From an uncultured Pseudomonadales bacterium (lineage in GTDB: Bacteria > Pseudomonadota > Gammaproteobacteria > Pseudomonadales > UBA7434): DNA of 64,000 nt. Shown piece after piece: positions 1 to 64,000 of the stretch. Below the pieces are notes generated by a model. That model saw only the letters and a program-made list of their open reading frames with translations, had not been told where the DNA came from and did no database searches. Position numbers and translations under genes: made by a program. Within the stretch, counting starts at the first letter, position 1, and each line of letters begins with the position of its first letter. The stretch spans positions 33,862 through 97,861 of the forward strand of contig CAZDEW010000002.1 of assembly GCA_964504585.1 (NCBI GenBank), in the 5' to 3' direction.

Positions 1-273
1 ACCGCTGGCTATCAGCGCAATATCACCACCCCTCACTTCACCCGACCACTGGGGCGTTTCCAACCAGCCTCTGCCAGCGACGCATAAAATTAGAATGTTG
101 TCGTCGTTTTTTACCCGCAGCATTTGATGTTGGTGTGCAACTGAATAATGCCCGACGGCCAGCGGATAGCAGTCACTCGCCAGCGGGTGATCCTTGAGTT
201 TTTCGCGGATAACCACAGGTGCGACCAGTCGCGTACTGGATTCATCCAGCGGCCAGTTGGAGGGTTTGCTCAT
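1..273 (-). CDS. AraC/XylS-family transcriptional regulator, N-terminal effector-domain part (3' end outside window)
   Basis: Not in ORF track because it is open at the window edge. Own translation of the reverse strand from the ATG (complement of 271-273): MSKPSNWPLDESSTRLVAPVVIREKLKDHPLASDCYPLAVGHYSVAHQHQMLRVKNDDNILILCVAGRGWLETPQWSGEV... This resembles an AraC-type cupin N-terminal domain. It is divergent from the acyl-CoA operon, the position MmsR occupies in Pseudomonas. Confidence 0.55.
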   Translation of the reverse strand, partial: MSKPSNWPLDESSTRLVAPVVIREKLKDHPLASDCYPLAVGHYSVAHQHQMLRVKNDDNILILCVAGRGWLETPQWSGEVRGGDIALIASG

Positions 274-427
274 GGTTTTTGAATATCGCCTCGTTCCGGA
301 TGAAGGTTGATAGTAACGCAATATTATCCATAAATCTCGCAACCTGCCCCTTGCCTCAAGCGGCTGAGTGCTGATATCTTTTCGCCGAATTTTAAGCTTG
401 CAAATTTGGTTTCGGGAAGGCGAAAAG

Positions 428-1861
428 ATGAGTCAAAACAATGCAGTAGGTACAGACAGTGGGGCTAGCGAGCAAGATGTGGCTGAGATCGCTGCGATGG
501 TCGAGAGGGCGCGAATCGCGCAGCAGCAGATTGAAGGCTACACCCAGGAGCAGGTAGACGAGCTGATCAAAGCGATGGTCTGGTCCTGTGCCCAGCCTGG
601 TGTTGCAGAGGATATTGCAACGCACACGCTTCAAGAGACTCAATTGGGAGACTACGACGGAAAGTTCAAGAAGATCTTCACCAAAACCCGAGCCGCTCTG
701 ATGGATATCATCGACGACAAGTCGGTGGGTATTCTCGAGGAAGACACCGAGCGCAATATTGTCAAGATCGCAAAGCCCGTGGGTGTCATTGGTGCTTTGT
801 CGCCGTCGACAAATCCAGAGGCGACGCCTGTGATCAAAGGGATCAATGCGGTGAAAGGTCGCAACGCGATTATCGTTGCGCCACACCCAAGGGCCAAGTT
901 GACCAACAAACTGATCATTGATCGCATGCGTGCGGCGATCAAAAAAATGGGGGCGCCTGAAGATCTTGTTCAGGCAATCGAAATACCTTCGCTCGAAAAA
1001 ACAGAGGAGCTCATGAAGCAATGCGACATGATTCTCGCAACGGGCGGCCCTGCGATGGTCAAGGCTGCTTACTCCAGCGGCACACCTGCGCTAGGTGTGG
1101 GTGCTGGTAACGCGGTTATCACCGTTGATGACACCGCCGATCTGGATGACGCTGCTGAGAAAGTTCGCATATCCAAAACGCTAGATCTTGCCGCTTCCTG
1201 CTCGGCAGATAACTCAGTCATCGTATTTGAATCTATCTACGATGAGTTTCTCGAAAAATTGATTGCGCAGGGCGGATACCTTGCCTCGCCGGAAGAGGCG
1301 CAAATGATTGCCAATGAACTTTGGGAAGACGGTCATTTGAATGCCAGATCGGTAGTTCTTAAGCCTCAGGTACTGTGCGAAAAAGCGGGGTTCCAGATTC
1401 CTGACGATCGCTTATTCATTATCGTGCCGGAAACGGGAGCGGGTCCGGATCACCCCTTCTCTGGTGAGAAGCTCTCCGCAATCATGGCGTTCTACAAAGT
1501 CGCTGATATTGATGAAGCGATCGCGTTGACCAATCGAATTCAGGCGTATCAGGGTATGGGCCACTCTTGCGGTATTTACTCGAACTCCGATGAGAATATT
1601 TTAAAACTGGGTTTTGGTACCAAAACCTCTCGCGTGATGGTGAACCAGCCACAAGCACCTTCAAACAGTGGCAATTTGTGGAACGGCATGCGCCAGACCT
1701 TTTCATTAGGTTGTGGTACCTGGGGGGGTAACTCCACCAACGAAAATATTAACTGGAAACATCTGATTAATGTGACCTGGATCTCCAAACCACTGGCAAC
1801 ACCCAAAACCATTCCATCTGACGATCAGCTGTTTGGATCAGTGATTGAAAAGCTTGCATAG
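428..1861 (+). CDS. CoA-acylating aldehyde dehydrogenase (AdhE/EutE/PduP-like ALDH)
   Basis: ORF 368-1861. Preferred start is ATG 428 (MSQNNAV), preceded by GGAAGG. Catalytic-Cys region ISKTLDLAASCSADNSVIV resembles the acylating ALDH motif. First gene of a co-oriented acyl-CoA operon. Confidence 0.7.
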   Translation: MSQNNAVGTDSGASEQDVAEIAAMVERARIAQQQIEGYTQEQVDELIKAMVWSCAQPGVAEDIATHTLQETQLGDYDGKFKKIFTKTRAALMDIIDDKSVGILEEDTERNIVKIAKPVGVIGALSPSTNPEATPVIKGINAVKGRNAIIVAPHPRAKLTNKLIIDRMRAAIKKMGAPEDLVQAIEIPSLEKTEELMKQCDMILATGGPAMVKAAYSSGTPALGVGAGNAVITVDDTADLDDAAEKVRISKTLDLAASCSADNSVIVFESIYDEFLEKLIAQGGYLASPEEAQMIANELWEDGHLNARSVVLKPQVLCEKAGFQIPDDRLFIIVPETGAGPDHPFSGEKLSAIMAFYKVADIDEAIALTNRIQAYQGMGHSCGIYSNSDENILKLGFGTKTSRVMVNQPQAPSNSGNLWNGMRQTFSLGCGTWGGNSTNENINWKHLINVTWISKPLATPKTIPSDDQLFGSVIEKLA

Positions 1862-1928
1862 AGTCGGCGGCTTTACGACTTCAATCGTAATTTCGCGGTT
1901 GCGTTTAACGATGAGATAGAGGCAGGTA

Positions 1929-3098
1929 GTGATGGATTTCAATCTTTCAGAGGAACAGCTGGCTTTTCAGCAAGCGGCGCGCGACTTTGCCCAGGGCGAA
2001 ATGGCGCCAAAGGCAGAGGAGTGGGACGAGAAGAAGATCTTTCCGGTAGATGCTTTCAAGGCCGCGGGTGCGCTTGGTTTTATGGGGATGTATTGCGGGT
2101 CCGAGTGCGGCGGCCTTGGGCTTAGCCGCATGGATACAGCGATCATTCTTGAAGAGTTGGCCGCGGGTTGTACGTCCACGGCAGCGTTTATATCCATTCA
2201 CAATATGTGTGCATGGATGTTATCGACCTGGGGCTCTGATAGAGTCAAAGGCGAGTGGGCTGAAGCGCTGACCAGTGGTCAGAAACTCGCGTCGTACTGC
2301 CTCACTGAACCTGGCGCGGGCTCTGATGCAGGAAACCTGCGCACGCAGGCTAAGTTGGATGGCGGTGATTATGTGCTCAACGGAAGTAAAGTCTTTATCA
2401 GTGGCGCAGGTTCAACCGATGTTCTCATTGTGATGGCGAGAACGGGCAGCACAGAAATTGGCGCGGCGGGCATTAGCGCTTTTGCCGTACCTGCCAATAC
2501 GGCGGGCATTGAGTTTGGCAAGAATGAAATCAAAATGGGTTGGAACAGCCAGCCCACGCGGACGATCAGTTTCGACGATGCGAGAATTCCTGCCGACGCC
2601 ATGTTGGGTAGCGAGGGCGAAGGATTTAAGATTGCCATGAAAGGGCTGGATGGTGGCCGTATCAACATTGCTACCTGTTCTGTCGGAGCGGCGCAGGCGA
2701 CTATCAACCATGCACAGGCTTATATGCATGAGCGCAAGCAATTCGGTCAGTCACTGGCAAACTTTCAAGCACTGCAGTTCAAACTTGCGGACATGGTCAC
2801 TGAGCTAGTCGCTGCGCGACAGATGATTCGTCTCGCTGCGTACAAGCTCGACACTAACGATCCGGAAAAAACCACTTACTGTGCAATGGCAAAGCGCTTC
2901 GCGACCGATACCGGTTTTGAGGTCTGCAACCAGGCGATGCAGTTGCATGGCGGTTACGGTTACATTCGCGAATACCCCATCGAGCGCTTTTTCCGTGATG
3001 CTCGCGTGCATCAAATTCTGGAAGGTACGAATGAAGTTATGAGGTTGATCACGTCGCGGCGCGTTCTCGCCGAGGATGGCACTGAAGCCATTCGTTAG
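1929..3098 (+). CDS. acyl-CoA dehydrogenase (isobutyryl-CoA dehydrogenase-like)
   Basis: 389 aa. Typical ACAD sequence (CLTEPGAGSDAG..., QLHGGYGYIREYPIERFFRDARVHQILEGTNE). Context with ECH, HIBCH and MmsB. Confidence 0.85.
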   Translation: MMDFNLSEEQLAFQQAARDFAQGEMAPKAEEWDEKKIFPVDAFKAAGALGFMGMYCGSECGGLGLSRMDTAIILEELAAGCTSTAAFISIHNMCAWMLSTWGSDRVKGEWAEALTSGQKLASYCLTEPGAGSDAGNLRTQAKLDGGDYVLNGSKVFISGAGSTDVLIVMARTGSTEIGAAGISAFAVPANTAGIEFGKNEIKMGWNSQPTRTISFDDARIPADAMLGSEGEGFKIAMKGLDGGRINIATCSVGAAQATINHAQAYMHERKQFGQSLANFQALQFKLADMVTELVAARQMIRLAAYKLDTNDPEKTTYCAMAKRFATDTGFEVCNQAMQLHGGYGYIREYPIERFFRDARVHQILEGTNEVMRLITSRRVLAEDGTEAIR

Positions 3099-3164
3099 AA
3101 AAAGTATATTCCAGCTGGTAAAAATTCGAACGTTGAGAGAATTAACGAGAAAGAGAGTTGAATA

Positions 3165-3941
3165 ATGAGTGACACACTAAAACTAGAAAAGCATGGCCAC
3201 ACCGCAATCGTAAGGTTCAATAATCCGCCGGCACATACCTGGACTCCTGAAAGCCTCAATCAATTAGCCGATATTGTTTTTGAGCTCAATGAAGACAGGG
3301 AAAACTACTCTTTGATTATTACGGGCGACGGCGAGAAGTTTTTCTCCGCCGGTGCAGACTTAAACCGTTTCAACCACAACGATAAGGGTAAATCATTCGA
3401 ATTCGCCAATGCTTTCGGCTATGGCTTTGAAACTCTCGCCGACTACAACGGCGTGTCGATAGCGGCGATTAACGGCTATGCGATGGGAGGAGGTCTCGAA
3501 GCAGCTATGGCCTGCGATATACGCATTGCCGAGGCGCATGCGCAGATGGCCTTGCCAGAGGCAACGGTAGGGCTCCTGCCTTGTGGTCTTGGCAGTCAGC
3601 ACCTGTCGTGGTTGGTGGGCGAACAGTGGGCAAAACGGATGATTCTTTTGGGCGAGCGCATTAAGGCCGACAAGGCGCTTGAAATCGGGCTGGTATCGGA
3701 AGTTGTTGAGTCGGGCACTTCTGTTGATAAAGCACTTGAGCTTTGTGCGAATGTTGAAAAGCAAAGTCCGACATCAGTCCGTTATTGTAAGCAGTTGATC
3801 ATGGCCGCGCGCAACACACCGATAAACCAGAATTTTGCGACAGAGCGGGAGATGTTTGTGAAGCTCTGGGACACGCAAGATCAGAAAGAAGGGGTTGCTG
3901 CCTTCGTTGAGAAGCGAAAAGCGGAATGGAAAAACGCCTGA
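3165..3941 (+). CDS. enoyl-CoA hydratase (crotonase family)
   Basis: 258 aa. Crotonase motifs FSAGADL and NGYAMGGGLEAAMACDIRIA. Confidence 0.85.
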   Translation: MSDTLKLEKHGHTAIVRFNNPPAHTWTPESLNQLADIVFELNEDRENYSLIITGDGEKFFSAGADLNRFNHNDKGKSFEFANAFGYGFETLADYNGVSIAAINGYAMGGGLEAAMACDIRIAEAHAQMALPEATVGLLPCGLGSQHLSWLVGEQWAKRMILLGERIKADKALEIGLVSEVVESGTSVDKALELCANVEKQSPTSVRYCKQLIMAARNTPINQNFATEREMFVKLWDTQDQKEGVAAFVEKRKAEWKNA

Positions 3942-4010
3942 CAGCGCAACGGACAAACGCTCTGCACCGAAGATCCACAATAAAGTAAAAAATCTTAACG
4001 AGTTATATGC

Positions 4011-5111
4011 ATGTCAGAATCTGTAGTGCTCTTTGAAGAACTGCCGGCCAACAATGGCTCGAAAATTGGCAAGGTGGTTCTCAATATTCCCAAAACCCTG
4101 AATTCTCTAACGCTGGAGATGGTCGAGCTCTTGCTTGAGCGTCTTGCTCAGTGGGAAGAGGATGAATCTATCGCCTGTTTGATCGTGTCCGGAAGCGGAG
4201 GCAAGGCTTTTTGCGCCGGCGGCGATGTGCAAGCCCTGCATGCAAGTGCCATTAAAACGCCTGGTGGCCCCTGCGTAGAAGCCGAGACTTTCTTCGAGCG
4301 GGAATACCGGATGGATTATGCCTTCCATAATTATTCAAAACCGGTGATTGTATGGGGTGATGGTATTGTCATGGGCGGTGGTCTCGGCATCTTTGCCGGC
4401 GGTAGTCATCGAGTGGTCACCGAAACCAGTCGCTTTGCTATGCCTGAGGTTACGATTGCGCTGTTTCCCGATGTGGGGGGTAGCTATTTTCTTAATCGAA
4501 CCCCGGGCCAGAGCGGGCGTTTTCTTGCCCTGACCGGCGCATCGTTCAACGCTTCAGATGCTATTTATCTGGGTATAGCCGACAGCTTTGTTGCGCGGGA
4601 GTATTACGACCCAGTTGAGGCTGCGCTGGTCGATGTGGCACCTTCTAGCGACGATGACGTTGATGCTGTACTTGAGCCGTTTATCGCGAAAAGCAAACTT
4701 GAGCAGCGTGTTGGGCAAATCGACGCCAGGCAAGAACAAATTGATACCTTGTGCAAGTTCAGCAATACCCTCGATGTTGTTGAGGCGGTTCGCGGACTTG
4801 AAACGGAAGATAAGTGGCTCTCAAAAGCAAAGAGCGGATTGCTCGATGGCTCTCCTTTGGCGGCGCTGTGGATCGATGAACAGTTAAAGCGGAGCAAAGA
4901 TGCATCGCTAGCCGATGTTTTCCGTTCGGAATTGCTTTTAGCAACCAATGTCGTACGTTACCCGGAGTTTGCAGAAGGGGTACGTGCGCTATTGATCGAT
5001 AAAGATCGCGAGCCTAAGTGGCAGTTCTCTTCTGTTGAGGCGGTTGAACGAGACCTGGTGGAGAGTTTCTTTAATTCGCCCTGGGACAGCAACCCATTGG
5101 CGGATTTATAA
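4011..5111 (+). CDS. 3-hydroxyisobutyryl-CoA hydrolase-type enoyl-CoA hydratase/isomerase family protein
   Basis: 366 aa long-form crotonase (FCAGGDV, GIVMGGGLG) with the C-terminal extension typical of HIBCH. Sits between the ECH and mmsB genes. Confidence 0.8.
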   Translation: MSESVVLFEELPANNGSKIGKVVLNIPKTLNSLTLEMVELLLERLAQWEEDESIACLIVSGSGGKAFCAGGDVQALHASAIKTPGGPCVEAETFFEREYRMDYAFHNYSKPVIVWGDGIVMGGGLGIFAGGSHRVVTETSRFAMPEVTIALFPDVGGSYFLNRTPGQSGRFLALTGASFNASDAIYLGIADSFVAREYYDPVEAALVDVAPSSDDDVDAVLEPFIAKSKLEQRVGQIDARQEQIDTLCKFSNTLDVVEAVRGLETEDKWLSKAKSGLLDGSPLAALWIDEQLKRSKDASLADVFRSELLLATNVVRYPEFAEGVRALLIDKDREPKWQFSSVEAVERDLVESFFNSPWDSNPLADL

Positions 5112-5184
5112 GAGTCGACGCTAAAGCGCTTAGATTTATCAGGTGTCACATACAAAGAAAATGGTTTTTTACGGGTAGAGAGTC

Positions 5185-6072
5185 ATGGCGACAGTTGCAT
5201 TTATCGGTCTCGGAAACATGGGCGGCGGCATGGCTGCAAATCTGGTTAGAGCCGGCTTTACCGTCAATGCTTTCGATTTATCAGAGGCAGCTTTGCAGGC
5301 GGCAGTTGAAGCTGGTTGCCAGCAGGCCTCGACCGCAGAGGATGCGGTTAATGGCGCCGACTACATCGTTTCCATGTTGCCCAATGGTGCGATTATGGAG
5401 AGTGTTTACATTGATGGCGATAAGCTCCTCGAAAAGGTCGAAAGGTCTGCCCTGGTGATCGACTGCTCCACCGTGGCTGCGCAAAACTCTCGGCGTATGA
5501 TTGCTGAAGCTGACAAGCTTGGGATCCGCGCTATAGACGCGCCCGTTTCCGGTGGTGTCGCAGCGGCCGCGGCGGGTACGCTGGCCTTTATGTGTGGCGG
5601 AAAGGTGGAGGATTATGAGGCTGCAAAGCCCGTACTTGAAGCTATGGGGAGCAAGATATTTCGCGCAGGCGATGCCGGTGCAGGGCAGGTGGCCAAAATT
5701 TGCAACAATATGCTGTTAGCGATTCATATGGCTGGTACGGCAGAGGCCTTGCAGCTAGGCGTCGCCAACGGGCTTGACCCCGCGACGCTTTCCGAAATTA
5801 TGCTTAACAGCTCTGGTCGCAACTGGTCGCTGGAAGTATATAACCCTTACCCCGGTGTGATGGAAGGTTCCGCCGCGTCAAGAGACTATGAAGGCGGCTT
5901 TATGGTCAATCTCATGTTGAAGGATCTGGGGCTTGCGATGGATGCAGCAGAGTCAGCTGATGCGCAGACGCCTATGGGTAGCATGGCGCAGTCCTTATAC
6001 GAGAAAGTTAAAAATCTTAGCGACGATCAGGGTCTGAAGGATTTTTCCAGTATCCAAAAACTGTTTTCTTAG
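5185..6072 (+). CDS. mmsB: 3-hydroxyisobutyrate dehydrogenase
   Basis: 295 aa. N-terminal Rossmann motif VAFIGLGNMGGGMAANL, conserved GAGQVAKICNNM, pathway context. Confidence 0.85.
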   Translation: MATVAFIGLGNMGGGMAANLVRAGFTVNAFDLSEAALQAAVEAGCQQASTAEDAVNGADYIVSMLPNGAIMESVYIDGDKLLEKVERSALVIDCSTVAAQNSRRMIAEADKLGIRAIDAPVSGGVAAAAAGTLAFMCGGKVEDYEAAKPVLEAMGSKIFRAGDAGAGQVAKICNNMLLAIHMAGTAEALQLGVANGLDPATLSEIMLNSSGRNWSLEVYNPYPGVMEGSAASRDYEGGFMVNLMLKDLGLAMDAAESADAQTPMGSMAQSLYEKVKNLSDDQGLKDFSSIQKLFS

Positions 6073-6221
6073 CTTCCCGACATCATGTCTCTCTTGGTAC
6101 TCAGTCTCTAGGATAGAAAGCCTTAGGCAGAGATTGCGAACTGTTCAGCTCTACGCAGATTGAATCGCTTTCTGCTACTATTTCCTCCTCTTATTTGAAC
6201 GCTCCCAGAGAAGTGTCTCCA

Positions 6222-7103
6222 ATGCCTGTAAAAAATCGCCCCCGAAGATCTTGCCTGTATATGCCAGGCTCCAATACGCGCGCACTCGAAAAGGCAAGAG
6301 CGCTTGACGCAGATGTACTCATTCTGGATCTGGAGGACGCGGTTGCGCCAGAGAGTAAAGTGGAAGCTCGACAGAGCGTGGTTAAGGCTGTTAGCGAGAA
6401 GGTGTTTGGTTATCGCGAAGTCATCGTGCGGATCAATGAGCTAGACAGCGAGTGGGGCGAGGATGATTTGCAGGCGGTCGTTGCGGCGGAGCCAGACGGC
6501 GTTCTTTTCCCCAAAGTTGTTGCGGCTGATCAGGTTAAACGGATTGATCAATCACTCACTGAATCGGGGGCGTCAGAGGCGCTTGGCTTGTGGGTAATGA
6601 TCGAGATGCCTTTGGCAATCCTTCATCTTGCAGCAATAGCCGAAGCGGCCCAAACAACCCGCTTGTGCGGTTTTGTTCTGGGTACTAATGATTTGGCCAA
6701 AGAAATGAATTGTATGGTGACAGCGGATCGTCTGGCATTTCTTCCAGCCTTGAGTCAGAGTGTGATCGCAGCGCGGGCATATGGGCTTAGCGTGATTGAC
6801 GGTGTGTTCAATCAGATAGGAGACGACTCGGGGCTTGAGTCCGAGTGTTTACAGGGCCTGACTTTGGGCTTCGATGGAAAGAGCCTGATACACCCGGGCC
6901 AGCTAGAAACAAGTAATCGAATTTTTTCACCATCGGCAGAGGCCGTCGCTCAGGCACAGGCCGTTATCAGCGCATTTAATGACCCCACGAATAAGGACGT
7001 CGGCGTGATCAAGGTCAATGGCAAAATGACAGAGAGGCTCCACCTCGAACAGGCAGAGGCACTGGTTGAGAAAGCTGAGCTTATAGCGTCCATGACACAA
7101 TAG
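6222..7103 (+). CDS. HpcH/HpaI aldolase / citrate lyase beta-subunit (CitE)-like acyl-CoA lyase
   Basis: ORF 6195-7103. Preferred ATG at 6222 (MPVKNRPRRSCLYMPGSN...ADVLILDLEDAV), a CitE/malyl-CoA lyase-like N-terminus. Confidence 0.7.
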   Translation: MPVKNRPRRSCLYMPGSNTRALEKARALDADVLILDLEDAVAPESKVEARQSVVKAVSEKVFGYREVIVRINELDSEWGEDDLQAVVAAEPDGVLFPKVVAADQVKRIDQSLTESGASEALGLWVMIEMPLAILHLAAIAEAAQTTRLCGFVLGTNDLAKEMNCMVTADRLAFLPALSQSVIAARAYGLSVIDGVFNQIGDDSGLESECLQGLTLGFDGKSLIHPGQLETSNRIFSPSAEAVAQAQAVISAFNDPTNKDVGVIKVNGKMTERLHLEQAEALVEKAELIASMTQ

Positions 7104-7145
7104 CTGGGGCAGATTAAACATTAAAAAAACGTGGAGAGGAAAGTC

Positions 7146-7922
7146 ATGTCTGAATACCCAATGCCGCATAATAGTATCGACCTGTCTGGACAGGTCGCAT
7201 TGGTTACCGGGGCAAGCTCGGGTCTCGGTTGGCGCTTCGCGCGCGTGCTAGCAGCCGCGGGAGCCAGTGTCGCGATCGCCGGACGCCGTGAGTCAAGGCT
7301 GGAGGAGCTTCAAGCACTGATTGCAGAGGAGGGCGGAGTCTGCGCTCCGTTTGTACTCGATATGACAGATAGCGAGGCGGTATTGCGTGTCGTCGGCAAG
7401 GTCGAGGACCAGCTCGGTCCCGTTACCATACTTGTGAATAACGCGGGTGTTCCGGATGCGCAAATGGCGATGAAGATGCCGATGGAGCTTATCGATCGTG
7501 TTCTGGATACGAATGTTAAAGGGCCCTTTGTGTTGGCATGTGAGGTTGCCCGCCGCTTAAAGGCCAATGAGCTCCCGGGTAGAATCGTCAATATCGCCAG
7601 TGTCGCCGCCAATACTTACAACGGCAATGGTGCGGCGCTGTACTCGACCTCGAAGGCGGCGGTTGTTCGCATGACGGAGACGCTGGCGATTGAATGGGCT
7701 CGTTTTAATATTAATGTTAATGCGATTTCACCGGGTGTCTTTGAGTCGGAAATGAGTGATGGCATGATCGAGCGAATGGGCGATCTTGCATCTCACTTCC
7801 CGCGCAAAAGAGTCGGCCACCCTGCGCAGCTTGACAGCACCTTACTGTATTTGTGCTCGCCGGCATCAGATTGTGTGACTGGGTCGAATATCGTCGTTGA
7901 TGATGGGCAAACACCTCGGTAA
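7146..7922 (+). CDS. SDR-family oxidoreductase
   Basis: ORF 7131-7922. ATG 7146 preceded by GGAGAGG. Motifs TGASSGLG, NNAG, YSTSK. Confidence 0.8.
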   Translation: MSEYPMPHNSIDLSGQVALVTGASSGLGWRFARVLAAAGASVAIAGRRESRLEELQALIAEEGGVCAPFVLDMTDSEAVLRVVGKVEDQLGPVTILVNNAGVPDAQMAMKMPMELIDRVLDTNVKGPFVLACEVARRLKANELPGRIVNIASVAANTYNGNGAALYSTSKAAVVRMTETLAIEWARFNINVNAISPGVFESEMSDGMIERMGDLASHFPRKRVGHPAQLDSTLLYLCSPASDCVTGSNIVVDDGQTPR

Positions 7923-7982
7923 GTGTTAGTTGGCCTGGCAGTAAAAAAGCGGAAAAAATTAGTGTTCGAATAGGTAAGTACT

Positions 7983-8756
7983 ATGAGTGAAGCGTTAGTG
8001 TTAGTGGAGCAACGGGACGCCACCGCGATTGTGACTTTAAACCGCCCAGACGCGATGAATGCCTTGTCCAAAGAGTTGATGGCTGCTTTGGCTGCGACCT
8101 TCCGGGATCTACAAAAAAACGAAGACATAGCCTGTGTGATTTTGACTGGCGCAGGGCGTGGGTTTTGCGCGGGGCTCGATCTCAAGCAGCTGGGTGAAGA
8201 GGGGCTGGAAGGCTTTCAGCTCAGTGGCGAGTACGATATGGCCTCGGCAATTTTAGGGTTTGACCGGCCAATCATTGGCGCCATCAATGGCGTGGCTGCC
8301 ACCGGTGGATTTGAAGTGGCGCTATGGTGTGATCTGTTGGTCGCTTCGACGAGTGCTAGGTTTATTGATACCCATGCCCGTGTTGGCCTGGTTTCGGGTT
8401 GGGGTTTGAGTCAGCGTTTACAGCGCATCATTGGCGTGAATCGCGCGCGCGAATTGCACTTCACGGGCAATCCACTTAGCGCAGAGCTGGCGGACAAGTG
8501 GGGTTTGGTCAATCGCGTCGTTGAGCCTGAAGCGCTGATGGCAGAGTGCGAGGCGCTGGCGGCAGACATTGCGAGCTGTGACAGAACTACATTAAAACGA
8601 ATGAAGCGCGTGGTCAGCGAAGGGGGCAATATGCCGTTAGGTGCCGCGCTTGATTACGAAACCTTTGCAATGGATTTACACGGCGCGGCGCAAAGTGCAG
8701 ATGCGATCAAACAGCGCCGTGAATCTGTGCAGGCGCGAAGTCGTAGTAAGACCTGA
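7983..8756 (+). CDS. enoyl-CoA hydratase/isomerase family protein
   Basis: 257 aa. Crotonase motifs FCAGLDL and NGVAATGGFEVALWCDLLVAS. Confidence 0.8.
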   Translation: MSEALVLVEQRDATAIVTLNRPDAMNALSKELMAALAATFRDLQKNEDIACVILTGAGRGFCAGLDLKQLGEEGLEGFQLSGEYDMASAILGFDRPIIGAINGVAATGGFEVALWCDLLVASTSARFIDTHARVGLVSGWGLSQRLQRIIGVNRARELHFTGNPLSAELADKWGLVNRVVEPEALMAECEALAADIASCDRTTLKRMKRVVSEGGNMPLGAALDYETFAMDLHGAAQSADAIKQRRESVQARSRSKT

Positions 8757-8805
8757 CAGACATTTTTTTCCACGCTCAGGACTGCCTCAAGCGACTTGTT
8801 CGCTG

Positions 8806-9468
8806 TTACAGAGTAGGCGCTTGAATATGACTTTGCAGGTCGTATGCGTCTGTTTTGGCGCCGCAGCCAGCTTCACGCCTAGCGAGATTAATTTGCTCAC
8901 TCAGTAGCTGTGATTTAGAGAGTGAGTTGCCGTTTTCACGATAGTACTCTAGAGAAAATGGATCTAGATCTGCCCCCTCAAGCGCCTTCTCGCGAATCAG
9001 GCTATCGATAGTTTGCCAGTCGCGGGCGTTAAACTGGATATCGATAGCCTCGAGCAATCTTCGTTCTTTCCTTATGTGTTCAAGCTGTAGCATCTGAAAG
9101 CTCGTAGCCAGCTGCATGATTTTTGCTTTTGGTCGGTTAAGCAGGTTCCTTGCCCTAGATAGTAAGGCAGTTAGCTGCGCAGTTTGTACTTCAAGCAGTA
9201 CGTGCTCTTGTTGCAGCTGGCTGATTATAGCGTCGCCGGGCCCATACATCGCAATGTAGTGATCGAAGATAATATCTTCGATCGGATGGTGCCAGCGCTC
9301 GGGCACCGTCTTGACATAGTCCAGAATCTCAAACAGCTTGTCATATTGGCACTCGCCGGCGGCGATTCCCGTCAGTTTCTTTAGCTCTTTTTCCAGAAGA
9401 TACATCAGGCTGATCATACGACGATGATCATCTTCGAGCTGCTCGATAATGTTGTGCATAGCCATCCT
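8806..9468 (-). CDS. hemerythrin-like (HHE cation-binding) domain protein
   Basis: ORF 8806-9525. The N-terminal 19 aa are implausible, so the start is probably MRMAMHNIIEQLEDDHRRM (9468) or the MHN Met 12 nt downstream. His/Glu-rich hemerythrin-type motifs (DDHRR, WHHPIEDIIFDHY, QQEH). Confidence 0.6.
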   Translation of the reverse strand, partial: RMAMHNIIEQLEDDHRRMISLMYLLEKELKKLTGIAAGECQYDKLFEILDYVKTVPERWHHPIEDIIFDHYIAMYGPGDAIISQLQQEHVLLEVQTAQLTALLSRARNLLNRPKAKIMQLATSFQMLQLEHIRKERRLLEAIDIQFNARDWQTIDSLIREKALEGADLDPFSLEYYRENGNSLSKSQLLSEQINLARREAGCGAKTDAYDLQSHIQAPTL

Positions 9469-9511
9469 CATCAGTTTGGATGAATAGTAGCACCTGAATA
9501 TCGGCGAGCAC

Positions 9512-9525
9512 TTGATCCAGATCAA
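9512..9525. promoter_or_regulatory. FNR/Anr-type binding site (perfect TTGAT-N4-ATCAA)
   Basis: TTGATCCAGATCAA read directly at 9512-9525, in the divergent intergenic region between the hemerythrin-like gene and yip1-ccoN. Confidence 0.6.
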
Positions 9526-9594
9526 TACCTCGCAGCGCTCCGTTTTTATACTAATGAAAATTCGGATTTAATCGCTGATGACCGAGGGGTATTC

Positions 9595-10200
9595 ATGTCG
9601 GTTCTTTTTAACCCACTCAATTTCTTCTTCCGGCCCGCAGCGCAGTGGGCGAATCTTGCGAACAGTCCGCTTGAGCACTACCGGATTCATGCGGTCTATC
9701 CGCTCTTGCTGGCGGTAGTGCCAGCGGTTGCCTGGTACCGGGGGATCACTGAGGTTGGCTGGCGTGTAGCGGGCGGAGATGCAATCCGCGTGACCCCTGA
9801 ATCTGCGCTACCCATTGTGGTGCTTTTTTATCTCGCAATGGTTATCTCGGTCGCAGTTATTGGCTACATGACACACTGGATGTCACAGACCTACGGTGCT
9901 CAGACGAGCATCGCGAAAGGCGTCAGCGTAACCGGTTTCTTCGCCACGCCACTGTTCCTTGCAGGTGTTGTAGGCCTCTGGCCTGTGCTTTGGCTCAATA
10001 TGACGGTTGGGATTATTGCTATCAGTTGGTCAGTATATCTGCTCTATACGGGCATTCCTGCAGTGATGAAGTTGCCCTCAGATCGCGGGTTTCTGTACGC
10101 CAGCGCAATTGCAGGTGTGGGGCTCGTGATCTTTATTTGCATACTTGTATCCAGTGTCCTGCTTTGGGATCTAGGATTTGCGCCAGAGTTTACCGACTAG
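9595..10200 (+). CDS. Yip1-family integral membrane protein
   Basis: 201 aa with about 5 hydrophobic helices. GAGGGG RBS upstream of ATG 9595. Sits immediately upstream of ccoN on the same strand. Confidence 0.55.
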
Positions 10201-10246
10201 TTTTCAACAAATATCCGTTTTCCTTTCAATCGAGGCAACCAAGGCA

Positions 10247-11713
10247 ATGACTGAATACGCTGACTCCGAGCTCTACAACTATAAGGTTGTACGACAGTTT
10301 GCCGTGATGACGGTGGTGTGGGGTATCGTGGGTATGGGCGTTGGTGTCTACATCGCAGCCCTGATGATTTGGCCGGAGTTGAGCTTTAATCAGCCCTGGT
10401 TGAGCTTTGGCCGCTTAAGGCCGTTGCATACTAACGCCGTAATATTCGCCTTCGGGGGGTCGGCTCTGTTCGCATCCTCATTGTTTGTGGTTCAGCGTAC
10501 CTGTCAAACCCGCCTGCTGTCTGATGGTCTTGCCGCTGTTGTTTTCTGGGGCTGGACAACGGTGATTATTCTCGCCGCAATCACATTGCCCCTCGGTATA
10601 ACAACCAGCAAAGAATACGCCGAGCTGGAATGGCCCATCGACATACTGATTACGGTTGTATGGGTGCTGTATGCCGTACTCTATTTCGGCACCATTATGA
10701 AAAGGCGTGTGCAGCATATTTATGTGGCGAATTGGTTTTTCGGGGCCTTTATCGTTACGGTCGCAGTTCTTCATATCCTAAACAGTCTCTCGATTCCCGT
10801 CAGTCTGGGGAAATCCTATCCCATCTATTCCGGTACGGTTGATGCCATGGTTCAGTGGTGGTACGGGCATAACGCGGTAGGGTTTTTCCTGACGGCGGGG
10901 TTTTTAGGAATGATGTACTACTTTGTGCCCAAGCAGGCTGACCGACCCATTTACTCGTATCGGCTCTCGATTGTCCATTTCTGGGCTTTGGTCGCCGTGT
11001 ATATCTGGGCCGGCCCGCACCACCTTCACTACACCGCTTTGCCTGACTGGGCGCAAAGCCTGGGTATGGTGATGTCCCTGATTCTTCTGGCGCCGAGCTG
11101 GGGGGGCATGATCAACGGGATTATGACGCTCAGTGGGGCATGGCACAAACTCCGGACGGATCCAATACTCAGATTCCTGATCGTATCCCTTTCTTTCTAT
11201 GGCATGTCTACCTTTGAAGGTCCGATGATGTCGATCAAAACGGTGAATGCGCTTTCACACTATACGGATTGGACTATCGGTCACGTGCACTCAGGTGCGC
11301 TCGGTTGGGTTGCGATGATTTCGATAGGCACAATCTATTACTTGATCCCCGTTCTTTTTGGCCGCAAGCAGATGTATAGCATTCAATGGATCAACCTTCA
11401 TTTCTGGTTATCAACCACGGGAACTGTGCTTTACATTGCATCGATGTGGGTCAATGGAATTGTTCAGGGTCTGATGTGGCGAGCTTACAACACTGATGGA
11501 ACTCTGACCTACAGCTTTATCGAAAGCATTCAGGCAAGTTACGCGGGTTATATGGTGAGGCTGGGCGGTGGTGGCATATTTTTCCTTGGCATGGTGCTGA
11601 TGGCGTACAACGTCTACAAAACGATTGTGGAGCCCTCACCAAGGGACACGGTTGAGGAACTTGAATCCGAGCCAGTGGAAGCAGCTTTGGTCAGAGGTGG
11701 AGCGCCAGCATGA
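10247..11713 (+). CDS. ccoN: cbb3-type cytochrome c oxidase subunit I
   Basis: ORF 10178-11713. Preferred ATG 10247 ([18 protein letters not shown]). Heme-copper oxidase His ligands present ([23 protein letters not shown]). Confidence 0.95.
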
Positions 11714-12318
11714 ATCACGATTCAATCGAACGAAATCTCGGGCTAATGATTGTGTTGATGCTCGTGGCTATCAGCTTTGGCACTCTGGTTGAGCTGGTTC
11801 CGCTAATGATGGAGCGTCAAACCAGGGAACCTGCGGAAGGACTTAAACCGCTGAACGCCTTGCAGCTTGAGGGAAGGGATATTTATATCCGCGAAGGCTG
11901 CAACAATTGTCATTCCCAAATGATTCGAACCTTGCGCTCTGATACTGCGAGGTACGGGGCTTTTACCACCGCTAACGAGTTGGTATACAACCACCCACAT
12001 TTATGGGGTAGTAAAAGGACAGGCCCTGACCTCGCGAGAGTTGGTCAACGGTATAGCGATGAATGGCATCGTCTCCATCTCTACAACCCCAGAGATGTTG
12101 TTCCCGAATCCAATATGCCCGCTTATCCCTGGCTATTCAAACGTAAGCTGAACAGCGAAAAAACTGCCGACAAAATGCGCGCCCTGCGTGCTGTGGGCGT
12201 TCCCTTTAGCGACGCTGCGATAGAGAGCGCGAGTAGTGATGTGCACGAAAAAATGGAGATTGACGCATTGGTCGCCTATTTGCAGCAGCTGGGTACACTC
12301 AAATCGAACGAGGAGTAA
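11710..12318 (+). CDS. ccoO: cbb3-type cytochrome c oxidase subunit II (monoheme)
   Basis: 202 aa. CNNCH heme-c motif. ATGA overlap with ccoN. Confidence 0.95.
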
Positions 12319-12325
12319 ACAGTGG

Positions 12326-12529
12326 ATGCTTGAATTTTTACGAGGTGTCTCGACGATTTTGATTTTCGTCAGCTTCATCCTGCTTTGCGTGAACGTTTAT
12401 CGCAGCGGCAGGAAGTCATTCTATGAGCAGGCAGCGCTGCTGCCGTTTAATGAGGTCGAAGAACACGGGCCTTCTGAAGCCAATCTATCGACGAATACCA
12501 TCAACCGGCGCGGGGTTAACAAATCATGA
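12326..12529 (+). CDS. ccoQ: cbb3-type cytochrome c oxidase subunit CcoQ
   Basis: Internal start of ORF 12236-12529: MLEFLRGVSTILIFVSFILLCVNVYRSGRKSFYEQAALLPF. Single TM helix. Sits between ccoO and ccoP. Confidence 0.75.
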   Translation: MLEFLRGVSTILIFVSFILLCVNVYRSGRKSFYEQAALLPFNEVEEHGPSEANLSTNTINRRGVNKS

Positions 12530-13449
12530 CAGGTTTTTGGAGCGGCTGGATCATTGTTCTCACCGCTACGACGTTGATATTGATCACATGGCTGTTGTTC
12601 GCGACCCGGCGCATGAAGTCGCACAATGATGAAAACACGACAGGCCATGAGTTCGATGGAATCATAGAAGAAGACAACCCACTGCCACAGTGGTGGCTGG
12701 TGATGTTTGTCGTTTCGATAATCTTTGCAGTCGCTTACCTTGCAGCTTACCCCGGCCTTGGAGCATATCAAGGTGCCCTGGACTGGAGCTCTGCGTCCCA
12801 GCACGATCGGGACGCGCAGTATCTCGAAGAGAAATTCGCGGTCACGGCATCGGAATTTTCTGCTTTATCGATTGAGGAACTGATTGTTTCGCCAGCGGCC
12901 AATAAAGCTGGGCGCCGTCTGTTTATTAACAACTGCGCTGTTTGTCATGGCGCTGGCGGAGAAGGAGCCATCGGGTTTCCGCAGTTAAGTAACGACATTT
13001 GGCAGTGGGGGGGGAGTGTTGAACAAATAACGCATTCGATCAAGTATGGGCGTAAAGCTGCGATGCCGGCCTGGTCGGCGGTGATGAGCGAGACGGATGT
13101 TAATGTTCTGGCTGAGTACCTGCTGGTCGAAGCACAGAGAGAATTTGGGAGTGGCGAAGCAGCATCAGAAGAGCAAGCTCCAACACTAATCGCGAAGAAG
13201 GGTAGGGCGCTATACAGCAGCTATTGTGTTGCCTGTCATGGTCCGACAATGAAAGGTAATCCAGCACTTGGTGCGCCATCGTTGGTCGATCGTGAATGGG
13301 TTTATGGTGCTAGTCTCGAGGCTGTCAAAGCTGGGCTACTACAAGGCCGGGCCGGTGTTATGCCTGCTCAGGAATCGCTGCTCAGTGATGAAAAGATACG
13401 ATTACTGACTGCCTATGTGCTTAGCTTCTCGACTAATGATGATGGCTAG
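12526..13449 (+). CDS. ccoP: cbb3-type cytochrome c oxidase subunit III (diheme)
   Basis: 307 aa. Two CxxCH motifs (CAVCH, CVACH). Start overlaps the ccoQ stop. Confidence 0.9.
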   Translation: MTGFWSGWIIVLTATTLILITWLLFATRRMKSHNDENTTGHEFDGIIEEDNPLPQWWLVMFVVSIIFAVAYLAAYPGLGAYQGALDWSSASQHDRDAQYLEEKFAVTASEFSALSIEELIVSPAANKAGRRLFINNCAVCHGAGGEGAIGFPQLSNDIWQWGGSVEQITHSIKYGRKAAMPAWSAVMSETDVNVLAEYLLVEAQREFGSGEAASEEQAPTLIAKKGRALYSSYCVACHGPTMKGNPALGAPSLVDREWVYGASLEAVKAGLLQGRAGVMPAQESLLSDEKIRLLTAYVLSFSTNDDG

Positions 13450-13545
13450 ATGCTTGTTTCGGGAATTTCATTTGTTTGATCCTGATAGCGAGTTGCCGAT
13501 TTGAAACCTGTATTTTATAGCGATAGAGCATGTACTTCTGAATCA

Positions 13546-14982
13546 ATGGCGAAGCCAGATTTAAGTAAAGATTCTGATCTCATTACCTCCGCGGCTCCAG
13601 CTGAAGTTGCGGAGTTAGATCTCTATGAGAAGAGAGAAAAGATATATACCCGTAGTATGGAGGGGTTCTTCCAGCGTATACGCCTCTACACGGGATGGCC
13701 TTTGTTGCTTGGCTATTTTACATTGCCATGGTTAATGCTGGGCGACAGGCCGCTGATTCTTTTTGATCTTCCCGCCCGCAAGTTCCACCTGTTTGGCTAT
13801 ACATTTTGGCCTCAAGATCTCTCTATTCTTGGGCTTATTTTGGTGGCAAGTGCTATCGCGCTGTTCTTTGTTACCTCCCTTGCCGGCAGGGTTTGGTGTG
13901 GTTATACCTGTCCGCAAACAGTTTGGACTGCAATTTTTATGTGGATCGAGCAGCATACCGAGGGAACTAGAAATCAGCGAATTAAGCTAGATAAACAACC
14001 CTGGGACCGAGAAAAAGTCATTAGGAAGTCGATGAAGCATATCGGATGGCTTGGTTTTGCCGTTCTCACCGGTGTCACTTTTATCGGCTATTTCACACCA
14101 ATTCGTGGAATTGTCTCAGACACGGTCGCTTTTGAGGTCCCGTTGATGACCTGGAGTTGGATCCTATTTTTCACTCTGGCCACTTACATTAACGCGGGTT
14201 GGGCGCGTGAGCAGGTCTGTAAGTATGTGTGTCCTTATGCTCGATTTCAGGCAGCGATGTTCGATCGCAAGACCCTGATTATTTCCTACGATGCCGGCAG
14301 GGGGGAGCCCAGAGGAGCGCGTAAGAGACAGCTAAGTGAAGATGATTCCGGCAAGGGCTCCTGTGTGGACTGCAGGCTTTGTGTCCAGGTTTGTCCGACA
14401 GGAATCGATATTCGTGAAGGCTTGCAGTACGAATGCATATCTTGTGCGCTTTGCATAGACGCCTGCAATAGCATAATGGAAAAAATGGGTTATCAGCGTG
14501 ATCTAATACGTTACACCACCGAACAAGCGCTCGCCGAGGGCGGTACTGTTAAGCTCGATTCAGTGTTCAAACGATGGAAGGTCATTGCTTATGCGATTGC
14601 ATTGGTAATGGTACTGTCGCTTCTTGCTTTCCGGCTTGGGTCAATCGCTCCAGTTGAAATAACAGTTACACCAGATCGTCTCGCCTTGACTTCATATAGC
14701 GGTGTAGGCGCGGAAAATCGCTACGTAGTGAAGATTGTGAACAAAGGAGACAATCTGCAGCGCGCGACACTTAGCCTGAGTAAGGACTCGGGATTGCAAC
14801 TGATCGGACCGCGAAACTTCATGCTCCAACCTTTCGAAGTATTGAGCTTTCCGGTTCGGGTGGCCGCGCCAACTGAGCATAATCATGTGCCCACTATTCC
14901 AGTCATACCCTTGGTTTTTGAACTCATATTTGATGGGGTGACCTATCAAAGCGAAAGCCGCTTTGTGTATTTGTCGCGATGA
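13546..14982 (+). CDS. ccoG: cbb3 oxidase accessory 4Fe-4S protein CcoG/FixG
   Basis: ORF 13501-14982. Preferred ATG 13546 (MAKPDLSK). Ferredoxin-type clusters CVDCRLCVQVCP and CISCALCIDACN. Confidence 0.9.
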   Translation: MAKPDLSKDSDLITSAAPAEVAELDLYEKREKIYTRSMEGFFQRIRLYTGWPLLLGYFTLPWLMLGDRPLILFDLPARKFHLFGYTFWPQDLSILGLILVASAIALFFVTSLAGRVWCGYTCPQTVWTAIFMWIEQHTEGTRNQRIKLDKQPWDREKVIRKSMKHIGWLGFAVLTGVTFIGYFTPIRGIVSDTVAFEVPLMTWSWILFFTLATYINAGWAREQVCKYVCPYARFQAAMFDRKTLIISYDAGRGEPRGARKRQLSEDDSGKGSCVDCRLCVQVCPTGIDIREGLQYECISCALCIDACNSIMEKMGYQRDLIRYTTEQALAEGGTVKLDSVFKRWKVIAYAIALVMVLSLLAFRLGSIAPVEITVTPDRLALTSYSGVGAENRYVVKIVNKGDNLQRATLSLSKDSGLQLIGPRNFMLQPFEVLSFPVRVAAPTEHNHVPTIPVIPLVFELIFDGVTYQSESRFVYLSR

Positions 14983-15263
14983 GAGATAGAAGTATTGCTA
15001 TGGTGCGGACCAGTCAGCTTCGACGAGACATATCAAAGGGAGACCATGCTTTGCGAGAGCCGTGGATATGGTTTATCGCAATACTAATGCTTACTGTTTT
15101 TATAGCATGCTTATTTATGATTAAAGTGGGGCTCGAAAATCCCGATCTGTCAGCTGAGGGGAATTATCGCAAAGTCGGGCTGGCGATTGAGTCGATTTCT
15201 CTTGAAGAAAATCGAGATGGTAAGCAGGCGACATCGCTGCAACCGCAGGGAGATCGCCTATGA
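14979..15263 (+). CDS. ccoH: short FixH/CcoH-like membrane protein
   Basis: 94 aa. TM helix followed by NYRKVGLAIES, resembling the FixH N-terminus. Overlaps the ccoG stop and the ccoI start, in the ccoH slot. Confidence 0.5.
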   Translation: MRDRSIAMVRTSQLRRDISKGDHALREPWIWFIAILMLTVFIACLFMIKVGLENPDLSAEGNYRKVGLAIESISLEENRDGKQATSLQPQGDRL

Positions 15264-17857
15264 AGTCGAATATTTGCTATCACTGCGGGGAGCCTGTTTA
15301 CGGTTCTGGCGTTTTTTCAACCATAAAGGCTGTTACGGGTTTTCAGAGTAACCCCGAACTGAATGAGCAGAAAAACAATGGCGCGGGTAATCGAGAACCT
15401 GTTTTTTGCTGCTCGGGTTGCAAGGCAGTGTACGAGCAGATTAATACGACCGGGTGTGGTGACTACTACCGCTATCGAACGCAAGCGGCGATTAAAGTTG
15501 AGGACTACCAGGGCAGTCGGCTCAATAAGGAGGTAATGGATTTTTCCTGGGCCGATGATTTACTCGATGAGCTGGACTTCGTGAAATCTGAGCCTATGCA
15601 AGATGGGGGCCTTCAACACAACGCGACCTTATTGCTCGAGGGTCTTCGTTGTAGTGCCTGCGCCTGGCTTGTTGAGCGATCACTTCTACGCGTTGATGGC
15701 GTAACTGCAGCACGCGTCGATCTTGTCAATCAAAAGTTAACCGTTTACTGGGATCAGTTGACCGTTAAACTTTCGACCTTGATGTCGACCTTAATGTCCC
15801 TCGGCTACTCATCAAAAGGCTGGAGTCAGAATGCGATCTGGGACAAGCATCGCCGGGATGCGTCCAGGATAATGCGTTATCTCGGTGTGTCTGGCATCAT
15901 CATGATGCAGGTTGGAATGATATCGATAGGACTCTACGCAGGAGAGCTATCTAGCAGTATGACGGCTACAAGTCTGTCGGTGCTACGGTTGGCTTGCTTT
16001 TTACTGACCGCTGTTTCGCTCATATACTGCGGTGCGCCGTTCTATCGAAGTGCTTTCAATGGTTTAAAAAAGGGCGTCATTAACATGGACGTACCGATCG
16101 TTCTCGCACTGACAATAGCGGGTGGGTATAGCCTGTATTCCACAGCTTTACACCAGGAGCACGTTTACTTCGACACAATCACAATGTTTCTCTTTTTTCT
16201 GTGGTTGAGTCGTTTTTTCGAGTATCAGTCTCGCGGACGTTTTCAACACGGGGGGTCCCAGTCTTTACCAGAGCTTGTCACCAGAAAGGTTTCAACTGAG
16301 GACGATGCATGCATCGAGACAATTGCATTACGTGATCTTGCGCCGGGTGATCATCTGCTTTGTAAGCGTGGAGATACCTTGGCCGCCGATGGAATCGTGA
16401 AGGATTCGTTTGTAGATGTGGATACTTCTGCCTTCACTGGTGAAAGTGAGGCTGTAAGGATACGTTCAGGGCAGGAGATATGCGCAGGCTCTATAAACCT
16501 GGGAGACTCGTTTTGGGTCACAGTAACCAGTGATTTTGGCAAAACCAGCTACGATAAGTTGCGTGAGTTGGCCCAGAAAGCTCACTTCGAGAAGCCTGAT
16601 TATCAAAAACTGATTGATCGAATAAGCCCTTACTTTACTCTGGTGGTTTTGTTTGTAGCAGCTTTGGTGGCTGCATACTGGTCAGCCAGAGAAAGCGGCC
16701 GCACTCTGGATATTGTAATTGCGGTACTTATTGTCAGTTGCCCTTGCGCCCTGTCTCTAGCGACACCGCTCGCGGTGACCGTGGCAAACTCCGTCTCATC
16801 CCGACTCGGTCTTGTGCCATTACGCGCCGATATCTGGTCAAGACTCAATAATATCAATGACGTGATTTTCGATAAAACGGGAACGCTGACGGACCCGGTA
16901 GAGCTTGAGACAACAATCTTGGCCGATGGCGAGTCGAAGCATAGTCCGCTGCGTGTTGCTGCGAGTCTCGAAGTGCTCTCTTCGCATCCCCTCGCGAGAA
17001 TTTTTCTGGAAAGTAACACAGAACCTCTAGACGACGTTGCAGATTTCAGGGTCGTCGACGGATTCGGTATTGAGGGAGTGGTATCAGGACTGCGATGTCG
17101 CCTTGGTTTTCCGGAATGGGCCCTCGCGCTGGAGAGGAACTCGGTCAGCCTTCGCGCGCTGAGCACTGAGTATGATGCATTACTCGTTAGCGCCGATGGG
17201 TTGGTTGCTGGTTTTCGCGTGAGAGAGTCCATCAGGCCAGAGGCCCCCGCGGTAATTTCATCTCTTAAATCTGCAGGGATAGCAGTTCACATATTTAGCG
17301 GCGATTCCCGAGTAAAGGTTGCACAAGTTGCCGCGTCCCTTGGAGTCGATTCTTTTGAGGGAGGTCTCACGCCAGAAGGTAAGCTAAAGGGACTTAAGGC
17401 CCTTCAGCAGTTCGGGGCCATAAAACGAAGGGTGCTGGCGATTGGTGACGGGGTTAACGACGCGCCGCTGCTAGCGGCTGCTGATGCGTCAGTTGCAGTA
17501 GCCAATGCCAGCGCGATTACCTCAGCTAAAGCAGACCTTCTCCAGTGCAACGAGAGCCTGCTCGCTATCGTGCAGGCTTTGCAGCTCGCAAAGGCGACTC
17601 GCGACACAACTATTGTAAATTGCCTTTGGGCGCTTGCGTACAACATTGCAGCAATATCAATGGCGGCCTTTGGCTTGATACCTCCCTATCTGGCTGCGAT
17701 TGGTATGACTCTGAGTTCACTCATCGTCTTACTTAATTCAAAACGCATATGGAGGTTTCAGGAATCCTCTAGTGGCTATTCCGAGACAGACGCCACCAAA
17801 GAAGCCGGAGCGAATACTCATCGAGAGGAATACTCAACAATAGGAGTTTACCTATGA
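15260..17857 (+). CDS. ccoI: heavy-metal (Cu) translocating P1B-type ATPase CcoI/FixI
   Basis: 865 aa. CPC motif (SCPCAL), DKTGT phosphorylation site, GDGVNDAP hinge. N-terminal Cys-rich CYHCGEP...CCSGC. Confidence 0.9.
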   Translation: MKSNICYHCGEPVYGSGVFSTIKAVTGFQSNPELNEQKNNGAGNREPVFCCSGCKAVYEQINTTGCGDYYRYRTQAAIKVEDYQGSRLNKEVMDFSWADDLLDELDFVKSEPMQDGGLQHNATLLLEGLRCSACAWLVERSLLRVDGVTAARVDLVNQKLTVYWDQLTVKLSTLMSTLMSLGYSSKGWSQNAIWDKHRRDASRIMRYLGVSGIIMMQVGMISIGLYAGELSSSMTATSLSVLRLACFLLTAVSLIYCGAPFYRSAFNGLKKGVINMDVPIVLALTIAGGYSLYSTALHQEHVYFDTITMFLFFLWLSRFFEYQSRGRFQHGGSQSLPELVTRKVSTEDDACIETIALRDLAPGDHLLCKRGDTLAADGIVKDSFVDVDTSAFTGESEAVRIRSGQEICAGSINLGDSFWVTVTSDFGKTSYDKLRELAQKAHFEKPDYQKLIDRISPYFTLVVLFVAALVAAYWSARESGRTLDIVIAVLIVSCPCALSLATPLAVTVANSVSSRLGLVPLRADIWSRLNNINDVIFDKTGTLTDPVELETTILADGESKHSPLRVAASLEVLSSHPLARIFLESNTEPLDDVADFRVVDGFGIEGVVSGLRCRLGFPEWALALERNSVSLRALSTEYDALLVSADGLVAGFRVRESIRPEAPAVISSLKSAGIAVHIFSGDSRVKVAQVAASLGVDSFEGGLTPEGKLKGLKALQQFGAIKRRVLAIGDGVNDAPLLAAADASVAVANASAITSAKADLLQCNESLLAIVQALQLAKATRDTTIVNCLWALAYNIAAISMAAFGLIPPYLAAIGMTLSSLIVLLNSKRIWRFQESSSGYSETDATKEAGANTHREEYSTIGVYL

Positions 17858-18060
17858 CAAGTCTCTTAATTCTTGTTCCAATTGCGATGTTACTGGTTGG
17901 GCTTGCTATCGCACTTTACATTTGGGCGATCAACGATGGTCAGTATCTTGATCTTGACAGGGAATCTAGTCAGATTTTGTTTGACAAACACGACTCGAAA
18001 ATCAGTAAATCTCCTGGCAATGGTCGGGTTCGCGAAGCGGACGGACGCATTACGAAATAA
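17854..18060 (+). CDS. ccoS: cbb3 oxidase maturation protein CcoS/FixS
   Basis: 68 aa. Single TM followed by WAINDGQYLDLD, typical of CcoS. Overlaps the ccoI stop. Confidence 0.85.
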   Translation: MTSLLILVPIAMLLVGLAIALYIWAINDGQYLDLDRESSQILFDKHDSKISKSPGNGRVREADGRITK

Positions 18061-18071
18061 GGACTGTTGCC

Positions 18072-18920
18072 ATGATCGATCTTGGATCTCTAGAAACGCC
18101 TTCGCCACTACTGACGGCGCTATTGATTGGCTTGGGTAGCAGTGCGCATTGTCTGGCGATGTGTGGTGGTGTCCACGCGGTGATAGGTGATCATTCACAA
18201 AATTCGTCGATGCTGATTGCAAGCGATTCTGTACATGACAAAGGTTCCGCACTCTCAGTTCCCAATGCCGGCATATCACAACTTGCATCAGAACTTGACG
18301 CTCGACTGCGACCGACTGTATTTCTATTAGTTTTTAGCGTTGGAAGGTTACTAAGTTATAGTCTCGCAGGCCTAGCTTTCGGGGCGCTGGCTTTTTCTCT
18401 GACTACTCAAAGCGCATTGTGGTTTAGCGGGGCTCGAATTCTCTCCGGGGTGCTGCTGTTTGCTATTGGTTTGCAGATGCTTGGTTGGCGTGGAAGATTT
18501 GGCGCTGAGGTGCTTGGAGAGAAAATCTGGCGCGTCATTAAAAACGGCATTGGCCTGCAATTTCCGCTAAAAACCCTGGGACAATCGTTCACCTTCGGTT
18601 TTGCCTGGGGCTGGATACCCTGCGGCGTGGTCTATTCCGTACTTGCCTGGGCTATTTTACAGACTGACCCGTTTAGCAGTGCTATGACAATGCTTTTTTT
18701 TGGCTTGGGTACGCTTCCAGCTATGCTGGGCTCAGGCCTGCTATTCCATAATGTGTCAAAAAAAGTGAATCAGGACAAGGCTCGCATTATTGCGTCGTTC
18801 ACGGTGATCGTATTCAGTATCTGGACGATTTTTTCAGCATATGGAGCCTTTATTAGCCACGCTGATGAAAACGACGATCGCGACGCTTTGCAACATAGCT
18901 CGGTGCATGTTTGTCACTAG
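18072..18920 (+). CDS. TauE/SafE-like (DsbD_2-type) membrane protein
   Basis: 282 aa, polytopic. SSAHCLAMCGG motif. Occupies the position downstream of ccoS seen in Pseudomonas-like genomes. Confidence 0.6.
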   Translation: MIDLGSLETPSPLLTALLIGLGSSAHCLAMCGGVHAVIGDHSQNSSMLIASDSVHDKGSALSVPNAGISQLASELDARLRPTVFLLVFSVGRLLSYSLAGLAFGALAFSLTTQSALWFSGARILSGVLLFAIGLQMLGWRGRFGAEVLGEKIWRVIKNGIGLQFPLKTLGQSFTFGFAWGWIPCGVVYSVLAWAILQTDPFSSAMTMLFFGLGTLPAMLGSGLLFHNVSKKVNQDKARIIASFTVIVFSIWTIFSAYGAFISHADENDDRDALQHSSVHVCH

Positions 18921-18977
18921 CGATGTGCCATCGTTTAAACGGACCATAATACGGTAGTTAGCCTAAACCAATCTTGC

Positions 18978-18991
18978 TTGATGTATATCAA
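18978..18991. promoter_or_regulatory. FNR/Anr-type binding site (perfect TTGAT-N4-ATCAA)
   Basis: TTGATGTATATCAA read at 18978-18991, about 63 nt upstream of the ompW ATG (19054). Confidence 0.6.
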
Positions 18992-19053
18992 GGCCGCTCT
19001 GGAATGGAAGGATACTATAAGTAATGACAGTACCTTCAACGCAGGAGCAGCTA

Positions 19054-19701
19054 ATGAAATATCGTGAAATAATTGAAAAATCGGTGAGCGCATCTATTTC
19101 TCTTGTATTTTTTTTGGTGGCAGCAACATTTCTTAATGTTGCGATCGCTGAAGAGAAAGGCTTAATTGTCAGAGCGGGGTATGCCGCTGTCGACCCGAAC
19201 TCTAACAGCGAGACAGTCCCCGGTGCCGGTGGTGAAGTGGCGGCCGATTCTGGAAATGCGCTTGGACTGACGGTCACCTATATGCTCGAGGAGAATTGGG
19301 GAGTGGGGCTGTTGGCAGCATCACCTTTCAAGCACGATATTGACCACTCTGTTCTTGGGGAAGTTGCCTCTACCAAGCATCTGCCCCCGACGATTACCCT
19401 GCAATACCATTTTAATACGCGGGATAGCGGAAAACCTTATGTTGGCATTGGGATGAACTATACGAAGTTCTTCGAGGAGGAGACATCTCGCCCGCTAGAA
19501 GGTGTTGATCTGGAACTTGACGAATCTTTCGGCCTTGCTATGGAGGCTGGAGTTGATTGGTTTATTGATGAATACTGGGGGGCGTCGGTACAGATTTGGT
19601 GGCTTGATATTGATACCGATGCGTCGCTGGATGGTGGTCAGGAGTTTGAAGTGCGAATAGATCCATTGGTGTACATGTTTGGCCTAAGTTACAGGCTCTA
19701 G
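19054..19701 (+). CDS. ompW: outer membrane protein OmpW
   Basis: ORF 19024-19701. Preferred ATG 19054, preceded by AGGAG. OmpW-like strands (GLLAASPFKHDI, KPYVGIGMNYTKFF), C-terminal ...GLSYRL. Confidence 0.85.
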   Translation: MKYREIIEKSVSASISLVFFLVAATFLNVAIAEEKGLIVRAGYAAVDPNSNSETVPGAGGEVAADSGNALGLTVTYMLEENWGVGLLAASPFKHDIDHSVLGEVASTKHLPPTITLQYHFNTRDSGKPYVGIGMNYTKFFEEETSRPLEGVDLELDESFGLAMEAGVDWFIDEYWGASVQIWWLDIDTDASLDGGQEFEVRIDPLVYMFGLSYRL

Positions 19702-19738
19702 TTTTCGCTGTGATTTTAGATATAGTTTCGAGTTTTTC

Positions 19739-21121
19739 ATGAACGATTTAACGGATGTTGGATGGGACCAGGCGCTGCTTCAGCGATATGACCGTCGTGG
19801 GCCGAGATATACGTCTTATCCAGGTGCACATATGTTTGAGCCTCTGTCGGTCGAAACACACCTTGATGCCCATTTGAGTTCGAGGGCGCGCTCACCGGAG
19901 ACGCTCGGTCTCTATGTTCATGTGCCTTTCTGTAATGATATCTGTTATTACTGTGCTTGTAACAAACTGGTCACTCGCGATCGCGCAAAGGGAAGACAGT
20001 ATCTAGATTATCTCAGCAAAGAAATCGATTTATATGGCAGGCACTGGGGTGGCCGCGAGATTACGTCTTTACATCTCGGTGGCGGAACGCCAAACTGGCT
20101 TGACGACGGAGAGCTTACGGAGTTGGTTTATCTGCTTTCGTCGACTTTTAATCTGAGCGACAGGGATAGCAGAGAATTCAGCGTCGAGATAGATCCTCGC
20201 GGTATCGACCTCGATACGATTCGCCTGCTGAGCGGTCTAGGATTTAATCGTCTAAGTCTCGGTGTTCAGGATTTTGATGAGAGAGTCCAGCGGGCAGTTA
20301 ATCGAGTGCAAAGCGAGGCTCTGGTTCGCTCGGTGATTGAATTTGCGCGATTAAGTGGTTTTCGTTCGATCAACTACGACTTGATCTATGGCTTGCCATT
20401 TCAAACCAGTCTATCTTTGTCGAATACGGTTGACGTAGTGCTGGAACACAAGCCAGACAGGGTTGCGCTCTACAACTATGCGCATTTGCCCGATCGCTTC
20501 GTTAGCCAGCGGGCGATAGACCGGTTGAATCTACCGGCTGCAAGTGAGAAATTGAACATGCTCTGCAGTGCAGCAGGCAGGCTGCAGGAGAATGGCTATC
20601 GTTACATTGGTATGGATCATTTCGCGAGAGAAGGTAGCGATATGGAAATAGCCGAGCGGGAAGGTAAGTTGTCCCGCGGTTTTCAAGGCTATTCTATCCA
20701 ATTTGCGCCTGAGACAATCGGGCTTGGTGTGTCTGCAATTAGCAGCCTCGATGATGTCTATTATCAAAACGAGAAATCGCTCGAAGCATACTATGAGAGA
20801 CTTGATCACGGAGAGTTGCCGGCCGTTAAAGGAGTCGTGCTTTCATTTGACGACCAGGTCAGACGGAGAGTTATCCAATCGCTAATTTGCGAACTGCGCG
20901 CTGATAAACAAGAGATAGCTGCCGAGTTTAATATAGACTTTGACAGCTATTTCAAGCAGCTCAAGGGCAAATTTGAGTCTGCCGAAAAAGATGGCCTGCT
21001 TGCGGATTCCACATCGGCAATTATCGTTACGGAGCGAGGAAGACTACTGCTTCGAAACATCTGTATGATCTTTGACAGCACACTGCAATATACCGAGACC
21101 CGCTTTTCCCAGACAGTCTGA
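19739..21121 (+). CDS. hemN: oxygen-independent coproporphyrinogen III oxidase (radical SAM)
   Basis: 460 aa. Motifs YVHVPFCNDICYYCACN (CxxxCxxC) and GGGTPN. Confidence 0.95.
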   Translation: MNDLTDVGWDQALLQRYDRRGPRYTSYPGAHMFEPLSVETHLDAHLSSRARSPETLGLYVHVPFCNDICYYCACNKLVTRDRAKGRQYLDYLSKEIDLYGRHWGGREITSLHLGGGTPNWLDDGELTELVYLLSSTFNLSDRDSREFSVEIDPRGIDLDTIRLLSGLGFNRLSLGVQDFDERVQRAVNRVQSEALVRSVIEFARLSGFRSINYDLIYGLPFQTSLSLSNTVDVVLEHKPDRVALYNYAHLPDRFVSQRAIDRLNLPAASEKLNMLCSAAGRLQENGYRYIGMDHFAREGSDMEIAEREGKLSRGFQGYSIQFAPETIGLGVSAISSLDDVYYQNEKSLEAYYERLDHGELPAVKGVVLSFDDQVRRRVIQSLICELRADKQEIAAEFNIDFDSYFKQLKGKFESAEKDGLLADSTSAIIVTERGRLLLRNICMIFDSTLQYTETRFSQTV

Positions 21122-21220
21122 ACATTACTCACTAAGCTCTTCTCGCCTATCAAATTGCTGTGTTTCGGTACCTTTTGCTGACCGTTTGGGCTTTTAAACG
21201 TTTATACTTAATATCCTTTT

Positions 21221-21967
21221 GTGGATATTCGGAGCGTGCCGATGGGGGCTGATGTAAATAGCTGTGCTCATGATCGCAATGTTAACTGCGGTAATTGCCG
21301 TCTGAATTCAATTTGTATGCCTTTGGCACTGTCTGGTGACGAGGTGGTAAAACTGGACGAAGTCGTTACACGGGGCAGGCCGATACGCAAGGGTAGCCAT
21401 CTGTTTGAGCAGGACAGTGATTTTCGTTCGATTTTCGCGGTGCGCTCAGGCGCTCTGAAGACCTATCGTGTCACCGAAAGCGGTGAAGAGCATGTCATGG
21501 GTTTTTACTTGCCTGGCGAGATCGTCGGTATTGACGGGGTGAGTCGTCACCGTTATGCAACGTCGGCCATAGCACTCGATACGTCTGCCGTCTGCGAGAT
21601 ACCCTTTGAGCGTATCGAGCAGCTGAGCCTTCAGCTTCCCTCCTTACAGCGATATATGTTCCAGTTGATGAGCCGGGAGATTACCGATGACCAAAAGATG
21701 CTCTCGATTGTTAGCCGCAGTACGGCAGAAGAGCGGGTTGCATCGGTGTTGCTAAGCCTTTCGGCGAGGCAGGCCAGACGGCAGCTCAGTGCTACTGAAT
21801 TTCTATTGCCAATGTCACGCCAGGATCTGGCCAATTTTCTTGGTTTAACCGTCGAAACCATAAGTCGTGTGCTGCGTCGATTTAAAGACGACCAAATACT
21901 TGCCGTGGAAGGTAAATCGATTAGCATTCTTGATGCCGAGGGTCTGCGATCTGCTGCGAGTGTCTAG
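21221..21967 (+). CDS. fnr: FNR/Anr-type Crp-family transcriptional regulator
   Basis: 248 aa (alternative ATG 21242). N-terminal Cys cluster CAHDRNVNCGNCRLNSIC, cNMP-binding fold, C-terminal HTH ETISRVL. Confidence 0.9.
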   Translation: MDIRSVPMGADVNSCAHDRNVNCGNCRLNSICMPLALSGDEVVKLDEVVTRGRPIRKGSHLFEQDSDFRSIFAVRSGALKTYRVTESGEEHVMGFYLPGEIVGIDGVSRHRYATSAIALDTSAVCEIPFERIEQLSLQLPSLQRYMFQLMSREITDDQKMLSIVSRSTAEERVASVLLSLSARQARRQLSATEFLLPMSRQDLANFLGLTVETISRVLRRFKDDQILAVEGKSISILDAEGLRSAASV

Positions 21968-22047
21968 TGTCATCCATTGGATGGACGTATCGCGACGATA
22001 GATGAGCTTTAGCGGCTAAAGAAGCGGTTGCTGATTGAAAATCCTTG

Positions 22048-22539
22048 CAATCCCAAAATAGTACCGCTGATCTAAGGCATCAAAAGCTCTAGAATCTGGG
22101 TTCTCCGCCCGTGGCACAACTGGGTTCAAAGCGTCTCGGGGCGAGCACTGCTCGACCAGCTTTGAACGCCAAGGCAGTGGATGCCGCAGGCGGGGTGAGT
22201 TAAGAAGGCAGTGTCGCGCCAGGAAGGCTGCTTCGGCCTACCTTAGTGACTCGTACAATCCCAAAATAGTACTGCTGAACTGTGGCGGCAAAAGCTCTAG
22301 AATCTTGGTTCTCCGCCCGTGGCACAACTGGGTTCAAAGCGTCTCGGGGCGAGCACTGCTCGACCAGCTTTGAACGCCAAGGCAGTGGATGCCGCAGGCG
22401 GGGTGAGTTAAGAAGGCAGTGTCGCGCCAGGAAGGCTGCTTCGGCCTACCTTAGTGACTCGTACAATCCCAAAATAGTACTGCTGAACTGTGGCGGCAAA
22501 AGCTCTAGAATCTTGGTTCTCCGCCCGTGGCACAACTGG
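22048..22539 (+). repeat. 208-bp tandem repeat (about 2.4 copies), each copy carrying the tRNA-Arg promoter and the first 19 nt of the tRNA
   Basis: AATCCCAAAATAGTA starts at 22049, 22257 and 22465, an exact 208-nt period. Copies 1 and 2 are identical from 22105/22313 through the 133-nt non-tRNA segment GTTCAAAGCG...GACTCGTAC. Copy 3 runs into the intact tRNA. Confidence 0.9.
22483..22511 (+). promoter_or_regulatory. putative sigma70 promoter of tRNA-Arg (CTGAAC-17-TAGAAT); equivalent copies at 22067-22095 and 22275-22303
   Basis: TAGAAT at 22506-22511 lies 9 nt upstream of the tRNA 5' end. The same hexamer occurs at 22090-22095 and 22298-22303. The -35 element is weak. Confidence 0.35.
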
Positions 22540-22597
22540 ATAGCGCGTCCCCCTCCTAAGGGGAAGGTTGCAGGTTCGATTCCTGCCGGGCGGGCCA
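22521..22597 (+). tRNA. tRNA-Arg (anticodon CCU), CCA-encoded
   Basis: Manual cloverleaf. Acceptor CCGCCCG/CGGGCGG has 7 of 7 pairs. Anticodon stem TCCCC/GGGGA with loop CU-CCU-AA. T arm GCAGG-TTCGATT-CCTGC. Discriminator G followed by CCA. The D stem has one A-C mismatch. Confidence 0.9.
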
Positions 22598-22717
22598 CTT
22601 TGTGCGCCCTTCCTGTGCAAGGAATGCCATCCCCAAATTAAAGATTTGGGTCGTTAATCAAACGCAAAGCGATGCTTTGCTAAAGACGTTTGATTAACCC
22701 AGCCGGGCGGGCCACTT
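22585..22717 (+). repeat. 16-nt direct repeat of the tRNA 3' end (GCCGGGCGGGCCACTT) flanking a 101-bp hairpin-rich spacer
   Basis: Identical 16-mers at 22585-22600 and 22702-22717. The spacer holds CCCAAAT/ATTTGGG and a 12-bp stem GTTAATCAAACG/CGTTTGATTAAC with nested CAAAGC/GCTTTG. Confidence 0.7.
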
Positions 22718-22754
22718 CTTGCTATGCAAATTTACAGTCGCTACCTGCAAAAAA

Positions 22755-23489
22755 TTAAGTCTTCTGCCCAATCGGCCTTAGCAAAATCTCATTCACATCG
22801 ACTTCGTCAGGCTGTTCCATCGCCCAGACAATGCTGTCCGCAATGCTCTCCGCGCTGATCGCATCTTCGTAGGATTTGTTGATCGCAGCGCTTAACTTGG
22901 GGTCAGAGATTGTTGTGGTGAGCTCTGTTGCTACGCTGCCAGGTGAAATCAGGGTCGTGCGAATCTGCTGCTCTTCCTGCCTTAACGCCTCTGATAGCGC
23001 TCTGACTGCGTGCTTGGTGGCACAGTAGACGCCGCCGGCTGGGAACACAGTGTGCCCTGCGATAGACGCTATATTGATAACGTGCCCTGATCCTTGAGCC
23101 TTCATCTGTCCAATAACAGCCGCTATCCCGTACAGTACGCCTTTGATGTTTACATCAACCATCTGATCCCACTCTTCGACCTTTGTCTGGGACAAGAATG
23201 AAAGCGGCATTAAACCGGCGTTGTTGATAATCGCGTCAATTCGGCCAAATTCAGTCATTGCGAGGCTGGCAAGTGCTTCGACATCTTCTCGTTGGGTGAC
23301 ATCAGTTTTACGAACCAGGACCTCACTGCCTTGTTCATTTAAGGCCGCTGCTAGTGCTTCTAGTCGGTCCACGCGGCGTGCGCCAATCACCAGGCGAGCT
23401 CCTTTCGCCGATAGCTTTTTTACGGCCTCTTCGCCAATTCCGCTGCTTGCGCCTGTTATGATAACCACGCGACCTTTAATGACGCTCAT
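22755..23489 (-). CDS. SDR-family oxidoreductase
   Basis: 244 aa. Motifs TGASSGIG, NNAG, YCATK. Confidence 0.85.
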   Translation of the reverse strand: MSVIKGRVVIITGASSGIGEEAVKKLSAKGARLVIGARRVDRLEALAAALNEQGSEVLVRKTDVTQREDVEALASLAMTEFGRIDAIINNAGLMPLSFLSQTKVEEWDQMVDVNIKGVLYGIAAVIGQMKAQGSGHVINIASIAGHTVFPAGGVYCATKHAVRALSEALRQEEQQIRTTLISPGSVATELTTTISDPKLSAAINKSYEDAISAESIADSIVWAMEQPDEVDVNEILLRPIGQKT

Positions 23490-23799
23490 TTGCTTACTCC
23501 GGTTTATATCTTTTGAATGGTTGGTGCGCGACCAGCATGAGCTACCGGCTTGAAACGTTGCTATCTTTTTGCCTGAGACTGCAATTCGATATTGTGCGGG
23601 TTCGCGTGACTACTTGCTATTCTAACCTGTAAGCGTTTCGGTCGTCTGCATATCTGCTATGCGTGTAGATATTCGGTGTTTTAGCTGAGTGCAAATCGAA
23701 CCAAATGGATAATTTAAGGTCGAAGGAGCGAGAAATCGTTGCGAGCTCAAGAATTAGAGCAGAATTTTTGAAAAACTCTGAAAAACCCATAACGGACGT

Positions 23800-24615
23800 A
23801 TGAAAAGCCTAACCGTAAAACTGATAGTTACTCTATTGCTCACTATTTCGCTAACGGCGAACGCCAAAACAGATACCGATTTGTGGCGGGCATCTGATAA
23901 TTCATCTGTTAGCATCATCAACCATGATCTCTGGGGTGAATTGTTGAGTAGCCATGTGCATCTGGCAGAGTCCGGTGTCAATCTGTTTGCCTATACAGAT
24001 GTTACGGCAGCCGATCGCAATAAGCTGTCTGCCTACATTGAAAGTATGGCTATGGTTCGTATCGATGAGTTCAATGCTCAAGAGCAGCTGGCGTACTGGA
24101 TTAATTTGTATAATGCTCTGACAGTTAGCGTGATACTGGAGAACTATCCGGTCACAAGTATTCGAAAAATCGGAGGCAGCTTTTTCGCCCCAGGCCCCTG
24201 GAATCAAACCGTTGTGTCTGTGAAGGGTCAAGATCTTACATTGAACGATATCGAACACAGGATTATTAGGCCGGTCTTTGCAGACAAACGAATCCACTAT
24301 GCAGTAAACTGCGCCAGCATTGGTTGTCCGAACCTTTCGCCAGCGGTTTATCAGGGCGCAACCTTGGGCGAGCAGTTGGATGCTGCCGCATGTGAGTTCA
24401 TCCGGCACCCGAGAGGAGTGCAGATAAGCGGCGACAAGCTTCGTTTGTCCAGTATATACAAATGGTATATCGAGGATTTCGGCGACAGTGTAGAAGCATT
24501 AAAGCCCCATCTGGCCGAGTGTCTAGACCCGGAGGTTGCCGAGCGCCTCCTGCAGCTGGAAACCGGTTTTGGCAAGGTTAAGTATCAGTATGACTGGAAG
24601 CTTAATGCTAAGTGA
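23800..24615 (+). CDS. DUF547 domain-containing secreted protein
   Basis: 271 aa with a signal peptide. YWINLYNALTV...HYAVNCASIGCPNL is typical of DUF547. Confidence 0.7.
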   Translation: MKSLTVKLIVTLLLTISLTANAKTDTDLWRASDNSSVSIINHDLWGELLSSHVHLAESGVNLFAYTDVTAADRNKLSAYIESMAMVRIDEFNAQEQLAYWINLYNALTVSVILENYPVTSIRKIGGSFFAPGPWNQTVVSVKGQDLTLNDIEHRIIRPVFADKRIHYAVNCASIGCPNLSPAVYQGATLGEQLDAAACEFIRHPRGVQISGDKLRLSSIYKWYIEDFGDSVEALKPHLAECLDPEVAERLLQLETGFGKVKYQYDWKLNAK

Positions 24616-24685
24616 AATGCTGCAACGCCAGTGCTCATTGACGCTCAAGGCGTTGGCTCAATACTAAAAACTTGAGAGAAACAGT

Positions 24686-25675
24686 TTGCAGAATACCGCT
24701 CCCTTGCTGCTGGCAGCCACCGATTTCCCCGCTATTAAACGTCGCGGCATTTCGACGCTGCAGGTTAACCTTGGCTATCTGTGCAACATGACCTGCGTGC
24801 ATTGTCACGTAAATGCCGGCCCCAATCGCACAGAGCTAATGTCCAGCGAAATTATTGATGTTGTGATAGAGGTTCTAGCACAGCGCAAGATTGAGGTGCT
24901 CGATTTAACTGGCGGCGCACCGGAGCTGAATCCGCACTTTCGACGCCTCGTGGAGGCGGCGCGCTCCCTGGGGGTGGAAGTCATCGACCGTTGTAATTTA
25001 ACGGTACTGTTTGAGGAAGGGCAGGCCGATCTTGCCGCGTTTCTTGCACGTAATGGCGTTACGATCACAGCGAGCCTTCCATGCTACGAAGAGGAGAACG
25101 TCTCGGCGCAGCGCGGCAAAGGGACGTATGAAAAGAGCATCGATGCCTTGCAACTGCTCAATCAACTCGGCTACGGCAAAGATGCCGATAAACAATTAAA
25201 TCTAGTGTATAACCCGGTCGGCCCCAATCTACCTCCCGCGCAGGATCAACTGGAAGCTGATTACAAAAAGAATCTCGGTGATGCCCATGGGGTTGTATTC
25301 AATCAGCTCTTTACCATTACCAACATGCCAATTAGCCGATTCGGCGCGGTGCTGCTCGCTCAGGGCGAGTACGATAGCTATATGGATTTACTTAAATCCA
25401 GCTTCTCGCCATCTAATCTTGAAACCGTAATGTGCAAAGACCTTGTCAGCATAGACTGGCAGGGATATCTGTACGATTGCGATTTCAATCAAATGCTGGA
25501 ACTGCCCATTGGCTCCCGTCGTCAATCGAGTGCTGAGGTGCTGGTATCGACACGTCCCCACGTGCGTTCACTTCTTTCGAGTAACATGGCCGGACACGAA
25601 ATTATGATTGGTGAGCATTGCTTTGGCTGTACGGCAGGCCAGGGTAGCAGTTGCGGTGGTGCACTGGCCGAATAG
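24686..25675 (+). CDS. arsS: radical SAM/Cys-rich domain protein (ArsS-type, rSAM/selenodomain family)
   Basis: 329 aa with a TTG start. CNMTCVHC radical-SAM cluster. C-terminal Cys-rich tail HCFGCTAGQGSSCGG. The family is recalled from memory, not searched. Confidence 0.7.
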   Translation: MQNTAPLLLAATDFPAIKRRGISTLQVNLGYLCNMTCVHCHVNAGPNRTELMSSEIIDVVIEVLAQRKIEVLDLTGGAPELNPHFRRLVEAARSLGVEVIDRCNLTVLFEEGQADLAAFLARNGVTITASLPCYEEENVSAQRGKGTYEKSIDALQLLNQLGYGKDADKQLNLVYNPVGPNLPPAQDQLEADYKKNLGDAHGVVFNQLFTITNMPISRFGAVLLAQGEYDSYMDLLKSSFSPSNLETVMCKDLVSIDWQGYLYDCDFNQMLELPIGSRRQSSAEVLVSTRPHVRSLLSSNMAGHEIMIGEHCFGCTAGQGSSCGGALAE

Positions 25676-25702
25676 CCTAGCGCTATCGGGTCGGATCGCA
25701 AG

Positions 25703-26392
25703 GTGGCTGCTTATTCCTGTGCGCTAAGCGTCGTTATCCCAACGCTTAATGAGTCGTCAGCACTGGAGCACACGCTACTATCGCTACAGGCAGCTCGCAA
25801 GAAAGGTGTACAGCTCATCGTAGTTGACGGCGGCAGTGAAGACGATACCTGTGATCTTGCGCAACCCTTAGTCGACATTCTTGATACCGCACCCAGGGGG
25901 CGTGCCCGTCAGATGAATCATGGCGCCAGGCTTGCCTCGGGCGAGAGTATTCTGTTTTTACATGCTGACACCATGCTACCGCCAGACATTCTGGCGCTGC
26001 TCGATCGCTGGCAGCAAAGCAAGACCTGTTGGGGTTTTTTTCGAGTGTCTCTGAGTGGCAGTGACTGGCGGTTTCGTGTGATCGAACGGTTTATCAACTG
26101 GCGTTCAGCGCTGTTTCAGCTGCCAACGGGTGATCAGGCAATTTTTCTGAGAGCTGATACCTTCGATAGGCTCGACGGTTATGCAGATATCGCAATTATG
26201 GAAGACGTAGAAATCGGCAAGCGCTTAAGGGCCGATCACGGCAGGGCTTATGTTGTTCCCGCACCCGTTATCACAGACTCTCGTCGCTGGGAGCGTAATG
26301 GAGTCTGGAAGACCGTTTGGCTAATGTGGCAGCTGCGGTTCGCTTACTGGTGCGGTACCAACCCTTCTGAACTCGCGCGACGCTATCAATAA
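25703..26392 (+). CDS. family-2 glycosyltransferase (rSAM/selenodomain-associated transferase 2 type)
   Basis: 229 aa with a GTG start. VVIPTLNE...VVDGGSEDDT...LHADT is GT-A/GT2-like. Confidence 0.65.
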   Translation: MAAYSCALSVVIPTLNESSALEHTLLSLQAARKKGVQLIVVDGGSEDDTCDLAQPLVDILDTAPRGRARQMNHGARLASGESILFLHADTMLPPDILALLDRWQQSKTCWGFFRVSLSGSDWRFRVIERFINWRSALFQLPTGDQAIFLRADTFDRLDGYADIAIMEDVEIGKRLRADHGRAYVVPAPVITDSRRWERNGVWKTVWLMWQLRFAYWCGTNPSELARRYQ

Positions 26393-26405
26393 GAGCTCCA
26401 GCACG

Positions 26406-27029
26406 ATGGATTGCCTGATTATCTTTGCCAAGGCCCCTGTACCCGGGCGTGTTAAGACCCGCTTATCGCCCGCATTTTCGGCGCAGCAAGCCTGTGCGAT
26501 TCATTGGGCATTGGTTCGTTCGATGCTAAAGCGGATGAATAGTCTCTTGCCGGCTATGCAGCTCGAACTGCACAGCGACGACTGCCAGCACCCAGCGGTT
26601 GTGGCGCTTACACAGGCTTTCCCGAGCCTCGTGTTAAAAAATCAACGCGGTCAGTGTCTCGGAGAGAGAATGAGCGCGGCATTTAATGGCGCCTGTGAGC
26701 ACTTTGATCGGGTTGTGCTTTGCGGTAGCGATTCGCTCGCATTCACCGCCAAGCATGTCCAGCACATGACGCAACGTCTTGATAGCTGTGATGTCGTTTT
26801 CACGCCTGTTACTGATGGCGGCTATATTGCGGTTGGAGCAAGGCGATCTGAAGATGTTAGCAAGCTTTTTCGCAACATCGACTGGGGTTCTTCGTCAGTG
26901 ATGAGCCAGACCAGAGAAAGAGCTGCCGAGCATGGTTTGACACTCGACGAATTAAAGGCGGTGACAGACATTGATACCCCGGCGGATCTTGAGACGATCG
27001 ACCTTGAATCCTTGCTCGCGAAGCAGTGA
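26406..27029 (+). CDS. DUF2064-type transferase (rSAM/selenodomain-associated transferase 1 type)
   Basis: 207 aa. IIFAKAPVPGRVKTRL N-terminus typical of DUF2064. Adjacent to the GT2 and rSAM genes. Confidence 0.65.
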   Translation: MDCLIIFAKAPVPGRVKTRLSPAFSAQQACAIHWALVRSMLKRMNSLLPAMQLELHSDDCQHPAVVALTQAFPSLVLKNQRGQCLGERMSAAFNGACEHFDRVVLCGSDSLAFTAKHVQHMTQRLDSCDVVFTPVTDGGYIAVGARRSEDVSKLFRNIDWGSSSVMSQTRERAAEHGLTLDELKAVTDIDTPADLETIDLESLLAKQ

Positions 27030-27341
27030 TCTTCTTCACTCATTTCCAAGCTTCGTGTCTCTACAAGGTGCGACGCGCAAACTAAACCAAAGTTCAGCCA
27101 ACTAAACCAAAGATCGATTGCGGGCTTTTTCTCTTTCAGTAGACTGTACACATGGTTCAGGAAGGGCCATCTGCATGACGGAGGATGCTGCAGCACCCCG
27201 TCTCCCGATGCGCCTCCGTGTTGAAGGTTTCATCTCGTCCTTTGATTCGGAGACGGCATTCAGGATTGATTGGACAGGAAGTCCTCTCGCAATTGCAGTG
27301 TACAGCAAGGAAGTCTTGTCAGGGACGGCTGGAATACTGAC

Positions 27342-27371
27342 AAAAGAGGAGCGCTTCGGTGCTCCTCTTTT
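27342..27371. terminator. bidirectional rho-independent terminator
   Basis: AAAAGAGGAGC-GCTTCGGT-GCTCCTCTTTT hairpin, flanked by an A-run upstream and a T-rich run downstream. Lies 66 nt beyond the sirtuin stop. Confidence 0.7.
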
Positions 27372-27436
27372 CTTTTCTGATCTCTACTCGATTTTTCTGT
27401 TCTCTTCCTCTTGGGTTTGCGGGAAAGATGAGAAGC

Positions 27437-28267
27437 CTACAGGAGTGTGTCTAGCGCGGTAGCGCAGTCCATCGTGTATTTTGCAGTGGCAATGTCGTCA
27501 GCTCGTGTCTTCCCTTCACTGATTACGAGTAGCGGTTTACCTAGTTCTGCGGCCTTCCGGCAGAATCGGAATGCCGAGAATACAGTGAGAGACGAACCAA
27601 AAACAATGACACCCTCCGATTGATCAAAAAGGGATTGGCTGGCCTGGCGTATCTCGGGTTTGAGCGTGCCACCAAAGAAAACCACGTCGGGCATGAGAAC
27701 GCCACCACATCGTGAGCAGGGCGGTACCGTCATCTTCTCAGTTAATTTATCCTCAACAAAAGCATCGCCATCGGGTGCTAATTGTGGCCGATAGTTTGAG
27801 CCATCGTTGATGACGTCTTGCATAAATTGATTGGCTTCGAGAAGCTGATACTGAAATTCGTCGCGACTCACCTTTTTATCACAGTGCAAGCAAACCACCC
27901 GATCGAGTCTGCCATGCAGGTCAATCACATGCTTTTGACCCGCGCGCTGATGTAAGCGGTCTACATTTTGCGTGATCAGTCCGTTCAATACGCCACGTTT
28001 TTCGATCTCGACCAGCGCCTCATGGGCCCGGTTAGGCTGCGCTCTCGAAACCGGAGGCCAGCCGACTAGACTGCGTGCCCAGTAGCGCTGCCTTTTCTCG
28101 GCTTGCCGGATAAATTCCTGATGTTTAATTGGATCACTACGCTGCCACTGGCCTTCGGCATCGCGATAGGTTGGTATTCCGGACGCCGCGCTAAGCCCTG
28201 CGCCCGTGATGACGAGCCACCGATCGCGCTTTGCAAAGTCGTCTTTGAGTTGAGATGTCAGAGTCAT
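27437..28267 (-). CDS. cobB: NAD-dependent protein deacylase (Sir2 family)
   Basis: 276 aa. GAGLSAASGIPTYR, QNVDRLH, Zn ribbon CLHC...CSRCGG. Confidence 0.85.
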   Translation of the reverse strand: MTLTSQLKDDFAKRDRWLVITGAGLSAASGIPTYRDAEGQWQRSDPIKHQEFIRQAEKRQRYWARSLVGWPPVSRAQPNRAHEALVEIEKRGVLNGLITQNVDRLHQRAGQKHVIDLHGRLDRVVCLHCDKKVSRDEFQYQLLEANQFMQDVINDGSNYRPQLAPDGDAFVEDKLTEKMTVPPCSRCGGVLMPDVVFFGGTLKPEIRQASQSLFDQSEGVIVFGSSLTVFSAFRFCRKAAELGKPLLVISEGKTRADDIATAKYTMDCATALDTLL

Positions 28268-28471
28268 TACTAATTGTCGCCAACTGTTTCGTTTGCGCTA
28301 TCGATCAAACGGTTTTTACGTTTATATCGCTCGCACCTTAATAGTGCCGGTTCAAACCCGCTTAATATACGCTCACCTCGCGCATTAGGGCTAAAAACTT
28401 ACCGGCGCGCCTTTCCATTACGCTAGGCGTTGTTTACTATTCGCATCCCTCTTTAATCGTGGAACCCAAGC

Positions 28472-29356
28472 ATGAGTGATTTCCAAGGTAAGACCGCAGT
28501 CATTAGTGGTGGTGCGGAAGGTATCGGACTGAGTATTGCCAGAGCGGTCGGCAAGCGCGGCATGAATGTTGTGATTGGCGATATTGACGCAGAGCAAATG
28601 GCGCAAGCCGAAAAAACACTTGGCGCCGAGGGTGTTGAGGTTCTCTGCGTTAATCTGGATGTCAGCAAGATAGAGATGTGGGAGTCGCTGGTCGCACAAG
28701 CGACGGATCGGTTTGGAAACATTCATATGCTGGTTAACAATGCCGGTGTTGGTGGCACACCGGGTACTGTCGAACAGGCAACCCAGAAAGATTGGGAGTG
28801 GGTGGTTGACGTCAACTTACTCGGTGTTGTGTACGGCGCTAAGGTCGTTGTGCCGCAAATTAAGCAACACGGTGAAGGTGGCTGGGTGATCAACACGGCC
28901 TCTATGGCCGGCATGATGGGTGTTCCGATGGCGCAGGCTTACACTGGCACCAAGGTAGCGGTGGTCGGCATGTCTGAAAGCTGGTTTCAGGAGCTTAAGC
29001 CACAGAATATTCATGTGTCGGTGCTCTGTCCCGCTTTCGTTAAAACCCGTATTCACGAGTCTTATCGCAACCGTCAGTCCGAGTATGGCGAGGCGGATAT
29101 GAGTGAACTTGACGAAACGCAAATAGCGATTGCCAAGCACATGCAAAAGGTTGTTGAGAACGGCATCGATGTCGATCTCGTAGGTGAGCGGGTGGTCGAA
29201 GCGATCCAGCAGGGCGAACTTTATATTTTCACCCACCCCAACTATCGCAAAGTTTTGCAGCGCCGCGCGAAGGCAGTCGATGATGCCTTTGCCCGCGCAG
29301 CGCAGTCGCCACTGTTGCAGGATCTGCTCGATCTTCCTGTGGACGACTTTAGCTAA
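28472..29356 (+). CDS. SDR-family oxidoreductase
   Basis: 294 aa. Motifs GGAEGIG, NNAG, YTGTK. Confidence 0.8.
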   Translation: MSDFQGKTAVISGGAEGIGLSIARAVGKRGMNVVIGDIDAEQMAQAEKTLGAEGVEVLCVNLDVSKIEMWESLVAQATDRFGNIHMLVNNAGVGGTPGTVEQATQKDWEWVVDVNLLGVVYGAKVVVPQIKQHGEGGWVINTASMAGMMGVPMAQAYTGTKVAVVGMSESWFQELKPQNIHVSVLCPAFVKTRIHESYRNRQSEYGEADMSELDETQIAIAKHMQKVVENGIDVDLVGERVVEAIQQGELYIFTHPNYRKVLQRRAKAVDDAFARAAQSPLLQDLLDLPVDDFS

Positions 29357-29410
29357 TAGCCAGTTAAAATCCGGATAGAAATTTTTCAACGTCAAATAGA
29401 GAGAGTTACT

Positions 29411-30580
29411 ATGTCTGATCGTCAATACGGTATCGTCGTCTACGGTGCCACAGGTTACACAGGTCGCCTGGTGTGCGAATACCTGAACAATCAATACGGC
29501 GTCAATGGAGAAGTGAATTGGGCAATGGCAGGCCGCAGTATGGACAAGCTCGAACAGGTCCGTGACGAGATGGGTATACCGGGTGACGTGCCGCTTGTGG
29601 TTGCGGATTCAGGCAGCCAGGACTCTATCGACGCGATGGTCAAGAGCACGGATGTATTACTGACAACGGTAGGACCCTACCAGCTCTATGGCAGCGATGT
29701 GGTCAAAGCCTGCGTTGATGCAGGTACTGATTATGTTGACCTCTGCGGTGAGCCCGCCTGGATGCATGAAATGATCGGGAAATACAATGACGCAGCGAAA
29801 GCCAGTGGCGCGAGAATTGTATTCTCAACCGGCTTCGATTCGATTCCCTTTGACTGTGGTGTTTACTATCTCCAGCAGCATGCTAAAGCGACCCTGGGAT
29901 CTTCGGTACCACGCATTAAGGGCCGCGTGCGAGCGATGAAGGGCACGTTCTCCGGTGGAACCATGGCCAGCTTTAAGGAAACGATGGCAGCGGCAGGGCG
30001 TAACCCCGAGTTGATCAACGTTCTGATTAATCCATTCTCTTTGAGTGAAGGCTTCACAGGGCCGGCACAGCCACCTGGCAATAAGCCGCTCTTCGAAGAA
30101 GATTTGGGTAGCTGGTCGGCACCGTTTGTGATGGCAAGCATTAATACAAAGAATATCCATCGCTCGAATTTTCTGCTCGGTCACGAGTATGGTGAAGACT
30201 TTGTGTATGATGAAATGATGTTCACGGGCCCGGGCGACGAAGGCGAGAAGATCGCTAACATGGTCGCTCAGGATAAATCGATGGCCGAGAGCAAGCTCAA
30301 GCCCGGTGAGGGCCCGAGTAAAGAAGAGCGCGAAACTGGCCTCTACGATGTGCTTTTCATCGGCAGCAATGAAAAAGGTGAACTCGTGAAGGCCAGCGTC
30401 AAAGGCGACATGGACCCTGGCTATGGTTCAACCTCAAAAATGATCGCCGAGAGCGCGGTGTGCTTACACAAAAATCCGGATCTCGCGAGTGGCGGCCTCT
30501 GGACGCCCGCGGCAGCAATGGGTACGGCGTTGATCGAGCGTCTGGAAGCCAATGCAGGGCTTACCTTCGCCGTCGAATAA
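29411..30580 (+). CDS. saccharopine dehydrogenase-like NAD(P)-binding oxidoreductase
   Basis: 389 aa. IVVYGATGYTGRLVCEYL Rossmann N-terminus typical of the family. Confidence 0.65.
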   Translation: MSDRQYGIVVYGATGYTGRLVCEYLNNQYGVNGEVNWAMAGRSMDKLEQVRDEMGIPGDVPLVVADSGSQDSIDAMVKSTDVLLTTVGPYQLYGSDVVKACVDAGTDYVDLCGEPAWMHEMIGKYNDAAKASGARIVFSTGFDSIPFDCGVYYLQQHAKATLGSSVPRIKGRVRAMKGTFSGGTMASFKETMAAAGRNPELINVLINPFSLSEGFTGPAQPPGNKPLFEEDLGSWSAPFVMASINTKNIHRSNFLLGHEYGEDFVYDEMMFTGPGDEGEKIANMVAQDKSMAESKLKPGEGPSKEERETGLYDVLFIGSNEKGELVKASVKGDMDPGYGSTSKMIAESAVCLHKNPDLASGGLWTPAAAMGTALIERLEANAGLTFAVE

Positions 30581-30606
30581 TCTTCTTTTCTGCTACGCTT
30601 ATAAAA

Positions 30607-30641
30607 GAGCGCGGGACCTTCGGGTTCCGCGCTTTTTTGTT
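30607..30641 (+). terminator. rho-independent terminator
   Basis: GCGCGGGACC-TTCG-GGTTCCGCGC hairpin followed by TTTTTTGTTTTT, 27 nt after the stop at 30580. Confidence 0.8.
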
Positions 30642-30715
30642 TTTCCAAGCGCGAATTCGCCAAGCTGGATAGCACAGAAGGTTAAGCATGGCTTTGGCGA
30701 TTGAGGATCGACTGG

Positions 30716-31192
30716 ATGAGAACTAGAGTTTTGGGTCCCAGACTAGTGTTGCTGCTACTTCTGATCGGCCTCACTTCCTGTGGCTTGTTCAGGCTGGCAG
30801 ATTACGATCAACGGGCCTATGAGAATGCAACTTATCTCAAGGCTAAAACAGTCGCACTGCTGAATTCTATTGGCTTGGGCTGTGAAATTGATGAGTCTGC
30901 GATTTCCGAGTGGCGCCTTGCCATGGAAGCTGCCTACGAATATGCAAATGGTATAGCGCATAATAATGAAGCCGCTTTGAACTGGCGAACCTTGATCGAC
31001 GATATCGCTGTGAGTCCAATCACTGCATGCCGCGATCTTCTGGCAGATGACGATTCACCTTCAACAAACCTGTCGAAGGCATTTTTTACCGAGGCATTGC
31101 ATCAGACACGTCAAGGCTTTGATGTACTGATCTGCCTTGAGGCGAATAAGCGTAGGGCATCCAGCTGCGCCACTCTGGTTAATGCAGAGTAG
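30716..31192 (+). CDS. hypothetical lipoprotein
   Basis: ORF 30701-31192. ATG 30716 gives MRTRVLGPRLVLLLLLIGLTSCG (lipobox LTSC). No recognisable domain. Confidence 0.5.
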   Translation: MRTRVLGPRLVLLLLLIGLTSCGLFRLADYDQRAYENATYLKAKTVALLNSIGLGCEIDESAISEWRLAMEAAYEYANGIAHNNEAALNWRTLIDDIAVSPITACRDLLADDDSPSTNLSKAFFTEALHQTRQGFDVLICLEANKRRASSCATLVNAE

Positions 31193-31245
31193 CCCATCGG
31201 GTGTTGGCTACCAGCCACTAAAACTACAGCTCTAAAGGAGGGCCA

Positions 31246-31572
31246 ATGAGTCGCTTCGACGATTATCTGAGAACGATACAGCGCGGCAGTCGCAAGCTTG
31301 TGCGGCGGACGCTGTCTAAAGGCGCCGAGCAGGGTCGAAGAATTGTCGAGGACCATCTAGAGCAGTCTGAAGATAAGTTGCGTCGATGGACCTCGCTGCT
31401 CGCGAACGGGGAGTTGACCGAAGCGGAGTTTAAGCTTCTGGTCAATAACCAGATCTCGTTAGGGCGAATGAAGCTACGTACGGTGGAGGTGATTGGCAAG
31501 CGTGCCGCCATAGATTTGCGAGATGGCTTGCGCGAATTGCTAGTGGATGCAGCATTTGCCGTGTTTCTTTAG
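31246..31572 (+). CDS. hypothetical protein
   Basis: 108 aa. Strong RBS AAAGGAGGG before the ATG. Helical, charged sequence with no recognised family. Confidence 0.45.
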   Translation: MSRFDDYLRTIQRGSRKLVRRTLSKGAEQGRRIVEDHLEQSEDKLRRWTSLLANGELTEAEFKLLVNNQISLGRMKLRTVEVIGKRAAIDLRDGLRELLVDAAFAVFL

Positions 31573-31609
31573 TCTGCTGCCTTAGGCCGGATGCCTTTGA
31601 TTGCTCGAA

Positions 31610-32596
31610 TCAAAAGTAATAATCGGCAAGCTCAATCGCTGAAAGGTAGGCGCCCTCTACGCGACCTCCCGCAAGCCAGTCGCCGATAACGGCCACGCCT
31701 TCGTCGGCATCGGCAATGATCTTCCCGGTCTCGGCGGTGCTGGCTGGTATCGCATAGCGCCAGTAGTGGCTAACATAATGCCTAAGGCTCAGCGGCGTAT
31801 CGCTGTGATCACGTAGCGTCGCGTTGAGCCAGTCCAGACCCTCGCTGGCGAACATATCGTCTGGCATATGTTCATGACGTATCGACCAGTTGTTACTGAA
31901 ATGCAACATCCAGACATCATCATATGCATCGGTAACGGGCGTTTCCCGTTTGCTCGATAGCCTTGATAGCCAGCTCACCGTATCGCCACCGAAGACGCCT
32001 TGAATCATGCTATTGACCCGGCCCTTTGTTGCAATGCCGAGTGCCCTGCAGGGTAGGTGGATATTGACAGGGATGCGATCGGCTAGGGCTGTTTCGGCAA
32101 GTATCAGTCGGCTTTGCTCGGCTGGTGCGCTAGATACCACCCACCGATACCCATCAGCAATAATGTTTTGACGGGCATCGAGCAGCTGCCAGCCTTCCTT
32201 CTGTTTGCGTATCGATTCGATCCGGGTATCGCGATGGGTGTTGAGACCGCCCGCGAGCGAATGTGCCATGCCGTTCATACCGGGCATGCCAACATAGCGG
32301 CTCTGACTATCGGCTGATGGCTTTAGTTCGCCATCGGTCAATTTGTAGGGCGTGAAATCCCAGCGCGCAACAACTCCCAGCTCCAGCCATTGCTCGACCT
32401 GTGTCTTGAAGCGCGAATCTCTGGCGGTGAAATACTGAGCACCGATATCGAGATTCGCCCAGGGCAAACGCTTCACCGCCAGGCGGCCACCAAGACCCCG
32501 GGACTTTTCAAAAACGTCGACCGCTATACCTCGCGTACTCAGTGCTCTAGCCAGGGTCAGGCCAGAGAGTCCGGCTCCGATGATGGCGACGCGCAT
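31610..32596 (-). CDS. NAD(P)/FAD-dependent oxidoreductase (amine-oxidase/renalase-like)
   Basis: ORF 31610-32686. Preferred Met at 32596 (MRVAIIGAGLSGLTLARAL, a dinucleotide-binding motif), preceded by AGGAAGG. Confidence 0.75.
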   Translation of the reverse strand: MRVAIIGAGLSGLTLARALSTRGIAVDVFEKSRGLGGRLAVKRLPWANLDIGAQYFTARDSRFKTQVEQWLELGVVARWDFTPYKLTDGELKPSADSQSRYVGMPGMNGMAHSLAGGLNTHRDTRIESIRKQKEGWQLLDARQNIIADGYRWVVSSAPAEQSRLILAETALADRIPVNIHLPCRALGIATKGRVNSMIQGVFGGDTVSWLSRLSSKRETPVTDAYDDVWMLHFSNNWSIRHEHMPDDMFASEGLDWLNATLRDHSDTPLSLRHYVSHYWRYAIPASTAETGKIIADADEGVAVIGDWLAGGRVEGAYLSAIELADYYF

Positions 32597-33036
32597 GGCT
32601 AGCCTTCCTTTCCGGTCGGGTTGTGTGATGAAATCGTCATGAGCATTGTGGATCGCATGAGTGATGGCCCTGTTTTCGCCAAGCACTATGAGATACGCCC
32701 TGGCGTTGATTGGGGTTCAACAATTAGCCAATCTCGTTGGACCTGTAAATCATTCCGGGGCTAAGCGGAGTTTGTACAGAGCTTTGCATATGTTGAGGCG
32801 ATATTTTCGCGTCGGGGTTTCGGCTCAGGCTCAGTGTATATGGTGCTGCTAGCTCATCGATTCGCGATCTGTTATCGTTCCGGAAGTTCCAGGGCGGTCG
32901 CAAAATAAGATGGCAATAAATTTTGGTGTGGCAGAGAATTTCCGGCTTCGATTTGAGTCGAAGGCGTATCCAAAAAAAGCGTTAACGCCTGTTTGCAGGG
33001 GCATGTCGCTATAAAAATAGTTACGGGTGTATTTCT

Positions 33037-33204
33037 ATGCGAAAAATCGCTGTTGCCGATTGGGATTCTCTGGGCGACCGACAGCCTGCTTATGCATTAG
33101 TCGCGAACATTGATCTGGTTATTGTGCGTTTTGATGATCAGGTGTCGGTTCTCTACGGTCGATGCGCTCACCTCGGTGCGCTAAGGCGTCTGCGTGAGCG
33201 ATAA
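33037..33204 (+). pseudogene. truncated remnant of a Rieske [2Fe-2S]-domain gene
   Basis: Own translation: MRKIAVADWDSLGDRQPAYALVANIDLVIVRFDDQVSVLYGRCAHLGALRRLRER*. It contains the first Rieske box (C-x-H) but stops before the second (C-x-x-H). No continuation was seen in the other frames. Confidence 0.4.
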
Positions 33205-33346
33205 ACAGTCGCTTGACGCTGCAATCGATAAGGCAATCGCGCCCCCGGGCCATCCTTGGTCGAGATCATGACTGACGTGCAGCTGGTTTAGAGCTTTTCC
33301 CTACGAGCCGACTGATGTTAGCTGAGAAGGCTAGTTGACTGACCAA

Positions 33347-33772
33347 TTATTCACTGTAATTCTGGATTTCGCTCTGCTTCAGGCAGCCGTATTCGTCGGT
33401 GTCGGCAAAGGAGCGAAAAATCTCCCAGCGCTGGCCTGATGGGGCGCGACTCCAAAATTTTTCCGAAAGAGAATAGCAGCAGTTGGTTTTGCCGATGTTC
33501 ATTGTCTCAGCGCCACTTTTTTCCAGTCTCTCCTGAATCGCTGATATCGCTTCCCGGTTATCCACCTCGATACCTAGATGGTGGATGCCAGCCTCGGAAC
33601 AGGAGCCGTGTACTGGCTCAAGAACAAAATTCACCGCCGGGTCCTGCAGCGACCACTTGGCATAGTCTGCCTTTAACTTGTCTGGTGCGGCGTTGAAAAG
33701 CGTGCTGTAGTATGACACCGCTGGCTCAAACGCCTTTGCCTCGGTGTTGATGTGGATATGTAGTCTGGCCAT
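33347..33772 (-). CDS. ArsI/CadI-family glyoxalase-fold metalloenzyme (candidate C-As lyase)
   Basis: 141 aa. LHIHINT start, HHLGIEV, vicinal Cys pair in GKTNCCYSLSEKFW. Lies downstream of the ArsR-family gene. Confidence 0.7.
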   Translation of the reverse strand: MARLHIHINTEAKAFEPAVSYYSTLFNAAPDKLKADYAKWSLQDPAVNFVLEPVHGSCSEAGIHHLGIEVDNREAISAIQERLEKSGAETMNIGKTNCCYSLSEKFWSRAPSGQRWEIFRSFADTDEYGCLKQSEIQNYSE

Positions 33773-33869
33773 AGCAAAGCTCTCCCGAGAGTCTGCTGAA
33801 CAATATATGCAAATATGTGCATAAATGCAAATATTAAGCGAGCAGAAGCGGTTTGTTTTACATTCGCGT

Positions 33870-34208
33870 TCAGCAGGCCTTTGTCGAGCAGTTTTCCAAA
33901 GCGTCGGCCAAAGCTCTCAGGTTCTCTGCAAGTTGATGCGCGTCGAGTTGATAGTGCGTTTCTCTACCCACTTTATTTGCCGAAAGAACGCCGGCGTCCC
34001 TGAGTTGTTTGAGGTGGCGCGAAACACCAGAGAAGTCTATGCCGCAACACTCATTCAGTGAGGAGACAGTACTGGGATCTCTTTTGCAGGCCAGCTGAGC
34101 CACGATCGCGACTCTTACAGGGTCGGCCAATGCCTTGAATAAACTGGCATCGAGCATCTTTTCGAGGTTTTTTTGCTGAGAAGTTTTGGTAGATCTTGTG
34201 CGGGACAT
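33870..34208 (-). CDS. ArsR/SmtB-family metalloregulator
   Basis: 112 aa. LADPVRVAIVAQL...ECCGIDFSGVSRHLKQLRDAGV wHTH. Vicinal Cys in the metal-site region and a C-terminal CSTKAC. Confidence 0.85.
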   Translation of the reverse strand: MSRTRSTKTSQQKNLEKMLDASLFKALADPVRVAIVAQLACKRDPSTVSSLNECCGIDFSGVSRHLKQLRDAGVLSANKVGRETHYQLDAHQLAENLRALADALENCSTKAC

Positions 34209-34475
34209 GTTAAAGCTATTCCAGTTCTGGTCGAGACTTTATCTAGCATATTGTTGTGATCATATAGCTTGAACCTGTTGCTCGCAATACATGCTCGCCC
34301 GCTATGAAAGTGTGAAGGAGTTAAAAAAAATCGAAAATTCGGCGGGTGTTTTCGCTGTTTCTTAAACGGCGTTTTGCCTGAATCGCTGAGACGAGGAGGG
34401 GCTACCTATACTCAATGCAAAGATCGTTGCAGCGCAGCGGTCGTTGCAGATTTTTGAGAATGTATAGGGACGAAC

Positions 34476-35111
34476 GTGAAGAAACTAAGGCTCCAGATGT
34501 GCATCTCCCTGTTAGTCAGCTTGTTGGGCTTCATTGCTCCCGTGCAAGCTAGTCTGATCATCAATGGGAGTTTTGAAAATAATGATGTCCGGGAAGGTGG
34601 CTGGCGCTGGTTTGAATCGTCCAATGTCGATGGCTGGCAGGGCGGCAATATTGAAATTTGGGATGGGCTGGGAGGCGTTGAAGCATTCGCCGGTCAGCAG
34701 CATGCGGAGTTAAATGCTCATCCCAATAATGGCGAAGCCTTTTCTATCTTTCAGCAGTTTGAGACAGAGATCGGTAGAACCTATGATTTATCCTTTGCCT
34801 ATCAGGCGAGAAGGAATAATCGCGAAGCTTTTCGAGTAGAGGTTGTCGGAGATGACTCGTTGATTGATTTTGTGGTTGACGATCACGTGCGCGGAATATG
34901 GAGTATTTTCGAGCATGGTTTTACCGCAAACTCTTCTCAAACCCTGCTTCGTTTCACTTCGGTCTTTCCCGAGAGCAACACGGTTGGTAACTTCCTCGAT
35001 GACGTTTCTGTAAGCGCAGTGATTCCGCTACCCGCCACGGCATGGCTTTTTCTAAGCGCCTTTTTGCCACTCTCGCTGATGCGAATGATCAAGCCTGCTT
35101 CACAAGCCTAG
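34476..35111 (+). CDS. secreted DUF642-like jelly-roll protein with a VPLPA-CTERM-like sorting tail
   Basis: 211 aa with a GTG start and signal peptide ...APVQA. NGSFEN...GW...IEIW...QHAELN...IFQQFET..GRTYDLSFAYQAR pattern. C-terminus IPLPATAWLFLSAFLPLSLMRMIKP. Confidence 0.6.
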   Translation: MKKLRLQMCISLLVSLLGFIAPVQASLIINGSFENNDVREGGWRWFESSNVDGWQGGNIEIWDGLGGVEAFAGQQHAELNAHPNNGEAFSIFQQFETEIGRTYDLSFAYQARRNNREAFRVEVVGDDSLIDFVVDDHVRGIWSIFEHGFTANSSQTLLRFTSVFPESNTVGNFLDDVSVSAVIPLPATAWLFLSAFLPLSLMRMIKPASQA

Positions 35112-35902
35112 TCGGATTTTCCGGTAAAGCTTTCGATTGCGGCCTGATAGTCTTCGCTGTGTTGCATCAAAAGTAGCTGGTCTGAGTCCATATAGCTGAC
35201 TGCGTGATTCAAGGCATTGGCTGCAACGTTGATTGCTTCCTTGCACATGCGCATTGGTATTGCCGGCATTCGCTCTATTTTTGTCGCCAGCTCCATCGCT
35301 GTCTCTAGCGCTAGGCCTGCCTTACAACCGTAGTCTGCCCACCCCCAGTCTAGTGCGCTGGCCATGTTGACCTTGTCTGCGAGAAGAAACATACGCTTGG
35401 TTTTGGCAGGACCAATTAGGCTGACCGACCTTGGAACACTCTGCCAGCTCATGTTCATACCCCGTTCAATTTCGGGAACATAGATCATGGCGGTCTCGCT
35501 GCAAATGCGAAAATCGGCGGCCAGCGAAAGGGCAACGCCGCCACCCACGCAGGGGCCTTCAATTGCAGCAAAGGTAACTGCTTCGATATCCTCCCAGGCT
35601 TTACACATTTTCGCCCCGAGCTGGGCCATCTCACGGCGGCTCTGCATATCATGCGACTCGGCTTCAAGCTGAACCAGTTCCATCAGATTCATCCCGCCGC
35701 AAAAGATCGCTGACTGCCCGCTAAGGATGACAGCGGCGATGGATGGATCGCCGTTGATTTCTAGCGCGAGCGACCTGAGTTCCCGCAAAGTGGACATCGA
35801 TAGCACGTTGGCCTTGTGTTTTGTGTCAATTGTGACAGCAAGCGTATTGTTCGTGCGCGTTATCGATAGCTGGGTGAAGGCTGTTGTATCTAGCATAGGC
35901 AT
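35108..35902 (-). CDS. enoyl-CoA hydratase/isomerase family protein
   Basis: ORF 35108-36016. The start is probably an internal Met (MPMLDTT, 35902), giving a crotonase-size protein. Motifs FCGGMNL and IEGPCVGGGVALSLAADFRI. Confidence 0.7.
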   Translation of the reverse strand: MPMLDTTAFTQLSITRTNNTLAVTIDTKHKANVLSMSTLRELRSLALEINGDPSIAAVILSGQSAIFCGGMNLMELVQLEAESHDMQSRREMAQLGAKMCKAWEDIEAVTFAAIEGPCVGGGVALSLAADFRICSETAMIYVPEIERGMNMSWQSVPRSVSLIGPAKTKRMFLLADKVNMASALDWGWADYGCKAGLALETAMELATKIERMPAIPMRMCKEAINVAANALNHAVSYMDSDQLLLMQHSEDYQAAIESFTGKSD

Positions 35903-36051
35903 CGAGAGAAGCTGTGTGAGCGTTAAGCGGTGAGGCGTTTTCCATGATATTCGCTTTAGGCGCGATAGTAAAAAGGCTTGGGTTGAGTCAATGAGGTGGT
36001 TACAATAGGCGCGCAACCCGAACTATTTTCGCCCGATACACAAGCCCCTAC

Positions 36052-37119
36052 ATGTTGCTACTTGCCATTTTTGTGCTCATTGCACTGGTTTTCTCTTTTC
36101 TGTGCTCGATCGCGGAGGCGGTTATTCTCAGCGTCAGTACGCCTTATGTCGCCGCGCTAGAAAGAGAGGGTAAACCGGCGGCAAAGCGTCTGCAGAAGTT
36201 GAAAAGCAATATCAATGAACCGCTCGCAGTAATCCTCACGCTCAATACTATCGCTCACACAGTTGGGGCGGCGGGTGCCGGAGCGCAGGCCTTGGTGGTT
36301 TTTGGGAGCGCCTATGCGGGGCTGTTCACTGCAGTACTAACGCTGTTCATATTAGTATTTTCTGAAATCATCCCCAAGGCTATGGGGGCGCAGTATTGGC
36401 GAAGCCTGGCACCAGTGACTAGTTATTGCTTGGTAAAGATTATTACAGTGCTGTATCCATTTGTTTGGCTTTCTGACTTTTTGACTAAAGGATTTACCGG
36501 CCACGCGCACGGTGTTTCTGGCTTTAGTCGTCAGGAATTCGCCGCGATGGCGGAGCTTGGCGAAAGTGAAGGTCAGCTTGCAGAGAACGAAGCGCTCGTG
36601 CTAAAAAATGTTTTTTCACTGCAGGAGCTGCGCGTGCGTGAAGTGATGACACCGCGCACGGTCATGTTTTCGCTAGATGCTGAAATGACAGTTGGCGATG
36701 CTGTTCAGCTGATTAAAGAACGCGGTTTCTCCAGAATTCCTATCTTCTCAGAGCCAGACCAGATCACCGGCTTTGTACTGCGCGTGGATGTACTGCTGGC
36801 AAATGTTGAAGGTAAGCAGGATCAGCCGCTCAAGAATTATCGACGTGAACTGCATGCGGTACTTGATAAGACTCGGACCTTGACGGCCTTCACCGAGATT
36901 ATAGAGAAGGGCGCTCACCTGCTGCTTGTCGTTGACGAGTACGGCTCAACGCAGGGGCTGCTCTCGTTGGAAGATCTTCTGGAAACCTTGCTGGGTATTG
37001 AGATCACTGACGAGAGTGATTCGGTTGCAGACTTGCAGGCGCTGGCGCGCCGCTATGGTCGCCTGCGAAGAAAACGCATGGGACTTGAGGTCGAGGAACC
37101 GAAGCCAGAAGCGGAGTGA
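36052..37119 (+). CDS. CNNM/CorC-type transporter-associated protein (DUF21 + CBS pair)
   Basis: 355 aa. N-terminal 4-TM DUF21-like region, then a CBS-pair region (VREVMTPR..., GFSRIPIF). Confidence 0.8.
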   Translation: MLLLAIFVLIALVFSFLCSIAEAVILSVSTPYVAALEREGKPAAKRLQKLKSNINEPLAVILTLNTIAHTVGAAGAGAQALVVFGSAYAGLFTAVLTLFILVFSEIIPKAMGAQYWRSLAPVTSYCLVKIITVLYPFVWLSDFLTKGFTGHAHGVSGFSRQEFAAMAELGESEGQLAENEALVLKNVFSLQELRVREVMTPRTVMFSLDAEMTVGDAVQLIKERGFSRIPIFSEPDQITGFVLRVDVLLANVEGKQDQPLKNYRRELHAVLDKTRTLTAFTEIIEKGAHLLLVVDEYGSTQGLLSLEDLLETLLGIEITDESDSVADLQALARRYGRLRRKRMGLEVEEPKPEAE

Positions 37120-38361
37120 TTAGAGAGCCAGAATAATCTTGCCGATCACCTGACGCTCGATGGTTTGCGGCGATTCTCCCAGCTGCCGCCATGCGACGCG
37201 ATCCGTATCTATCCGCAACCACTCCAGACTATAGTCGAGAGCTGAGCCACTGTTCCAGCGATAGGATACCGTCCACGCATTTCCGCTTTCGCCGTTGGGA
37301 TCCTCGCTGAGGGCATCTTTGTCGTCGACTGAAAACCAGTCGCGTCGCAGGGTAAAGCTGTGAGCCTGCCACTGCTTCGAGAGCTGCACATAGCTGGCCT
37401 GAAATTCATTGTCGACCAGTGAGCGGCCATCGGCAGATTCCCCCATTTCGGTACGTCCAGCCATCCACTGCGTCTTAAAACGCAGGTCGGAGACATTGCT
37501 GGCCAGACCTATGGCGGTGAAGCGCGTATGCCAGCCGTACTGACCGTCGATTATTACGGTCGGGTCCGCACGATTATCGTAATAGAGTATGTTAAGGAGA
37601 GACGAGCGCCCAGTGCGCCAGTTCAGTCCCAGATAGTAGCCCGGTTTGTCGTCGATCTCCCGGTAGGGGTCGATGAAACTCGCCTGGCCCTCAAAAACCT
37701 GGCCGGATTGGAGTACATCGATCTGGGGAATCGCCAATTGATCATCCCATCGCGTCTGCCTCTCATGAAGCGACCAGCCTTTCCACGCGATTAACGCACC
37801 AGCAGAGTCATTATTCATAAACACTGCGCCAGTTACATTGAGCTGTTGTGCTCGGTCTAGCCAGTTAAATTTGAAGCCATGTCTCGACTCAAGACCGGCG
37901 ACACGCACCTCCTCGGCGATCCAGGTGTTGATTGCAGAGAAGTTGTTGGTGCTATCTCCCGTCCAGCCAACGCCGCTGTTGTCCAGGGAAATTGGTGGAT
38001 AGAAAACGCCAAACTTAAACCGGTGGCGCAAAGCGCCGGTGGGCACGGGCTTCCAGCTGAGAAAAATCTCGGTGACACCGGTCGATCGACCGAAATCCGG
38101 ATCTTGCGCGATCGCGGTGCTATGCAATTGCAAGGTATCGGTGAGTTGGCCGCGATAATCAAAAACCGCGTGCAGCCTCGCGTTTGCATCGCGCTCTATG
38201 AGTTTTCCTGCACCGCCAGTATCCCAGCCGGCATAGCCTGAGGCGTCGATACTGCGAAAACTGATGAGCCCATCAAGCTGATTAGCTGATGTTGATTTTG
38301 CAAGTCCGTGCGTACTACTTAGCGCCAGGGTCCATGCAAAGATTTTCCAAGGTCGAATCAT
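37120..38361 (-). CDS. putative outer-membrane beta-barrel protein (hypothetical)
   Basis: 413 aa with a signal peptide. Alternating aromatic/polar strand pattern rich in Y/W/G/D. ATGA overlap with the upstream cupredoxin-like gene. Confidence 0.45.
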   Translation of the reverse strand: MIRPWKIFAWTLALSSTHGLAKSTSANQLDGLISFRSIDASGYAGWDTGGAGKLIERDANARLHAVFDYRGQLTDTLQLHSTAIAQDPDFGRSTGVTEIFLSWKPVPTGALRHRFKFGVFYPPISLDNSGVGWTGDSTNNFSAINTWIAEEVRVAGLESRHGFKFNWLDRAQQLNVTGAVFMNNDSAGALIAWKGWSLHERQTRWDDQLAIPQIDVLQSGQVFEGQASFIDPYREIDDKPGYYLGLNWRTGRSSLLNILYYDNRADPTVIIDGQYGWHTRFTAIGLASNVSDLRFKTQWMAGRTEMGESADGRSLVDNEFQASYVQLSKQWQAHSFTLRRDWFSVDDKDALSEDPNGESGNAWTVSYRWNSGSALDYSLEWLRIDTDRVAWRQLGESPQTIERQVIGKIILAL

Positions 38362-39044
38362 TCGTAAATGGATTCGGGTGCTTGCGGTCTTGAAGCCGAT
38401 CGTAAGCGTTTGCTGAGCTTGAACTGTACGCTACGGTCTTCGCCGACCAGTGAAATGGTCTTCTCCTTGTTTAGTTTTATTCTCGGGCTCCAGATCCGAA
38501 TATTCTGGGCTATTTCAGGTTTAACCGGGCCGATGCTTGCTCTTCCGTTTTCGTCGGTCCAGGCAAAAACTTTCTGGTGGGTAACAACAATGTAGCCGAC
38601 CATGTGATCGTGGATGTTACAACCGAGTACAACCACACCCTCGTGTTCAAAGAGAGTGGGTTCTGGTGCCTCGCCTTTGTAAAGCGGTAGCACAAAGTTA
38701 TTGGGTTTAGTAAACGAGTAGACGTGATGAGCAACGGGATCGCTGTTGGGGAAAGTCACGCTGGCCCCGCGAGGAATCACCAACACGTAGGGCTCGAACT
38801 GCATTCCACGCTGGTCCATGACGAAGGGCTCTTCCGGGATGCTGTGATCATTGGTATCGAGCATCACCAGCACATCGGGCACCGGGTCGCCGTTGCGGTC
38901 CAGCACTTCGACCTCAACGCGTTCCTGGTTGGATTGCTCGGCATCCGCCGATACGGATTGGCAAAGCACTAGAACGGCAGCAGCGCAGCCAATAACGAGC
39001 TGAAGCGCCATTGCCGGACTAAGGATAGTTGATAGGTTTCTCAT
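38358..39044 (-). CDS. periplasmic cupredoxin-like protein
   Basis: 228 aa with a signal peptide. Candidate type-1 Cu ligands in AHHVYSF and GCNIHDHM. Confidence 0.55.
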   Translation of the reverse strand: MRNLSTILSPAMALQLVIGCAAAVLVLCQSVSADAEQSNQERVEVEVLDRNGDPVPDVLVMLDTNDHSIPEEPFVMDQRGMQFEPYVLVIPRGASVTFPNSDPVAHHVYSFTKPNNFVLPLYKGEAPEPTLFEHEGVVVLGCNIHDHMVGYIVVTHQKVFAWTDENGRASIGPVKPEIAQNIRIWSPRIKLNKEKTISLVGEDRSVQFKLSKRLRSASRPQAPESIYE

Positions 39045-39133
39045 CTTTTAAGCCTAGACAAGATATTGCGCCATGCGACTCGAGAGCTGCAGATGAACTC
39101 GGCTAGACTTTATGTTGGACCGAAACTCAAAGA

Positions 39134-41518
39134 TTGATCGCGAATCAACCTATGCAGCTTAGCTTTGTACAAAAACTGCTCGTGCTGACGATGTTGCCGC
39201 TGCTTATTGCGCAGTTCGGCACGCTGTTTGGTGTGATGACGACAGCGCAAAATGAAGTTCGCGAGACTGCGATAAAAGAACTGCAGGTCGCGGCCACTGT
39301 GACAGAGCAATACCTCGTTTCCAGAGCAAGTCGACTTCAGCAGGCCGCGCAGGTGCTCTCTGCCGATTATGCGTTGAAAGAGGTTTTTAGCTTTGGTGAT
39401 CCTGCCTCTGTGCGCTCGGCCCTGATTAATCACGGGAGCCGGATCGAGGCAGATTTTACTGCGTTTGTAGATTTAGACGCTGATGAACAGCTGGCCGTTG
39501 TCAGTGATCAGGCGATCGAGGCGGGGTTTAATGCCTACGTTAATGATCAGGCAGGAGCCAGCGATGCAATGCCTGCAGCGTCAATCGTTTTTGTTGACAG
39601 TCAGTTCTACCAGATTTTTTCTGCACCGGTGCGTGCGCCCACGACAATTGGCTATCTCGTTTTTGGAATTCACATTGGCGATGAGTTCGCGACGTCGCTC
39701 GCAGAACTTACTGGCAAAGATGTAGCGGTCGTCCCCAATGCTAGTAGCCCTGGTGCGCTGGGAATCGCTAATGCCCAGGACAAAAAAGTCAGCAACTGGG
39801 TCGATGGTTTCACTCAAACCGGCAGCGTGTACAGCAACTTCGAGAGCCAGAACGAATACCTTGCGATTGCTACTGCTCTGATGGATGCGGATGGGAGTGT
39901 GCTTCTGGTGTTGCGCAAATCAATTGCTGAGGCTTTTGAACCCTATGCTCGCGCCAAGGATTCTATTCTTGGCGTGGGATTGCTTATCCTGACCGTAGTG
40001 GCTCTGCTGGGTACCGGGCTTGCAAGAGGTATTGCCCACCCGATTAAACAACTCACGGCCGCAGCATCCAAAATTGCGGAAGGTTCATACGACACAGAGA
40101 TAAAATCTTCCAGCCAGGACGAAATCGGCCGGCTGGCAGCTGCGCTGCAAACCATGCAGACCGCTATCTCGGAGCGGGAAAACAAGATTCTTCACCAAAC
40201 CTTGCACGATAATTTGACAGGCCTGCCGAACGGCGAACAACTCAATGCCGCGATAGGGCAAAGTCTGCGAATACCCAGAGTAGAATTTTCGCTGGTGTGC
40301 CTGCAGCTGTCAGACCTACAGCGAATCTTCTCGCTAATTGGTCAACATGCAGCAGAGGAATTTATGCTCGGCTTGTGCGGGCTGCTGCGTGAGCGTTTGC
40401 CAGCATCATCAGTGCTCTATCGGACAGGGACACATGAATTTTTTGTTTTGTTGCCAGAGTGCGCGGTAGAGCAGACCGCCTCGTTAATGGCTTCCGTCGC
40501 CGAAGATTTGAGAACAGGGGTCAGGTATCAAAACAAAAGCCTCCTTTTACGCGCGCACGCCGGTATTGCTGCGTTTCCCGAGCACGGCGATCAGCGTGAA
40601 TCATTGATCCGTCGGGCGAAGATTGCAGCAGTCGATGCGGAATCCGCAGACCATGCGACCCAGACTTTTCAGGCGGGTCGAGAAGAGGTTTTTGAGAGGC
40701 ATCTCGCCATTGCCAATGAGCTGCCGCTGGCTATTGAGCGCGGTGAAATTGAAGTGCACTATCAACCAAAGGTTTCTATACAACAGAGGCGGGTGCACGG
40801 AGCGGAAGCGCTGGTGCGTTGGACACACAAAGACTTCGGTTTCATGTCGCCTGAGGAGTTCATTCCGATCGCAGAGCAGACGGGAACCATCTTTAAGTTG
40901 ACGCAGTACGTGCTTAACCAGTCAATGGCTACACTGGCAAGATTGCGCTCGCAGGGCCATAGCCTGTGTATGGGCATCAATGTGTCGGCCAGAGATCTGA
41001 TAGAGGAGGGCTTGGTTGCTTACATCGAATATTGTCTCACGGTCCATCAACTCGATCCGGCCTGCCTGATACTGGAAGTCACCGAGACTTCGATTATGGA
41101 AGACCTCGAAGTGGCGAGTGCCACGCTGGAACGACTCAGAGCGATGGGCATCCGTACTGCGATTGATGATTTCGGTACCGGCCAGTCGTCTATGGCCCAG
41201 CTGCAGAACTTGCCGCTCGATGAGCTCAAGATCGATAAGAGCTTTGTTATGCCCATGGCAGAGGAAGCATCCTGCGAGACGCTGGTTACCGCAACTATCG
41301 ACCTTGCGCATCGCTTGGGGATGACCGTTGTGGCAGAAGGTGTCGAAGACGCCTATGCGCTTAATTGTCTGCAAGAGCACGGTTGTGAGGTTGCACAGGG
41401 GTACTACTTTGACAGAGCGCTTCCAGAGCAGGCGTTTACCGAGTGGGTAGCATCTTTTCGACCTGATCAATTTTGGACGTCTGAACAGGAGCAAGCTGGC
41501 AAAACAGCAGGTGCTTAG
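39134..41518 (+). CDS. membrane sensor with periplasmic domain, HAMP, degenerate GGDEF and intact EAL domains (c-di-GMP phosphodiesterase-type)
   Basis: 794 aa (TTG 39134 or ATG 39152). Two TM segments flank a ~260-aa periplasmic region. The GGDEF position reads RTGTHEF. EAL motifs are intact (EALVRW, DDFGTGQSS, KIDKSF, EGVE, QGYYF). Confidence 0.85.
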   Translation: MIANQPMQLSFVQKLLVLTMLPLLIAQFGTLFGVMTTAQNEVRETAIKELQVAATVTEQYLVSRASRLQQAAQVLSADYALKEVFSFGDPASVRSALINHGSRIEADFTAFVDLDADEQLAVVSDQAIEAGFNAYVNDQAGASDAMPAASIVFVDSQFYQIFSAPVRAPTTIGYLVFGIHIGDEFATSLAELTGKDVAVVPNASSPGALGIANAQDKKVSNWVDGFTQTGSVYSNFESQNEYLAIATALMDADGSVLLVLRKSIAEAFEPYARAKDSILGVGLLILTVVALLGTGLARGIAHPIKQLTAAASKIAEGSYDTEIKSSSQDEIGRLAAALQTMQTAISERENKILHQTLHDNLTGLPNGEQLNAAIGQSLRIPRVEFSLVCLQLSDLQRIFSLIGQHAAEEFMLGLCGLLRERLPASSVLYRTGTHEFFVLLPECAVEQTASLMASVAEDLRTGVRYQNKSLLLRAHAGIAAFPEHGDQRESLIRRAKIAAVDAESADHATQTFQAGREEVFERHLAIANELPLAIERGEIEVHYQPKVSIQQRRVHGAEALVRWTHKDFGFMSPEEFIPIAEQTGTIFKLTQYVLNQSMATLARLRSQGHSLCMGINVSARDLIEEGLVAYIEYCLTVHQLDPACLILEVTETSIMEDLEVASATLERLRAMGIRTAIDDFGTGQSSMAQLQNLPLDELKIDKSFVMPMAEEASCETLVTATIDLAHRLGMTVVAEGVEDAYALNCLQEHGCEVAQGYYFDRALPEQAFTEWVASFRPDQFWTSEQEQAGKTAGA

Positions 41519-41784
41519 CCGCGTTCTTTTACTTGATAATTAGAATAATCCACTGGGCAAAAGAGAATGCTTTGCGATCTTGCTTTATTCATTGGCTGTG
41601 CCGCTACAAGCTTTGACTTATAATGAGTGTCTGATCTTTTTGCTATAGGGTTTGCCGCGCGCTTTATTTAGCGGTGAGATTGATCAACGATTACTGCTTT
41701 GCTTGAGAGAAAGGTTCAACACTGCGTCATTGGCTGTTGGGTGTGCATATATGAGCCTGGTAAGTAGCGGCAAGGTATGATTGA

Positions 41785-42753
41785 GTGGTGATGATGAGTT
41801 ATAAGAACTACCTTAATGAGCAATCGTCTAAGGCAATCCCTCCGCCAGATTTTATTACACGTCTGGTAACCTGGTTTCTGCGCTGGCAAAAAAAGTTTCG
41901 ATCGCCTTTTTCTATCGGTGGTTTGAGAGGTTGGTCGAAACGATTTAACCGGCAGCAGTTTAAGCTCCCTGAGGGTATTGAGTTTGAACGCATAGAATTC
42001 GCTGGCTTGACCTGCGATCGATTAAATAATCCAGATGCTGATAAGGTCGTCTTGCACTTTTACGGCGGCGGATACTGCATTCGCATGCCCGACTCTGAGA
42101 TCCCGGCAATTGCAGCGTTTTGTAAGTCGATTAATGCTGAAGCCTATTTGCCCTGGTATCGGCTCGCGCCCGAGGATCCTTTTCCCGCCGCACCGGATGA
42201 CTGCCTGCGAGTATATCAATCGCTTCTGGAGGAGGGGGTTGATCCACAGCGCATTATCTTGTCGGGAATTTCTGCAGGTGGAGGCAACGCCTTGTCGCTG
42301 CTTTCGATGCTACGGGAGCGGCAGCTTCCTATGCCCGCTTATGTAACGCTATCGTCCCCGGCAGGAGATGGTTTGCTTACAACGCCGTCCTGGTATGAAA
42401 ACGCCGGTACCTGTGCCTTCTTTAAGCTGGAAGACATTCTGATTTTTGGAGCGATGTTCGCGCGACCGGAGCAGCGCTCCAATCCATTGCTGAATGTTTC
42501 GCTAATGGATGATTTTACCGGCTACCCACCGCTTCACTTTACTGCCAGCACAGATGAGGTCCTGCGCGATGTTTCGGTGATCGCCCATGAAAAAGCGCTA
42601 GCTGCCGGCGTTAAATCGACCCTGACGCTGTTTGAAGGCGCCTTCCACTGCCAGCCGGTACTTTGGCCGCGAGGGCGGCAGTCAAAAGTCATCTGGCAGC
42701 AGATTATCGATGACTTACCTGTCCACCTAAAACCCTCTGTAAAAACTTCTTAG
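41785..42753 (+). CDS. alpha/beta hydrolase (HSL-type esterase/lipase)
   Basis: 322 aa. Oxyanion motif HFYGGGY and nucleophile elbow GISAGG. Confidence 0.75.
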   Translation: MVMMSYKNYLNEQSSKAIPPPDFITRLVTWFLRWQKKFRSPFSIGGLRGWSKRFNRQQFKLPEGIEFERIEFAGLTCDRLNNPDADKVVLHFYGGGYCIRMPDSEIPAIAAFCKSINAEAYLPWYRLAPEDPFPAAPDDCLRVYQSLLEEGVDPQRIILSGISAGGGNALSLLSMLRERQLPMPAYVTLSSPAGDGLLTTPSWYENAGTCAFFKLEDILIFGAMFARPEQRSNPLLNVSLMDDFTGYPPLHFTASTDEVLRDVSVIAHEKALAAGVKSTLTLFEGAFHCQPVLWPRGRQSKVIWQQIIDDLPVHLKPSVKTS

Positions 42754-42758
42754 CCGAA

Positions 42759-43256
42759 TCAGGGTGCCTGAATGACATGAGACACCATCGTAGTGCCCTC
42801 GAATACGGCTTTATCGAGAACGCTGCGCTCGTCGACGAATAGAAAGTCAAACGCGCCGTTTTCATTCTCATCATAGTGAAGCATGATCACTAACGGCGTC
42901 CCGGTGTCTAGCTCTCGGTAAACTTTGAGATCGACGTCAGTATTCTCTCCGGCCTCCAGAAACGAGGCGCCCACGTAGATCATTCCGTTTGGTTTACCGT
43001 CTTTAAAGGGATGAACGACCAGCCAGCCATCTTTTTCAATCTCGACTTTAGGGACGGTAAGGGTGTTACCTGAGCGGGTGATGCCGTCGGTCTGTATCCA
43101 GTTGTTCTCACCGTTACCCATTGTAATAGCGGGTGCCGCTTTGGGGGGCTTCTCGGTGGCGGTATACCCGTCGTTACCATGGTCATGCGCCAACACAAAA
43201 GTGGCCGACGACAGCGTCAATAGTGTTCCGAACAGGGTAATCAGTTTAGTTTGCAT
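42759..43256 (-). CDS. small secreted protein, unknown function
   Basis: Internal start of ORF 42759-43595: MQTKLITLFGTLLTLSSATFVLAHDHG (signal peptide). The upstream 113 aa of the ORF look non-coding. Confidence 0.55.
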   Translation of the reverse strand: MQTKLITLFGTLLTLSSATFVLAHDHGNDGYTATEKPPKAAPAITMGNGENNWIQTDGITRSGNTLTVPKVEIEKDGWLVVHPFKDGKPNGMIYVGASFLEAGENTDVDLKVYRELDTGTPLVIMLHYDENENGAFDFLFVDERSVLDKAVFEGTTMVSHVIQAP

Positions 43257-43411
43257 TAGTGGTGCTCCATTATTGTTTTTGGTTGATTTTATCCCCCTGA
43301 TTCTACAACGCCGATGATGCACAATAAACTCAAACTGGATATTAAACGAGCAATTCCTGCGCGTTAACTTGATGTTTGGGTTTATTCGCCCGATGCAAAC
43401 TATAATTTTCA

Positions 43412-44095
43412 ATGATGGATATCGGCTCAGGAACGACAGCAGCGCTTGCAGCTTCCGGTTTTGCCAGAGAAGCGCGCGGCGTTGTGCCCGTTGCAAGCAA
43501 GACGGAGGCGCCATCAGACAATAAGAATACCTTATTAGCCGGGGGCAATGAGCCTGCGGCACTCGCGAAGCGGGCGAAGGCCGAAGCCACGTCAAACGAC
43601 AAAAAGATGCTCGAGGGCTTGAGCGAGCAGGAGTTGGCGCAAGTTCGCGAGCTAGCGGCTAGAGATCGAGAAGTGAGGGCGCATGAGCAGGCGCATGCGA
43701 GCGTAGGTGGTCAATACGCGAGCGCGCCCAGCTACACCTTTCAGCGCGGCCCAGATGGGCGTCAATATGCGGTTGGTGGTCAGGTTTCTATTGATGTCTC
43801 ACCTATACCAGGCGATCCAGAAGCAACCTTGGCAAAAGCTCGCATCGTGCGCAGAGCGGCACTGGCACCCGCGCAGCCATCGGCCCAGGACAGGGCTGTG
43901 GCGGCCGAGGCAACAGCGATAGAGCAACAGGCAAGGATAGAGATTTCCGCTAATAAGCAAGCGATTGCTGCGCAACGCTATGCAAGCGTGGATCGAGACC
44001 TTGCGAGTTTTCTGGGCGGTGACGATTTAAATCCATCGGGTTCCGCAAAGAAATCAAACAACCAAGAAACTGGTACTGTTAGCTTTTTTATTTAG
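43412..44095 (+). CDS. SprA-related putative metalloprotease family protein
   Basis: 227 aa. RDREVRAHEQAHASVGGQYA...YTFQRGPDGRQYAVGGQVSID...GDPEATLAKARIVRRAALAPAQPSAQD matches the remembered family signature. Confidence 0.6.
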   Translation: MMDIGSGTTAALAASGFAREARGVVPVASKTEAPSDNKNTLLAGGNEPAALAKRAKAEATSNDKKMLEGLSEQELAQVRELAARDREVRAHEQAHASVGGQYASAPSYTFQRGPDGRQYAVGGQVSIDVSPIPGDPEATLAKARIVRRAALAPAQPSAQDRAVAAEATAIEQQARIEISANKQAIAAQRYASVDRDLASFLGGDDLNPSGSAKKSNNQETGTVSFFI

Positions 44096-44135
44096 CTTAG
44101 CAAGCAAACTGATACGACTGTGGTTTCACGCGAGG

Positions 44136-44894
44136 CTAGTCTTGAGCCTCTGCATGCTTAGTTGTTGTAATCGGGCGCAATTGATCAAAGAAATCACTGC
44201 TCGCGGAGCTGTAGGGCTCTTTCTTCGCTTCTGCAATCAGCCCGCTAAGCGTTTTGAACGGGGCGCCTACCAGTAGTTGGTTTGAAATCCACGATGGAAT
44301 ACCCACGGGGTCGATAAGCGCCCAGTTGCGAATATTAACGCCGGTTTTGGTGGGCTCTATGATCCATTGAATTCTCGCATCCCTGATACGCACGTTGCGC
44401 GGTTGTTTCTCCATGACATCGGGTGTGGCAATGCTATTCATGATCGCTGCACCTGATTCCGGATCGATATGCCACTTGACGTGATTCACCGCATCGCGAT
44501 TTTTTACGGGTGAGGGCAGGTCGTTCTCTGTATACACGTAGTAATCGTCGACAGCGTTTGTGCTGTGAACGAAACTGCGCTTGCACAAATCTGCCCAGTT
44601 TGGGCAGGCTTCTGCGTCGAGAATGACAGCGATAACGGCATGCGCAGTAAGACCCTCAACCGAAGCTTCGGCTTTAACCGCCCGGTGTTTGATACCCCTA
44701 ATTTTCTGCGTGTAGATTTGGATGCCGTTCTTGTCTTTCTTGAGTTTCCATTCGCTCGCGGGCTCAAGACCAAAAGGCTTGGCCTGAGCGGCCAGAGAAC
44801 AGAACACAGTGAGACATAAAGCGAGCACATAGTTTGTTAGCCGTGACGTAAGCTTAATTTCATGATTCTCAGATGGGTAGTTGCCTGTACGCAT
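44136..44894 (-). CDS. START/lipid-binding-like domain protein with N-terminal membrane anchor or signal
   Basis: ORF 44136-44969; start uncertain (Met at 44894 used). KDKNGIQIYTQKIRG...VKAEASVEG...NWADLC pattern. Confidence 0.5.
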   Translation of the reverse strand: MRTGNYPSENHEIKLTSRLTNYVLALCLTVFCSLAAQAKPFGLEPASEWKLKKDKNGIQIYTQKIRGIKHRAVKAEASVEGLTAHAVIAVILDAEACPNWADLCKRSFVHSTNAVDDYYVYTENDLPSPVKNRDAVNHVKWHIDPESGAAIMNSIATPDVMEKQPRNVRIRDARIQWIIEPTKTGVNIRNWALIDPVGIPSWISNQLLVGAPFKTLSGLIAEAKKEPYSSASSDFFDQLRPITTTKHAEAQD

Positions 44895-45055
44895 AATGTT
44901 TTCCGAAAAGCTGTTTTTATCGTCGACGGGACGGTTTGTCTTCCAGTTATTTTGCTCAAGATAGCGCATTCTTGAGACTCTAGATAGTGGTTAAAGTTCA
45001 TGGTCTAATGTGCCGCCTATAACAAGTATTTTGATGGAATCACAACCTTTCTGTT

Positions 45056-45697
45056 TTGTCTGAAACCTCTCTCAAGTCCCACCGCGCTCGCATCAGGAGC
45101 CATCTGCGAAAACTCGCGAGCGCTGACCAAGATATTGCCGGGGCGATCGAACGGGTTGGTTTTCCCGAGCCTCGTGTTCGGCAGCCGGGTTTCGAGGTGT
45201 TTGTTCACACGGTAATCTCGCAGCAGCTATCGACTGCGGCCGCAGAGGCCATCTGGCGCCGATTTACTGAAAAGTTTGATCCGCTAACACCTGAGAGAGT
45301 ACTGCGAGCCCGCGTAAAGACGCTTAGAGGATTGGGGCTTTCGGAGCGTAAAGCCGACTATGTCAAGGGTGTGGCAAGAGCATTTATAGACGGCACGCTC
45401 AACATAGAGGAGTTCGCCACGCTCGGCGATGAGCATGTGGTGCAGCGAATAACCTCGCTGAAGGGATTCGGCGTCTGGAGTGCCGAGATTTATCTGATGT
45501 TTTCATTGCAGCGTCCGGACGTCTTTGCAGCCGACGACCTGGCCCTGCAGATTGGCTTGCAGCATTTAAAGAAACTCCCGTCTAGACCGTCTGCCAAAGA
45601 GTGTCGGGCAATCGCTCAGAGCTGGAGTCCTTATAGGTCATCCGCCAGTTTGCTGCTCTGGCGCTACTATGCGCATGTCAAAAAAGACAATGGCTGA
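45056..45697 (+). CDS. DNA-3-methyladenine glycosylase II family (HhH-GPD) protein
   Basis: 213 aa. LKGFGVWSAEIYLMFSLQRPDVFAADDLAL is HhH-GPD-like. Confidence 0.8.
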   Translation: MSETSLKSHRARIRSHLRKLASADQDIAGAIERVGFPEPRVRQPGFEVFVHTVISQQLSTAAAEAIWRRFTEKFDPLTPERVLRARVKTLRGLGLSERKADYVKGVARAFIDGTLNIEEFATLGDEHVVQRITSLKGFGVWSAEIYLMFSLQRPDVFAADDLALQIGLQHLKKLPSRPSAKECRAIAQSWSPYRSSASLLLWRYYAHVKKDNG

Positions 45698-45783
45698 TTG
45701 ATTCAGGTGAGTGGATATTTCACTAATGTCGCAGTGCATCAGCACACCAAGGCTGTTATGCAGATAACTTTCGATAGGGATAT

Positions 45784-48228
45784 TTACGAGTTTTTGGCTC
45801 TACGCGCCGTGCGCTGTAAACCTAGAAGCGCGATAAATAAAGTAACAAAGGCCCATAGCTCCCGGTTTGGCACGTCAACGATGGGTGTATCCGCTTGCAC
45901 CGTACTCTCGATCGTTACATTGGTAAATATCAAACCGTTGTCTGGAGTGCCCGCCATATTTGAGGCGCCAAAGGTGTTACTGTTCACCCAGAAACCGAGC
46001 ATACCGAAATGATTTGCGATATCGTTGGAATCTGTGGTGCTGTGGCTGCCCAGCAGGGTACCGTCGGACAAACGAAGTTCACTGTATAAGTCCACACTGT
46101 CCTCACGTGATCGGGTAATGGAAAAGCTACCAACATACGCAGTGTTTGGAGCAAAGCTATAGCCAGCGTCGCTCGAACTTGACAGTGTATTCCACTCAGA
46201 AGCAGTGCCGAGAAATCTACCGAGTGTAGAGAGCTCATCATGTTTCCGAAAGTCCGTGTCTTGCGTGCCCGCTCCGACAGAATCCACGTCGAAAGAAGTG
46301 AAATAGCCGGGTTGGCCGACGTAAAGAGGATTTACCGAACTTGAGCTTGAAGATTGGTCCGCTGCTAGTCCGGGCTCGTCAAGGTCCATGAGAGCGATTT
46401 TAAAAGCAGTGCCGCGGTTGGTGCCGATGGTCGCCGGCGTAGTGAAAGAATACCGTACCGCGATAGTGTCACCGACACCTAGCGTCTGAGGCGAAAAGGT
46501 GGCGTGCATGCCTCGCCCCGATGTGCCGGTAACCAGCGTTAATTGACCAGGGGCGATTTCGACGTTACTACCGCTGGTCTGGCTCGACGACCACCAATCG
46601 GCATCGAGTTCCCCGGTTCGACTCCGATCTCCATCGGCAAAGCTGTCATTGATAATTTGCTTTGGAGTGATATGGCTCACATTGTTGTAATTATTGTTGG
46701 CGAGCCGCAGAGCTAGTTGCGCTTCAAAAAGTGAGGTTGGTTCGGCAGTTTGGCCTTCCAGCTCGTTTGCAGCGAAGCTGCCGTTGACCATGCTTACGGC
46801 ATTACCTTGTAGGCCAATGAAATAGGGCTGCGCGAAGGTATGTCCGTTCCGTGATGAAGGCCAGAAGTCATAGTTGGTTGGTCCACCATCGATAAGAAAA
46901 TTCCAGGTAACAAAATATTTTCCATGATGTGGATAGCTTTCGTGTGGGCCACCATTGCCATCGAAGTGCCCGTTCACGACATTGTCGAATAGTGTCGCGT
47001 AGGGGCTTCCCGAGTGGCTATCCATTCGTTGGCCGGGTGCCATTTGATAGCGAAGATAGACAGTGCCAGTACCCCAATAGCCTATGCCGGGGCCATGATG
47101 ATGTCCAGCCAGGTCCTGACTGTCCTTGATGAGGATGCCATAAGAGCGTCGGGTGTGAATCGAGGTGTGGCCTTGTTTGCCAGACAGGAGAATATTCTCA
47201 AGCGTCATTGCGGCGCAGCCGTCGATATATATATTCTGATTCCAGTCACGAAACTCAACGTTGCGGATCCAGCCGTTTTCTACATTGTCGAATCTTAGGG
47301 CATTCCAGGCATAGTCATGTATATCGTCTTTATGGTGAACAAACTCTTCTGGATAACTATCCCAATTGCCTTTAAAGAGAATATCTTCTACTCCTACATT
47401 GTTCAGCATATTGTAGGTTCTAACGCGAATAGGGTCTTGACCAACTTTCAGCGCAATATGCAGGGGCTCACGAAAGCGGACTGTATTGCCATCAATAGAC
47501 TCTACCGTGTGCAACTCCCTGAGCTGGAAACCCTGTGTGCTAAGCAGTCGAGTCCAGAGAGGGTCTATGATTTGCGGAGAATAATAACTCTGCGCAAAAT
47601 CCACGCTATCCTGGCGGAGTATGACACGCTGTCCTGGAGAGAGGTTTAACGCATTAGCGACTTCTACTGTATAGCTTTCTCTCGACGCATCGCTGACGAC
47701 CGTGGTGATATCGCTCTCGCTTAGACTGGAGGGGGCGATCTCAAAGATATAGCGTCCGTTGTTGACCTTCATCTTATCTTTGAAAATTTCGGTGCCGCCC
47801 GCTCCCGATCCGCTGCCCTTCAACAGAATGTTGCTGCTGTTGATAAAGATATTTTCCCCCACCGTCTCGGTGGGGCTAATCATGAATCGGCCAGGTGGAA
47901 AGAAAACAATGCCGCCACCGGCGGCTTCGGCTGCGTCAATTGCGGCCTGAATGGCTATATCATCATAGTTGCCGTCATCGGCGACTGCGCCGTAGGCCGT
48001 GACGTCAAAACTTGCCCAACTACTTGTGTCCGGGATGGGGCTTTCTGAGTAGTCATAGCCGGCATAGGAAAAGTCTGGCAGGACGGGTATATAGCCTGCC
48101 GGCTTGGCTGCCTGAAATTGTTTCCAGAGGTTTGATTCTTCTGCTTGAGCGCATGGCAGCCATACGAGTTGGACGGTGACAAGCAACGAAATGCTGAGGA
48201 CTTTTGCGAGATGCCTGGCTCTGTGCAT
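45784..48228 (-). CDS. secreted right-handed beta-helix (pectate-lyase-superfamily) protein + one ~253-aa module + PEP-CTERM-like tail
   Basis: ORF 45784-48282. Preferred Met at 48228 (MHRARHLAKVLSISLLVTVQLVWLPCAQA). FDVTAYGAVADDGNYDDIAIQAAIDAAEAAGGGIVFFPPGRF is typical of the pectate_lyase_3-type N-terminus. C-terminus VPNRELWAFVTLFIALLGLQRTARR. Confidence 0.7.
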   Translation of the reverse strand: MHRARHLAKVLSISLLVTVQLVWLPCAQAEESNLWKQFQAAKPAGYIPVLPDFSYAGYDYSESPIPDTSSWASFDVTAYGAVADDGNYDDIAIQAAIDAAEAAGGGIVFFPPGRFMISPTETVGENIFINSSNILLKGSGSGAGGTEIFKDKMKVNNGRYIFEIAPSSLSESDITTVVSDASRESYTVEVANALNLSPGQRVILRQDSVDFAQSYYSPQIIDPLWTRLLSTQGFQLRELHTVESIDGNTVRFREPLHIALKVGQDPIRVRTYNMLNNVGVEDILFKGNWDSYPEEFVHHKDDIHDYAWNALRFDNVENGWIRNVEFRDWNQNIYIDGCAAMTLENILLSGKQGHTSIHTRRSYGILIKDSQDLAGHHHGPGIGYWGTGTVYLRYQMAPGQRMDSHSGSPYATLFDNVVNGHFDGNGGPHESYPHHGKYFVTWNFLIDGGPTNYDFWPSSRNGHTFAQPYFIGLQGNAVSMVNGSFAANELEGQTAEPTSLFEAQLALRLANNNYNNVSHITPKQIINDSFADGDRSRTGELDADWWSSSQTSGSNVEIAPGQLTLVTGTSGRGMHATFSPQTLGVGDTIAVRYSFTTPATIGTNRGTAFKIALMDLDEPGLAADQSSSSSSVNPLYVGQPGYFTSFDVDSVGAGTQDTDFRKHDELSTLGRFLGTASEWNTLSSSSDAGYSFAPNTAYVGSFSITRSREDSVDLYSELRLSDGTLLGSHSTTDSNDIANHFGMLGFWVNSNTFGASNMAGTPDNGLIFTNVTIESTVQADTPIVDVPNRELWAFVTLFIALLGLQRTARRAKNS
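45901..46659 (-). repeat. module copy B1 (~253 aa, DSFADGDR...FTNVTIEST)
   Basis: Residues about 542-794 of the 832-aa ORF, aligned by eye to the other five copies. Confidence 0.7.
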
Positions 48229-48395
48229 GGCGTTTATTTTTGTAAGCAGTGGAAAAGAGGTGCTGATCAATTCGGCCTTCATTCACCCCATCAGCAATCT
48301 ATTCTCTGAACCTTTAAAGGTGAACAGACCACAGGGGGGGTTGTTGCTTAAATGCTGCGCAAATTATACTAAATGCTGGTGCGATTAACTTTAAT

Positions 48396-48410
48396 TTTGG
48401 CCAGACCAAT
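48396..48410. promoter_or_regulatory. candidate GntR-type operator (TTTGGCCAGACCAAT)
   Basis: Matches the 15-nt pattern ATTGGTC-N-GACCAAT found in four intergenic regions of this locus. Lies between the divergent genes starting at 48228(-) and 48574(+). Confidence 0.4.
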
Positions 48411-48573
48411 CTATACCTTAAGTACTGATATTGGCTCGAAAGCATTAGCGTCGTGTTAATCTGGGTTTATAAACAGCCTTTGGTGGTCACTCACAACGCT
48501 CAATTGCTTGAGTCGATCGTATTCGCGACTTTCCAATTTCTTGTGCAATAATTTTCAAATCCAGGAGTCTAGC

Positions 48574-49122
48574 ATGCATGTGTTAGCAGTTAATTTAGCA
48601 CTGCCATTGATGATCGTGATGGCCATCCAGTCACCTCTCGCCTCCGCAGGCTCGGTTAGCGATGCACAACAGAAAGTCGGTGCAACGTTACACAGCAAGA
48701 TAAGCTTGGCGATTGAAGATGTGCCATTGGGTGCTATGGCGCTCATAAAAAGCAGTTTTCCTGGGTTTCAGGCTGACGAGGTCGAGCAAGAGTCAAAGCA
48801 TGGCAACGTCTATCTGGATATCGAGGGGCAACTCGCGGGAAAGGAAACTGAGTTTGATCTTCTTCAGACGCCAGACGGGTGGAAGATTGTTGAAGTACAG
48901 CGTGACATTGAATGGCTAGCGCTGCCTGAGCAAGTTGCTGTAGAGTTCTCGGAAAAACAACCTGGTCCTAAGCCTGCGCGAATCATTGAGAGCGTACAGT
49001 ATGGGACAGCGATTACCATTTATGAGCTATATTTCGTCGATACCGCGGGCGTCGAATCGAAACAGGAGATTAAGTTTGAGGATGGTATGGCCGAACTGCT
49101 CGAGGCTGAATGGCAGCACTAG
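48574..49122 (+). CDS. secreted hypothetical protein (PepSY-like repeats possible)
   Basis: ORF 48508-49122. ATG 48574 preceded by AGGAG, giving MHVLAVNLALPLMIVMAIQSPLASAG (signal peptide). Confidence 0.45.
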   Translation: MHVLAVNLALPLMIVMAIQSPLASAGSVSDAQQKVGATLHSKISLAIEDVPLGAMALIKSSFPGFQADEVEQESKHGNVYLDIEGQLAGKETEFDLLQTPDGWKIVEVQRDIEWLALPEQVAVEFSEKQPGPKPARIIESVQYGTAITIYELYFVDTAGVESKQEIKFEDGMAELLEAEWQH

Positions 49123-49128
49123 TTCTTT

Positions 49129-50124
49129 TTGCGACGGGTTTTATTCCTTCGGGCTATGTGCGAAATAATCATTCGCCGCTCATTTGGGTTATGCAAAGCA
49201 TACACAGCAATATTGGATGCAGCATTGGGTAAAGTGATTACAAGGGCACATAGTTTAATATTTGGATATTTTTCTCTAGTCGTATTAAGCGGTTGCGTGC
49301 TTGTTCCTGAAAAAAACTCCACCATTTGGTCTGGATTAAGTAAGGCTGTACCCATTGGCGTGGTTGAGGGGCGTGAGTTGTCGATTAATCTCGCTTTTCC
49401 ATCCCAACTGTCTGCGACTCCGAGGCCTGTAGTGCTACTCATTCATGGTGGCGGGTTTGTTTCCGGAAGTAAGGATGATAAGAACCGACAAATTCTGAAG
49501 TTATCGGAGCTCGGTTTCGTGGCGGCGAGCGTCTCTTACGCGTTGGCACCGGACTACCGATTTCCCACAGCACTCGAAGATATCAAGCTCGCAATACGTT
49601 TTGTAAAGGCTAATGCGAGGGCCTTTCACATCGATTCAGACCGTATTCTAGTGAGCGGATCTTCTGCAGGGGGCTATTTGGCAGTGATGGCCGGCGTGAC
49701 GGGCAATGACGACAACTTCTCCGATTACGGGCTGTATGCGGAGTTCGACTCGACTGTTCGTGCTGTCGCTGCTCAGTCGGCGCCAATCGGTGATTTCCGT
49801 CTAGAGAAATATGGGAACAGGCCTTCGATAGAACGTTTGTTAGGATCCGATCCGCCGAACATCAAAGAGTCGATTCCTGAAGTCTCTCCATTTAGCTATC
49901 TGGACTCAGAAGATCCTGCGTTTTTTCTTTCCCATGGTGATAGCGATATTGTTGTCCCCGTAGAAATGAGCCGGGAGTTTGTTGAGGCTTTGAAAAATCT
50001 TGGTCATAGCTACGAATATCATGAGGTAGAGGGCGGTGGGCATAGTTTAAACCGCACAGCGCCCGATGAAGCGCGGCGGGTCTTCGAGGCCTATCTGAAT
50101 TTTTTGCATGCCTTCGCACAGTAG
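49129..50124 (+). CDS. alpha/beta hydrolase (esterase)
   Basis: 331 aa; start uncertain (possible lipobox VVLSGC). Motifs LIHGGGF and GSSAGG. Confidence 0.7.
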   Translation: MRRVLFLRAMCEIIIRRSFGLCKAYTAILDAALGKVITRAHSLIFGYFSLVVLSGCVLVPEKNSTIWSGLSKAVPIGVVEGRELSINLAFPSQLSATPRPVVLLIHGGGFVSGSKDDKNRQILKLSELGFVAASVSYALAPDYRFPTALEDIKLAIRFVKANARAFHIDSDRILVSGSSAGGYLAVMAGVTGNDDNFSDYGLYAEFDSTVRAVAAQSAPIGDFRLEKYGNRPSIERLLGSDPPNIKESIPEVSPFSYLDSEDPAFFLSHGDSDIVVPVEMSREFVEALKNLGHSYEYHEVEGGGHSLNRTAPDEARRVFEAYLNFLHAFAQ

Positions 50125-50237
50125 TTTGCTTCGATGAGCCATCCGGTTCCAAAGTTTTGCAATTGCAGTTTAGGTATGGATCGATATGGGAGATGCTCGA
50201 TTCTTGGTCTCGCAATTTCTATCTGTTTTAAATAAAA

Positions 50238-50257
50238 ACGGCGCCTTGCGGCGCCGT
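50238..50257 (-). terminator. rho-independent terminator for the PL7 gene
   Basis: ACGGCGCC-TTGC-GGCGCCGT hairpin. On the minus strand it is followed by TTTTTATTT. Lies 36 nt past the stop at 50293. Confidence 0.7.
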
Positions 50258-50292
50258 CGCTACACTGTTTTCCGGTGTCACGATTGGTGGAG

Positions 50293-52938
50293 CTAAATTC
50301 GCAGCGATGATTTCTCAGCCGGGGGACGCATTCTACTGATGCGTTTCAAGCTAATGCCAATTAAACTCAAATAGCCCAAGAATAGAGCCCAGATTGGTAT
50401 CGGGATGATTTCTTCAACGGGTTCCACTCCTACCGTACTTTCAATCAGGACGTTAGTGAAAGTCAGGCCGTTGTCCGCGACGCCGGCACTGTTGGATGAA
50501 CCGAAGGCATTACTATTGACCCAAAAGCCTAGCATTCCAAAGTTGTTTGCTATTCCACTGGTGTCTGTTTCGGTATGGCTATCCAGGAGCCCGCCAGTTG
50601 CGAGGCTAAGCGAGCTGAAGAGTTCTACACTATCTGCACCGGTTCTGGTAATTGAGAAGATGCCGATGTAGTCGGTATTGGGCAGGAAGGCGTAGCCCGC
50701 GTCGGGAGAGCTCGACAGGCTCATCCACTCTGAGGTTGTGCCAAGAAATCGCCCGAGGCCGGAGGTTGTGTCATGTTTTCTGAAATCCGTGTCCTGGGTG
50801 CCGCCGCCCGCCGGGTCGACATCGAAAGACGTAAAGTAACCAGGCTGCCCAACATAGAGCGGATTGACAGAGCTTGAACTGGACGACTGATCAGCAGCGA
50901 GACCAGGGTCATTGAGGTCCATCAGGGCGATTTTGAAAGAGGTGCCGCCGACAGCGCCAACGGTCGCTGGGGTGGTAAAAGAGTAGGTTGCAGTGATGCT
51001 ATCGCCGACTTCCAGTGTTTGCGGTGCGAAGGTCGCGTGCATTCCGCGTCCTGAAGTGCCTGTGACCAGCCCCAGCGCTCCCGGAGAGATCTCGACATTG
51101 CTGCCGCTTGTTTGGCTGGATGACCACCAATCAGCGTCTAAAGCACCAGTACGCGCGCGGTTGCCGTCAGCAAAGAAATCGTCGACGATAGCTGTGCCGG
51201 GGTCGACAGTTGTAGTCTCGATCAAAACGTTGGTAAAGGTGAGGCCGTTGTCAGCGTTACCGGCAGAATTGGAAGAGCCGAAAGCATTGCTATTAGCCCA
51301 GAAGCCCAGCATGCCAAAGTTGTTGGCGATATTACTGACGTCGGTAGCTGTATGACTGTCGAGAACAGCTCCGCCGTCGAGTCTTAGCGAACTGAAAAGT
51401 TCGTGTGTATCGTTTCCGGTTCGTGTAATTCTGAGTGTTCCAACGTAGTTGGTGTTAGGTTGAAACGCATAGCCTGCATCGTCGGAGCTGGATATATTTG
51501 TCCATTCAGAGGTGGTGCCAAGAAATCTTCCAACGGTCGACGCTGTATCGTGCTTTCTGAAATCTGTATCCTGTGTTCCGCCTCCGCTCGCATCGACATC
51601 AAAGGACGTAAAGTAGCCCGGCTGGCCGACATAAAGCGGGTTAGCAGAACTGGAGCTGGATGACTGATCGGCAGCCAGCCCCGGATCGTTTAAATCCATC
51701 AAGGCGATCTTGAAGGAAGTGCCAGATGGTGAGCCAATAGTTGCTGGAGTCGTGAAGGAGTATGTCACGGTGATACTGTCACCAACTTCCAGAGTTTGAG
51801 GAGCGAAGGTCGCATGCATTCCGCGGCCTGAAGTGCCGGTCACCAAGCCTAGTGCTCCCGCTGATATCTCGACGTTGCTGCCGCTGGTTTGGCTCGACGA
51901 CCACCAATCTGCGTCCAGCGATCCGGTTCTCGTTCGATCGCCGTCGGCAAAGCTGTCATCAATAATTGTCGTAGTAGTGGTGGGTGTTTGCGGTTCCTCG
52001 ATACCATGCGAAACGTCCAGGGCGTAGAATGTAGCCTGTACGAATTCCGAGGCGATACCGCCATCGGTTGTATTGTTTTGGTTATACGCACCGGCCTTGA
52101 AGTACATAAAGTCATCAGCGACATCGTAGCCGCTTGATGACATATCGATATCAGCGGTACCAATGACAGGCCCGGTTAAGTCGCCAGATCGAATGGTCAC
52201 GGTTTGCTGGTTGCCAACCACTACCACTTCGTAGGACCAGAGCTCATCTAGAGCGATACCGTTGCTTGGATTAGAGGCACTATTGTCACTGCTCCCAATA
52301 ATTTCATAAATGATGTCGGCTCCGCCGCTGACTTCGTGGACAGCGTAGATGGATCCGTTGGTATTGCCGGGTAGCTTTCGGTAGTAGAGGCGTAGGGGTT
52401 CATCATCTTTAGCATGAATTTGGCCAACAACGACTCGACCAATCCTGCTTGAGTTTCCTGCTGTTGTCACTGCATTGACTGCCAGTGTAGCTTTCATGAC
52501 CCCATCAACGGCGCCCGCCGCATCTTGTGCTGCTTGTGGTGCACTCGAAAAAACCCAGTTGTTCAAGTTAGGTGTGCCGTCGGCATTGCGAGTATTGATG
52601 CTGGTGTCCCCGCGCCGGAGCATTTCACGAAATTCTGTTCGTGTGAAAGAGGAGTTAGGGGTCGTTGCGCCGGAGTTCGTTGCTTTAAAAACCATGCCAC
52701 CGTCGGCGGCCGTCCAGAAATAATTGTTGTCGACAAAACCGTTTGCTAGATCAACTTCATCGATACGTCTGGATTCCCCAGCCACGTCCTCCGGTGTATT
52801 CAAGTACCAGCCGAGTAGGTCAAAGTTTCCGCTCGGTGGGAGAGCTGGATCCAGCGATATCGCTTTTAATGGCAGCAATGCCAGAGCCAGAGTTGTAACG
52901 CCGAGGTTTGTGAACTTGCTGAATGCAGACGACTTCAT
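50293..52938 (-). CDS. PL7-family alginate lyase + two ~253-aa modules + PEP-CTERM-like tail
   Basis: 881 aa with a signal peptide. PL7 signature triad RTEFREML, VGQIHA, YFKAGAYNQ. Thr-rich linker, two modules, C-terminus IPIPIWALFLGYLSLIGISLKRISR. Confidence 0.85.
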   Translation of the reverse strand: MKSSAFSKFTNLGVTTLALALLPLKAISLDPALPPSGNFDLLGWYLNTPEDVAGESRRIDEVDLANGFVDNNYFWTAADGGMVFKATNSGATTPNSSFTRTEFREMLRRGDTSINTRNADGTPNLNNWVFSSAPQAAQDAAGAVDGVMKATLAVNAVTTAGNSSRIGRVVVGQIHAKDDEPLRLYYRKLPGNTNGSIYAVHEVSGGADIIYEIIGSSDNSASNPSNGIALDELWSYEVVVVGNQQTVTIRSGDLTGPVIGTADIDMSSSGYDVADDFMYFKAGAYNQNNTTDGGIASEFVQATFYALDVSHGIEEPQTPTTTTTIIDDSFADGDRTRTGSLDADWWSSSQTSGSNVEISAGALGLVTGTSGRGMHATFAPQTLEVGDSITVTYSFTTPATIGSPSGTSFKIALMDLNDPGLAADQSSSSSSANPLYVGQPGYFTSFDVDASGGGTQDTDFRKHDTASTVGRFLGTTSEWTNISSSDDAGYAFQPNTNYVGTLRITRTGNDTHELFSSLRLDGGAVLDSHTATDVSNIANNFGMLGFWANSNAFGSSNSAGNADNGLTFTNVLIETTTVDPGTAIVDDFFADGNRARTGALDADWWSSSQTSGSNVEISPGALGLVTGTSGRGMHATFAPQTLEVGDSITATYSFTTPATVGAVGGTSFKIALMDLNDPGLAADQSSSSSSVNPLYVGQPGYFTSFDVDPAGGGTQDTDFRKHDTTSGLGRFLGTTSEWMSLSSSPDAGYAFLPNTDYIGIFSITRTGADSVELFSSLSLATGGLLDSHTETDTSGIANNFGMLGFWVNSNAFGSSNSAGVADNGLTFTNVLIESTVGVEPVEEIIPIPIWALFLGYLSLIGISLKRISRMRPPAEKSSLRI
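50434..51189 (-). repeat. module copy C2
   Basis: Residues about 584-835 of the 881-aa protein (IVDDFFADGNRARTG...LTFTNVLIEST). Confidence 0.7.
51211..51966 (-). repeat. module copy C1
   Basis: Residues about 325-576 (IIDDSFADGDRTRTG...LTFTNVLIETT). Confidence 0.7.
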
Positions 52939-53114
52939 GATTCAAACTCCGCTTGTATTTAGGTGTTTGCTTATTTGTCTTTGCAAGTTGTACTTTTGAT
53001 AGCTGTTCTATTAAAAGACCAAGTTGCAGACATTCTTATTAAAAAAAGGCGCTGTGCGACTCTATTCAGAATGACTTGAGCACCGCTGAATAAAGTCGCC
53101 AGCCCCTAGAGTCG

Positions 53115-53150
53115 AGCGTTTAACGGGTTTTCTGTAGCCCGTTAAACGCT
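53115..53150 (-). terminator. stem-loop downstream of the three-module gene (possible terminator; no U-tract on minus strand)
   Basis: AGCGTTTAACGGG-N9-(G)CCCGTTAAACGCT with a 13-bp stem, 15 nt past the stop at 53165. Confidence 0.3.
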
Positions 53151-53284
53151 TTCTTCGGAGAAGTTTACTGCGTGCTTCTCGATCGTAATTGCAGGCCAAT
53201 CATTGACATCGCCAAGATCACGAGTGCTGCGAAAGGCGCCATCGGAACCACAATCGGTTTCGGTGGCAACGGTTGTGACTCACC

Positions 53285-54043
53285 GGTGCTTTCAATTAGA
53301 ACATTCGTGAAAACCAGGCCGTTGTCAGGATCGCCAGCTGTGTTTGACGAACCGAACGCATTGGCGTTTGCCCAGAACCCGACCATGCCGAAGTTATTGG
53401 CAATATCACTATTGTCGGTTGCTGTATGGCTATCAACCAATGCACCTCCTGCAATGCTCAGAGAGCTCGAGAGCGAATGACTGTTAGTGCCGGTTCTGGT
53501 GATGGAGAATACGCCCACGTAGTTTGTGTTCGGCAGGAATGCATAGCCTGCGTCACCCGAGCTAGAGATGCTATTCCATTCGGAGGTGGTTCCCAGGAAG
53601 CGACCCAGCGGCGATGTGACATCGTGTTTTCTGAAGTCGGTGTCCTGTGTGCCTCCACCTAATGAGCTGACATCAAACGCGGTAAAGTATCCTGGCTGAC
53701 CCACGTAAAGAGGGTTCACTTCACTAGAGCTTGAAGACTGGTCCGCCTGTAAACCGCCGTCGTTCAGATCCATCAGCGCAATTTTGAATGATGTGCTGGA
53801 AGGGTTTCCAATAGTGGAGGGTGTAGTGAACGAATAGGTCACGGTGATGTTGTCGCCGACATCCAGCACCTGCGGAGCAAAAGTCGCATGCATGCCGCGG
53901 CCGGAGGTGCCGGTAACAAGCGTTAGCGCACCGGGATCAATCTGCACGTTGCTGCCATCAGTCTGGCTTGAAGACCACCAGTCAGCATCCAAAGCGCCTG
54001 TGCTAACGCGGTTCCCATCTGCAAAGCTGTCGTCAATAACGGC
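53285..54043 (-). repeat. module copy D3
   Basis: Residues about 430-682 of the 721-aa ORF. Confidence 0.7.
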
Positions 54044-54061
54044 GTTAGAGACTTGAGCAGC

Positions 54062-54820
54062 GGTGCTTTGGATAAGTACATTCGTGAACGTGAGTCCATT
54101 GTCCGGTGTGCCCGCTGAGTTTGAAGACCCGAAGGCGTTCGCGTTAACCCAGAAGCCCAGCATGCCGAAATTGTTAGCGATCCCGATCGTGTCGCTAGCG
54201 GTATGACTGTCAAGCAGCGCGCCGCCGGCGAGGCTTAGCGAGCTAGAGAGATCGTGGCTATCCACTCCCGTCCGAGTGATAGTGAACGTACCCACATAAT
54301 CCGTGTTCGGTGCGAAAGCATAACCTGCGTCGGCAGAGCTTGAGATGCTAATCCACTCAGACGTTGTGCCGAGGAAACGACCGGAGATTGCCGCCGTATC
54401 GTGTTCTCTAAAGTCGGTATCCTGTGTGCCACCACCGACTGGATCGACATCGAAAGAAGTGAAATAACCGGGTTGACCAACGTATAGCGGGTTGGGCGTG
54501 CTGGAGCTGGAAGATAGATCGTCGGCGAGCCCTGGATCGTTAAAATCCATCAGAGCAATCTTGAACGAAGTAGAAGACACGGCCCCAACAGTTGCGGGAG
54601 TCGTGAATGAATAAGTCACTGAGATGCTATCGCCAATTTCCAGTGTCTGTGGAGTGAAAGTGGCGTGCATGCCCCGGCCCGATGTGCCAGTGACGAGCGT
54701 CAGACCACCCGGTGCAATTTCTAAATTACTACCGCTGCTTTGACTCGAAGACCACCAGTCAGCGTCAAGTGCGCCTGTGCTAGTACGATTGCCGTCCGCG
54801 AAGCTGTCGTTGATAATAGC
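54062..54820 (-). repeat. module copy D2
   Basis: Residues about 171-423 of the 721-aa ORF. Confidence 0.7.
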
Positions 54821-54838
54821 GTTGGCGACGGGTGCCGC

Positions 54839-55620
54839 GGTGGTCTCAATCGTCACATTAGTAAATATCAGTCCATTATCAGGCGTGTTCGCTACATTCG
54901 ATGAGCCGAATGTATTGCCATTGACCCAGAACCCGAGCATGCCAAAGTTATTGGCGATTGCGCTAGAGTCGGTCGTAGTATGCGTATCGAGTAGCGCACC
55001 GCCTGCAAGGCTGAGTGAGCTCGTTAGTTCGTTGGTGTCTGTTGCCGTTCGGGTGATAGTAAAAACGCCAACGTAGTTTGTATTCGGCGCGAAGGCGTAA
55101 CCTGCGTCGGAAGAGCTGGACATACTGGTCCACTCAGACGTTGTACCCAGAAACCGGCCAACAGGCGAGGTGATGTCGTGCTTTCTAAAATCGACGTCCT
55201 GCGTGCCGCCACCTACGGTGTCGACGTCGAAGGCTGTGAAGTATCCTGGCTGGCCGACGTAGAGTGGGTTGGGCGTACTAGAGCTCGAAGAAAGATCAGC
55301 AGCAAGCCCTGGATCATTAAAGTCCATCAACGCGATCTTGAAAGAAGTGAACGGGCACTACTTACTCATGAAAAACAGTATCCTACAGTAGCCGGCGTGG
55401 TGAACGCGTAGGTTACGGTAATGCTGTCGCCAACATCTAATGTTTGCGGCGTAAACGTGGCGTGCATGCCGCGTCCTGATGTGCCTGTGACGAGCGTCAG
55501 CGACCCAGGATCAGCCTGAACATTGGACCCGCTGGTTTGGCTCGAAGACCACCAGTTGGCATCAAGCGCACCCGTACTGGTGCGGTCTCCGTCGGCGAAA
55601 CTGTCGTTGATAATCTCGGC
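54839..55620 (-). repeat. module copy D1 (interrupted)
   Basis: Starts in ORF 55366-55701 (EIINDSFADGDRTSTG) and ends at residue about 164 of the 721-aa ORF (LIFTNVTIETT). Confidence 0.65.
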
Positions 55621-55812
55621 AGCGTGCGCGCCGGTAGACATCACTGCAGCGCAAAGTACCGCCGACGCTGAATTGCGAAGCGCGGAATGAAGGAATTTCA
55701 TGGCATTACCTCTTTTACTTATTGTCGAAGTGGAGCGCGGGCTCTAAAGGTTCAAGAGCTCTTATCGTTAAGGGTTAAACCTTACCCAACTGCATTTCAC
55801 ACAGTCAAACGA

Positions 55813-55827
55813 ATTGGTCTAACCAAT
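55813..55827. promoter_or_regulatory. candidate GntR-type operator, perfect palindrome ATTGGTCTAACCAAT
   Basis: Part of the 17-nt palindrome AATTGGTCTAACCAATT (55812-55828), 112 nt upstream of the start at 55701. Fits the tGGT-N3-ACCa core known for FadR-type GntR operators. Confidence 0.45.
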
Positions 55828-56090
55828 TAGGTGGGTACGACAGATTTGCGCTGGGAACAATCGCCTTGATTGGGCGAGCGACTGCCGAAGAGTCCAGTAA
55901 TACACCTCAAAACAGGTGCGCTTGTATCTCACAACCGACTGTTTTAATTGATTAAAATAATTATGCTGTGCTGAGGAGGCAGGGTTGCACGTTAAAGAAT
56001 GACGTTTTGAGATCGGTAAAATCTTGATTTAAGCCCGTTGGCGTTATTCAATTGTTTGTATTACCAATTTAGCTATGTTGTAATAACGGT

Positions 56091-56105
56091 GTGTGTCAGA
56101 CCAAT
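56091..56105. promoter_or_regulatory. candidate GntR-type operator half-site (GTGTGTCAGACCAAT)
   Basis: The right half GACCAAT is conserved. Lies 29 nt upstream of the gntR ATG, so autoregulation is possible. Confidence 0.3.
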
Positions 56106-56133
56106 AAGAAACAAAAGCGCTCGCGCGTGAACT

Positions 56134-56892
56134 ATGAAAGCTGCCGATAAAAGACTGTACCGAAGCGTCGCGAATACCTTGCTTAAACTCATACATTCGG
56201 GGGAGTTTCCGCCGGGCATTCGTTTACCAGCTGAGCGCGTGCTCGCAGAGCGATTCGGCGTAAGCCGGCCTACCATTCGTGAGGCTATCATTGCGCTTGA
56301 AGCCAAAGGGTTTTTGGAAGTCAAGACCGGCTCCGGGGTCTATGTTCTAGAACCAAAGGACGAGCTTCAGGGTCTAGCGGGTTTAATGAGTCCTTTTGAA
56401 CTCATTGAAGCGCGAGTGCTGTTAGAGGGTGAGGCTGCGGCTCTGGCGGCGGTTATGATTACGCCAGAGCAACTGGCTGACTTGGCCAGTGCGCTTGAAG
56501 AAATGGCCAGCGAAAACTTGCAACACAATCAGGGGTCGACAGTTGCGGATCGGAAATTCCATTCAATTATTTCCGAGGCTGCGAATAATCGCGTGCTTTC
56601 ACTGTATATAACGCAGCTATGGGACGTACAGGAAGAGCAGAATCATATTAACCTCGCGCACCGCGCAATTTGCATGCAGGATGCGCCGCGTCGATTATCT
56701 GAGCATAAAGCCATTTATGATGCGATTAGCAAAAAAGATTCGGCGGCAGCAAGGATTGCTATGCGGAATCACTTTTCACGCACGCTAACCGCTTTGCATG
56801 AGACGAACGAAGAAGTTGCGGTATCCGAAGTGCGTCGAGAAGTTTCTAAGATGCGTGAGCGCTTCTCCATGGATAGGCTCACGTTAAACTAA
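56134..56892 (+). CDS. GntR-family (FadR/FCD subfamily) transcriptional regulator
   Basis: 252 aa. N-terminal wHTH LPAERVLAERFGVSRPTIREAIIALEAKGFLEV and a helical FCD-like C-terminal domain. Confidence 0.9.
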   Translation: MKAADKRLYRSVANTLLKLIHSGEFPPGIRLPAERVLAERFGVSRPTIREAIIALEAKGFLEVKTGSGVYVLEPKDELQGLAGLMSPFELIEARVLLEGEAAALAAVMITPEQLADLASALEEMASENLQHNQGSTVADRKFHSIISEAANNRVLSLYITQLWDVQEEQNHINLAHRAICMQDAPRRLSEHKAIYDAISKKDSAAARIAMRNHFSRTLTALHETNEEVAVSEVRREVSKMRERFSMDRLTLN

Positions 56893-57067
56893 TTTGCGTA
56901 TCTGGCCGGGCGGCAGCTCGTGTCTGAGGGTGCCCTTAATGTGGCTACGTTTGTTAAGCGACTAGCCATCTGAGACATAGATTTGTCTTTTTGCATTGTT
57001 CTGTAGCCTTTCTTTATCCCCCGCTAGATCCCGTTTCGCGATTCCATTCCTAGGGCAATAATTTAAA

Positions 57068-57082
57068 ATTGGTCAGACAAGT
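57068..57082. promoter_or_regulatory. candidate GntR-type operator (ATTGGTCAGACAAGT)
   Basis: The left half ATTGGTC is perfect. Lies about 105 nt upstream of the TonB-dependent receptor ATG. Confidence 0.4.
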
Positions 57083-57185
57083 TTGTTTGACATATTTACG
57101 TGCCATCGAGTACATTCTCGCCGAACAATGCGGCCCTTACCGTTTTGGTGTTTTAGAAAATACTAATAAGAGGAGTGAGTTACCG

Positions 57186-60100
57186 ATGAGAACGCATACC
57201 CTGCGCGAATATGCAATAGGTAAGACCAGGTCAACAGGTAAGACCAAGAGTAAGAAAACGACGCTAGCCAACTCAATATTGGCAGCTCTTGTGCTGCCAA
57301 CTGCGCCTGGAGTTTTGTTTGCTCAGGCTGAAGTGGAAGAAAAAGCCATCGAAGAGGTCGTTGTAACCGCAGGTCCCCGTTCGACGATCCAGAAATCGAT
57401 TGAACTAAAGCGCAACTCTTTACAAATCGTCGATGGCTTGAACGCCGAAGAAATCGGAGAGATACCGGCGCTCTCTATTGGTGAGGCATTGGAAACTTTG
57501 ACCGGTGCAGCATCGCACCGTGAAAATGGTGGCGCGACGGAAGTCTCCATTCGTGGTTTGGGTCCATTTTTGACAAGCACGGTTTTTAACGGGCGCGGTG
57601 CGACCAACGGTGCGGGTAACCGCGCGGTTAACTTTAGTATTTTCCCTTCCGAGTTATTCAACAAGGTCGCGATTCACAAGACCCAGTCTGCAAGCAATAT
57701 TGAAGGTGCGGTTGGTGGTCAGATTCATCTGGATACCCGTCGACCGATTGAATACGGAAAAGAGCGTTTTCAATTTGGCTTGAAGGGTGCGTATAACGAA
57801 GGGCAGCAGGATGTTGTTGGAGCTTCTGACATCGGCCACCGAGCAACGGCGAGTTATATCAATTCATTTGAGACTGAAGACTATGGCACCTTTGGTTTTT
57901 CGATAGGCTTTCAGACTCGCGAAGAGAGTGATCCGGAGCAGGAATTTACGCGCAGTAATACGCCGAGGATTTGTGATGTTGATAACGGCGTACCGACCTC
58001 AACTGTGTGTTCCGACAATGAACGAGAACTACGGGATCCAGACCCTTCTACTGACCGCGAATTTGCATTTTTATCTAACTCCGCGGTTTTTCGTCAAAAT
58101 CGGGCGGAAGATGAGCGTAATGCTGTTTTCGGCGCCTTGCAATGGCAGCCTGATGATCGCTGGGATCTGAATCTGGATTTCCAGTGGTCTGAGCGGATCC
58201 AGGATGAAAGGCGCTCAGACCTTGTTTTTTCAGAACTCAATCGAAATTTGAATAACGCTACCAGCGTCGATGTGTCTGGTGGTTTTCTTCAATCCTTTGA
58301 GGATGCGCAGCAAGAAATTCAATTGATAGGCCAGGACTTCGTTCGAGATGAAAAGTACAAGGGAATTGGTTTCAACGTCGAGTATCTGGTTAACGATGAC
58401 CTGGAAGTATCATTTGATGTCGCTTACTCCGATACCAGAAGGGTAGAGACCGAAGAGAGTCTTCGTTTGGCCGACGAAGTAGAGAGGGTTGTGAGCGCCG
58501 ATTTCACGAGAGGTGATGTCGGCATCTTTGAGGTCACACAAATCGGTGGTGCGGCTTTCGATGCCAGTGACCTAGGTGAGTTTTTAAGTGGCGCAACAGC
58601 TGACGGAGTTGGAAGTACTGCAGCGGATTTTCAGGCGGCATTCGCAAACGATGGCGACTTTGATGATCGTTTGCGCGCTCGCGTGCAGGAGGACATTCGG
58701 GACAATACGCTGTTGGCGTACCGGGGTGATTTCGATTGGCAGACCTATGATCTGGGCGTTATAAAGAGCATAGAGGGCGGTGTTAGAGTTGCGGAGATGG
58801 AATATAGTCGCAAGGGCAATATCAATTCAGATTTCAATCTGAACAACGATGCTCTTGGTGGCGGTGGATCAGTAGATCAGGCGAATCTGCTTGCGGCGAT
58901 TGCGAATAACTGTATCGACGGTCCGATTGATAACGACTTTACCGAAGTTTCTTCATCTCAGGGTGAGCGTTTCCTGAATTACAATTCCATTGATGCGGGT
59001 TGCTCCTTGGATCTGGTTAGATTGGCTTTAGAGGCGAGAGGGGAATCAACAGATCCGCTAACTCCTAATAATAAGTTTAATGGCTCAAGTGTGGATGTCG
59101 AGGAATCCACCTATGCGGCGTATATCAAGTTCAATTATGAATCTGAGCTGTTCGGATTTCCCGCTCGCGGCGACTTTGGTCTGCGCGTTGTACGGACGTC
59201 AGTAGATTCAAGAAGCTTCTCTACACCATTTAGACTTGATTATGATGACAGTGATGGGGGTAGCTTTGAACTCGATAGCGGCTTTGGCAGCAGTTCTATC
59301 ACTGTGAACAAGGAGTCTCATTCGTATACGAACTATTTGCCGAGCGCCAGCCTTGTTCTTGATCTAAAAGACGATCTGCTCTTTAGGGCTGGCATCTTTC
59401 GTGGTATCTCACGCTCTGACCCCGCGATCTTAGGTACGAGGCAGCAGGTGGGTACCGTTCAGCGTGATATTGAAGACGCGGCTACTCTCGGCGGCGAAAA
59501 TCTCACACTTGACGATATAAGAACATTTATAACGACTCAGGGGCGTAGCGGTGGGTCTGCCGATCTAGACGCGTTCACATCCTGGAACGTAGATCTGGCT
59601 CTTGAGTGGTATCCCAACTCCGATACCATTTTAGCGGCGGGTGTCTACTTCAAACGCTTCAAAGGCGGTTACCAAAACACGTTTGTGGAAAATACTTTTA
59701 CCGTCGTTAGTGATGGAAGTAGTGACACCATAGATGTGCTTAATACGAACCTCAGTGGTGATTTCGCCGACGGTGCAGGAGGTGTATACGAGATCACTGC
59801 TCCTATTAGTTCTGTAGAGACAACCGATGAGAGTAGCAACTTGTACGGCTTCGAGCTTTCAGCTTCTCATTCGCTTGCTTATCTGGATGGTTTTCTGGGT
59901 GGGTTTGGCGGCAAGTTGGGCTATAACTTTGCCGATTCTGATTTCGAGTTCGAAGACGACTTTGCTGGTGCCGGTGTTGGCTTTGATGATGCTGGTAATG
60001 AGGTTCAACTCGTTGGTTTGGTCCCGCCAGCCGACATCTTTGGCCTGTCGCGCCATGTCTTTTCCGGTCAGATCTACTGGGATAACGGTATCTTCGATGC

Positions 60101-60356
60101 TGCAGTGCTCTACAAATACCGTTCGCAGTACTTCCAGCAGTTCGTGGACGATCCTGGTCGTATCCGTTATACCGATGATAACGCGGTTGTTGAGTTCAAA
60201 TCGAAGTTAAGGCTTAACAAAAATATCCAGCTGACCTTCGAGGCTTTAAATATTACCGATGAGCCTCGAATTGACTATCGAGGGCTGGAAGGAAATATCG
60301 CGAACGTCTATTCCTATGGGGCGAGGTACTTCCTGGGTGTCAGAGGCAAGTTTTAA
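57186..60356 (+). CDS. TonB-dependent receptor
   Basis: ORF 57069-60356. ATG 57186 preceded by AAGAGGAG. Signal peptide, plug motifs (IEEVVVTA, DGLNAEEIGEIPALSIGEAL, VSIRGLG), C-terminal ...YFLGVRGKF. Confidence 0.9.
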   Translation: MRTHTLREYAIGKTRSTGKTKSKKTTLANSILAALVLPTAPGVLFAQAEVEEKAIEEVVVTAGPRSTIQKSIELKRNSLQIVDGLNAEEIGEIPALSIGEALETLTGAASHRENGGATEVSIRGLGPFLTSTVFNGRGATNGAGNRAVNFSIFPSELFNKVAIHKTQSASNIEGAVGGQIHLDTRRPIEYGKERFQFGLKGAYNEGQQDVVGASDIGHRATASYINSFETEDYGTFGFSIGFQTREESDPEQEFTRSNTPRICDVDNGVPTSTVCSDNERELRDPDPSTDREFAFLSNSAVFRQNRAEDERNAVFGALQWQPDDRWDLNLDFQWSERIQDERRSDLVFSELNRNLNNATSVDVSGGFLQSFEDAQQEIQLIGQDFVRDEKYKGIGFNVEYLVNDDLEVSFDVAYSDTRRVETEESLRLADEVERVVSADFTRGDVGIFEVTQIGGAAFDASDLGEFLSGATADGVGSTAADFQAAFANDGDFDDRLRARVQEDIRDNTLLAYRGDFDWQTYDLGVIKSIEGGVRVAEMEYSRKGNINSDFNLNNDALGGGGSVDQANLLAAIANNCIDGPIDNDFTEVSSSQGERFLNYNSIDAGCSLDLVRLALEARGESTDPLTPNNKFNGSSVDVEESTYAAYIKFNYESELFGFPARGDFGLRVVRTSVDSRSFSTPFRLDYDDSDGGSFELDSGFGSSSITVNKESHSYTNYLPSASLVLDLKDDLLFRAGIFRGISRSDPAILGTRQQVGTVQRDIEDAATLGGENLTLDDIRTFITTQGRSGGSADLDAFTSWNVDLALEWYPNSDTILAAGVYFKRFKGGYQNTFVENTFTVVSDGSSDTIDVLNTNLSGDFADGAGGVYEITAPISSVETTDESSNLYGFELSASHSLAYLDGFLGGFGGKLGYNFADSDFEFEDDFAGAGVGFDDAGNEVQLVGLVPPADIFGLSRHVFSGQIYWDNGIFDAAVLYKYRSQYFQQFVDDPGRIRYTDDNAVVEFKSKLRLNKNIQLTFEALNITDEPRIDYRGLEGNIANVYSYGARYFLGVRGKF

Positions 60357-60552
60357 CGATTAACTGAATTGTTAAAGTCAGCGGGCTTTTACTCGACGGT
60401 ATCGAGTTCTGAAAGGAACAACAGACAACGCTTAGGTCGCTGCTTGATTTGACATCAACTGAAAAAGCATATGCTTTGAATTCGGCAATAGAAGTTTGTA
60501 ACGAACCTGACAACTCATTGCTGTATTCCTGTGAACTTTAAGGTGGAATAAA

Positions 60553-62841
60553 ATGAAAATAAAATTCTTGGGTTTAGTCGTATTGCTGGCGATTGTTATG
60601 GGTTGCGAAACCGGTAGCGATAGTGATAGCAATAATTCCGCAACCAATCAGGCGGGCAGCGTAGCTATAACCGGTACCCTGGAGGTCGGTGAAGAGCTTA
60701 CTGCGGTATTGTCGGATCCGAACGGAACGTTCTTTTCAGGATCCACTGCGGGAATCAGCTCGATTGCCTGGTTTGCAGACGGGGTAGAGATCATTGGCGC
60801 CAGCGAATTGTTCTACACACTGACAGCTGCGGAGCTGGGTGCAGAAATCACGGTTGCAATCGCCTATGAAGATAACGCAGGCTTCGCAGAATCAGTTACT
60901 TCTGATCCTACCGCAGTAGTTACCAATGCCGGTGGCGGCGGACCGACCTCGACTTTAGCGGCGGTAATCCGTGACACCAATGCTAGCGACACCGGCGAAC
61001 TTCGTTACGATATACCAGCGGCAATGCGAAGTCTCTCCGGTCGGCTGGTGGTTTCTTTTACGAGAACCTCAACCGGTCCGGATGCTTTTATTGCCTTGTT
61101 GAATTCAACGGGCAGCACGAGTAGTGAACGAGCGATTCTTGATTTGCGAATCAAGGATGACGAATTCGAGGTTCGTGACCAGACCTTTGCGGTCACTGCG
61201 GTGACACCGACACCTGGTACAGTGCAGGAAGTCGTGGTTGAGTGGGATGCGCCGACTTTGCTGGTGCCGCCCACAGTAACTGTTACGATTGATGGTGTTC
61301 CGATAGCAGCGCCATTTACCGCAGGTGCTAATGCCACCGGCGGCGTTGAGCGCGTGCAGTTCCGCTTCGGCGACAACGGTAACGTGTCGAATGCGACCGA
61401 CACGTTTACGATTACCGAGTTCGAGGTGTTTGGCGATACTGCGGGAACGATGTCGATTTTTGCCGATGACTTCTCTGGCTTTAGCGATGGTGACTCGCTC
61501 GATGACGACAACCCGCTCTCACCCTATAACGGTAGTACCAGTGAGGCTGTGGTCGAGGAGATTGGCGGCGGCTCTGGCGGTGGTGGTAGCTCTACGCTTG
61601 CCGCGGTTATTCGAGATACCAATGCAAGTGATACTGGTGAGTTACGCTATGACCTGCCTGCAGCCCAGCTTTCAGGTCGTCTGGAAGTGTCCTACGACCG
61701 CACGGCTACTGGCCCTGACGCGTTTATCTCGCTACTTAACTCGACCGGCAGCACGAGTAGTGAGCGTTCCATCCTGGACTTGCGCATCAAAACCGACGAG
61801 TTTCAAGTTCGCGATCAGACCTTTTCGGTAACGGCTGTGACGCCGACTCCGGGTACGGTGCAGGATGTTGTGGTCGAGTGGACGGCGCCTGATGCGTCGA
61901 CGCCACCGACGGTCACGGTCACGGTAGATGGCATTGCCATTGCGCCTCCATTCACTTCTGGCATCAACGCCATCGGCGGTGTTGAGCGAGTGCAGTTCCG
62001 CTTCGGCGATAACAGCGGTGTGTCAGCAGCTACGGATACTTACACCATCACAGAGTTTGAAGTCTTTAGCGATACCGCGGGAACAACATCGGTATTCGCC
62101 GACGACTTTAGCGGCTTTAGCGATGGCGATTCGCTCGACGACGACAACCCGGCATCGCCCTACAACGGCAGCACCAGCGAGGCTGTGGTCGAAGCGATAG
62201 GCGGTGGCTCGGGTGGTGGCAGCTCTACGCTTGCCGCAGTTATTCGCGATACTAATGCCAGCGACACCGGTGAATTACGTTACGACGTGCCCGCCGCGCA
62301 GCTCACAGGTCGCCTTGAGGTTTCCTATGATAGAACGGCAACCGGTCCCGATGCGTTTATTTCGCTTCTGAATTCAACCGGCAGTACCAGTAGCGAGCGT
62401 TCGATACTGGATTTGCGTATCAAAACTGGCGAGTTTCAGGTTCGAGATCAGACCTTTTCGGTGACGGCTGTGACGCCGACTCCGGGTACTGTGCAGGATG
62501 TCGTAGTCGAGTGGACGGCGCCCGATGCGGTGACCCCACCAACCGTCACAGTCACGGTCGATGGTATCGCTATTGCACCACCATTTACTTCTGGTGTGAA
62601 CGCGATTGGCGGTGTCGAGCGTGTGCAATTCCGTTTCGGTGATAACAGCGGCGTATCCGCGGCCACAGATACCTACACCATCACAGAGTTTGAGGTCTTT
62701 AGTGATACGGCGGGAACAACCTCGGTATTCGCTGATGACTTTACCGGGTTTAGCGATGGAGACTCTCTGGACGATGACAATCCTGCTTCGCCTTATAACG
62801 GCAGTACCAGTGAAGCAGTGGTTGAGGCGTATAGCGGTTAA
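60553..62841 (+). CDS. lipoprotein with an N-terminal Ig-like region and three tandem ~211-aa modules (candidate surface glycan-binding protein)
   Basis: 762 aa. Lipobox LLAIVMGC. Modules begin STLAAVIRDTNASDTGELRYD and are separated by GGGSGGG linkers. Confidence 0.7.
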   Translation: MKIKFLGLVVLLAIVMGCETGSDSDSNNSATNQAGSVAITGTLEVGEELTAVLSDPNGTFFSGSTAGISSIAWFADGVEIIGASELFYTLTAAELGAEITVAIAYEDNAGFAESVTSDPTAVVTNAGGGGPTSTLAAVIRDTNASDTGELRYDIPAAMRSLSGRLVVSFTRTSTGPDAFIALLNSTGSTSSERAILDLRIKDDEFEVRDQTFAVTAVTPTPGTVQEVVVEWDAPTLLVPPTVTVTIDGVPIAAPFTAGANATGGVERVQFRFGDNGNVSNATDTFTITEFEVFGDTAGTMSIFADDFSGFSDGDSLDDDNPLSPYNGSTSEAVVEEIGGGSGGGGSSTLAAVIRDTNASDTGELRYDLPAAQLSGRLEVSYDRTATGPDAFISLLNSTGSTSSERSILDLRIKTDEFQVRDQTFSVTAVTPTPGTVQDVVVEWTAPDASTPPTVTVTVDGIAIAPPFTSGINAIGGVERVQFRFGDNSGVSAATDTYTITEFEVFSDTAGTTSVFADDFSGFSDGDSLDDDNPASPYNGSTSEAVVEAIGGGSGGGSSTLAAVIRDTNASDTGELRYDVPAAQLTGRLEVSYDRTATGPDAFISLLNSTGSTSSERSILDLRIKTGEFQVRDQTFSVTAVTPTPGTVQDVVVEWTAPDAVTPPTVTVTVDGIAIAPPFTSGVNAIGGVERVQFRFGDNSGVSAATDTYTITEFEVFSDTAGTTSVFADDFTGFSDGDSLDDDNPASPYNGSTSEAVVEAYSG
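60949..62838 (+). repeat. three tandem coding repeats (starts 60949, 61591, 62224; periods 642 and 633 nt)
   Basis: Direct comparison of nucleotide and protein sequence. Copies 2 and 3 are almost identical at protein level. Confidence 0.85.
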
Positions 62842-62967
62842 AAGACGAGGGCGCACGAAGTAGCAGAAGGCCAATGTAAATTAGCCGTTATCTCAAGGCA
62901 AAGCAGAGCTGTTTTATCGTGAGGTTTTGAGCTGGTCGCACTTTGGATCTCATGATCGCGCAAATGA

Positions 62968-64000
62968 ATGATGACTATGCGAGCTATATTGCCGGTTACG
63001 ATCCTAATTGCAGTGGTCGGGTGTTCTGGGGGCGGCGCTAGCGGCAGTGGCGTTGGCGGCTCTGGCGTCGGCACCAGCAGCGGCGCCGCGACATCGGGCG
63101 GAACGGGGCCATCCCAAACACCAGAGGAAATTGCCGAACAGTTTGGTCTGGATCCTTCCTTGCCACCGGGGGAAAACTTTGATTTGCTGAGCTGGAACCT
63201 CAATACCCCAGCAGCAGACAGTCGCGGCTTGTCCCAGCGTTTTGATGAAGATGATCTGGCTTCTGGCTTTACTGATCCTGACTATTTTTGGACCGGTGAA
63301 GACGGTGGTATGGTCTTTCGGGTCACCAATGCGGGCGCGACCACCTCGGCAGGTTCGATATACACCCGAAGCGAGCTGCGAGAGATGCTGCGACGCGGCA
63401 ATACCAACATCAATACGCGCAATAGCGACGGTACACCTAATCTCAACAACTGGGTTTTTTCTAGCGCGCCTTTATCAGCGCAAAATAGTGCGGGTGGTAT
63501 TGATGGGGAGCTGAAGGCGACCCTGGCTGTCAATGCGGTTACTAGTTCTGGAAGCGATAGCCGTGTTGGAAGAGTTATTGTTGGTCAGATTCATGCCAAA
63601 GATGATGAGCCAGTCAGGCTGTACTACAGAAAACTGCCCGGTAATTCGCGAGGCTCGGTTTATGCCGCACATGAAATAAGCGGCGGCGATGACATCTATT
63701 TTGAGATACTTGGGAGTCGAAGCAATAGTGCTTCTGATCCCGCAGCAGGTTTTGCTCTAGATGAAATCTGGTCTTACGAGATTCTCGCCGTAGGTAATCA
63801 ACTTACGGTGACAATACGCTCTGGAGATTTAGAGGGACCAGTCTTGGGTAGGGCTGAGGTCGACATGGGTCTTAGCGGCTACGATGTTGCAGATGACTTC
63901 ATGTACTTTAAAGCTGGAGCGTACAATCAGAACAACACGAGTGATGGTGGCCTGGGCGAGGATTATGCTCAAGTGACGTTTTATGCGTTGGAAGCAAGCC
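62968..64000 (+). CDS. PL7-family alginate lyase lipoprotein (3' end outside window)
   Basis: Not in ORF track because it is open-ended. Own translation from ATG 62968 (TGA immediately upstream): MMTMRAILPVTILIAVVGCSGGGASGSG... then ...YTRSELREML...VGQIHAKDDEP...YFKAGAYNQ, with no stop up to 64000. Collinear with the PL7 domain of the 881-aa protein. Confidence 0.85.
   Translation, partial: MMTMRAILPVTILIAVVGCSGGGASGSGVGGSGVGTSSGAATSGGTGPSQTPEEIAEQFGLDPSLPPGENFDLLSWNLNTPAADSRGLSQRFDEDDLASGFTDPDYFWTGEDGGMVFRVTNAGATTSAGSIYTRSELREMLRRGNTNINTRNSDGTPNLNNWVFSSAPLSAQNSAGGIDGELKATLAVNAVTSSGSDSRVGRVIVGQIHAKDDEPVRLYYRKLPGNSRGSVYAAHEISGGDDIYFEILGSRSNSASDPAAGFALDEIWSYEILAVGNQLTVTIRSGDLEGPVLGRAEVDMGLSGYDVADDFMYFKAGAYNQNNTSDGGLGEDYAQVTFYALEAS

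Follow-up and report, generated by a model that had tools for sequence, protein, structure and literature searches.

Repeats linked to tRNA genes have reportedly been known since 1978, and most of them are said to be without an explained origin or function. E. coli holds 22 of these tRNA-linked repeat (TLR) units at ten loci, with one to five units per locus, and the last 18–19 bp of each of them match exactly the 3′ end of the gene located just upstream (Egan & Landy 1978 and Rudd 1999, as summarised in PMC8144298). For most TLRs no function is known, although processing of three that are linked to rRNA yields RNAs that bind Hfq/CsrA (PMC8144298). The type example, the tyrT-tyrV array of E. 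coli K-12, was checked here; it has a period of 178 nt and 3.1 copies, overlaps the last 19 nt of tyrV, and has rttR and tpr annotated inside it.

The second group of closely related systems are the islands that integrate into tRNA genes (tDNA) and displace a fragment of them. The Islander collection holds 159 islands with a 5′ tDNA fragment out of 3919, versus 3760 with a 3′ fragment, and quotes an attP size of ~250 bp. In E. coli, the tRNA-Arg(CCU) gene argW has been documented as an attB. Only a small and little-studied minority of islands displace the 5′ end, and in their case the incoming copy that restores the gene must also bring the promoter. A last precedent is provided by the stable-RNA operons, where more than one sigma-70 promoter reads into one stable RNA gene, as P1 and P2 do in rrn.

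The array described here lies upstream of a tRNA-Arg(CCU) gene in the window, i.e., the whole stretch of DNA analysed (64 kb). Although it resembles a TLR or a tDNA scar, it falls outside both the TLR family and the island class as they are defined, and constitutes a 5′-side, promoter-bearing form of tRNA-linked repeat or tDNA-fragment scar that is new here. The preferred reading, to which we give a probability of roughly 0.45, is that of an inherited scar of a recombination event in the D-loop, whose copy number has been shifting by unequal recombination, and which leaves tandem promoters ahead of the tRNA. The feature itself is real and reproducible, and its architecture is conserved; its function is putative.

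Anatomy of the array and its surroundings

Tandem Repeats Finder reports one tandem array at positions 22048–22539 (period 208, 2.4 copies, 97% matches, score 935), with the order A1-B-A2-B-A3 on the + strand (Table 1). In each unit, the promoter of tRNA-Arg(CCU) and the initial 19 nt of the gene are present as a displaced copy, and a non-tRNA body comes after them; A accounts for 76 nt (a promoter-like region of 57 nt plus tRNA nucleotides 1–19) and B for 132 nt, instead of the 133 nt initially proposed. The original prediction of a 208-nt tandem repeat with three copies agrees with this result, but the repeat is exact between units 2 and 3 only, unit 1 being 97% identical to them. A2 and A3 match exactly and the two B copies are identical, while A1 and A2 show exactly seven differences, at 22065, 22071, 22074, 22075, 22079, 22080, and 22098, so that all seven substitutions placed by the original prediction between 22065 and 22098 were found again. 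A clustering of these differences was considered and rejected, as it loses significance when the tRNA part, which is constrained, is excluded (p ~0.15, an estimate). As the prediction also held, TAGAAT (at 22090, 22298, and 22506) precedes by 9 nt the start of the tRNA-derived part CCGCCCGTGGCACAACTGG in every copy (at 22105, 22313, and 22521), and only the last copy continues as a tRNA. A relaxed ARAGORN run allowing for introns yielded a single spurious low-threshold call.

Table 1. Features of the tRNA-Arg(CCU) locus, in window coordinates.
Feature	Position	Strand	Length	Remarks
Promoter call TTGAAA-16-AATAGT	22035–22062	+		Sole promoter call of the consensus scan
A1, outermost copy	22048–22123	+	76 nt	Promoter module (57 nt) and tRNA nt 1–19
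A1, −35-like CTGATC	22067–22072	+
A1, −10 TAGAAT	22090–22095	+
A1, tRNA 5′ fragment	22105–22123	+
B, first copy	22124–22255	+	132 nt	Non-tRNA body
A2	22256–22331	+	76 nt	Second promoter module and tRNA nt 1–19; followed by B, not by tRNA
A2, −35-like CTGAAC	22275–22280	+
A2, TAGAAT	22298–22303	+
B, second copy	22332–22463	+	132 nt	Identical to the first
A3	22464–22539	+	76 nt	Only A that runs on into the intact tRNA
A3, promoter part	22464–22520	+		Nearest to the intact tRNA; TAGAAT at 22506–22511
Intact tRNA-Arg, anticodon CCT	22521–22597	+		ARAGORN; Rfam tRNA, 59.5 bits; first 19 nt are the end of A3
3′-side tRNA-linked unit	22598–22722	+		Ends in the tRNA 3′-end copy, 22699–22722

The body B holds the nested inverted repeats originally described (GTTCAAAGC at 22124–22132 and GCTTTGAAC at 22159–22167, with CGAGCACTGCTCG at 22142–22154 between them), as well as the element AAGGCAGTG, which occurs twice, at 22171 and 22205. 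Hairpins are found at 22124–22167 and 22222–22242 in the first copy, and an exact 9-mer repeat like that of B appears in 91 of 3000 shuffles of its sequence (~3%). In the minimum-free-energy fold, the 5′ strand of the tRNA can pair with GGCGG of B. The description of B as a structured segment is, however, not sustained, because its shuffle z-scores reach just −1.5 to −1.8 on either strand, and it shares neither sequence nor fold with the corresponding body of a relative (see below). The Rfam comparison proposed as a check gave no match for B at E ≤ 10: a scan with Rfam 15 of positions 21900–22900, on both strands, returned only the tRNA and chance matches. The candidates of a known RNA family, a small RNA, a ribozyme, or a group I intron were rejected on these grounds, and the attC-like reading of the B hairpin was discarded by inspection because its GTT and AAC ends stand in the wrong order.

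Other identities considered for B fared no better. It is not a dispersed repeat or MITE, as no further copies of it were found in the 64-kb window, where it has this sole locus. Neither B nor A gave meaningful matches in the phage, plasmid, and viral-contig collections, and the only two matches of B in the JGI metagenomes correspond to a chance 23-mer within a histidine-kinase gene. Strict and permissive local alignments of B with the remainder of the tRNA and with its downstream flank stayed at the level of shuffled sequences (p 0.4–0.7), which argues against a decayed tRNA remainder or a copy of the flank. A resemblance seen by eye between the start of B and the T-loop plus acceptor strand (14 of 24 positions) was equalled by 96 of 300 shuffles.

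A second repeat, overlooked in the original prediction, is located on the other side of the gene. The tRNA's 3′ end (22582–22605) occurs again 117 bp further on, agreeing at 21 of 24 positions, with an uninterrupted exact stretch of 16, which is the layout of a classical TLR or att scar. Strong hairpins lie between the two 3′-end copies, including a perfect 12-bp one (22653–22664/22687–22698), and the hairpin inside the stem 22653–22698 scans as the minus-strand terminator of the gene for a short-chain dehydrogenase (SDR).

This SDR gene (22755–23489, minus strand) is convergent with the array, which on its other side has a gene for an FNR/Anr-type regulator (21242–21967), preceded by hemN. 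Base composition is flat over the whole window, and its sole Rfam family, in a scan of the 64 kb at the gathering threshold, is the tRNA-Arg. Among the ten ORFs of 276–413 aa scanned with Pfam, nine encode metabolic or housekeeping proteins and one has no match; no integrase or recombinase was found among them. Reference genomes cover the organism thinly: its FNR has its nearest homologues, at 57–72% identity, in Cellvibrionales- or Pseudomonadales-like MAGs, and a synteny search for the orthologous tRNA locus revealed no tRNA or array after FNR in these closest homologues.

The promoter module, a second organism, and copy number

SDR homologues at 86% identity exist, and one relative was found to have the same architecture as the window. 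Thirteen Logan contigs with one 86% SDR homologue all end 29–61 nt past the stop codon, within the repeat, but the ENA scaffold L039 runs further, and in it the SDR stop is followed by ~11 nt, an A′ module, a body B′, and A′ again, up to the end of the contig. A′ consists of a promoter-like region with TAGAAT, followed by CCGCCCGTGGCACAATTGG. The length of B′ is 134–143 nt, set by where the left edge of A′ is placed, and the period is 210 nt, versus 208 nt in the window. The tRNA-derived part ends at the same nucleotide in both organisms, after TGG at tRNA position 19 (in the D-loop), and the distance from this junction to a conserved C[A/T]ATCCC block is 134 nt in the relative and 132 nt in the window. 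The orientation is opposite: the array of L039 begins just after the SDR stop and points away from it, whereas in the window the tRNA's 3′ end faces the SDR gene. No A-like sequence or array was detected at SDR relatives of 72–77% identity.

The alignment of the A modules of both organisms is gapless, with CTGAyC, 17 nt, TAGAAT, 9 nt, and the start of the tRNA in succession. The conserved blocks are AGTAC.GCTGA.C (−35-like) and CAAAAGC.CTAGAAT, separated by 17 variable nucleotides and followed by nine variable ones ahead of the tRNA start. This conservation stands against a background in which identity at the third codon positions of the SDR genes is just 40% and the intergenic spacer next to them can hardly be aligned (310 versus 245 nt, z ~2.5). 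Because the −35-like box and TAGAAT, the 17 nt between them, and the 9 nt that lead up to the tRNA are kept without gaps across both organisms, A is predicted to be a real sigma-70-type promoter module. The claim that the units carry a promoter is upheld by the same observation, made in a relative whose neutral DNA is saturated. Nevertheless, the strict consensus scan does not call the TAGAAT promoter, because its −35 box agrees with the consensus at only three of six positions in the window (four of six in the relative). The single promoter that the scan does call is present only ahead of copy 1, because its −35 box lies outside the repeat.

The comparison of both organisms also bears on the age of the copies. 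A1 is the version of the module in the array that is nearest to that of the relative, and with the latter as outgroup A2 and A3 carry three derived changes and A1 none. For this reason the displaced outer copy looks ancestral and the in-use copy looks derived, in line with the original prediction of a native flank followed by imported or duplicated units. Within each genome the copies are more alike (91% between A1 and A2, and 100% over 55 nt for the copies of L039) than between organisms (75–80%), a pattern that marks concerted evolution or a recent amplification. Consequently, either an ancestral array has been in concerted evolution, or the same site-specific process has acted afresh in each lineage. 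B and B′ are essentially unalignable (global z 0.75), with no common sequence or fold, and at the present divergence this says nothing about a common origin. A banded test revealed one on-diagonal segment (p ~0.03), a weak hint that may point to common ancestry. On the sequence comparison, a one-off accident is excluded as the origin, since the two lineages agree in break point and unit length.

The number of units was followed in contigs coding for an identical SDR or FNR protein, pulled from independent metagenome assemblies, all of them from short reads. Four of these contigs (L001, L002, L005, and L028) show a two-copy form, A1-B-A2-tRNA; L004 shows the three-copy form, like the window; and in another three (L003, L006, and L027) the contig stops within the repeat. 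Thus, the assemblies differ in having two or three copies of A and, as the data are short reads throughout and collapse is possible, the true number could be three or more. In strain L001, the functional tRNA has a substitution in the D-loop that is absent from its displaced fragment.

It might be argued that the repeat, or at least its third copy, is a short-read mis-assembly, since every source is a short-read metagenome assembly, the exact 208-nt unit exceeds the k-mers used, and the assemblies disagree, with two copies, three copies, or broken contigs. Such an origin is very improbable. A-B-A is not an artefact, given that the two-copy form is free of long k-mers that repeat and that several samples yield one identical assembly of it; it is the same in at least five independent samples and recurs in a second species. 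The three-copy form, found in two independent assemblies (L004 and the window), requires reads that link the A2-specific base 22306 to B over just 25 shared nucleotides.

Resemblance to known systems and proposed origin of the units

Like the TLRs, the array is made of short tandem units (~100–200 nt) next to a tRNA gene, with 18–19 nt of the gene end plus a non-tRNA body, and its two or three A copies lie within the range of one to five units per locus. The parallel with tyrT-tyrV is close in its dimensions (178 nt, 3.1 copies, and a 19-nt overlap there; 208 nt, 2.4 copies, and a 19-nt overlap here), and the 3′-side unit of the window has the exact TLR layout, being downstream and ending in a copy of the 3′ end of the gene. 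However, the 208-nt array is the mirror image of a TLR, as it is located upstream and carries copies of the gene's first 19 nt rather than its last. Moreover, unlike TLRs, its units carry a whole promoter, and no sequence or structure homology to the RtT/TLR family was found (Rfam 15, E ≤ 10).

With the 5′-fragment islands the array shares the order of its parts, with two fragments (22105–22123 and 22313–22331) upstream of the intact tRNA, all on the + strand; the restoration of the gene by an incoming copy that must bring the promoter; and the occurrence of tandem arrays. The numbers of Islander given above support the initial view that an arrangement at the 5′ end is non-standard. On the other hand, merely 132 nt of non-coding body separate fragment and gene, with no integrase; the unit of 208 bp is far below the 2-kb minimum of islands (range 2–200 kb); the break is in the D-loop instead of the anticodon loop, the T loop, or the T/acceptor junction; and the homology reaches 57 nt upstream of the gene. 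Of the two readings initially offered, a chimeric small RNA or an integration scar, the scar is the better fit, but the locus departs from islands in having no integrase between fragment and gene, in its size, and in its break point. The comparison with rrn P1-P2 is also partial, as the promoters here are near-identical duplicates ~208 nt apart, each followed by a truncated 5′ end of the gene.

According to the preferred reading of an inherited scar, one recombination event would have cut the gene in the D-loop after nucleotide 19, and the gene would have been rebuilt from an incoming promoter and 5′ end, leaving a miniature scar of the attL/attR type; such a rebuilding follows the logic of tDNA integration that displaces a 5′ fragment. 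The event would have taken place before the split of the window lineage and the 86% relative, or else the scar may have been made in each of them by the same site-specific process. Since then the units would have been in concerted evolution, their number going up and down through unequal homologous recombination or slippage. The step from two to three copies must then have involved a crossover inside the 25-nt identical block 22099–22123, because the middle copy is wholly of the A2 type. In favour of this reading are the exact array with an intact tRNA solely at its 3′ end; the same junction nucleotide and the near-equal body and period in L039; the classical 3′ repeat scar at the same tRNA; the + strand of the array, where no intrinsic terminator was found; and the body B, with no family match or significant fold. 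The gapless A module, the greater likeness of the copies within a genome, the occurrence of two-copy, three-copy, and broken contigs, the weak on-diagonal segment, and the precedents of argW and of the 5′-fragment islands also speak for it.

Several observations do not fit it well. There is no integrase in the stretch from fragment to gene or among the ten ORFs of 276–413 aa scanned with Pfam, and neither a full-length element nor an attP carrying B was found in the viral, phage, plasmid, and JGI metagenome collections searched. The break in the D-loop is not among the crossover sublocations listed for tDNA islands, and the inversion of the module relative to SDR between the organisms is left by the scar without explanation. 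The failure of the consensus scan to call the TAGAAT promoter also weighs against it. A functionless 208-bp direct repeat should vanish fast by deletion, and the presence of the array in two lineages with saturated synonymous sites, with body lengths within 2 nt, hints at selection or an active process. A passive scar does not explain this persistence, and two other accounts stay alive as a result: an active mini-element and a selected leader or small RNA.

In the first of them, which we regard as doubtful, the 208-bp unit would be a circularly permuted module of attP size (B, promoter, and 5′ part of the tRNA) belonging to a non-autonomous element. An integrase encoded elsewhere would insert it into the D-loop of tRNA-Arg(CCU), each insertion bringing its own promoter and 5′ end, and repeated insertions would give rise to tandem copies, which are typical for site-specific insertion. 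This fits the use of the same junction nucleotide in two organisms with unalignable bodies, and the unit of 208 or 210 nt, near the ~250-bp attP size quoted by Islander. It is also compatible with a derived gene-rebuilding copy (A2/A3) next to an ancestral-like displaced A1, with the direct 9-mer repeat of B, which could represent arm-type sites (p ~0.03), and with the additional att-like scar at the tRNA's 3′ end. However, no integrase was seen among the ten ORFs scanned in the window and no second site or free copy of B in any collection searched, a 208-bp excision circle is mechanically demanding, and common descent followed by concerted evolution accounts for the junction equally well. To our knowledge, the D-loop is used by no tDNA integrase.

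No mobile element is required if the array derives from decayed tandem tRNA genes. An ancestor with at least two tandem tRNA-Arg(CCU) genes, each with its promoter, would have lost the stretch that runs from the upstream gene's D-loop into the spacer, resulting in A1-B-A2 with B as the old inter-gene spacer, and slippage would have added a unit. Tandem tRNA genes with unequal crossing-over are common (the 178-bp × 3.1 array of tyrT-tyrV was the case checked), and this origin accounts for the constraint on both promoters. It is nevertheless quite unlikely, as B and B′ resemble neither the remaining part of the tRNA nor the flank downstream of it (p 0.4–0.7), the identity falls sharply from 100% to nothing at nucleotides 19/20, and the displaced copy is less diverged than the in-use copy.

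Predicted transcription of the array and its meaning

Returning to the inherited scar, every unit would keep a working sigma-70-type promoter and, with a promoter in each unit and no terminator in B, upstream transcripts would run on across B as far as the tRNA. RNase P would be expected to free the mature tRNA plus leaders of ~210 and ~418 nt. The discrete chimeric transcript of 150–200 nt suggested originally is not predicted, because no + strand intrinsic terminator follows B, and none was found anywhere in the array. Hence, B most likely represents a passenger leader and not an independent RNA gene, with probably no function of its own.

The second account that stays alive assigns the upstream units a function at the RNA level, so that they would be kept for a chimeric transcript starting with tRNA nucleotides 1–19, or for a small RNA released from the 5′ leader by RNase P. 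The processed RNAs that derive from tRNA- or rRNA-linked repeats of E. coli (RrA/B/F and 3′ETS-leuZ) are precedents for it. It would agree with the persistence of the architecture in two lineages despite saturated neutral divergence, with body lengths of 132 and 134 nt next to a spacer of 310 versus 245 nt, with the conserved promoters, and with the possible pairing of the tRNA 5′ strand with GGCGG in B. Yet L039 does not show this pairing again, and between the two organisms the bodies have neither sequence (global z 0.75) nor fold in common. Together with the Rfam result (no match at E ≤ 10), the fold z-scores of just −1.5 to −1.8, and a 3′ end not marked by any terminator, this makes an RNA function rather improbable.

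Somewhat less improbable, although still unlikely, is the broader proposal that the unit of 208–210 nt is a functional module not described before, in the form of either a D-loop insertion cassette or a selected 5′-side repeat that yields a leader-derived regulatory RNA. In either form, it would explain why the same break point, the same unit length, and tandem persistence are found in two neutrally saturated lineages. If true, the cassette would be a promoter-bearing, non-autonomous one that rebuilds the gene from its 5′ side, and would represent both a new tDNA sublocation and a miniature integrative element.

In practical terms, arrays of this kind break short-read assemblies, and they are at risk of being missed or mis-annotated as pseudo-tRNAs. 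A single gene here has a classical repeat on its 3′ side and, upstream, a mirror-image array in which the promoter is copied in full, and a second organism conserves the layout. Should the units be scars, they would record the break point in the D-loop and a promoter-carrying repair of the tRNA gene. If they are selected, a rare-codon tRNA would provide a simple example from nature of how a promoter is amplified, or of an RNA that derives from a leader.

A tRNA-linked unit on the 3' side of tRNA-Arg

Besides the 5' array, a second tRNA-linked unit lies on the 3' side of tRNA-Arg(CCU), where positions 22699-22722 copy the tRNA 3' end (22582-22605) with 21 of 24 matches, 16 of them in a single exact run. 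Between both copies of the tRNA 3' end stands a perfect 12-bp hairpin (22653-22664/22687-22698), whose inner hairpin is predicted by a terminator scan to be the minus-strand terminator of the short-chain dehydrogenase (SDR) gene. This layout is the same as that of the E. coli tRNA-linked repeat, and also as that of a classical att scar.

Features in and around the tRNA-Arg locus (window coordinates)
Feature	Position	Strand	Remark
FixI-like ATPase, FixS, DsbD_2, OmpW, HemN, FNR	15260-21967		conserved neighbourhood
Arginine-rich ORF, 119 aa	22282-22641	+	spans A2-B-A3 (promoter/tRNA 5' copies A, non-tRNA body B) and tRNA
Second tRNA-linked unit, 3' side	22598-22722		repeated tRNA 3' end
ORF, 413 aa	37120-38361	-	zero matches in Pfam scan (E<=1e-5)

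Sequence variation and reading frames

In one strain, represented by a contig with a two-copy array (L001, reverse complement, about 4780-4790), the functional tRNA carries a C-to-A change in the D-loop (CACAAATGG; window 22536), while the displaced 5' fragment still holds the C. The E. coli tyrT repeat has a 'protamine-like protein' (tpr) annotated inside it; the arginine-rich ORF that crosses the array here is probably GC-rich noise.

Neighbourhood of the tRNA-SDR locus

The genes upstream of the array, devoted to cbb3-oxidase maturation and anaerobic regulation, are shared with a 72% FNR relative, which lacks the tRNA array. In a 76% SDR relative, an unrelated tandem repeat of ~130 nt (TGTAGGTTGGCATTCATGCCAACAA...; L037 5736-6205) lies immediately 3' of the SDR gene.

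With the SDR gene as reference, the tRNA-Arg module has opposite orientations in the window organism (22048-22754) and the 86% SDR relative (scaffold L039, 1220-1495). The outer neighbours of the DUF547-SDR gene pair also differ, being radical-SAM/DUF3641 in the former and an RND efflux pump in the latter. The tRNA-Arg/SDR locus appears to be a rearrangement point.

Follow-up and report, generated by a model that had tools for sequence, protein, structure and literature searches.

How can three tandem modules of one bacterial protein remain so alike in amino acid sequence when the DNA encoding them has diverged widely, and what would such a protein do next to a TonB-dependent receptor (TBDR)? 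The question is raised by a gene near one end of a 64,000-nucleotide stretch of DNA from an uncultured Pseudomonadales bacterium, the whole of which we call the window. Our preferred reading, to which we assign a probability of roughly 0.6, joins a role of the encoded lipoprotein as alginate-binding partner of the receptor with an evolutionary course of old duplication, purifying selection and rare exchange between the copies.

A lipoprotein with three tandem modules

The gene and its parts are as follows.

60553–62841, + strand: open reading frame of a 762-residue lipoprotein (from the translation)
60541–60546, + strand: Shine-Dalgarno-like AGGTGG, 6 nt 5′ of the ATG at 60553 (sequence read directly)
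60553–60606, + strand: lipoprotein signal peptide MKIKFLGLVVLLAIVMGC with lipobox VMG-C and Cys18 (from the translation)
60652–60927, + strand: Ig-like β-sandwich domain, approximately residues 34–125 (AF2 model, weak ZirU match, tblastn)
60949–61590, + strand: module R1, 214 residues including a GGGSGGGGS linker
61591–62223, + strand: module R2, 211 residues, predicted ConA-like β-jelly roll (AF2, Foldseek against PDB)
62224–62841, + strand: module R3, 205 residues (62224–62838), then the stop codon

The translation bears out the open reading frame, the lipobox and the three tandem modules of a preliminary description made from the DNA letters. The N-terminus, MKIKFLGLVVLLAIVMG-C18, agrees with the lipobox pattern [LVI][ASTVIM][GAS]C of Lgt/LspA substrates, and signal peptide and lipobox together mark the product as a predicted bacterial lipoprotein. 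A lipobox cysteine lies near residue 18 in 95 of the 108 homologues that start with M. Residue +2 of the window lipoprotein is Glu and not Asp, the latter being the inner-membrane retention signal at this position in E. coli.

The Ig-like domain comes after a tether rich in Ser, Asp and Asn and before a linker rich in Gly; in the full-length AF2 model (pLDDT 85–95) it has β-strands over residues 36–116. NCBIfam ZirU matches this region weakly (residues 29–134), and tblastn finds the domain in 33 of 79 related loci. All 33 family-conserved residues, four arginines and Trp97 among them, are retained in each of R1, R2 and R3.

Genomic neighbourhood and relatives

The lipoprotein gene lies between a receptor gene and a lyase gene.

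57069–60356, + strand: TonB-dependent receptor of the TIGR01782 Xanthomonas/Caulobacter-type subfamily, with a 196-nt gap to the lipoprotein gene downstream
56134–56892, + strand: GntR/FCD-family regulator, with a homologue in 17 of the 79 related loci
62967–64000, + strand: PL7 alginate lyase downstream of the lipoprotein gene, with a lipobox of its own (…IAVVGCSGG…), running past the window end (from the translation)
50293–52938, − strand: 881-residue PL7 alginate lyase (Pfam Alginate_lyase2, E=2.9e-50; translation)

The gene order is thus TBDR, module gene, PL7, and PL7 genes flank the module gene on both sides. The downstream lyase shows the motifs RSELREM, QIH and YFKAGAYNQ in the sequence as read and translated; the 881-residue lyase bears two copies of a second, unrelated module of ∼259 residues. 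A scan for promoters and terminators gave sites no more frequent than in shuffled sequence, and on the + strand it placed no terminator between the genes for receptor and lipoprotein, which may possibly be co-transcribed.

The relatives form a small family of lipoproteins, mostly from marine Gammaproteobacteria, and carry one to four modules, the long homologues having large Ig/cadherin-like N-terminal regions. Cultured bacteria with members of the family include Paraglaciecola hydrolytica S66, Saccharophagus degradans 2-40 (WP_011469274) and Rheinheimera, and ∼30 three-module genes come from Alteromonadales. Within flanks fetched to a length of up to 7 kb, 65 of the 79 related loci contain a TBDR homologue and 58 contain a PL7 lyase; in loci listing both genes, the TBDR homologue directly abuts the module gene, either upstream or downstream. 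The module is also fused to lyases, namely PL6 in P0104 and P0119 and PL7 in L027 and L029, and a Bacteroidota relative (P0131) has a T9SS secretion tail. The conserved synteny and the lyase fusions strengthen the likening, made at the outset, of the gene beside the receptor to the surface glycan-binding proteins of polysaccharide utilisation loci; a place next to a TBDR within a CAZyme locus is what characterizes that class, to which the protein would belong by its gene context. In literature on alginate and VCBS proteins, on gammaproteobacterial surface glycan binding and on Saccharophagus accessions, we found no characterisation of the family.

Module fold and family identity

The AF2 model of R2 (mec9921fcb16f) is all-β, with a pLDDT of 93.7 and a pTM of 0.90, and the module is confidently predicted to be a ConA-like two-sheet β-jelly roll. 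Foldseek searches of PDB and BFVD yielded jelly rolls of lectins, glucanases, LamG domains and pentraxins as best matches (probability 1.0, TM 0.45–0.54). The PDB matches include lyases and other enzymes (GH16, PL7, PL36) besides lectins, with sequence identities of 10–16%, and these similarities to solved proteins hold at the level of the fold only. In the full-length AF2 model, whose pTM is 0.40, R3 has a pLDDT >90; the low confidence of R1 there is due solely to its lack of coverage in most rows of the alignment.

At the sequence level the module, which the preliminary description had been unable to name, could indeed be matched to none of the families in Pfam, the CBMs or PDB. The window modules gave no match at threshold among the families of Pfam, NCBIfam and PDB; no CBM came up among the PDB chains, all of which were searched with phmmer and with profiles (E up to 1 and 10), and the Pfam models Ricin_B, CBM_4_9 and F5_F8_type_C had no match in them. 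Sequence similarity would therefore not place the modules among the alginate-binding families CBM13, 16, 32 and 96. Laminin_G_3 and PF06439 are each matched by 4 of 31 family members (best E=8e-5 and 0.009, respectively; sub-threshold in P0185 for the former and in P0009 for the latter), and neither matches the window modules.

Three other assignments were considered and rejected. A degenerate PL7 domain had been suspected from the motifs GELRY and FRFGDN; HHalign, given the module profile and an alignment of 59 PL7 sequences, returned a probability of 0.1%, Alginate_lyase2 had no match in the window modules, which are thus not assigned to PL7, and the conserved columns of the family contain no invariant Tyr, His or Lys. 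PF26614 is a precomputed tag that, out of 120 homologues, only the window protein carries, and it therefore cannot be the shared module. Homologues go by the name of VCBS repeat protein in databases; repeats of the VCBS or cadherin-like kind are absent from the window protein (no match to VCBS or Cadherin_4), and the name stems from the long N-terminal regions of ∼1215-residue homologues (PF17803 in some), not from the module.

Divergence among the modules

The starting observation concerned R2 and R3, and it was accurate: 25 of their first 40 codons differ, 23 of them synonymously and two with an exchange (L/V, S/T). The count for a later 28-codon stretch is likewise confirmed, with the frame starting one base after the position of about 61812 given for it.

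61813–61896, + strand: low-divergence stretch of R2 (R3 partner 62446–62529), 5 of 28 codons differing, all synonymously

The longest exact DNA run common to R2 and R3 (26 nt, at 61831/62464) lies within this stretch; the longest runs of the other pairs are 20 nt (R1–R2) and 11 nt (R1–R3).

Full-length comparisons by the Nei-Gojobori method gave, for R2–R3, 96% amino acid and 82% nucleotide identity (pS 0.61, dS 1.28, dN 0.027), with ω 0.021 and a bootstrap confidence interval of 0.006–0.042. R1 has 84% amino acid and 71% nucleotide identity to R2, with synonymous sites saturated (pS 0.80), and 81.5% and 72% to R3 (pS 0.74). Near-identity in protein, claimed for the whole array, thus holds for R2 and R3 and does not extend to R1, which differs from the other two modules at 34–38 residues. 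The DNA of the repeats is so diverged that Tandem Repeats Finder detects no array in the window.

Strong purifying selection on each module and old divergence had both been proposed, and both agree with the full-length estimates: ω is 0.02–0.04, synonymous codon choice in R1 versus R2 and R3 equals chance, and R2–R3 have reached a dS of 1.28. In orthologous comparisons of the module domain, ω has a median of 0.09 and a minimum of 0.004; the constraint on the window modules, within the lower tail of these values, is strong yet normal for the family. A neighbouring, unrelated repeat protein has the same pattern, with synonymous saturation. Among database entries the best orthologues are ∼60–68% identical to the window protein and none is close, and the duplications can therefore not be dated against a species split.

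Exchange between the copies

Of three max-χ2 tests, one was significant (p=0.0006); it places a breakpoint between R1 and R2 at codon column 177. Sites sorted by three-way pattern cluster as well (p=0.003 and 0.03), the lower value belonging to the pattern R1=R2≠R3, and the two results delimit one segment.

62113–62223, + strand: C-terminal segment of R2 (R1 partner 61477–61590), from max-χ2 and clustered R1=R2≠R3 sites

In this segment R1 and R2 are unusually similar and R3 differs, which makes it a candidate for an old conversion or unequal-crossover segment. The heterogeneity of R2/R3 divergence is marginal (p=0.037 for the window range, 0.36 for the longest run and 0.94 for runs), and we do not regard the low-divergence stretch at 61813–61896 as a clear conversion tract. 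Of the local gene conversion suspected earlier, exchange between copies is thus retained, by virtue of the R1/R2 breakpoint and the clustered sites, and the R2/R3 tract in which it had been seen is not. The evidence for conversion within the window gene is modest.

The family adds to it. The comparison took in 79 genome loci and ∼130 pairs of modules. Pairs that lie in one protein and exceed 60% amino acid identity are 65–93% identical; their dS ranges from 0.28 to saturation and their ω from 0.045 to 0.22. Several lineages have an inter-module dS as low as 0.28–0.35, which indicates recent homogenisation at the DNA level. Between close species, positional orthologues are more similar than the modules inside one protein. 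Where orthologues are less than 0.7 identical, they are just as similar as modules compared across positions, and the modules inside one protein are more alike (0.78–0.87). Identity within a protein remains near 0.8 as orthologues drop to 0.42–0.68.

In quartets, states shared within a species exceed the cross pattern ∼6–85-fold for amino acids and 2–3-fold for synonymous codons, a synonymous excess that species-specific codon usage explains in part. Inter-module codon identity is 61% at shared-derived residues and 53% at ancestral ones (pooled Fisher p=0.002). Both kinds of family test, which draw on phylogenetically non-independent proteins, speak for gene conversion. Modules of one protein are closer to each other than to distant orthologues and bear traces of exchange at the DNA level, which together denote concerted evolution, and this evolution is slow and patchy.

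Origin of the pattern

The evolutionary history of the sequence pattern is largely shown by these comparisons: the pattern is real and is explained by ordinary strong selection together with rare copy-to-copy exchange of DNA. A tandem duplication would have parted R1 from the ancestor of R2 and R3, long enough ago to randomise synonymous sites, and R2 and R3 would have separated later (dS ∼1.3). Afterwards strong purifying selection on each copy (ω ∼0.02–0.04) would have kept the proteins 82–96% identical as the DNA dropped to 71–82%, and rare, short gene-conversion or unequal-crossover events may have produced the mosaic that is clearest in the C-terminal segment of R1 and R2. About 26 nt is the minimal length for efficient RecA recombination in E. 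coli; since the identical runs reach 26 nt at most, further homogenisation or deletion should be rare.

Selection against long identical repeats, already raised as an option in the preliminary description, would instead have actively recoded the DNA at constant protein sequence, on account of RecA-mediated deletion and slippage. Such selection would merely hasten the approach to saturation, and it fits the shortness of the identical runs and an array that stayed stable long enough to saturate. Yet codon identity at conserved residues never lies below chance in the window (z +0.7 to +5.8), and the lowest z across family module pairs with >60% amino acid identity is −0.8, so that codon identity equals or exceeds the chance expectation both in the window and across the ∼130 pairs. 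Orthologous modules of different species, moreover, attain the same dS with similar ω, for which time and purifying selection are enough, and the unrelated repeat protein next door is equally saturated; we consider active recoding highly improbable. Selection at the protein level alone, by co-evolution or parallel substitutions under a shared ligand or symmetric packing, would dispense with DNA exchange altogether. It could account for the species-specific shared amino acid states, for a within-protein identity that outlasts that of orthologues and for synonymous sites that are often saturated. The more frequent reuse of the same codon at shared-derived residues, however, is predicted by DNA transfer and not by independent parallel substitution, several lineages have the low inter-module dS given above, and the full-length model shows no confident packing between modules (pTM 0.40), all of which makes this explanation quite improbable. 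We therefore prefer duplication, purifying selection and rare exchange.

Proposed function

From its sequence and gene context, the window lipoprotein is best read as a probable multivalent alginate-binding partner of the TBDR. The modules would be non-catalytic binding domains for alginate or oligo-alginate, strung on Gly/Ser linkers, whose tandem copies would confer avidity for a repetitive polyanionic polymer, and the lipoprotein would hold substrate at the receptor in the manner of the SusD/E/F-type proteins of Bacteroidota. Its exposure at the cell surface is an assumption.

Two other functions have to be weighed. The modules might be catalytic and constitute a new jelly-roll family of alginate lyases or hydrolases, a notion to which the alginate-degradation locus, the many conserved Asp and Arg residues and the Foldseek matches to PL36 Aly36B, PL7 AlgAT5 and GH16 lichenases lend some appeal. 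The profile comparison with PL7 and the conserved columns lacking an invariant Tyr, His or Lys speak against it, as does the finding that the modules are joined to genuine catalytic domains of PL6 and PL7 and occur in two to four tandem copies, which is usual for binding modules, and catalysis is very unlikely. Alternatively, the lipoprotein could face the periplasm from the outer or inner membrane and capture oligo-alginates after their passage through the receptor, or it could be an algal-surface adhesin unrelated to uptake. A periplasmic orientation is the default topology of proteobacterial lipoproteins, Glu in place of the retention signal at residue +2 is in keeping with these alternatives, and the large N-terminal regions of the long homologues are typical of adhesins. 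Tight synteny with the TBDR in either direction and fusions to secreted lyases, on the other hand, fit extracellular substrate capture, and together with the T9SS secretion tail of P0131 they render a periplasmic or adhesive role unlikely.

Schemes of alginate loci in Gammaproteobacteria usually comprise, to our knowledge, lyases, a TonB-dependent receptor and an MFS transporter; a protein devoted to substrate capture does not feature in them. The lipoprotein family described here, which is conserved and uncharacterised, accompanies the alginate TBDR across several orders of marine bacteria. We tentatively propose, at somewhat less than even odds, that in marine Gammaproteobacteria (Alteromonadales, Cellvibrionales, Woeseiaceae) the lipoproteins with two to four copies are the missing SusD/SGBP-equivalent partner of the alginate TBDR. 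Selection for binding sites that are multivalent and uniform would then lie behind the number of modules and their slow concerted evolution. Should the modules bind alginate, they would represent a new CBM/SGBP family, provide a marker gene by which metagenomes could be screened for alginate uptake, and be a candidate affinity tool.

Comparison with known systems

The SusD, SusE and SusF proteins of Bacteroidota PULs are a close functional parallel. As with these, the window lipoprotein gene is directly beside a TonB-dependent (SusC-like) transporter, and like SusE/F the protein has tandem β-sandwich modules on flexible linkers and a presumed role in substrate capture. The locus is of gammaproteobacterial type, however, without SusD, there is no sequence relation, and the modules are predicted ConA-like jelly rolls, whereas SusD has a TPR fold and SusE/F have Ig-like CBMs.

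The alginate-binding families CBM13/16/32/96, which are appended to alginate lyases, are also β-sandwiches and often tandem, and some relatives have the window-type module in fusion with PL6 or PL7. CBM96 binds alginate through basic residues (PMC9971899), and the window-type module conserves four Arg; it is larger, however (∼200 residues), occurs mostly in stand-alone lipoproteins and has no sequence match to these families. Its predicted fold is that of the ConA-like superfamily (LamG/LNS, pentraxin, galectin, GH16, PL7, DUF1080/PF06439), from whose solved members it differs in a sequence identity of only 10–16%, no Pfam match at threshold and no PL7 signature, the catalytic blocks of PL7 being R(S/T/N)EL, Q(I/V)H and YFKAG(V/I)YNQ.

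In its evolution the array recalls polyubiquitin, whose tandem repeats, identical in protein and different at synonymous sites, are reportedly maintained by strong purifying selection with birth-and-death or occasional homogenisation. The window modules likewise combine very low dN with high dS, and repeats within a gene are closer than distant orthologous repeats. The pattern is instructive and accounted for by known processes, a clean bacterial example of tandem domains that remain near-identical in protein beyond the time of synonymous saturation under slow, patchy homogenisation. The differences from polyubiquitin are that the units are of ∼210 residues and 82–96% instead of 100% identical, that they belong to a bacterial, putative surface protein, and that homogenisation is so slow that synonymous sites often saturate.

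A lipoprotein with three tandem modules

The gene directly downstream of the TonB-dependent receptor (TBDR) gene encodes a protein of 762 residues and is preceded by a Shine-Dalgarno sequence (AGGTGG) 6 nt 5' of its ATG. The protein starts with a lipoprotein signal (MKIKFLGLVVLLAIVMG-C, Cys18), followed by a tether rich in Ser, Asp and Asn, a β-sandwich domain with a weak match to the ZirU family, a Gly-rich linker and three modules arranged head-to-tail.

60553–62841 (+), lipoprotein ORF, 762 aa
residues ~34–125, β-sandwich domain, pLDDT 85–95 in the full-length AF2 structure model
60949–61590 (+), module R1, 214 aa
61591–62223 (+), module R2, 211 aa
62224–62838 (+), module R3, 205 aa

Tandem Repeats Finder reports no array at the module period in this gene, the copies having diverged too far in DNA.

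Fold and conserved residues of the module

The window modules match no Pfam or NCBIfam model, and sequence and profile searches yielded no relative in the PDB. An AF2 model built from an alignment of 31 module sequences is all-β and very confident (pLDDT 93.7, pTM 0.90). In Foldseek searches against the PDB, this model matched only ConA-like jelly rolls, with TM-scores of ~0.5 and 10–16% identity: GH16 lichenases, pentraxins, LNS/LamG domains, galectins and the alginate lyases Aly36B (PL36) and AlgAT5 (PL7). A viral structure library gave the same fold class, and a few family members have sub-threshold matches to Laminin_G_3 or PF06439. Among the residues conserved in the family, Asp and Arg abound and one Trp is invariant (D9, D14, E17, R19, D43, D63, R65, R74, W97, D113, R137, N141, D161, D172); R1, R2 and R3 each retain every one of the 33 conserved positions.

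Two more specific identities were considered. The motifs 'TGELRY' and 'FRFGDN' are unsupported as relics of PL7 blocks (profile-profile probability 0.1%), and for CBM96 (PMC9971899) or another known alginate CBM the PDB searches gave no sequence or profile match. A literature search found no paper describing the family. The module represents a ConA-like family that is uncharacterised and linked with the uptake of alginate.

Family and genomic context

A search of 5.8 billion proteins returned 166 relatives; the window protein forms a singleton cluster, with the next best matches 45–62% identical. An exhaustive search of representatives gave only 119 clusters at 50% identity, and the family is therefore small. 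Its modules are always C-terminal, in one to four copies, behind variable N-terminal regions, among them long Ig/cadherin-like stretches (named 'VCBS' in databases), PKD repeats and DUF1080-like domains. Among homologues starting with M, 95 of 108 have a lipobox Cys near residue 18, and a T9SS tail is present in one relative from Bacteroidota. Two relatives, P0104 and P0119, are PL6 lyases bearing the module, and in two loci a PL7 domain and two modules share one ORF.

L027, 4943–7631, Alteromonadaceae isolate 271
L029, 4928–7625, Glaciecola sp. MH2013

The modules in these two ORFs are mutually just 65–67% identical and fully saturated.

The comparison covered 79 genome loci, each retrieved with at most 7 kb of flanking sequence at either end; their sources include Woeseiaceae, Glaciecola/Paraglaciecola, Rheinheimera, Shewanella and Luminiphilus/Halieaceae. 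Within these flanks, a homologue of the window TBDR occurs in 65 loci and a PL7 homologue in 58; where both the TBDR and the module gene are listed, they abut directly, in either order. The neighbours in the window are:

50293–52938 (−), PL7 protein of 881 aa
56134–56892, GntR/FCD regulator
57069–60356, TBDR of the TIGR01782 subfamily
from 62967, PL7 lipoprotein

The window locus is an alginate-utilisation locus, and the module protein belongs to its syntenic core. A pectate-lyase-fold protein with DUF4955 and a BD-FAE/α-β hydrolase esterase (45784–48282 (−) and 48508–50124 (+)) may be further polysaccharide-processing genes. In the region 57069–57185 (+), the listed TBDR start is a TTG 38 codons 5' of an ATG (~57183); the ATG-initiated protein reads 'MRTHTLREY…', with a signal-like hydrophobic stretch further downstream, and this later ATG is probably the true start.

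The locus contains a second tandem-module family, unrelated to the jelly-roll modules (50293–52938 (−) and 53165–55701 (−)). Its unit of ~259 aa ('DSFADG.R..TG.LDADWWSSSQ … FKIALMD.NDPGL … FTNVLIE') has no Pfam model above threshold; the 881-aa lyase carries two of them after its PL7 domain, and the neighbouring protein consists of three to four. These repeats are 76–78% identical in amino acids with saturated synonymous sites (pS 0.77–0.86), the same divergence pattern as in the lipoprotein. The multi-repeat gene is interrupted at 55330–55366 (−), where the reading frame changes between two ORFs:

55366–55701 (−), reads '…TTPATVGYCFS*'
53165–55330 (−), reads '…SFKIALMDFNDPGL'

Intact copies read '…TTPATVGAVSSTSFKIALMD' at this point, and the break is a frameshift, so that the gene is a pseudogene or the assembly is wrong here. 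Both second-module proteins end in PEP-CTERM-like tails (50293–50400 (−) and 53165–53270 (−)) with a Pro-rich motif, a hydrophobic helix and a basic end ('IPIPIWALFLGYLSLIGISLKRISRMR' and 'VPMAPFAALVILAMSMIGLQLRSRSTQ'), suggesting that an alginate lyase is sorted by an exosortase-type route.

Constraint and synonymous divergence

The preliminary description counted 25 differing codons in the first 40 of R2 and R3, and five, all synonymous, in a later stretch of 28. Both counts are correct (23 of the 25 are synonymous, the others L/V and S/T); the in-frame coordinates of the stretch are 61813–61896 and 62446–62529, one base later than first reported. Full-length Nei-Gojobori estimates show that near-identity in protein, claimed for all three modules, applies to R2 and R3 but not to R1.

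Pairwise divergence of the three modules
R2–R3: aa 96%, nt 82%, pS 0.61, dS 1.28, dN 0.027, ω 0.021 (CI 0.006–0.042)
R1–R2: aa 84%, nt 71%, pS 0.80, dS saturated, dN 0.126, ω not estimable
R1–R3: aa 81.5%, nt 72%, pS 0.74, dS ~3.6, dN 0.131, ω ~0.04

The modules are under purifying selection and their divergence is old, largely as proposed. The low ω of R2–R3 is normal for this domain. Across the family, within-protein pairs above 60% amino-acid identity share 65–93% of their residues; their dS runs from 0.28 to full saturation and their ω from 0.045 to 0.22. No paralogue pair is more extreme than R2–R3 at 0.021, a value still within the spread seen for orthologous modules of different species (median 0.09, IQR 0.07–0.115, minimum 0.004). 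The domain is simply under strong constraint.

Recoding could also reflect selection against long identical DNA repeats, the alternative raised originally. At residues conserved between two modules, we counted identical codons and set the count against the expectation for independent draws, in each copy, from the codon usage of this gene. R1–R2 (70 observed, 64–66 expected) and R1–R3 (70 observed, 60–62 expected) are indistinguishable from chance (z 0.7–1.6), hence fully saturated, whereas R2–R3 (102 observed, 71–73 expected, z ~4.5–4.8) retain residual common ancestry. Codon identity fell below chance neither in the window modules nor in ~130 module pairs above 60% amino-acid identity from related loci (lowest z −0.8); there is therefore no positive signal for such selection, and this alternative finds no support.

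Exchange between modules

Patchy conversion had been proposed from the R2/R3 stretch. That tract is only marginally unusual by the range of 25-codon windows (p=0.037) and unremarkable by longest run (p=0.36) and runs test (p=0.94), but some conversion is indicated elsewhere in the gene, which is a mosaic. In a three-way analysis, sites with R1=R2≠R3 cluster at module codons ~170–205 (p=0.003) and sites with R1=R3≠R2 at codons ~11–55 (p=0.03). With max-chi2, a breakpoint between R1 and R2 falls at codon column 177 (p=0.0006); past it these two are far more similar to each other, leaving R3 as the outlier. The test was not significant for R1–R3 (p=0.07) or R2–R3 (p=0.11). The breakpoint fits an old R1–R2 conversion and also a hybrid middle copy from unequal crossing-over; its signal has been worn down by later synonymous change.

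Across the family, positional orthologues of closely related species are more alike than modules inside one protein, and homogenisation is absent on this timescale. Where orthologue identity is below 70%, within-protein identity (0.78–0.87) exceeds that of orthologues (0.42–0.68), the latter being the same as identity across positions; no positional orthology is left. Concerted evolution in this family is slow. R1, R2 and R3 are each other's closest relatives, equidistant (63–67%) from the modules of the nearest protein, at locus L002. In species-pair quartets, states shared by both modules of a species exceed a homoplasy control ~6–85-fold for amino acids and 2–3-fold for synonymous codons, the latter figure being inflated by species-specific codon usage. 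The same codon is used at 61% of lineage-specific versus 53% of ancestral shared residues (pooled Fisher p=0.002), as predicted by DNA transfer and not by independent parallel substitution. The quartet and shared-residue tests thus point to DNA exchange between modules.

Five loci (L007, L024, L034, L049, L050), including Rheinheimera maricola and Bowmanella denitrificans, combine low synonymous divergence between tandem modules (dS 0.28–0.35) with only 83–93% amino-acid identity (ω 0.11–0.22). Homogenisation seems to have been comparatively recent in these lineages, which would be the best choice for mapping conversion tracts.

Proposed role and comparison with known systems

We propose alginate or oligo-alginate as the ligand of the modules, which would bind it by way of their conserved Arg, Trp and Asp residues, possibly with Ca2+. 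On flexible linkers, three copies would bind such a repetitive polyanion with avidity; no fixed packing of modules is seen in the full-length AF2 model (pTM 0.40). The lipid anchor would place them by the TBDR. The 196-nt gap after the receptor contains no terminator-like site on the + strand and no convincing promoter. The receptor-associated, glycan-binding-like role suggested earlier appears largely right by analogy, the module gene being syntenic with the TBDR and the module being fused to lyases in some relatives, and the proposed analogue is the surface glycan-binding proteins of Bacteroidota. The family is a worthwhile biochemical target.

Identical DNA runs between the modules are now at most 26 nt. 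A minimal length for efficient recombination is known in E. coli, and by this measure RecA-dependent exchange should be inefficient, which would explain why the copies drift apart at silent sites. Known processes account for the evolutionary pattern, which is best described as strong purifying selection overlaid by infrequent, patchy gene conversion or re-duplication. In this the lipoprotein modules resemble polyubiquitin, of which that pattern is classic.
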